This document shows, in pieces, positions 1-59,462 of a stretch of DNA of 59,462 nucleotides. The translations under genes and the position numbers were made by a program. Under the pieces are notes generated by a model. That model made no database searches. It saw only the letters and a program-made list of their open reading frames with translations, and was not told the DNA's origin. Every line of letters starts with the position of its first letter. Within the stretch, counting starts at the first letter, position 1. Source of the stretch: Pocillopora damicornis (taxonomy: Eukaryota); assembly GCF_003704095.1 (NCBI RefSeq), contig NW_020846322.1, forward strand, positions 1 through 59,462, in the 5' to 3' direction.

Positions 1-2
1 AT

Positions 3-2694
3 TTTCCTCTTCATTGCCTGAAAGCAAAAAGTGGCTTCATCTTTGGTTGGAAGAATGAACAAACAAGTACCTTTGTCGCTGCATCAGTCATCCATCCACG
101 CGAAATCTATGACAGTTTTTGCGAACGAGTTTTTGACGAATGTGCTTTGTACCTTGTTGGAGTTTGGCTAAATGATAACGATGAGAAATCTGTCGGTCAA
201 GTGTTTGCTGTGTTAAAAACCTTGTCCAGGTCGTTAACTGACGGACTTTTCATTCTACGTTTGATAAGGTTCACCGACACTTTTCATTTGTGCCATGTCG
301 GAAACTCGTTGATAACGAATGGATCTGTGGTAATTTTTTACAAACAACCTACTGGAAATGCGTTTTTGACCACCTCACCAGCAGTTCCAGATGGCATTAA
401 ATTCTGGAGGAAATCAGAAGCGTTGCTGGAGCAAACGTGCCCCACAGAATTATCAAACGTCATTGAACTTCTGAATAACTCCCACAAAGCAGAAGAGAGT
501 ATTTATAGATTGTTTGAAACACAAACAGAAACTCTTAGAAAACCAATTCGCGAGATTTGGAGGCTTTTGTCCAACTTTGGCATGAAAGTTGTTATTTTTT
601 TTTATGCCTTGTTTCATCAAAGGCAGCAGGAAGAACACCCAGTTGTAATTGAGACAATCAAATTCTTTTCAGAATTATCTGCTGTGTTTCTGCAATTGTG
701 TACACGTGTTAGGCAAATGAGAGCTCTGGTGCTGTGTTTTAGCAATTCTACAGCTCTAAAGGACAAACAAGATTATACTGGCCACTCAACAGAGTCAAGA
801 AATTCACCTATGAAGATTGATGCGAGTGTAAGGAGCAATGTTTTTCCAGTGGTGTGGTTTGGCAGTTTTCTTAGTGCAGTTGCAATTGATGTTGTGTTGG
901 GACTTTTCATTGTGTTATGGCTCTTTTCAAATGGTTACAACACATGCGCTACTGACTTAATGATGGAAAAGACTGATGCTGTTGTTCAGTGGATTACCTC
1001 TTTACTGGAGTGGTTACAAGGAGCCCCAGCTGGGCTCAAAATAAACCAAAAGCTAGCAGAATATTTGAGCATTTTCTTTCTTTATCACCTGTTTCTTTGG
1101 CAAATTTACCTTAGCTATATTGAACCGTATCTTCAGATTATCATCAGTTTTATCATCATGTCAGGTTGTTTTGGAGCAACATTCTTGTTGTCTTTGGCAT
1201 CAGATGTTATGTCTTTGATAACACTCCATATCTACTGCTTTTATGTGTATGCTGCAATGCTGTATAACTTCCAACTACAGAAGTTGTTGCTGTTGGCTAA
1301 ACTATTTACAGGTTAGAGATGGTTTGTTTAACGTATTAAATATATGCTGACTCTCCCAGATTATGAGATACAAAAGGATTCTTGAGCTCCCAGATTAAAG
1401 ATCTTCTGTACTAAAGTAGATATGGATACATTTCTTTTCTGTGGAAGAAAGGAAATTAATTTCATTTGTCGTCAGAATTTTTTGACAGGGATGAGGGGGG
1501 AGCTGGATATCTAATCAAGTTGATTTTATCCTCTGTGTTGGCTTATACCAATAGAATTGAGGGGAAAAAAGCTAAATTTAACAAGTTTGAAAATATTTTA
1601 AGTAAGGAAAAATTTGAACCACAACTTAACCGTTGTAGCTAGAAATGAAAGTTAGATTCAAATGGTTTTATTTGTTTTCTCCTTTGCTCTAAGCACATTT
1701 TGATCTTTTGAGGGAAATACAAATCAAATAAGTTTGAAATTATTTAAACCTGAAATTATTTAAGCAACAGCATAGAGATATGAATTATCTCAATTCTTCC
1801 CTGGACAGCTTACAGGACCTGAGTGTGCTGATCAAAGCCTCAAAGAGAGTTGATAGAAAACTATTCAAGAATGAAGATGTTAAGTCCTATATTGAAATTT
1901 ACTTTTAAGTTGTGACAAACTGAAAGCATGCTTTTCTTTCACTTGTTCATCAGGTAGAAAATGGAATGTTGAAAAGAATCAAGAGGACATTGTTCCATAC
2001 AGGGTGGACAGACTGTTTTTAGGAACCCTGTGCTTTACCATTCTCCTCTTCTTGTTGCCGACAACTGCCATGTACTACGTTGTGTTTACCACCCTGCGAC
2101 TGATTGTCCTGTTTGTGAAGGGTGCTGTCAATAGAATCATCGGTATGATGAATAATCTACCAGTGTTTCCACTGATCACTGCTTTCTTCAGACCAGATCT
2201 GATACCAGGTAAATATTGAAATTAGTACTTCCATAATGCAGATGGTGTTTGATCGGTGTATCTGACCATGAAATCCAAACTATCTTGGGATGACATCCTT
2301 TCATGTAGAATTTCCCTAACTTTTCTAACCCAAGAGGCAAAATGTTCAACATCTGTTCTAATGTCAACTAATATAACATTGTAATTTTTATTGATTTTCT
2401 TTAGGAGGCATCAAGTTTGAATATGTTAACTCATTGGCTCCTTCAGAAGCAGAACTCAACACACTGCAGGATTTTCCTCTGGACATAACAGCTCCTTCAC
2501 CAACTGTTCTACTAATTCTTCACAATCAACCACTTCCCATCACAGAACTGTTTACTCAGCAGTTGCTTGAAAAGTTCCCAGATCAAGATGAATACAAACA
2601 GGATTGGCTATTGTTAATCAAGAAATTGGCCAAAGGAGAACTGATTTATCCATGGGTGAAATCAAGGACTTTCGAGAAAGAGGTAGTTCTTTAA
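3..2694 (+). CDS. PIGQ: Phosphatidylinositol N-acetylglucosaminyltransferase subunit Q (GPI1/PIG-Q); 5'-partial, 3 exons: <3..1311, 1954..2208, 2405..2694
   Basis: Frame is open from base 3 (FPLHCLKAKSGFIFGW, like the PIG-Q N-terminus). GPI1-domain motifs WLQGAPAGLKIN, SLITLHIYCFYVYAA, G-RKWN and DRLFLGTLCFTILLFLLPTTAMYY are present. Both GT-AG introns are phase 1 and join in frame; stop TAA at 2692-2694. Confidence 0.93.
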
Positions 2695-3350
2695 TTGAAA
2701 GCAAAAGGGTTATGTTGATGGTCTACCTCTGAACTGTCAGGGCATAGCAGAGACACCTGTACACCTTATGTAGAAACCATCTCTTTGTTCTGACTGAGAT
2801 GTTACTTCAATCAGAATTATCTAACAGTGTTTGATTACTGACTCCGGATGGCTATTGACAATTTGCCTTCTCATCCCAAGCATGACCGATTCAAATTATT
2901 AAATAACTGCATTGCCAAGCAGTCTCAGTCTTGTTGATGAAAATATAGAAGTAAAATAAGCAGAAGAATATAGTTTGATTAAAAGCCAAATTCTCGGAAC
3001 CCAAACTCTAACAGATGTATTGTGAACCATAAGGAGAGTCTTTATTTAAATCTTTGGAGGATAAGGAAAAGGAAATTCAGCATGTTGTTTGGGATTTGAT
3101 CGAGATGTGGCTTGACCAGAGTTTTTTGCTCAATGGCCAGGTGAGCAAAAAAATAGCTGCTATATTAGGACAAGGAAATCTTCTTGCACTGGATGACCAG
3201 GGTGAATTTGATTTAATCCCTATTGTAACCTCAGGCATTTTAACTTGCTCATCTTGACAAAACTCCTTCTAGATCCAAAGGCAGCTTGAAAATATGGCTT
3301 GGCAATGAGACATTTCCAGGATTGATCATTGAATAGATGTATCTGTTATA

Positions 3351-3561
3351 TTAATCCTTTAAACCCCAAGAGTGACCCGCATCTAGTTTCTCCTTACAGT
3401 AATACTGCGGAATCATTCATTAAGATCATGAGAATAAAGGAAAAACTTGCCAACCAAAGAAACTTTGATTGTTAAACCAATTCTCCTTGTCAGCACCAAA
3501 AGAAATGTATAGAGGAGTGTCTGGAGAAAACGGATACTGAGGTTATGGTGTAAAGGGTTAA
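3351..3561. mobile_element. piggyBac-type MITE, family B
   Basis: TTAATCCTTTAAACCCC...GTAAAGGGTTAA; related to 6659-6860, 41708-41915, 53620-53810 and 57998-58197. Confidence 0.72.
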
Positions 3562-3679
3562 GAGGCATCATACAGACTCCTCATTACAAAAAATTTGTGA
3601 AAAACATAATTATATCAAAAAATGAAGTAACTGAAGTAACGTCAGAGTCCTGAAGCACCTGCCCTGAAGCACACTTTAA

Positions 3680-3882
3680 CCCTTTAACTCTCATAGGTGA
3701 CCAAGGAAGAATTTCTCCTTACAATATCAATAGGATATCAACTAGATTAGTGATGAGAATAAAGAAAAATATCAATTTGGGGATAATTAGTTGATCCAGT
3801 ACAAAATTCTCTGAACTAACATTATAAAAATTGTATGGTTGACAGTAAGGGGAATTACTAATTTGATCTGGGAGTTAAAGGG
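3680..3882. mobile_element. piggyBac-type MITE, family A
   Basis: TTAA|CCCTTTAACTC...GAGTTAAAGGG|TTAA; 203 bp; terminal inverted repeats and TTAA target duplication. Confidence 0.85.
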
Positions 3883-4269
3883 TTAAATAAGACTTGCATT
3901 CAACACTTAAAAGTAAAGCTAGAATCAGAGACCAACATTACACCAACCACACCTTATTTTTATTTAAGAAACCTTTTGGATATAGTTTGTATAGGTATAC
4001 TATACTACTTGCCTACAAGACATTTTGCTCTTTGCAAAATTATATTACAGAAACTACCCTGCTAGAAATTCTAGGTTTATTGTACTGCTTGCCTAAACTA
4101 CTGCCAGAATTACTTACCTCTGTATTCTTATAAGTAGGCATAACATCAATTGCTGAATGAACTTCACACTCGGTCTTTGCATGCCGTCTTAATACACACT
4201 AAATTTTTCACTCTCCACCTGAGTCTTGCAGCCAACAACATCATGGGAAAAACTAACCGATCAGTTAAA

Positions 4270-4446
4270 ATGAACCAGACTTTTTGACCAACAACAACCA
4301 TTCACTTAATTCTGATGATGACTTCCGCTCAGGTTATTAAGACATTGGCCATTACTACTGTCAACAGTCCTTATCAGGACAACACTCACCCAGACAATAA
4401 GACCACACTATCATGCGTTTCCCACGGGTTACCCTCATTTACTGTG
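4270..4446 (+). mobile_element. Possible Penelope-like retroelement remnant
   Basis: CTGATGATGACTTCCGCTCAGGTT...AACAGTCCT..TCAGGACAACACTCACCCAGAC resembles common cnidarian Penelope-derived repeats; related bits at ~5450-5745 and 42830-42960. Confidence 0.35.
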
Positions 4447-4680
4447 TATTTTTTTCTATGTATCCCCAAGTTTAACTACTTTCCTGCAGTCTGTAAATAG
4501 CCGATCAGTCTTCCTTTAGCAATTTGTGAATTTTAAACAATTCACGTCTATTTAGAAAATTTGTTTTATTCTTTATCTACAATGGCCCTGGAAAGCCCCA
4601 TCAAGTGAAGAGTTAACAAAGTCATTACAAAAAGTTGTTTACTTTTCTCAGTGTACTGATTATTATAATTTTAATTGCTA

Positions 4681-4899
4681 ATAACCCTTCAATTCCCAGA
4701 AGTGATTAACAAGCAATTTTTTCCAATAATATCCATACATTATCCAGCAAACAAGTAAATAAATGAAAAAAACTCAAACTTATCAGGTAGAAGTTGTTAT
4801 CTTGATCTAACACCAAATTCTTGTCACTTATTTACAAGGAAGTGTGTAGTAGGTAGCAAGGAGAATTGACAACCAGATCTTGCAAGTTAAAAGGGTTTA
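4681..4899. mobile_element. piggyBac-type MITE, family C
   Basis: AACCCTTCAATTCCC...GTTAAAAGGGTTTAA; homologous to 9401-9609, 50917-51107 (reverse) and ~57330-57542. Confidence 0.68.
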
Positions 4900-5080
4900 A
4901 TGATGCCCTTAAAATAAAAAACCTGCTACTTCTGATGAAAAAAGGAAAGCTTACCATGTTAGAACAAAACAAATCTTCCATTACATCCATTCTTAAGTTA
5001 CAAACTATAATAATTAACCGTTATATTTATAACTTTTACAGTGGAGCTTATTATCCAGTTACAGCTTGGCCAGAGCACTC

Positions 5081-8000
5081 TTAGAAGTTTGTTGCACGCA
5101 GGGATGCATCACTTGTATGTACACCATTGGTACCTTCAGGTTTTGGTGTGTATCTGTCAAACTGTTCCATGGGAATGTCCTCTTCTCGTGCAGTGTAATC
5201 CATTGACATCAGGTCATTGCGGGACAGGTGCTCAACAATACCAGCCCCATAGGCATCACCAATAACGTTCACAGCAGTGCGGATACGATCCCTACAGCCA
5301 TGAATGAGAATTGTGCAAAATTTAGCTCACACATTTAAGTATCAGCTCATAAGATACCATATGCCAAGGAAAAAGAAGATTGTCAAAATGAGGTAACAAC
5401 CATGTTTATCAGGTCTATGCCTACTTGACAACCTTAGTGGAACACATAACTTGACTCTGATGATGATGAGTTTTTGATCATGACTGATGATGACAAGTCC
5501 TCAACTCTGCTTATGACCACCACAAAGATTTTCAAAAAGTCCGTCACTACTTTGTATGATATCCTTTAATGTTTTAATCCACAGATGTTTTGCACTCATT
5601 CAATTTGCACCCAAATTCAGATGATTCTAACCCAGTTTGTGCCAGTTCATGTGGAACCTGCTGGTCAATTCATACCTATCTCAACATTCTGTGGTAAATC
5701 ACAACCCAGGAGATCTCAAATGTTACCCCTTGATCCAAACCATTAACCCTTTAATTCCCAGATCAAATTTGTAATTCTCCTTACTGTCAATCATACAATT
5801 CTTATAATGTTAGTTCAGAGAATTTAGTATTGGATCAAAGAATTATTCCTAAATTGATATTTTTCTTTATTCTCTTCACTTATCTGGTTGATATTGTATT
5901 GATATTGTAAGGAGAAATTCTGTGTTGGTCACTCATGGGAGTTAAAGGGTTAACTGTAACAAAGCCAAGGAACTGAACCACTTACTTAAGGTCAAGCCAT
6001 TTGTTACCTGACTAAATTCAATGTTTTCCAAGCAGTGTACGGAATTATTTTCATTTACATTGCTACCAGAAATTGATGATTTTACTCCTTGTGGCAAAAA
6101 TTATCTTAAACCATTTACAAATGGAAGTCACAGGGAGAACCTGCATGAAGCAACTTGAATTACACATATTTTCAATGGTAGGCTTTATAAATATATTTCT
6201 AAGAAAGGGAAAATTTAACTGAAACAATAGCTTACAAAAACCAGTCCACTGCTAAGATGAGACCAATGTCATCAGCGGGTAGATTGACAGCTTGGAGGAC
6301 CAGCACCATGGTAACCAGTCCTGCTTGTGGTATTCCTGCGGCACCAATAGAAGCTGCAGTGGCTGTGAAACTACAGGAAGATGGACATAAATAACTTTTA
6401 GTAAAGCTACTGTGTACAGAGAGTACATGGTGACTTAAAGGTAAACATTTGGGACATTGAAGAGCAGATCAAGAGGTTCACCTTAGTTTTGAACCCTGTC
6501 CATGTAAATTTTTAGTGCTCTGGGCAATTAACCCTTTTCCCTTAAGAGTGACTAACATCTAATTTTGCTTTACAATATCCCCCCCCCCCTGAATCAAACA
6601 TGAAGGTCAATGAAAATAAACAAATTGATCACCAACTAAAGGGGATGTAGATTGTTAACCCTTTACAACCTAATATCAGGAAAGGTATTCTCCATACTGT
6701 TTCTCATACATTCTCTTAGGCACTGACGAGGAGAATTTGTGTAACAATCTACAGCCTCTTTAGCTGCTTATAATTGTCTTTATTCTCATGACCTTACTGC
6801 ATGATTCAGGGTGATATTGTAAGGAGAAATTAGATGCTTGTCACTCTTAGGGGTTAAAGGATTACACAAATTCTCCCAATCAGCACTTTTAGGAAATGTA
6901 TAGAGAACAGTATTTATCTTTAAAATTTGGTGATAAATCAAACATTATTTCCCAGATGAATTTTTTTCATTTTTCTCGTCACTTTTCTAGGTGAAAATGC
7001 ATAGCTGTTGTGAGGAGAATTTTTTTTTCTGTCATTCCTAGTTTTACCCCTTGCTTACCATGTTGTTATCAGCTGTCCAACATTCAGAGTGATGCCATTG
7101 GCCTGAGCAATAAACACAGCAGCAACAGCTTCATACAAAGCTGTACCATCCATATTTACTGTTGCACCAAGAGGTAGCACAAAACGACTGATGCGGGCAT
7201 CAACTTTGTTATGCTCCTCAAGACAACGAATGGTGGTTGGCAGAGTTGCAGAGCTGGAAAGATAAAGAAAAAAAACATTTTAAAATTATCAACTTGCCAT
7301 TGGTTTTCCAAACCAAACAACTTCCCTTTCTGAGCTTTTAAGTCAATTAATTCAAGACTAATAAAGGAAGTTACCAACTCAGAGTCACAAGTGAACATAT
7401 GGCTAACTCGCTAAAAGAAAAGCGCAGAGCAGTAGAACTTTCAACTGAGCAGTTTTGATTAAAATATGAGGTGATGCAGCTATAACCACTAAATAAATTA
7501 TTTACCTAACGTACGTGCAATATCAGCCAAAGGGTGATCTAAGCTTTCTGTACCCTAGTGTTCTCTACTTCCCAGCCTTTAACATTAACTCACTTCTCCT
7601 GTATCCTTCATTATGAAATGCAGCAGATTAAGTGTTACACTTAATGTTGGCATTTGGACATTTCTTTCTTACTTCCTGTCCACAATAATGCCCTTCACTT
7701 CCTGTCTCTTGTAACCCTTCACTCCCCTCTCTGGCTAATAAGCTGAATGATCTATACTCTCTACCTATTTGCAGGAAAATATACAGACATTGTGTGGAGA
7801 AGTTACATATTGATCATGCCTGGGAGTTGCAACACACTGTGATAAAAAAAGAAACATTTGGTTCTCTGTTTCCTACTCTTACACACCTTGAGGAGGTTCC
7901 AAATGCTGTGATTATGGCATCTCTCAAACCAAGAAAATATCTCAGAGGATTCTTATGCACTACTATCAGATACAGCACTGGAATAATGATTATTGCATGG

Positions 8001-11000
8001 ATCAGTAAGCCTGCTATCACTGTTGCCATGTACATGCCGACCATATTTAATGACTCAAGGATGTTATCCATTGCTGCCACTTTTGCTGCGATTAGGCTGC
8101 AGATACCAATTGGAGAAAACCTGCAAACAAACTTTGACAATTAGTTTATCAACTTTTGAAACAGAGGTGAAGTTATATTGATTTTAATACCAGAAATCTT
8201 ACGACACAACTCAAATAAATTAACCCTTTACACCCGAACGTCAGAAGACATATTCTCCATACAGTTCTCAATGTGTTNNNNNNNNNNNNNNNNNNNNNNN
8301 NNNNNNNNNNNNNNNNNNNNNNNNNNNNNNNNNNNNNNNNNNNNNNNNNNNNNNNNNNNNNNNNNNNNNNNNNNNNNTTTTAGATTCAATAGGATAATGG
8401 AAGGCCATGTAAAGGCATACACTTGAAGATCTAGGGCAAATGTCATTTTTTTTTTCAATAAATTCATTAATACACTCATTATTAAGTAAACAAACATTTT
8501 ATAACCTAGCCTTATCACTTACCACATGACCAATGTCACCATCTTCATGATCACCTCATTCAGTGCCTCAAAGAAAGCCTTCAGGGGCATGCCATGCTCA
8601 CCAATTCTTCCCAAAACAATTCCAAACACAATGGAAAACACCACAAGTCCTAAGACATTAATTGATCCCTTTGGATCCACCATCAGCCCATTAGGAACAG
8701 TGTTGGAACCACTCTTGGTCATGACCTTCTGCATTGCCCATGATCCATTTGGAAATGTCGTATTTTCCATTTTATACACTGGCTCACTTGTTGCATATTT
8801 GGTTTTTTTCTGAAACAAACAAAAATGTCTTCAATGAGTATTGTTCAAAGATCTAATCACTAGTCAGAAAAGTAATTCTCCAAAGGTTATTTGTTTCTAA
8901 AACTTTTGAAGGATTTAGGAAAAAGAAGCAATATGGTCAAATTTTTTATTAATTAGAAAGATGCCCACCATTTTATAAATCCAAGTAGAAAAAATTATCC
9001 ATGCAGATGAACAGCAATTTAGGAAGTGACAGGAAAGAAGCTTTAACGAGATTCATGCAAGTCATATGCCTCCCAAAAACTAGGAAAAATAGTCTTACCT
9101 AGTACATTTAATTATGACCTAACCCTAAAAAAAGTACTTGGGATGGAGGAGAGGGGTGCTAATGGTGATGGATTAGCATGCAATCCAAGAACACTCTCTG
9201 TGGCTTAATAAAAGAGAAAGTGGAATATAATGGCCATTATTTGGCTCACATGCAAACAATGGTAACAAAATTAAATAACCATAAGTTCCAGAAAGAATAA
9301 TGAAACTATTTTGGGTATGCATGAATAAAACAGACTTGATGCACAGGACAGATCAACGGAAAACATTACAACCACTTAGCTATCATTTCATTGTTAACGA
9401 ACCCTTTAACTCCCAAAGGTTATTAACAATTAACTTCTCCCTACAATATTCATGCACTATCCAGCAAACAGGAAATGAGAATACTAAAATGTATCAGGTA
9501 GAAATTGTCATCTTGATAAACCACTAAATTCTCATAACTTATTTACAAGGAAATATGAAGCAATTAGAAAGGAGAGTTAACAATCAGATCCTGGGAGTTA
9601 AAGGGTTAATTTGTTCAATGTTTACTATACCTGCTGAAAGGTTGCTGCAACTATGTTACTTGGGAAACAGCTCCTGTAAAAGGAAATATATAAGGAAATT
9701 TTAATGATAATTAATTTCAAATTAATGAATACTTTTGATTGAATGATAACAATTAAATTCTTGTAACTGGAACTTTCTCTTTACTTCCACTCAAGTTTCT
9801 TTCAGACCTTAAATGTAACTCTGTAACAATTCTTTGATTTGGTGATTTTTACAAAATGAAGTTGTTAATCCTGGGCAGTTGATATATGCTGAATTGTATT
9901 CTAAGCAACTTCCTGCTAAAGAAAAACCTTAAATTTTCCTGTGAAAAATCTCTCAAATTAACATGATATTTCCTGCGAAAAAATCTGGAGAGACATTTTC
10001 AGCAAAGACATGATTCAAATTAGGCAGAAATTCAAGAAAATTAAGAAAATTGAACGAAATGAATAGTTATTTCCTCCAAAGAATAATTCAGCTCAACAAG
10101 AAATTTCCTGCAAAAACCTGATATTTTGAACGAAAATTGATTCAAATTCGCGTAAAATATCCAGTTCAAAAACCTGATAATATAAGTGAAAGACGAGTAT
10201 GGTTAACAGGAAATTTGCTACCAAAAATCTGGTACTTCCTACGAAAAATGTTGCAAATTTCAATTAAATTTCCTGCAGGAAGAGTTCCCACTCATTATAT
10301 TTATTCACAGGTTAATCCTGACATATTCGCTTCGAATAATCTGATATCAGTGTATTTCTTGGAGATATAAGAATTCTCCAGAAAATGTGCCATTTTGTTT
10401 GTTTCAAGTGCTCTTCCCAATAGCTGTAATGTCAACAAACCCACGCCATATGAATAAGTTGATGTGAAAACTGTGCTAAGAAACTATATAGAGATAAAAA
10501 AGTCTCGCAAAAAAACTTAAAGATTCACACTTCCAAAAAATGTAAACTGTTCGCGAGATATAAAGAGAAAGCCGCTAAAAAGTGTGGGTAATTTCAAATT
10601 CAATTTAAGTTCGTGACTTTGAACGCCGCTGAAACTTATTTGTTTCTATTTTCAGACGTTTCTGCTCGGAAACTTGTGCTTCCTACCGATATTCAGTGTC
10701 CTCATACGATTGACACCAGAGGTTTTCTCTTGCCAAATTCAGATCCAGTTAGGATTGAAAGGATTATATTTGATCGATTAAATCGTGATAAAATTGCGAC
10801 TTAACGAATAACAAAAGCTCTTTCGCAACAAGAAAAGTAAACAACTCCTTTATGGACATAAAACAGCAATATCGGTTTCTCCGAAAATTTCAAACTTCTT
10901 TCCTTTGCGATAAGACTGTAGCAATGAGTTTATAATGTAAAGATAAGAATCTTTTTCATATCACTTTAGTGGTATCAGTTTCACGTAAGAGTCAGAATAC

Positions 11001-11655
11001 TCGTTTTAACAAACATAAACCTTCATAAACAAGTCGAAACGACGTTTCGCACCCTGACGTGACCCTAAGGGCGAAAGAAATAACTAAAGCCATTAATTTA
11101 AATGGATAGTTTAATGTGGAAAATACTAATAAAAAATTCTTAACTGCGTATTGTGATAAATTACCTGATCAGATCCAAAAATGCATCCAAGGTTCTCACA
11201 GGTTGTACTTCTTTCGTCCCAGTTTTTTCCTCGTCAGTTTCCCCAGGCCTGATGGCCACTACCAACACTATTCCAAGAATGACTGCCAAGATGGTCGTCG
11301 ATAAATAATAAACAAGAGCTCGTCTTCCAACACGGCCGGTAGCTTTCGCGTCAAGAGATGCCAACGCACAAATCAAGCTAGCCACAATTAAAGGAAGAAT
11401 CAGCATCTTCAGCATACTCATGAAAAGCTCGCCAGCGAATCCGATCAACATCAAAACCGTTTTCTTGTCTTCGACATCTTCGATGTTATTGACTGGTTCG
11501 TTGACGAGAGCTCCGATGACAAAACCGATCACGACACCAATGATTATAAGAACAAGCAACAAGTCTTTGCTAACTCGCCGCATACATCCTGAACAACAAC
11601 CACAGCACTTGCTCCCTCCTGTTGAAAAAACACCTCGGCCGTTTCCTTTCGCCAT
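5081..11655 (-). CDS. SLC1-family excitatory amino acid (glutamate/aspartate:Na+) transporter; 7 exons: 11655..11165, 9673..9631, 8809..8523, 8120..7887, 7253..7059, 6370..6236, 5291..5081
   Basis: Spliced translation gives [93 protein letters not shown] and [17 protein letters not shown]. All introns are GT-AG and phase-consistent. The start is taken at MAKGNG (11655); the exact paralog cannot be assigned. Confidence 0.93.
5747..5949. mobile_element. piggyBac-type MITE, family A (opposite orientation to 3680-3882)
   Basis: TTAA|CCCTTTAATTCCC...GGGAGTTAAAGGG|TTAA; internal sequence is the reverse complement of 3680-3882. Confidence 0.85.
6528..6912. mobile_element. Nested MITEs: family B copy (6659-6860) inserted at a TTAA inside an opposite-orientation family B copy
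   Basis: The outer element's GATTG-TTAA-ACAAATTCTCC is interrupted at the TTAA (6655-6658) and resumes after 6864. Confidence 0.65.
9401..9609. mobile_element. piggyBac-type MITE, family C
   Basis: ACCCTTTAACTCCC...GGGAGTTAAAGGGTTAA. Confidence 0.75.
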
Positions 11656-13303
11656 ATCTGCGCCGTACGAAATAACTTTGACTGGTTTCACTACTGTTTG
11701 GTCGTGACCTACTGGCTGTTTCAATCCTCTAGTGTAAAAAATACACCCCAAAACTTTTTAAATAAATGCAAATGCACCCACAATGCACTCAATTTCAACA
11801 ACCTCGGAGGCTTTTCGTTGGGTGAAACTCAAACAAACGGAAGCTATTCAGTGATCCGTCACGTGTCTTCATTCAAAGGGAAATCATAAGGTTCCATACG
11901 TTGCAACCAAAGGTACAGTGATATGTGAAGTAACATTCACAAGCGCGAAAATGAAAAATATGAAAGAATTTAGCAAAGGAGGAAAACAAACTGAAGCACG
12001 TGCAGAAGTTGTTTCAGTTTCCGCGCTCTCTGAAACCAGAGGCCGCCGTTTGGATCCCACCCCCATCCCCAGAGAATATTTCACTCTACCCAAGTCATTA
12101 CACATTAGTACAACACATCCTAAACAAAAGTTTTTTGAAGAGAGATGCCAGCCCAGCATTCCTCTCACGTGTTTGCCCTTCAGAAGGAAATTTCTTGGTT
12201 CTATGAGTTCGAAGAACAAATCTGCAATCATCGTGAAATAATTTGAAAGGATTAACATCGGGATCTTATCCAACGAGCTTCAGCAACAAAAGGCACGTAC
12301 TATCAAATGCAAAGTTATTTCCTGGGGCCTTCCCCACCCCCTCCCGCTGAGTTCCATCCACAGGGCATTTTAATTTAATGTTACCCAAATTGATACCGAG
12401 AAATGTTTGAAGAGAGGTTGAAGAAGACTGTAACTTATGCCTGGATCTCGAATTCAAATTCCCCGATAATACACTCTTATCAGGGCGTAGCCTAAAAGGA
12501 GGAAGAGCGTATTTAGAGCAGAAAAAGATAAGACAGAAAAGAAAGCACTCAAAGGCATAAAAATGACCCTGGTTTATCATTTGTTTTCTTTTCGTCTCTT
12601 CATTCAAAAGGCTGTTTTTCGCCGTATCGCTCTGCATGAGAAATTATTTAGATCTGCAGTAGAGAATTGGACATTGCAGTAATCTAGAAAATTTTTGGCA
12701 AAATTTCCGTCAGGAATTCAACTAAATAAACGTAACGCATTCTTGAGATTCACATAACACAAAATAAAGTTTCCTTTTTTCCTTTGCCCAACTAAAGCAT
12801 GAACATCTGACAAAATTACCGGAGGCGTTTTAAGCTCATGTCTCGAGAAAGCCAAAAAAAAAAAGTCCATCTGTTCAATTGTGAAAATACCACGCGTTGC
12901 ATGTGTGAGCTCCAGCAACGTGAAACTCCAGCCGGAAGGTCATCTACATAACACACTATCTTAGTATTTTTGTGGGCGCTCTCAAATGTTTCCGACGAGC
13001 GTCTGTGCAATTTTTACAAGGGAAGTGCCCATCGGAAAAGTAAGAGGGGATGACAACATAGTGCTCATACTTCGCCTGTCAAATTACTTTTGTTTTTAAA
13101 TAACCTACAAGTTTCCTGTAGTAAAACAAAAGGAGGAAAAAAAGGAGCGTGAACTTGGCGGGAAACGCGCGAGCTAGGCGAGAGTCACGCGAGGGCACCN
13201 NNNNNNNNNNNNNNNNNNNNNNNNNNNNNNNNNNNNNNNNNNNNNNNNNNNNNNNNNNNNNNNNNNNNNNNNNNNNNNNNNNNNNNNNNNNNNNNNNNNA
13301 AAC

Positions 13304-13319
13304 GGCTCCTTTAGGAGCC
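13304..13319 (+). promoter_or_regulatory. Histone 3' stem-loop of an H1 gene hidden in gap 13200-13299
   Basis: GGCTCCTTTAGGAGCC; the downstream flank matches the H1 3' flanks at 20490-20540 (-) and 28985-29050 (+). Confidence 0.85.
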
Positions 13320-28868: not shown

Positions 28869-28958
28869 GCCAAAAAACCCGCAGCGAAGAAGCCCGCAGC
28901 TAAAAAGCCCGTCAAGAAAGCAGCGAAGAAATCACCGAAGAAGGCGGCCAAGAAATAA
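28869..28958 (+). CDS. H1: Histone H1, 3' fragment after gap
   Basis: [29 protein letters not shown]; stem-loop at 28989-29004. Confidence 0.93.
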   Translation, partial: AKKPAAKKPAAKKPVKKAAKKSPKKAAKK

Positions 28959-29907
28959 GGAGGATATCAACGCTTCATACCATCAAACGGCTCCTTTAGG
29001 AGCCACCACATAAAAGGAAAAGTTATGACCAACTGAGTAATAAAACCGTCTTAGATGTTCCAGTACAACTCTCCGATAATTAAGGTTATGGCCCTCACTC
29101 CAGTTTTACCCATTAATGGTCGCTTAATCGTCATTCAGAATTAGGTTAAATGAGAAATTGGCTGCTATAAGAGCGCACAACGCGTCAATTTTCGAATAGG
29201 CACGTAAATTTTTTGTTTTTGTAATTCTAACAATTTTGCTACAGACACGCCATGACAGATACACAAGTTACATAGCGATGTTAATAATCTCGTCACGCAT
29301 CACGTTCTCCCTGCCTACAGACAAAGATAAAAAAGAGCCAAACAACCTTCAGAGGTAAAAGGGGTGAGGTAAATGTCTGACTCTACTTCTCAGGTTAAGT
29401 CAGGCCGCCTGTTTCTCGTAGCTCATTCAATCATTTACTTGCATATATTTGTGTTAAAATCCAGCCGCGTTGAGTAGGTAAGTCGCTAAGGAAAGCGCTG
29501 AACTCCGGAGATCCATTGTACATTGATCTTGTTTCTGGAATAAACCAGCGTTTGGTCAGACAGTAAGTGATCGAGTAGTTACTCTTGTCAATTTAAAGAA
29601 AAAATTTAAAAAACACTGACTCTTCAAAGCATTCATGTTCAGTGTGACATTTCGTAAGATGAATCATGAACAATAATCTTCCCTTCCTTTCCCAGTCCAT
29701 CTATGACTCATGTTTGCTGTGCTTCCTCATTTGAAATATTTTGTTTCGTTTCGTCAAGAATACAGTTTGTGCGGTCCGTTTAAAAACCGAACTGACGAAC
29801 AAAGCAGACTTAAACTTGATCGGAACTATCATGGTTGATACTAGGGGAAACATTATCATTTTTTAAAGCTCGTATTGCGTTAATAATTGACTTTCATAAT
29901 ATTTGGT

Positions 29908-29923
29908 GGCTCCTAAAAGAGCC
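29908..29923 (-). pseudogene. Orphan H2B stem-loop; H2B and H2A are deleted from this repeat unit
   Basis: H2B-type 3' flank and stem-loop are joined directly, with no gap, to H2A-H4 spacer sequence homologous to ~17590-17900. Confidence 0.75.
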
Positions 29924-30251
29924 GTTGGTTTTGAACGACGAAACAAAAATCAGATAGGAAAAAAATGTATTAAACAGGCGTGCTTGGAAAATACAGCTTG
30001 ACGATGTGTAGCTTGGAAGGAAACCATGATCATTTTAAATATTACAATGGCAAAACAAGGCTTGAGAGAGAACAGTGAAAGCGAGTCAGGGCTGCCATGC
30101 GATAGAATGATTGGGCGACTTTATTCATCATTCCATTGCATGGGATGTGCTGTTCTTCGCGCTTCAATACTTTATAGTGATGCGCGATTTGTTTAACAGA
30201 ACGAGTGAAGGATATACAATTTTAATTCACGCATAAAGGGAAACAAATTTA

Positions 30252-30342
30252 TTGGTCACGACTTTTCTTATCGGGTGGCTCCTAAAAGAGCGGTTTGTAT
30301 TGTGTCAGGGCGGTCTGTCTAACCGCCAAATCCGTACAGAGT
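30252..30342 (-). pseudogene. Duplicated H4 3' tail with near-intact stem-loop and downstream element
   Basis: Reverse complement ACTCTGTACGGATTTGGCGGTTAGACAGACC...CGCTCTTTTAGGAGCC...AAAAGTCGTGACCAA. Confidence 0.78.
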
Positions 30343-31338
30343 TTACGCGCACCAAGATCTTAGAAATAACGACGCCGGAATTTTTACTTGACGCAAATGT
30401 GCGTGAGTTGCGCGCCAAAATCGTTTATCGTTGAATCTTTTATTACGACATTACTGGCAGTTATAAGAAATTGCTTCTAATTGCAGTTTGAAAGTTAGCT
30501 GGCTTGACTTTAATTGTATGGTCAATTTATACTCACGCGATTCATGAAACAAATTTCGGGAAGAAAGTGATACAATACTAACAAGCAACCAGCGAAGTAT
30601 GCAACTGGATCGTGTATAGCTTTATGGAAAATCATTATGGTTGTATAAATATTCATCTGTAGAAACAAGGTTAGAGGAAGGGAAGGAAGAGGGAAAAGAG
30701 AAAGCGGGCAAGTAATGCCGATGGGATTTCATCCGTTCTTCGTTTGCGCGCAATGTTCTCTTTCCAAGCTACTGCCCCATATCGTGACGCGCACGGATGG
30801 TGCAATCGTTNNNNNNNNNNNNNNNNNNNNNNNNNNNNNNNNNNNNNNNNNNNNNNNNNNNNNNNNNNNNNNNNNNNNNNNNNNNNNNNNNNNNNNNNNN
30901 NNNNNNNNNNNNNNNNNNNNNNNNNNNNNNNNNNNNNNNNNNNNNNNNNNNNNNNNNNNNNNNNNNNNNNNNNNNNNNNNNNNNNNNNNNNNNNNNNNNN
31001 NNNNNNNNNNNNNNNNNNNNNNNNNNNNNNNNNNNNNNNNNNNNNNNNNNNNNNNNNNNNNNNNNNNNNNNNNNNNNNNNNNNNNNNNNNNNNNNNNNNN
31101 NNNNNNNNNNNNNNNNNNNNNNNNNNNNNNNNNNNNNNNNNNNNNNNNNNNNNNNNNNNNNNNNNNNNNNNNNNNNNNNNNNNNNNNNNNNNNNNNNNNN
31201 NNNNNNNNNNNNNNNNNNNNNNNNNNNNNNNNNNNNNNNNNNNNNNNNNNNNNNNNNNNNNNNNNNNNNNNNNNNNNNNNNNNNNNNNNNNNNNNNNNNN
31301 NNNNNNNNNNNNNNNNNNNNNNNNNNNNNNNNNNNNNN

Positions 31339-31402
31339 TCTTTCGATGACGCTTGGCGCCTCCTTTTCCGAGACCTTTACCTCCTTTGCCACGACCTGAC
31401 AT
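31339..31402 (-). CDS. H4: Histone H4, 5' fragment (remainder in gap 30811-31338)
   Basis: [21 protein letters not shown], preceded by H4 promoter sequence (TATAAAA, CCAAT). Confidence 0.92.
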
Positions 31403-32020
31403 GTTGATTAATAATCGTGTGTTTGAGTTATGGCGATTGAACGAACGTTACTAGATTTTATACAGAAAGATAAGACCTCTCAGAAAACAGAATGGAAATA
31501 AGGGTTGCTATTGGTTGATTTAAATNNNNNNNNNNNNNNNNNNNNNNNNNNNNNNNNNNNNNNNNNNNNNNNNNNNNNNNNNNNNNNNNNNNNNNNNNNN
31601 NNNNNNNNNNNNNNNNNNNNNNNNNNNNNNNNNNNNNNNNNNNNNNNNNNNNNNNNNNNNNNNNNNNNNNNNNNNNNNNNNNNNNNNNNNNNNNNNNNNN
31701 NNNNNNNNNNNNNNNNNNNNNNNNNNNNNNNNNNNNNNNNNNNNNNNNNNNNNNNNNNNNNNNNNNNNNNNNNNNNNNNNNNNNNNNNNNNNNNNNNNNN
31801 NNNNNNNNNNNNNNNNNNNNNNNNNNNNNNNNNNNNNNNNNNNNNNNNNNNNNNNNNNNNNNNNNNNNNNNNNNNNNNNNNNNNNNNNNNNNNNNNNNNN
31901 NNNNNNNNNNNNNNNNNNNNNNNNNNNNNNNNNNNNNNNNNNNNNNNNNNNNNNNNNNNNNNNNNNNNNNNNNNNNNNNNNNNNNNNNNNNNNNNNNNNN
32001 NNNNNNNNNNNNNNNNNNNN

Positions 32021-32249
<229 letters not shown>

Positions 32250-34130
32250 GTGCACTTCGCTTCAAATCACAAACGGCTCCTTTAGGAGCCACCACATGAA
32301 TAAAAGCAATGACCAAACTATGAGTCCCTCAACAACCAACTTAACAGCCTTAAGCTGGAAATATTAAAATTAGAAATTATACCATCTGAAATTGTCCTAC
32401 TCTCTGAGTGGCAATGACCAATTTTATGAGCTTCTACTGACCAAATATTCCGAAGTAAACATCATTAGCAACTCAAAATATATTAACGCGTTTACCAGGT
32501 GCGTGTCTTTAATTTCTCGCGTATATAGGAAACTTGTTGCAGCGTTTAGCAAGAATACTACATCGGCAATTGGTTTTGATGTTTTGCTTTGTGAAAAATC
32601 TATTGTAATCATATTTTAAGAATACTGTCAAACTTGACTCCGTTCTTGCCCAAAGGTCGAGAGCACGCGACCAATTCATGCAAAAGCTGGTTTGGCTGAA
32701 CTGTAACAAGGCAAATCCACAAAACTATGCACATACTCCTTGTTCAATCGCTGTTCATTTTCAAAACATTTGCTATAAAAGCAAGACCCACTCATCCTTA
32801 ACATGTTTTATTCTTCACTTGGCCCTTTGATTTTGGCGCTAGTATTGTGCAAATCATCAGTGCTTATTTGAACGTTTCGCCATATTTCAGATCGGTTTCT
32901 TAATTAGAAACTTTACTCAGATGCTTTATGGAATATTAGTTACAATAGACTACTTTTCTTCGTTGGAGACATTTAGCACAGGTCTTATCAAGGTCACGTA
33001 TGAAATGGCGGACGTTGTAGTCTCGTACTTTGTGTTCAAACTTCGAGACCGCTCTGCCTTTGAATATGCAACAAAAAGCTCATTTGCTGCATATGCATTT
33101 AAAATTGAAGACTTCATCCCTACTGTAATTTTATGATATATAAAAACTTGAAGCCTCTTTCCTAAGGTGGGTAGTTAGACGAGAAACCCGGGTCTTCTTA
33201 TTCCTTTGCGTCGTCAAATAAAACTCTCAATATTGATCAACAATTGAATTAACTGTTCACATCCAGTCTATAATAGCGCTTTTTTCTGAACTTCATACAT
33301 CACACGTTTAGTAAACCTATTGCAACGTTTAGCAAGAATATTACATCGGCAACTGGTTGATTTTTTTCGCAGGTGTAAATAAACTACTGTAATCATTATT
33401 GAGAATACTGTCAAACTTGATCTTGCCCGGGAGTCGAGAGCGCGCGACCAATTCATGCAAAAACTTGTTTGGCTGATCCGTAACGGGGTAATCCAGAAAA
33501 CTAAGCTCAGAACTTTGTTCAATCGATGTTAATTTTCAAAAAAATTTTCCATAAAAGTAAGCCCCAGCTTCAAGTGATTTACTTCAATCGAGACATTTTG
33601 CATTGTACCTCTTATCAAGGTCAGTCACATATAAAATGGCGGATGTTGTAGTTTTGTTCTTCTTGTTTGAGTTTAGAGGCCGCTCTGCCTTCGAATATGC
33701 ATCAAAATGTTCATTTTTTTTAACAATTGCATGGTTTAAGACTTCTTCTTTCATATGACATTAAATTTACTAATGAAAGGTGACTGAAACAAAACTTCTT
33801 TCATCATTCATTCAAAGTTCTCGTTGAAATCTCTATGCTTTCTAGACTTTTGCCCGTGAAGTTACCTTCTTAATTTTAGTAAATCAAACTTTACTTCACA
33901 CCTACATTTTATGAGATAACTTAGCTATGCTCTATTTGACTAGAAAATATCTGATGTTATTGAATTAGCTCGTTGTGGACCAAAATGTCAAACAAACTAA
34001 CACAGTTTGGACGCCGCCATTTTTCAACAACCCTGTTTCCTCGGTGGTCCGTACACGAACAATAACATTGCCTAGCGCGCTCTAGGCAATCATTGTTACT
34101 CCTAGTTCCGAAAGTTCTACAGCAAACAGA

Positions 34131-34284
34131 ATGTCCGAGGCAAAGTCCCCCGCTAAAAAGAAGCCAGCTGCGCCCAAAAAGCCAGCTGAGCATCCACCTT
34201 ATGCAGACATGATCAAAGCTGCTATCTTAGCGTTGAAAGAGCGAAGCGGCTCTTCCCGCCAAGCCATCGAGAAGTACATCAAGG
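34131..34284 (+). CDS. H1: Histone H1 (MSEAKSPA variant), 3'-truncated by gap
   Basis: [51 protein letters not shown]. Confidence 0.95.
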
Positions 34285-34396
34285 NNNNNNNNNNNNNNNN
34301 NNNNNNNNNNNNNNNNNNNNNNNNNNNNNNNNNNNNNNNNNNNNNNNNNNNNNNNNNNNNNNNNNNNNNNNNNNNNNNNNNNNNTTGATATCCTCC

Positions 34397-34957
34397 TTAT
34401 TTCTTGGCCGCCTTCTTTGGTGATTTCTTCGCTGCTTTCTTGACGGGCTTTTTAGCTGCAGGCTTCTTCGCTGCGGGTTTTTTGGCCGCGGGTTTCTTTG
34501 CTGCTGGTTTTTTAGCAGCGGGTTTTTTCGCTGCTGGCTTCTTAGCGGCGGATTTCTTTGCTGCTGGCTTTTTGGCCGCTGGTTTCTTTGCTTTCTTCTT
34601 GGCGGCGGGCTTCTTTGGTTTGGCAGCAGGCTTCTTCTTTGCAGCTGGCTTCTTCTTCGGCTTCTTCTCCTTCTTTTCCTCCTTGGCCACCTTGAAGGAA
34701 CCAGAAGCACCAACTCCCTTGGTGTGGACAAGCTTGCCACTAGTAACACCCCTCTTCAAAGCCATCTTCAAGTGCGAGCCGACCTCACCAACCTTGTAGT
34801 TGGCCTTGATGTACTTCTCGATAGCTTGGCGGGAAGAGCCACTTCGCTCTTTCAACGCTAAGATAGCAGCTTTAATCATGTCGGCATAAGGTGGATGCTC
34901 AGCTGGCTTTTTGGGCGCAGCTGGCTTCTTTTTAGCGGGGGACTTTGCCTCGGACAT
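34397..34957 (-). CDS. H1: Histone H1 (MSEAKSPA variant, 186 aa)
   Basis: Complete H1 from the ATG at 34957; the ORF-track start at 35083 is a non-ATG over-extension. Confidence 0.97.
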
Positions 34958-36774
34958 GTTGTTTGCTGTAGAACTTTCGGAACTAGGAGCAATAATGATT
35001 GCTAAGAGCGCGCGCAAGGTAATATTATTCTTCGTGTACGGACCACCGAGGAAACAGAGTTGTCGCAAAATGGCGGCGCCCAAACTGTGTTAGTTTGTTT
35101 GACATTTCGGTTCATAACGAGCTAATTAAATAACATCAGATATTTTCTAGCCATAAAGAGCATAGCTAAGTTATCTCATAAAATGAAGGTGTAATGAAAA
35201 GTTTGATTTACTAAAATAAAGAATGAATTTTTAGGGTCAAAAGTGCAGAAAGCATGAAGGTTCAAACGAAAACTTTGAATGAATGATGAAAGGAGTTTTG
35301 TTTGAGTCACTTTTCAATAGTATATTAAATATCATATGAAAGAAGAAGTCCCTAACTTTGTAATTGTTTGAGAAAATGAACATTTTGATGCATATTCGAA
35401 GGCAGAACGGCCTCTAAACTCAAACAAGAAGAACAAAACTACAACATCCGCCATTTGTGATATGTGACTCACCTGGACGAATGGTATAATGTTAAATGTC
35501 CCGACTGAAGAAAATGACTCGAAAATAGGTCTTACTTTTGTAGGAAACTTTTTAAAAATTAACAGCGATTGAGCAAGTTTCTGTGCATAGTTTTTTTGGA
35601 TTTGCTTCGTTACGGATCAGCCAAACCAGTTTTTGCGTGAATTGGTCGCGCGCTCTCGATCATAGGGCAAGATCGGAGTCAACTTTGAGAGTATTCTTAA
35701 AATATGATTTCAATGGATTATTCACAAAGCAAAACATCAAAACCAGTTGGCGATGTAATATTCTTACTTAACCTGCAGTAGGTTTTTTATACGTGAGATA
35801 TGTGAAGTTCAGAAGTAAGAGCAGTAATAGACTAGATGTAAACAGTCCAGTCAATTGTCGATCGATTGAGAGTTTATGACGCAAAGAAATACGAAGGCGC
35901 GGGCTTATTGTCTAACTAACTTAAAGTTTTTATAAATCATAAAATTACGTTAGGAATGTAGCCTAGATTTTTATAGCATTTGGAGCAATGGGCTTTTCGT
36001 TGCATATTCAAAGGCATGGCAGTCTCGAAATTTGAACACGAAGAACAAAACAACAGCGTCCGCCATTTCATAGTTGACCTCGATAAGACCTGTGCTAAAT
36101 TTCTCTAGTAAGAAAATGTAGTTTATATTGTAAACTTATATTTTATGAGACATCTGAGTTAAGTTTTTAATTAAGAAACCGATTGGAAAAATGGCGAAAC
36201 ATTTCAGTTAGCCCCGATGATTTGCATAATACTAACGCCAAAATCAAAGGGCGAAGCTCATTTAATCACCACTTGCATATATTTGCATTAAAATCTAGCG
36301 CGTCGAGTAGGTAGGCTGCTAAGAAAAGCTTTGAACTCCGGAGATCTACTGTATATGGATCACGTTTCTGGAATAAATCAGCGTTTGGGCAGACAATATG
36401 TGATCGAGCAGTTACCGTTGGTAAATTGAAAAGAAAAAAAAAACACTGGCTCATTAAAGCGTTTATGTTCAGTGTGACATTTTTTTAAAATAAATCATGA
36501 CTACGAGGAGTGATAAAAAGTTAGTACGCTTTGGTTATATAGGGAGCGAAATAACCATTGTTTTCATATACTGTGCAGGGTGTTAAATCAGAAAATGTCT
36601 ATAAATGAACTTGCCGCAAAAGTCGCGCCCTTAGTAAACGTGTTAACATATTTTGAGTTGCTAATGATATTTACTCCAGAGAATTTGGTTAGTAGAAGCT
36701 CATACAATTGGTCATTGCTTTTATTCATGTGGTGGCTCCTAAAAGAGCCGTTTTTGATTTGAAGCGAAGTGCAC

Positions 36775-36808
36775 TTATGCTCGTTCTCCGCGGATTCGGC
36801 GGGCCAAC
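36775..36808 (-). CDS. H3: Histone H3, 3' fragment next to gap
   Basis: [10 protein letters not shown]; stem-loop at 36734-36749. Confidence 0.9.
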
Positions 36809-36908
36809 NNNNNNNNNNNNNNNNNNNNNNNNNNNNNNNNNNNNNNNNNNNNNNNNNNNNNNNNNNNNNNNNNNNNNNNNNNNNNNNNNNNNNNNNNNNN
36901 NNNNNNNN

Positions 36909-37126
36909 CAATGACTTAGCGGGTACATTTACGTCGGTATAGAGGGAAACCCTAAGACAGCCAGCAACGCAATGACATAGCGGCTATATTTGCGTCGGTA
37001 TATAGGGAAATCTATTCTAAGATAGCCACTAATCAATGGAAAGAATTAATGGTTATCTTTGCGTCGGTATTAAGGGGAAATACTAAGATAGCCACCAACG
37101 TACTAACTCAACGGCTACCTTTGTGT
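36909..37126 (+). repeat. Degenerate ~62-72 bp minisatellite, ~3.5 copies, at the right edge of the histone cluster
   Basis: TTT(A/G)CGTCGGTAT...GGGAAA...CTAAGA(C/T)AGCCA recurs near 36928, 36988 and 37058. Confidence 0.75.
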
Positions 37127-37829
37127 TTTAGACCTACAAAACAACGAGATTTGCGATTATCATAATTCCCCTGACACATTAGTTGTTGAATAGTTACCCT
37201 GCATCGGTCTATCGTTTACAATTTGCAGACGCACCATAACAAATACACCATGGACATAGCAGGGTGCACACTAAACCGCTGACAAACTTGGTCTGATCAA
37301 TGGCCCTCAATGAGGCAGCGTTACACCGCCTGCAATGCCAATTATAGGTTTTACAAAACTTGCGATTAAATGAGCCACAACAGGTCAAGGGATCGTTTAA
37401 AATAAGCATATCACTTCGATAATAAGGAGGAATACAACAAAGATAGTCAGTTTTAAACACACTTTCTTTCGAATGGTAAAGTCCACTTCCTTCCAACAAA
37501 TGACTAATAAATACTTTTAGGGAAAACTGTACAACGACTTAAAAACGTCCAGACATTATGCAGCACTCTTCCTTTTTAGTGTCCCAGCACCAAAACCTTC
37601 TGGCGAAAGTCCTGAAAGTCTTGATTGGACTTTTTCTTAGATCTGATTGGTCGAGAGAGTGGCGCGGATTTTCCTAACCAACCATGGAGCGTAGGAAAGA
37701 AAACCCACGACAAACCCTGATCACTCGGTCGAAAAATGCTCCATAACACAGTACAAATAACTCGAAGTGCATCCAACATATTTACAACCGCCTTTTGATT
37801 ATGGCTTTGAAGTATATTACTACACAGTT

Positions 37830-40800
37830 CTAGCGTCTTGAATGCGCAGCGGGAGCAGTATTTCCTAACAATGTTCGCAAACGAACAATTTCTTCTTGGT
37901 ATCTGCAATATAAAGAGAGAAGGATGAGAAGCCTAAATGAAGCAAATATATAGCTTCGTCCCCACTTCAATCCTGTCCCCCGCTTCCCTCCCGTTCCCCC
38001 CCCCCCCACCCCCACACACAAACACACACACACACAGGAGGGTGATGTCTTTGCTTCATCAGTACAATCAGTTTGTTTCATCAGCACCTTCTAATCAAAG
38101 GAGGGAAAAATATTCTTAGGCCAATAATCAAGGCAAGGTTATTCTCAATAGATGATCAGTTGTACCTTTTAAGATTTGTATCTATGTAGTGCTGAAGGCG
38201 CGCAAGTTGTTCTTCCGCCATAATACAACGTGTCATCAGTGAAGCGCGCTCACTTTCCAGGTCTTGCTAAAGGGTAAAAAAACCAACGATGTAAAGTATA
38301 TTTAATACGCTTCAAGATTGACCCGAAAGATTTCAGCAGTTAGGCCACAATATTTGTCGCCCTTTTTTTCAGTCCACCAGAAACCATGAAATGATTGTTT
38401 AGTAAGAGAGTAAAACAGCAAAAATAAACAACAAAGGAACGAAGATGGGTAAGGATAAAAAAGATTGACTGGGATTGACAAGCTAGTTTTTCGAAACCAG
38501 CAGAAGTCATCGTTATTTCGCTACCTGGGTATTCAGTGTGAATTCGCGGAGTTGCTTTCGGAGGTAGCCCCAACCCATCTCCACTGTTGCCTGACCTGCT
38601 GGTAACAACCTGGCAAAGAAAATACTCCTTTAAGAAACCTAATAATGTACATGAAAAAAATGCGCGCTTCTGATTGGCTAAAACCGAGTGTATTCTCATG
38701 TAACACAAGAGCAAAGTTGTAACACGAGTGCAAAGTTACAAATAGCACGCACACACTATCAAAATTTACTGTGATGTTTTTTCATGTACTTTACTAACAA
38801 ATAATAACATGATTTCTCTTGTAGTTTGGCGTTAAGAAGCACTCGTAAATTTTCAAAGACTACAAATTGCACTTGCCCTGCGGGCTCAAACAATTTTGTT
38901 CTCTTTGAAAAATTTTCTCGTGCTTTTTAACACCAAATTTCACCCAAAACATGTTATTACCTATACTTTATTGGATTAGACTTATCAGAAATCCTGGAAG
39001 GAGCACATTAAACTCACAGTTGATCCGGTTGCTGGTCATCCGCTGTAAAACGCGAGGTGTTGGAGGCCAACTGGAACAAAGTGAAGAATATAAAAAATCG
39101 TAATAAAATGCTTAGTTGTTACAAGCCTGATTTCAGCGCTACCTGAACAGTGTACGCTTCATGCTTGTAACTGAACGGAGCAATTGGACATTACGCGTCT
39201 TGCTTGTAATTCAACAGTGTACTTGGACAGTACGCGTCATGTGCAAGCGTACTTCTTGTGGCGCAATTCGCCGAGTTAACTTTTATTATTCTATGAAGAC
39301 GTATAAACCGATGAATAGTTTGTTTCTCTAATTGTGTAATAGCTTTGATTAATTGTTAACACGACTTCGTGTAGTCCTATATTCGTTAATCACTCGCATT
39401 ACTAAAGGCCGAACTGGACTTCACCCGGTCCTATGACCATTACCAACTGTAATGGCCTTCTTGGAATGGCCTTGTTTCTGTCACAGTCGATAGGGTTTAC
39501 ACCGACAGCTTTAATTATTGCCTTACGAATATACGAAGAATTGGTAAAAAATTCATAATGTGAGCCATTCAGAGATTTGAAAAAAAAAGGACAAAAAAAA
39601 TTCTATGTCAATGGTACCTTTTGTCTTAGTTCATCATTATTTCGTTTTAATTCTTTGAGATCCGCCGTCAGTTTCGCAATTTCACGACTCTATTAAAAAA
39701 AGAAAACAAAATACGGAGTTATTGACGGGGAAGAATACGCCTGCTCTCAGTTGTTTCACAAAAACATTGCTGACAACAAGAAACTAACCTGGGCAGTCTG
39801 CAGTTCAGTCTCTGAAGGCAAGTACAAACTAGCTTGGTTAGTCTGTGGCACTGACTTTGCTTCTTTACTTTCAATGTCGTACCGTAACATCCTAAAATAA
39901 TAACAAAAAATATTTAAATCATGAACGAAGATTATTGGAAAGGGGGGAATTGTACCCGTTTTTTTTAAGGGGGAGGAGAGAGAGGAGCATTTATTGTAAT
40001 TGTGCGCACCTGTAAGCTGAAGAAAGATTATCGTGCTTTTGTACCAAGTCTCTTATGGTAGCTTTCAATTCTCGCAGTCTGCTCTCCAAGGCTTCTTCTT
40101 TTTTCTCGTGTGATTCTCTGATTTGTCTCACCATCATATCAATGTACCCCTGAAATGACTCCACTGAAATCTGCCTCTCGTTAACCTTTCCACAGAACTC
40201 CTGTGGGTAACGAAAAGGAATGTTATAATCGAGACGTTGTTTGAGCCCATAGGCTGTTCATCGGCATGTTTCTGATCCTTAATCCTCAGGGTTATAAAAT
40301 AATTAGAAAATAATAATATGTCCTGTTGTCTAAGAACCGACCAGGAATGATGCAACTTTCCCTGCAAAAAAGAGTTTACGAGAGGTTTCTTGAAGATTTG
40401 AAGTTGAAACGGGTGCGGCGGTTACCACTCTCGTCAACTATCGTCAATATTCGTTCTCTCTCAGCAATTTTCGTCAATTCTTACTCTCGCGATATGACTC
40501 TCATTATGTTGGTTTGGAGAAATTGGTATCGGATCGTTTAGTAATCCCATAATGGATATTTTTCTTTATTCTCGTCACTTTTCTACATGATATTGTATAG
40601 ATACGGATATAGTGGAACCTAATCATGGGGCTTCCTGAAGACCACTTAAAATGTCCTCCGTGTAAATGTTCCATCAATAAAGGTAACTGATACAAATTTC
40701 GTGTCCTTTGGATGACGGTGTCCCCTAAATACAACGAGAATTTAAAAAGTTCTAATAAATATTTCTCACCGCAATATCATGAATATACTGCTGGAGTCTG

Positions 40801-43800
40801 TTGGTATATTCCGCGCTGAGCTCTTTAAGGCGCAGGTCCAGGTTGTTACTTTCTTCTTGTAAACGGTGCCTCTCCCCGTTGGCAGAGATCAATTCCTTTA
40901 TAATGCAACAGAATTATATAACATCAGTTACATTACTGAAATGAAAATAAAAATGAAAGGCCCTGTTTTTGAGTCCTAACAAGGGTGATCGCGTTGTGCT
41001 CAATAGAAACAGCACAGTGCCTCTTTTCCGCCAGAATTGGAGAGCATTCCTTCATTTCGAAAACCGAGAACTTAACGTAAAAACAATTGAACCGCTCGAA
41101 GCGCGGGAAAACGCGGGTGACCAACTTGCGATCGGTGTAAGTTTTGAATCTGATTGGTTGAGAAAGTGGCAGACGTCACGGACCATTCACAGAGCAAACT
41201 AAAGCAAAACTAACGTGATCTGGTATCACACTGGTTCTGCTTTACTTCGCTTTGTAAACTGAGTTGCTCAAAGAACGATATGGAAAAGCCACTAGGGCTT
41301 TTAAGAGTAGAATCTTATCCACGGATGGAAACCATCTCGTAGCCTTTGCTGGTTCTTTTAAGAAGGAATGGATTTCTTTAAATTTTTCCTTCAAAAATCG
41401 TGCCCCAACAATAGAGGCAATAGACTGAACAGAAAGAGTATGAGGCGTTCCTAATTTATCAGAGTCAAAGTCTGCCTTTCTTGAAGATAGATGTCCCCTA
41501 AATCATTTTCCCAGAGGTAAGCTATCACAAACTATTACTCGAGCAACAAAAACATTACTTACAGAAGACTGAAGGGCTAATTTCCGCTGAATCACCCGAA
41601 GAGATTCCTTGGAGTCTTTCAGCTCTTGAGTCAATTTGGATCTAAAGAAACAAATCTTTATGATTAAATTTTACACAAAGTAGATCCCTATCACTGAGAA
41701 CACCCTCAACCCTTTATATCCTGACATCTGTATGCATATTTTTCATACTTTTTCCATGCGTTTTCTATGGTACTAGTAATGAGAATTTGTTCAACAGTCG
41801 AGAGCTTCTTAAGGTTGTGATCATTTCCTTTATTCTCATGACCTTAATGTGTGAGTCAGGGGCGACATTGTAAGGAGAAATTAGAGACTAGTCTCTCTTG
41901 GGGGTTGAAAGTTAAGGTTTATGAAAAACTAGTAGTTGGAGACCAAATACAAGAACAGGAAAAGCCATATACATTCTATCTTCCAACTTGACCAGTTCTC
42001 TTTGATGCTGAGTCCTGAGAACCTCCACCCGTCCTTCTCGTTGTTGGCTGTTTTGAAATAACTGTAATAACAAAAAATGAAACTGTTAGCAAACAACATA
42101 GGATGTCTAACAGCCCTTCAACTGCCTGCAATATCGGAAAGGTAATTCTCCCACTTGATGCCAACATATTTCTCCTCCAGTTTGTCCTGTGAACTTGATT
42201 TTAAATCCAAAAATTACTCCCTGGTTAATAAATTTCTCCTCTCTCAGTAACTATCAGTTTGCTCTTTAAAATAGCAGGAAAATTCAAATAACGTTCACTT
42301 CTGGGAGTAGGGACAGCAATCCAACAGAATTTCTTAGCTAAAACGTTTTGGCAGAAACACTTTTGGATAGATGAATAACACGCAAATTATCTCAGTGAGC
42401 AAGAGGTTAAATCCTTTGGACTTTTGGATCAAATATACATTACCTGTTTTTCAAGTTCGAGCTTCTCGGACTGCAAGGAAAGCACACTTTTGGACAAATC
42501 ATCCTGTATTGAACAGATAGTCAGAGAATCAAGCCATATTAACTACTGCACACATCGTTACATGATCAATTTGAAAATCAAACATGAAGCAACAAAGTTT
42601 GAATTGAAACCTGGTTTAGGGAAAGAACAATAAAAGGTCATGCTACCTTCTCACGGAGAGAGCTCCTTGAAAACTTGCTGGCCAACCTTCTAAGTTGGTC
42701 ATAATACTCCTAGAAACAAAGAAAACATCTGATATTATTATCGTGTTATTTCATTTCATGCTCCTTTTGAACTGAATATAGAGGTCAGATTCTTTGAATT
42801 TAGATGTTCTTTACTTCAAAACTACGACCCTAAAAAGGACTGCAGTTGGTAACAGTGGCATTGGTCTTGACAACCTGAGTGGGAGTCGCAACTCTTAACT
42901 ATGATGATTTCCAACACTCATGGCCAAGAACTTCCCTCATAGGTTCAATTTACATAAACTTACAATTCTTTTAACCATTTCAGCTGATCAGCCTAAAGTT
43001 GGTGCTTATACAGGAAAATTGTGCCATCGGAATTATACCAGCAACAACTTTAACAACTGCACCAGTAGCATGCAGATCAGGCCAGTGTAGCATGTAGACA
43101 AAAAGTGGCTTAGTTCAACTACCAGTTCTCTGTGGCTGAGTTGCTAGTAGAGCACACAAACTTGAAATTGGGGAGCAAGTACTCAGTATTCTCTAAGTGA
43201 AAATTATAGTTGCCATCAATGAAAGAGATTTGTACCCCTCGCAATGCCTGTACCTTATCAACCACTCTAACTCTAAATCAAACATGGTCGGCCAGATAAA
43301 CAATTGTGAGCATGTAAAACTAATGCAACCCAATAAGATCCCTGCTATTGAATGGATGATTACACAAAATATTCATTTTCAATGGGAGAACATGGATGCT
43401 CCTGGTTTTAAATAACATATTATTGTAATAGTCAGGTTAATCTTTAGACAACAAGAAAGTAAAATAAAGTGTTTGTTAAATGTCCTCAACCTTCATTGTT
43501 TCAAGCTCCACAGCTTCTTTATCACTCTGTAGTTTTTCCTTTGTGTTGAGCAGCGTCACAAGTTCCAAACCCAACTCTTCGTTTTTGGCCACCTTATAAA
43601 AATATAAAAAAGATTATTTAGCATAAAATTGAAATTATGTAGTAGCTTTGTGCAAGTATAATACATGGAATCTAAAAATAAAAAAGATAAGGTTAAAGAC
43701 CTGACTGGGTCATTGTATAATTTTCTCAGAAGGGACATTTTCTTTTCAAAGTGCCTCTCTTGACCAAGGAGTAATTGGGTACAAGGAAACTTTCACTGAA

Positions 43801-46800
43801 ATCCTGGGGGAAGGGGTAAGATTCTGATGGACTGGGACCTATCCTCCTGTGTTACTTCTTAGTCCCTTCATGCCATTGAAACCATGCAGGATATCATTTT
43901 CAGGAACTCAGATAATTATTTTGTGTGCTTTTGTCTTTTAATAGCAGTCCCATTCTGCATAACTCTTGATCAATCACTCAACTCCATCTTTCAACCATCT
44001 AAGAATCAGGCTCCTCAGGCCTGACCAGGTCCATTGTGCAAGCAAGCTAAATTTCCTCACAGCATCTCATACCAAGTTTTTGCATGACATCAAGTTTTTG
44101 CTTGACACCAATTTTTTGATGTACCGATCTTGTTCAATTGTGGGAATGATTCATTACAAAGCTGGAAATTGATAGAGGAACCATTTAATTTATACTCTAA
44201 AATGCTAGGGGATGATTTACAACATCTCCATCATCTCATTTTAGCCTGATAATATGTTTGAGTTAGAGTGGTTGGTTGGGTACAGGGATTCTGTGAGAAG
44301 TACAAATTTCTTTCATAGAAGGCTACTATAATTTTTACTACGAGAATGCTGAACACTCGCTCTCCAAGTTTGTATGCCCCACTACCAACTCAGCCACAGA
44401 GAACTGGTTGGTGCACTATGAACAATATCCTACCTCCTTTTGATAGTCTGCAGTCAACTGAACATGACTGGTCTTTAAAGCAATGTACTCATTTGCCAGC
44501 TCTTTATGTTCTGTTTCCATGACAGCAAGATCTTCTTTACTTGCTGTCAAGTCAGCTTGAGCCTTATCCAAAAACATCTGAAGTTCCATGACATTATTTT
44601 CAAGAGCAAGCACCTGAAATGAAGGGGAAAAATCAGTGATTTTCTCACATCCTGTTCAGTAATTGACACTGTATCTCAGAGACTTATCATTATAATTTTA
44701 AATTTAAAGGTTTTCTGCCCTACCAACTGAGGCACAGAGAACTTGTTGGTGCTCTTATAAAGCCAAATGACAGACACTATAATAAGCTTTTAATGATAGA
44801 GGATCTGTATGGGCCATATGACTCATGAATACAAATTATACAATCTGTAAGGATCATACAGAGTGAAAACTCAGGTTGACAAGTAGTACGACATTGGACA
44901 TGGATGCAATTACACAGACCTGACCTGGATGTTATTGTTGTAAAGTTTTTGCAGGTGTGATTCAGATGACACAATTCATGTGTGAGCAATATTGTAAGCT
45001 GATCAGCTTTGATGGTTAAAAGAATTGCATTATGTAAATTGGACCTAAGAAACCCAAGGAAATTCTTAAACACATTTCACCAACAAACAAAGTACAAGTT
45101 AGAACAAAATTGCTTCTTGAGGTTATTTATTGAAGAGTACTGCATGGTCTCTACCTACCTTATTGTTGAAGTCAAAATTGACAGCCTCTGCATCTTCCTG
45201 GATTCTATTATTTTCCAACTGAATGTCAACCAATGTCTTAGAAATCTAATGAGTATCAAAAATATAAAGTTTTCATGACAAAATAAAGTCCCTCAACCTC
45301 AGTTTTAAAAAACGGTTTTTCAATAATATCCCCTCCCCTGATCTAGTTATCTAAGCACTTTTTCAATACAAAATATTTAAAAGATATAGCACCAAAAATA
45401 GCAAAACTGGTATTCTAACATGCTTTCTGATCAACTAAATTGTATCTCTTCATTTTCTTTCAAAAAAACTTAGTACTTAAAAATTATCTAGGATACTATA
45501 ACAGAAGTTTCAAAAACGTTTTTCAAACTTTAAGGTAGTTGTCAATGGTGAATTAGACAGCTGTGCAGACAATGAATGAATTATATCAATCAGATCCCTT
45601 CAATCTTGACAATTGTTTAAAAGCTGTAGTGGCCCACTACAAAAAAAATTAAAATTTGACTGAAACCCCTGATACAAGAAGAAACCAAGGAAAAATAGAA
45701 GAAGAAACAAACCTGTAATTTTTCTTCTTCACTAGAGATCAACTTTGAAGAGAGCTGTGTCTTTGAATTCATCAGTTCACTGTATCTTGTCTGTATCTCG
45801 TCAAGCCTTGTGTATAACTGCTCATTTTTCTCCTGTAACTTAAACTATAGCCACAAAAAAATACAATAATAACCAGTTAGGGGTGAGACTCAACTACTGT
45901 AACATAAAGTCTGACATTATGGTTTTTAGTCGCATCTGCACTGAACCCTTAAATTCCAAAGGTTCAATATATTTGTACCAGTAATTGTTCCCTACAGCTG
46001 ATAAGATTGTCTTTTCTCACTGTGTATAATGGATAATGTACTGATATAGTAAGGAGAAATTAATAAGTTTTTGTCACTTCCTTAATCAGAAGGATTGTCG
46101 TTAAGGACTAACATTCCCATCATTAAAATCATTAAGGGATTTTCCTCTTGTCTGATTAGTCCTTGTGATCACTTTAGTTTATGTTTTCAACACTCAAGCA
46201 AAAGTGCTCAGCTATCTTCCAAGTTCAACTTACATTTTCCTGTGTGAGCTGTGTCATTTGATCTTTCAGTTCCTGTGCCCTGCCTGGAGTTTCTCCTGTA
46301 CCTAAGCTCCTACCACCACCTGACATTTGGATGTCATCTTGAAGTTTCATAATTAGGGTTCGATACTGACATAAGAGTTCCTGTGTGAAGACAAAAGACA
46401 ACCTATCAATCACAATGTCAGCTAACACACTCTTCTAAATAACTCAGAGAGTCAAGACCATTTCCCACTTAGTCTCATTTACACATAGAAGATTCTTGAA
46501 AAAGTCTCTGAAAATTGTGTGGTTTGGTGGTCATGTGAAGGTACATGAAATGTTGAAAAGGAATGTTCTTGGTGATGATCACAGGTGTTTTCCACAAGCT
46601 CAGCAGAGGTCAGCATTTTTGTGAAATGGTGACCACCACTTGGATGATCTACTCACTGTGACTGCTTAGAACAGTCCCATTTGATTTTGCACCTGTCGAC
46701 TTGCACATCCTAGCTTCACTTCTCACCGCTTCAAATCAAAAACTTAAATTTTCACATAAACACACACACCTTTGCCATAAAGTCATTGATAACAGGATAA

Positions 46801-49800
46801 TTTTGTACTTGAGCAAGCTGCCCAGCAGTTCTGAGTACAGTTGAAAGACTGGAACTATCAGAAGGGTGCAGTGTTACCAACGCTTTTGTTTTGCAGTTTC
46901 CACCAAGTGCATCTTTTAGTAACATGGTCACTTTAGACTCTCTGAAAAGTCAAAAAATGAGCACTACAACAACAGTTTAAGCTAATGAAGTACACATTTT
47001 TAAACTTATTGTCACCATGAACATAGCATTAGCTCAGATATAACTCAGCTAGTCTCTTTTTTTTTTCCATTCCTTAGCTAGCATCACAACCAATCATTTT
47101 TTTTCTCCTGAATAAAGAAAAAAGTGTTCGGAGAAAAAAATCTCACCTATCCCCCAGTCCCTCTCCCAAGCATTTGTCAGGTTTCGCTGTCAGTTTACCA
47201 AAACCCATTCATATTCCTCCGTGGAGAGACATGGAGTGAGATGCACAGTTATCCATCTTACCTAACCCCAACCCCCCATACCAACAGTTTCTTTGATTTT
47301 CCTAACATTTCACCAGTACAAATTTGTACTCCCACAGGTGGAGAGAGAGAGAAGCACTTTATTTTATTAAAGAATACAACATGATGACCCAAACAGGTCA
47401 GACAGAGACCTGCTGATCCAGAGAACCACACACCTGGCAATCACTCAGCCAGGTGTTTCTCTCAGGTACAAAAGTCAAACACTCACCCATAATTGATGAC
47501 TCTTGTAGACTTTGGAGCTGCAGCTAATTGAGCTACAAGATTCCCAAATGCAAGTAGAGACCTATTTAAAGTAGGACCTTCCCTCATGCGCAGCTGTGTA
47601 GGGTCTTCAGCTAGTTTTTCTGCTCCAGGTAATTTCACCACAAGAAAACGAGATGTAAACAGATCCTGACCATCTTTTGGAACCTTTATGGGCAAAGAAA
47701 AGCTGATTCAGGAAGAATAAAAGCATGTAACTTCTCTCTACAATAAGACTGCTAAATCATGAGATTAAAGGAAATGATAACCAACCTGGGAAGCTTTGAT
47801 TGTTAAACAAATTCTCCCTATCAATATGAAAGGAAATGTGTACAAAAAAATATGGAGAATATAGATACTGATGTCAGGGTGTACAGGGTTAAATTTACAT
47901 ATATGTGACAAATATACAATAAGCAAACCCATTGCCACCATATCTCCCACATAGAGGATCCTGTATGCTTAGATTTGATATCTAAGAGTGTTTTCAAGTC
48001 CTTGAACCCTTTAACTCCCAAGATCTTGTTAGTAAATCTCCCTACTGTTTGCCAAACAATTCTCATCACGTTATGGTGTGGAGAATTTGGTATTGGATCA
48101 ATTAGTAATCCCATAATTGATATTTTTCTTTATCATCATCACTTGTCTGCATGACATTGTATAGATATAGTAAGGAGAAATTCTATCTTAATCACTCACG
48201 GGAGTTAAAGAGAACTTGTGGATTTAAAAGGAAAATATTTCAGGGTAAAAACTTGTTGTTTAATAGGTGAATACTCAAGTATGGTCATAACTTTTTCACA
48301 CACTCACCATTGACATGTCAAGTGAGAAGAAAACTGTGGTTCTTGTTTCAAAATCTGTTTGTCCCATGGCTCTGTTTGACCACCCCTGACGAAATACATT
48401 GGTACACTCTGCTGCATCAACAACCCTCTTGTAAGTCGCATTCTGCACATGCACTCCATTGCGTCCATCTTCCACAACATCAATATACTTGTCTGATTAT
48501 AAATTAAATATGATTAAGAAGTTAGTATGGTACAGTATGCCTCTATAACATCTGATTACAGAGCTATTGATTCTCAAACCTTGAGTATGAGACTCATGTT
48601 TACTATTAATGAATTAAATCTTACACACTCATCCAGAAACTATTATTTCTCACACATTTAAGTTTCTTACTTAAACTGTTGACTTTGAGAAAGACAACTC
48701 TTGAATTATAATATATAGATTTAGCCTAGCCTACAAGCAGAGCTCGCATTTTTTTTACCACATGTCTCAAGGGCACAACACCTTGCCCCGGCCAGGACTA
48801 GAACCCGAGTCATCCGACTCAGAGCCCAGTGCACTGACCACTGGACTACTGGACAAAGCCGTGGTGTTGGCGTGCCCATGGTAGAGTTGACCATCAAAAT
48901 CAAAGACTGCTGTCCAAAATCCCACTCTTTGCCAGTAAATAGACTTGAGAGCTCTGCACTGTACTGTGCTGTAGTGAATAAGGATAGACCCATATCGATA
49001 CCAAATATTCAATACCGGCAATACCAAGGTCTGATCAGACAATAATGCTATTAATGTAAAGTATCAAAACTTTTGATATTGCATGCGACCTGCCCATGCT
49101 TTGTCTCACACAGGTGACCATTTGCTGGTAAGGAGCCAAAAAGATTTTGGGCTTGAGTTTGGGCAATGAGCACCTCAGTGTACCAGTCTGAGTGGCTTGC
49201 AAGTGTTGCAAGAGTGAACTCATTGATGACCGTCAGTTTCAACTTAAGCACAATTGGTTTAAGTTTTTGACTGTCTTGTTGATGCTTCTGTGGAGTATTC
49301 ACAAAACATAACTTAACAGTGCAAGATAACCCCATATCAAGTTAATCAAAACATGTGACTTATCATATAACTTTATGACGTCACAGTATCGATATCAGTA
49401 GCGATATGGAAGAAAATCGTGAGCATCACTCTCGGTAATTCGTATCTACTCGGAAAAACCATTTCGGCCCATCCTTAGTAGTAAATCATGCAGACCTACC
49501 TTCATGTGGTAGTAGCAGCAGATCTCTTACTTTTTCGTTAAAGACCTCGTAAAACTGTACAAACACAACTCCGTCATTCGGATCATTTCTCTGTATTCTT
49601 TGTTCCCTTCGAGCTGACCTTTCACCTTTTACTCGAGTAAAAACAGAATTTATTATCAGGGGAATCAACCCAGCCTTGGAATTTTTCTCCCCTGCAAGAG
49701 AGAACGATTTTCCAGATCCTGATTCTCCAAAAACCAAGAAACAAACATTGTAACCAGCGATGAAGAGTTCTATCAGTGGCAGCAAGGAGTCTTTGAAAAT

Positions 49801-49947
49801 ATCATAGGTCACTGATTCCGATTTGTAAACAGATCCAAATATGTGACCAGTTCCATCACTTGCTTGCACGCGGGTACCCGAAAGATTTAGAGAATAGTGC
49901 TCTCCCCGTATGGGTGGTCGAATACGAGCTAAAACCTCCACATTCAT
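37830..49947 (-). CDS. CCDC78: Kinesin-like (degenerate motor) domain fused to CCDC78/DUF4472-type coiled coil, ~914 aa, 21 exons
   Basis: Exons: 49947-49500, 48492-48308, 47683-47487, 46941-46770, 46380-46234, 45844-45713, 45245-45159, 44613-44434, 43592-43491, 42709-42647, 42503-42444, 42061-41973, 41641-41563, 40895-40770, 40200-40010, 39891-39789, 39689-39618, 39070-39018, 38609-38525, 38266-38166, 37902-37830. All are GT-AG and phase-consistent (2745 nt, no internal stop). Motor motifs: ARIRP, GYNVCFLVFGESGSGKS, FYEVFNEKVRDLL, NRSLLAFG, YGESKVTMLLKDALGGNCKT. CCDC78-like motifs: EEEKLQISKTLVDIQLENN, WGYLRKQLREFTLNTQ, LESERASLMTRCIMAEEQLARLQHYIDTNLKRYQEEIVRLR. Confidence 0.85.
38636..39446. 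repeat. Two unclassified interspersed repeats (~38636-38967 and ~39092-39446) in CCDC78 introns
   Basis: Motifs such as GCGCTTCTGATTGGCT, GTAACACGAGTGCAAAGTTAC and repeated ACAGTGTAC/GGACAGTACGCGTCATG resemble common coral non-autonomous repeats; family not assignable. Confidence 0.4.
41708..41915. mobile_element. piggyBac-type MITE, family B
   Basis: AACCCTTTATATCC...GGGGTTGAAAGTTAA; internal match to 6659-6860. Confidence 0.65.
48005..48212. mobile_element. piggyBac-type MITE, family A
   Basis: AACCCTTTAACTCCC...GGGAGTTAAAG; internal match to 5747-5949. Confidence 0.7.
48740..48862 (-). mobile_element. tRNA-derived SINE head
   Basis: Reverse strand has A-box-like TAGTCCAGTGG and B-box-like GGTTCTAGTCC, followed by GGCCGGGGC..TGTTGTGCCCTTG; no complete cloverleaf. 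Confidence 0.6.
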
Positions 49948-50218
49948 TTAGAAATTTGTGAAAGTATTGTACGTTTGCAAAGACGATTATTGACCGCCAT
50001 TTTTAAAGGTAACAACTGTAGCAGCCTGGCCTGTTGAAAATCGCGAGGCCACCAAGTGGGAATATAACATTGATGTCAAGAACCTTTTAGACGAACTTGA
50101 ATTCAAAGATGAAGGAAACTTCGAGCAAGGAAAGAAAAAGGACGTTTTACTGTAGCGTAGCCTTGGAACTTTACCTCTTATAATCATTCAAGTAGCACAT
50201 TGGTGAATTTTCGCGACA
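49948..50218. promoter_or_regulatory. Bidirectional promoter region, kinesin-CCDC78 / REXO1
   Basis: The two start codons face apart, 271 bp apart; YY1-like CCGCCATTTT at ~49995. Confidence 0.7.
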
Positions 50219-53200
50219 ATGTTTCCTACAGCAGGGTATTTCCGGAGTACAAACTGTCCATTCTTTGTTCACGGTCTGTGCCACAGACCGTATTGCCATT
50301 TTCGTCACAGTAAACCCGGTACGTGGAATTTTAACACTTAAGAGGTAGAATTTGTACCTAGGGATACATTGCCCTGGACGCTAGAGTCAGACCTTTCTTT
50401 ATCTTTAAATCTTAGGGTGAAATTTAGTAGATAAAGAGATTCTTTGTGGAGTATCGAAATTAAACTTATTACATGAACGAAATCAGTGCGGGTTACTTGA
50501 GTTGTTTGGGATAATTACAGAAGCTATTAAGCGCTTAATTGTAGTCAAATGCCTTTGAAATATGGTCAATTACCGTCTAACTCTCAGGGATGATTAACTC
50601 GAAAGTTCTCCCCACAATTTCAAAAGGAGAATTGACAACTGTATTGACTAGAGACTTTTATCAAGCTGTAACACAAAATTCTCTTTCACAGCTACAAGAT
50701 TGGGTAGCACACAACTGACAAGTTTGCATGGAAGCCAGGAAAACTGTCTCTATTTCCCAAATGTAGCCCCTTGCACCCTTATTTAAATACAGTCAAACTT
50801 GTATTAAGTGGCACTACATTAAGTGGTCGCCCTGTATTACGCAGTGGATTATGAAAGTGTCTAATTTTCTTCCTCTTAGTCATTGTAATTTTCACTTCTA
50901 TTAAGCTATCACCTCAATTAACTCTCAGTACTCCCAAGATCTGATTGTTAATCCTCCCCTCTAGCTGCTACTTTACAAGAATTTAGTATTAGATCAAGAT
51001 AGGAACTTGTTCTGATAAGTTTGAGTATCCTCATTACCTGTTTGCTGGATGATGTATGGATATTATAGAAAGAAGTTACTTGGAAATCATCTCTGGGAGT
51101 TTAAGGGTCACGAGATAAAGGAAATAAAGGAGAATTTGTTTAACAATCAAGATTATCTTGATTTCATGATCATGTTCTTAATTCTCTTGTCCACAATGTT
51201 TGATTCAGGGGTGATATTGTTAGGTGAAATTAGAGGATGTTAGCAGTTAAACTTGAGCCTCAAGATGACTTGTGAGTCTGCAATAATATTTTTAAGTCAG
51301 AATTGATTTTTGGCAACCGTTCTAATACTCAAGGTTGCAATTGATGACTGTGAAGAAATCAATGAAAAGCTGGTCACAGAACCCTGAAGTGTGCATTTTC
51401 TCTCTCACACAGGGCTCAAGGCTTCAAAGAGCAGAACTTCACCTCATAAGAATAATATTGAACTACAATCCAACAATGTTAAGACTACAACACCCAGTCC
51501 AGATGTATCTGATGGAGATAAACAGCAGGCTGACATTAGAACAACTCCACCAGAAGCAACAAAAAGGAAGGTAGAAACAGTGGACAATACAAGTCCTGAA
51601 ATTGAAAATAAATTTACCACACAAACAAACACAGCTTCTAAAAGGGGCATTCTGAATAGAGGTGATGAAGAGCAGAATATTCAGGATGATCAACTTTTTA
51701 GTGTCAAAGAATCTTTGCCCAAGACCAGCTTGGATGTAACTGAACCTGTGACTAGCTCACATATGGTCAGCCCCAGTGATGAGGGCATGGAAATGTCTGA
51801 ATGGGATCGGAATGATTGTGAACAACCTATTGCTTCTCTGACTGATGAGGAGATTAAAATCATTGGGTTGACCACAGTTTCTTTACCTGGTTGCAGTCAA
51901 ACTGCTGTTAAAAGTACCAATTTAGGACAAAATTCAACTTCAAATGCTTCTAGTTGCATTGTTTCTCAAAGTAATTCCCCAGTTGTGGGAGGATTTTTTG
52001 AGAATGACACTGAAGGAGAAGGCCAAATGAAGGGTAACTTGATTGATGTTAATGTTACTGAAACTTACATTGCTAAGGAGGCAAGAATTGCTCAAATCAA
52101 GGCTGACAGTTTAGCGAAGAGACTTAAATCCAAAGCTGTGAAGGAGAAAAATGATTCATCATTGGTTTTGGAAAGTAACTATATAGAGAAGAAACAGGAA
52201 CTCACTGGAGGGAAAGAAAAATATGACGTGACTCAGGAAAAGCCACAAAGACGAAAATCTGTTCAGCTTCAAATATCTGTTGAAGGAGATGAAGACATGA
52301 AAGAGTCTTTGGATATACCTGCAAAGAAAAGAAAATCCCAGCAGTTGCCATGTGCAACTAGCTCTTCACTTCACTCTTCTGCACTAAAGAGCGAGGATAG
52401 TAACAAGGCTATGAAAAGGAAAGATAGCATTTCCAAACAGGAATATAAACTACATGAGTTGTTTTTGTCTGCATCAAAGTCACTGGAACACACCATTCAC
52501 TCTAGTAAATCACCTATGGATAATGATTCTAAAGACATAAAAAAAGGCAAAGCAAATGCATCAAAAAGAAAACTAAGCCTTGCAGAGACTGAAATAAATT
52601 TCTTTGGTCCTTCTAAAAGGCAAAACAAAACCGAGAAAATGGAAAAGCAGAAGAAAGTTAAGGAGGAAATAGCTGCTGTTAAAACTTTGAAACCCAAAAA
52701 ATTAGAAAACAGAGGATTGGAAAAGAAGAACAATTTTCAGAAAACCAAACTTCAGACAAGTGCCAAAGGTTTAACTATGTCAAGTGAAGATAGTGATTAC
52801 ATGTGCAGCCCTGCAGGAGGTGACTCAAGCCATGAGGAGAATGATTCACTGAGAAGGATTTGGAATAACTTTGAACTGCCACAAGACAACCTTGTGATAG
52901 AGAAGGATTCACAATCACCTGTTAAAAAACAGGCACAAGAATCAACAAGGAAGAGAACATTGTCCTCTGTGTCTAACGACTCTGATGTGATTAAACAACC
53001 ATCTATGGCTGATGCATTAGGACTTGGGAAGAAACAGCGAGTGGCACATATGCCCAGTCATGTAAGTTAACCATTTGCACCCTTTCATCAGTATGCATAT
53101 TCTTCACACTGTTCTCTATAAGGAGAATTTGTGTAACAATCAAGGGCTTCTTTAGTGGGTGATCATTTCTTTTATTCTCATGACCTTTAACTCCCATGAG

Positions 53201-59462: not shown

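Follow-up and report, generated by a model that had tools for sequence, protein, structure and literature searches.

The CCDC78 gene of the coral Pocillopora damicornis, located in the window analyzed here (the whole 59,462-nucleotide stretch of contig NW_020846322.1), is a single-copy, expressed orthologue that has the ancestral kinesin-headed architecture; its identity and architecture, as originally proposed, are very nearly certain. The motor-like head carries altered switch loops, and the best overall explanation, to which we assign a probability of roughly 0.6, is that it would be a non-hydrolysing, microtubule-binding head that anchors a module at the distal tip of cilia.

Several lines of evidence establish the gene model. 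The gene lies on the minus strand and consists of 21 exons, every border of which is AG/GT in spliced mapping, and these encode an ORF of 914 codons (Table 1). An in-frame TAA is found directly 5' of the ATG at 49947. The ORF is identical to the transcript-derived protein P0214 at 908 of 914 positions (99%); single exons and P0214 served as queries for database searches and folding, and the joined 21-exon protein was used for the frame check and local alignments. RNA contigs from three independent studies (runs X1, X4, and X14) join eight of the exons via GT..AG introns, and in all three studies exon 4 of the motor is spliced to exons 5-8, which encode the coil and DUF4472. A single contig of 3117 nt covers motor and coil, plus 1501 nt further 3'. 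The original prediction had posited one phase-consistent 21-exon gene joining a kinesin region to a coil and had suggested examining RNA across the motor-coil exons; the single transcript recovered refutes a two-gene reading.

Table 1. Features of the Pocillopora damicornis CCDC78 gene in window coordinates
Feature	Position (strand)	Residues	Content	Evidence
Transcription unit	37830..50013 (-)		whole unit; 5' end near 50013	X4 RNA contig (5' end)
3' UTR	roughly 300 nt below 37830		end approximate	
Exon 1 (CDS part)	49500..49947 (-)	1-149	start codon, RIRP (N4), P-loop	profile scan, RNA
P-loop / Walker A	49728-49705 (-)		GESGSGKS	
Exon 2	48308..48492 (-)	150-211	degenerate switch I	profile scan, RNA, HMMER alignment
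Switch I position	48361-48335 (-)		QTDFETRTT	
Exon 3	47487..47683 (-)	212-276	altered switch II, switch II helix alpha4	profile scan, RNA
Switch II position	47635-47618 (-)		KLPGAE	
Exon 4	46770..46941 (-)	277-334	L12/alpha5 (SKVTMLLKDALGGNCKT), alpha6, neck-linker motif (N324, P326, N329)	
Exon 5	46234..46380 (-)	335-383	neck helix, short low-confidence linker	RNA, P0214 mapping, model
Exon 6	45713..45844 (-)	384-427	coiled coil to DUF4472 start	RNA, P0214 mapping
Exon 7	45159..45245 (-)	428-456	DUF4472 first part (ISKTLVDIQ)	profile scan, RNA
Exon 8	44434..44613 (-)	457-516	DUF4472 second part	profile scan, RNA
Exon 9	43491..43592 (-)	517-550		P0214 match, AG/GT borders
Exon 10	42647..42709 (-)	551-571		P0214 mapping
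Exon 11	42444..42503 (-)	572-591		P0214 mapping
Exon 12	41973..42061 (-)	592-620		P0214 mapping
Exon 13	41563..41641 (-)	621-647		P0214 mapping
Exon 14	40770..40895 (-)	648-689	conserved R680, L681, Y684, D687	P0214 mapping, conservation
Exon 15	40010..40200 (-)	690-752		P0214 mapping
Exon 16	39789..39891 (-)	753-787		P0214 mapping
Exon 17	39618..39689 (-)	788-811		P0214 mapping
Exon 18	39018..39070 (-)	812-828		P0214 mapping
Exon 19	38525..38609 (-)	829-857	conserved LRKQLREFTLNTQ	P0214 mapping, conservation
Exon 20	38166..38266 (-)	858-890	C-terminal CCDC78 motif (ERASLMTRCIMAEEQL, LQHYID)	P0214 mapping, conservation
Exon 21 (CDS part)	37830..37902 (-)	891-914	QEEIVRLR; stop TAG 37830-37832	P0214 mapping

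An annotation or assembly artefact, in which two adjacent genes (a kinesin and CCDC78) were merged or the head is a decaying relic domain, has a negligible probability. All that we found in its favor is the X14 contig, which runs 3.2 kb upstream of the gene, an extension compatible with a neighbour gene that is head-to-head with CCDC78 and starts ~270 bp away. In addition to the splicing of exon 4 to the coil exons, the same colinear architecture is present in orthologues of many phyla, and the coral and bilaterian heads are 32-42% identical, which is no lower than the identity of the central coil. Thus, the two-gene, artefact, and relic-domain readings are rejected on RNA and conservation evidence.

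In a Pfam scan, four exons each match the kinesin profile PF00225 on their own (E 8e-22 to 1e-4, profile positions 37-314); PF14739/DUF4472 is matched by two exons that lie 3' of these on the same strand (E 4e-8 and 5e-10). The corresponding matches in P0214 are 2.6e-52 for PF00225 (aa 30-311) and 7.9e-28 for DUF4472 (aa 421-527), the latter with 97.6 bits against a Pfam gathering score of 26.6, which exons 7 and 8 each exceed as well. In the protein, a kinesin head (aa 1-335) is followed by a neck linker and then by a coiled coil of ~580 aa that includes DUF4472 and a conserved C-terminus; LQISKTLVDIQ lies at residue 426, and residues 863-900 form the C-terminal CCDC78 motif. A profile search of the 234-Mb assembly returned only two DUF4472 matches, exons 7 and 8 of this gene, and coral residues 365-905 are colinear with residues 4-533 of Xenopus laevis Ccdc78 (35% identity, E 7e-95). 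Because this is the sole DUF4472 locus in the genome and because of this colinearity, the gene is a CCDC78 orthologue, in agreement with the identity first assigned to it. By both sequence profile and fold, the head belongs to the kinesin superfamily: 145 solved kinesin chains match it at E<=1e-10 (HMMER), and the AlphaFold model of P0214, a check proposed at the outset, has a head pLDDT of mostly 84-94 and superimposes on solved kinesin motors with TM up to 0.90 and an rmsd of 2.8 A.

The kinesin-headed form is widespread. RefSeq uses the name CCDC78(-like) for proteins of ~900 aa with kinesin and DUF4472 domains from other corals, anemones, a sponge, molluscs, echinoderms, hemichordates, amphioxus, and Ciona, and unnamed proteins with both domains occur in choanoflagellate transcriptomes. 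Of the 25 best matches that were scanned, at least 13 contain both domains, and the same family assignment comes from a 230-member ESM Atlas cluster that is named CCDC78-like and has PF00225 in all (100%) of its members. This distribution extends from choanoflagellates to alligator. The suggestion that CCDC78 may descend from a kinesin is upheld in that the kinesin head is ancestral to CCDC78. The accompanying statement that the vertebrate protein has no motor holds only in part: it applies to Xenopus, mouse, and human, but CCDC78 carries a motor in sharks, rays, coelacanth, lungfish, caecilians, salamanders, and alligator. Nor is the architecture itself a discovery, as it is already known from the RefSeq names and from a published Tetrahymena kinesin with a CCDC78 domain. 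Given that databases already hold the kinesin-headed form for most animal groups and many vertebrates, the coral gene is an ordinary one.

The motor motifs of the coral head are unevenly preserved, and they lie where the original prediction had placed them, as do L12/alpha5 and both CCDC78 signatures. Walker A is intact. In HMMER alignments to the solved kinesins OSM-3 and KIF4, the switch I motif NxxSSRSH is absent, ETRTT standing opposite SSRSH with a 3-residue deletion that is common to four stony corals. In the same alignments KLPGAE stands opposite the switch II motif DLAGSE (DxxGxE), such that the Asp is replaced by Lys, as it also is in acroporids, and the Gly and Glu are retained. The L12/alpha5 stretch straddles the junction of exons 3 and 4. 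Since the switch I Arg, the switch II Gly and Glu, Walker A, and the neck linker are kept, the coral head may have residual or unconventional ATPase activity and motility.

This pattern of altered switch loops with a kept P-loop and kept microtubule-binding elements, initially noted in the coral alone, holds across the family (27 and 40 members). SSRSH was found in none of the 27 CCDC78-family motors first compared, whereas six control kinesins of other families are canonical. Among 40 members, the switch II Asp position is D in 15, E in 14, K in 6, R in 2, A in 2, and T in 1, and only 8 have R at the switch I Arg position. By contrast, the P-loop K is present in 40/40, with E in place of the canonical Q in 39/40, and the switch II Glu in 38/40. 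RxRP, the P-loop, NExxxDLL, L12/alpha5, and the neck linker all contain residues at least 90% conserved across the family, among them Y276, S279, T282, L284, G290, G291, N292, C293, T295, N324, P326, and N329. At the sequence level, CCDC78 kinesins thus conserve both the neck linker and the predicted microtubule-binding elements (alpha4, L12/alpha5). Walker A is invariant outside tetrapods; caecilians, axolotl, and alligator have a broken P-loop. We conclude that strong constraint acts on the P-loop, microtubule-binding elements, and neck linker but not on the switch I serines or the switch II aspartate; because these catalytic residues vary freely, selection is not maintaining the hydrolysis machinery.

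The family comparison started from an all-against-all HMMER search and from searches with full-length relatives. In a tree of 159 motor domains (LG+G4), in which the named kinesin families were sampled in part, the CCDC78 motors form one clade (SH-aLRT 99) that holds family members only. The kinesin phylogeny that had been recommended thus identifies the head as a distinct, ancient kinesin clade. Its family-wide switch-loop degeneracy appears to be new, and an inactive-looking CCDC78 head does not seem to have been described previously. Among the papers searched, "DUF4472" was absent and "pseudokinesin" occurred in one, in an unrelated context. A candidate counterpart of the clade is Wickstead's cilium-restricted "Kinesin-17", which was without functional data in 2010; other literature matches to "kinesin-17" are KIF17.

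Judged from these motifs, the CCDC78 head is probably non-motile or non-hydrolysing. It would still bind nucleotide and microtubules, hydrolysing ATP poorly or not at all, and would therefore be a static, strongly bound head and not a stepping motor. An active, unconventional plus-end-directed motor that walks to the ciliary tip, with other residues replacing the canonical switch residues, would account for the invariance of Walker A, the conservation of the neck-linker residues and of the switch II Gly and Glu, the switch I Arg in cnidarians, the normal predicted kinesin fold, and the N-terminal position of the head, as in plus-end-directed kinesins. We nevertheless consider it unlikely, given that the residues coordinating Mg and the gamma-phosphate (the switch I serines and the switch II Asp, which is Lys in the coral) vary freely. 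In addition, the first residue of the coral ORF directly precedes the position that aligns with kinesin-1 residue 8, so that a cover strand is almost wholly missing, and no motile kinesin is known to lack both switch motifs.

We therefore return to the non-hydrolysing, microtubule-binding head, for which published work on ciliate and vertebrate orthologues points to the ciliary tip. Vertebrate Ccdc78 and Ccdc33 are located in motile cilia at their extreme distal tip, bundle microtubules, and control cilium length; tip and deuterosome localisation and CCDC33 binding have been published for Xenopus, mouse, and human only. By analogy, we lean modestly toward a ciliary-tip role for the coral protein. 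Its long coiled coil, probably dimeric, would anchor a distal-tip module of motile cilia that would sit on axonemal microtubule plus ends with a CCDC33/C2D1-type partner, and the protein would help to set tip organisation and cilium length. The original prediction had instead envisaged that the protein serves centriole or basal-body amplification as a non-motile scaffold, as at deuterosomes, where vertebrate Ccdc78 was first described and which GFP-Ccdc78 still marks. Deuterosome-based amplification is a feature of vertebrate multiciliated cells, but the family predates animals, being present in choanoflagellates, and cilia tips harbour endogenous vertebrate CCDC78 as well as its ciliate orthologue. 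For these reasons the tip anchor is likelier, and the scaffold, in particular as an ancestral role, is quite improbable.

Taken together, these considerations allow a tentative joint reading, for which we would give somewhat less than even odds. Kinesin-CCDC78 would be an ancient, cilium-linked pseudo-kinesin family that lost hydrolysis before animals arose, kept nucleotide and microtubule binding, and, permanently in a strong-binding state, serves as a cap or anchor for axonemal plus ends. Stepwise decay of the head would have followed in vertebrates, with several losses (in ray-finned fishes, frogs, and most amniotes) and with tip targeting passing to the coiled coil.

The coral gene itself is an ordinary expressed ciliary gene, and the significance of these findings lies in the family. 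The view of CCDC78 has recently changed: it is now seen as a key organiser of motile cilia at their extreme distal tip, and its gene as a ciliopathy candidate. The paper behind this change took the kinesin domain to be a ciliate peculiarity absent from vertebrates, yet database records contradict this: as a rule, animals have the kinesin-headed form, which many vertebrates retain and in which the catalytic loops are degenerate throughout. This form offers a testable idea of how CCDC78 was originally attached to microtubule ends, and the vertebrate heads provide a natural series of decay and loss for asking what replaced head function.

Among known proteins, the closest counterparts are the RefSeq CCDC78(-like) proteins, which share with the coral protein the kinesin domain, DUF4472, the C-terminal motif, and the altered switch loops, and differ from it in lineage details only (the stony-coral switch I deletion and the Lys at the switch II Asp). 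Those of Porites lutea (P0213), Acropora palmata (P0215), Nematostella (P0021), Branchiostoma (P0023), and Scyliorhinus (P0223) have the same ~900 aa length, and the first 516 aa of the coral protein (exons 1-8) are 79% identical to Porites, 52% to Nematostella, and 38% to shark. Tetrahymena I7LVY1, compared here by its published description, likewise combines a kinesin with a CCDC78 domain but is a ciliate protein of 1066 aa; it is depleted from cilia without the CEP104/FAP256 cap protein and has been proposed to bind central-pair microtubules in the ciliary cap (PMC10522465, PMC12796433). Xenopus, mouse, and human CCDC78 (~440-560 aa) share DUF4472 and the C-terminal motif with the coral protein but are without the whole head, starting just after the neck linker of the kinesin-headed form, and motorless vertebrate CCDC78 has been reported to bundle microtubules.

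Vik1/Cik1, invoked earlier as a parallel, bind microtubules through a kinesin-fold domain that has no catalytic activity. This domain is C-terminal, is without a nucleotide site, and acts in a heterodimer with Kar3. The coral head is N-terminal, with an intact and conserved Walker A and a strong PF00225 match, so that the comparison is poor and a domain of the Vik1/Cik1 type is rejected. The slow or immotile kinesins KIF7/Costal2 (kinesin-4), KIF26 (kinesin-11), and NOD are functional parallels, in that their heads are used as microtubule- or end-binding modules instead of transporters, as proposed here for CCDC78, and KIF7 also organises a cilium tip compartment. The CCDC78 kinesin is not a kinesin-4, however: herring kif7, included as a control, falls outside the CCDC78 clade together with all other named kinesins of the partly sampled tree and, unlike the CCDC78 heads, has canonical SSRSH and DLAGSE.

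The region 37830–49947 is a multi-exon animal gene on the minus strand. When its open stretches were translated exon by exon and each was scanned against Pfam, four consecutive exons matched the kinesin motor domain (PF00225) and two exons 3' of them matched DUF4472 (PF14739), the signature domain of CCDC78 (table); the P-loop falls at 49728–49705 in translated exon 1, where the original prediction had placed it. Contigs from three RNA-seq runs of three studies (coral and marine metatranscriptomes) were aligned to 44400–49999. Seven GT..AG introns are identical in the contigs of all three runs, leading from exon 1 (49500–49947) to exon 8 (about 44432–44613), and a single 3117-nt contig reaches from ~66 nt upstream of the ATG to 1501 nt past exon 8. 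Thus, the motor and DUF4472 exons lie on one mRNA, of one gene rather than two. An in-frame TAA stands immediately upstream of the ATG at 49947, and orthologues found with HMMER begin at the same residue. Furthermore, a 914-aa protein (P0214), called on a 3.4-kb RNA-derived contig and retrieved with the Nematostella orthologue as query, is 99.8% identical to the exon 1–8 translation. Mapped onto the window, P0214 occupies 21 exons, all with AG/GT borders, with 914 codons and a TAG at 37830–37832, so the phase-consistent 21-exon ORF first read from the DNA is exact; genomic ORF and P0214 share 908 of 914 residues. The joined 21-exon protein served for the frame check and local alignments, and Pfam scans and AlphaFold were run on the exons and P0214. 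A low-depth contig of RNA-seq run X1 over 48893–49529 is unspliced intron 1, probably pre-mRNA or DNA carry-over.

By fold and profile, the gene belongs to both the CCDC78 family and the kinesin superfamily. Pfam places a Kinesin domain at aa 30–311 of P0214 (E 2.6e-52) and DUF4472 at aa 421–527 (E 7.9e-28). Behind the kinesin fold and neck linker lies a ~580-aa coiled coil orthologous to CCDC78, and residues 365–905 align colinearly with Ccdc78 of Xenopus laevis (559 aa; E 7e-95). Since DUF4472 matches in the entire 234-Mb assembly are confined to exons 7 and 8 of this gene, the coral has no second CCDC78. An AlphaFold model computed from an alignment of 40 family sequences has a confident head (pLDDT mostly 84–94, dipping in the switch I loop at aa 193–195) followed by long helices. 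The head resembles solved kinesin motors of many families (TM up to 0.90, rmsd 2.8 Å) and prefers none among them, in agreement with a sequence search of the PDB.

Exon 1, used as query in an exhaustive HMMER search, returned ~900-aa proteins that start at the coral protein's first residue, named in their sources "coiled-coil domain-containing protein 78(-like)", and at least 13 of the 25 best-matching proteins scanned carry PF00225 and DUF4472 together. Such proteins occur in cnidarians (Nematostella, Actinia, Porites, Acropora, Montipora), a sponge (Dysidea), protostomes (bivalves, gastropods, a chiton, a flatworm), invertebrate deuterostomes (sea urchin, starfish, crinoid, acorn worms, amphioxus, Ciona) and, as unnamed members, in two transcriptomes of choanoflagellates, relatives of animals. 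The ESM Atlas holds a 230-protein cluster of them, automatically named CCDC78(-like), and a kinesin carrying a CCDC78 domain has been noted in Tetrahymena (I7LVY1, a candidate component of the ciliary-tip cap; PMC10522465). Public databases already hold the gene and its architecture, and the literature reports them in part. A maximum-likelihood tree built from 159 motor domains, with the closest kinesins from a 1.8-billion-protein library as non-members, places all 26 labelled members within one clade of 28 (SH-aLRT 99); the clade's other two rows are one more family fragment and one divergent relative.

Both switches had been read as altered, and HMMER alignments to OSM-3 and KIF4 bear this out: ETRTT stands opposite SSRSH after a 3-residue deletion and KLPGAE opposite DLAGSE, GESGSGKS aligns with GQTGSGKT, and L12/α5 and the neck linker align residue for residue. 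As aligned, the head departs from kinesins in two catalytic motifs. SSRSH is absent from all 27 family members compared, from choanoflagellates to lungfish, with a TD[FY]G motif at the site instead; their switch II reads x-LPGAEKL, and six control kinesins (KIF14, KIF11, kif7, KIF6, KIF16B, KIN-12F) show the canonical motifs when aligned alongside. Judged from these motifs, loop degeneracy is a family trait, not peculiar to the coral. Among the 40 members scored, the residue at the switch II Asp site is D in 15, E in 14, K in 6, R in 2, A in 2 and T in 1, and only 8 have Arg at the switch I Arg site; the P-loop Lys is kept in all 40 and the switch II Glu in 38. The switch I deletion (48335–48361) is common to all four stony corals (also in P0213 of Porites lutea, P0215 of Acropora palmata and P0216), is absent from sea anemones and bilaterians, and could be a scleractinian marker.

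Conservation of at least 90% extends over the RxRP Arg, P-loop G74/E75/S78/G79/K80, NExxxDLL, P230, E233, L12/α5 from Y276 to T295, and neck linker N324, P326 and N329. Head identity between coral and bilaterians is 32–42%, equal to or above that of the central coiled coil, so purifying selection acts on the head, which is no relic. The kinesin fold is conserved, and its Walker A and microtubule-binding surface are intact; we infer that the residues coordinating Mg and sensing the γ-phosphate escape selective maintenance, so that the head probably binds nucleotide and microtubules without cycling. According to the accepted mechanochemistry of kinesins, a head unable to reach the ADP state remains strongly bound, which would suit an anchor, not a transporter. 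The main alternative, an unconventional yet active motor walking to the ciliary tip, has in its favour the conservation of the neck linker and, in cnidarians, of the switch I Arg together with switch II Gly and Glu; we consider it rather unlikely given the poorly maintained Mg and γ-phosphate residues. As to where an anchoring head would act, the original prediction proposed a centriole or basal-body scaffold. Deuterosomes are a device of vertebrate multiciliated cells and the family is present in choanoflagellates; an ancestral job at the axoneme tip is thus far more likely than one in centriole amplification. Published work puts the ciliate orthologue in a cap complex at the ciliary tip.

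The motor has been called "absent from vertebrate Ccdc78" (PMC12796433), and the original prediction took the vertebrate protein to be motorless. That generalisation goes too far: annotations of CCDC78 with a motor exist for sharks, rays, sawfish, coelacanth, lungfish, caecilians, salamanders and alligator. DUF4472-only proteins of ~560 aa, which begin directly after the neck linker position, are found in frogs (including Xenopus), turtles, birds, squamates and ray-finned fishes. In head-bearing tetrapods the Walker A glycine is replaced, giving SKKS, SRKS or SRKW (caecilians P0306 and P0307, axolotl P0309, alligator P0310), unlike in sharks, lungfish and invertebrates, which suggests further decay before loss. 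The tetrapod head seems to decay further and then to be lost in frogs and most amniotes, with a separate loss in ray-finned fishes. The alligator has predicted isoforms of 864 aa and, motorless, 616 aa.

A neighbouring gene (50219–55513, plus strand) lies head-to-head, ~270 bp from the CCDC78 start. The longer contig of RNA-seq run X14, which is unstranded, extends 3.2 kb upstream of CCDC78 and merges the two, suggesting a shared bidirectional promoter; the extension fits attribution to this neighbour. Introns of the CCDC78 gene contain copies of a dispersed repeat, seen as a 94-nt direct repeat (40510–40603 and 48074–48167, 87% identity). RNA depth peaks at 10–20 times exon depth in repeat regions (45896–46082, 47766–48326, 48701–48887), and contigs on the intronic repeat have many loose ends and opposite-strand joints; it resembles a mobile element that is transcribed and present in high copy, not a part of the gene. 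Two intact linker-histone H1 ORFs, in a stretch interrupted by many 100-N gaps, may belong to a repeated histone cluster.

Features located in the window
Feature	Position	Strand	Detail
Gpi1 (PIG-Q) GPI-anchor biosynthesis domain ORF	147–1313	+	
Sodium:dicarboxylate symporter (EAAT-type) exon	11161–11748	-	
Linker-histone H1 ORF	20568–21146	-	PF00538, E about 1e-30
Linker-histone H1 ORF	34397–35080	-	PF00538, E about 1e-30
DUF4472, exon 8	44419–44655	-	
DUF4472, exon 7	45126–45245	-	
PF00225 exon 4	46755–46949	-	profile 279–314
PF00225 exon 3	47486–47707	-	profile 220–277
PF00225 exon 2	48299–48496	-	profile 149–198
PF00225 exon 1	49489–49947	-	profile 37–143
Neighbour, CCCH-like first ORF	50219–50341	+	
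Neighbour, 559-aa ORF	51391–53070	+	no Pfam match
Neighbour, EloA-BP1 match	54911–55122	+	

In the literature searched, three points appear unreported: the family-wide loss of switch motifs with P-loop and microtubule surface retained, the monophyly of kinesin-CCDC78 motors, and the uneven pattern in which vertebrates have kept, degraded or lost the head. The comparison with Vik1/Cik1 made in the original prediction is weak, because the coral head keeps its P-loop and sits N-terminally. We propose instead that the closer parallel in function is with the immotile kinesins KIF7/Costal2, KIF26 and NOD, although the coral gene does not group with them.
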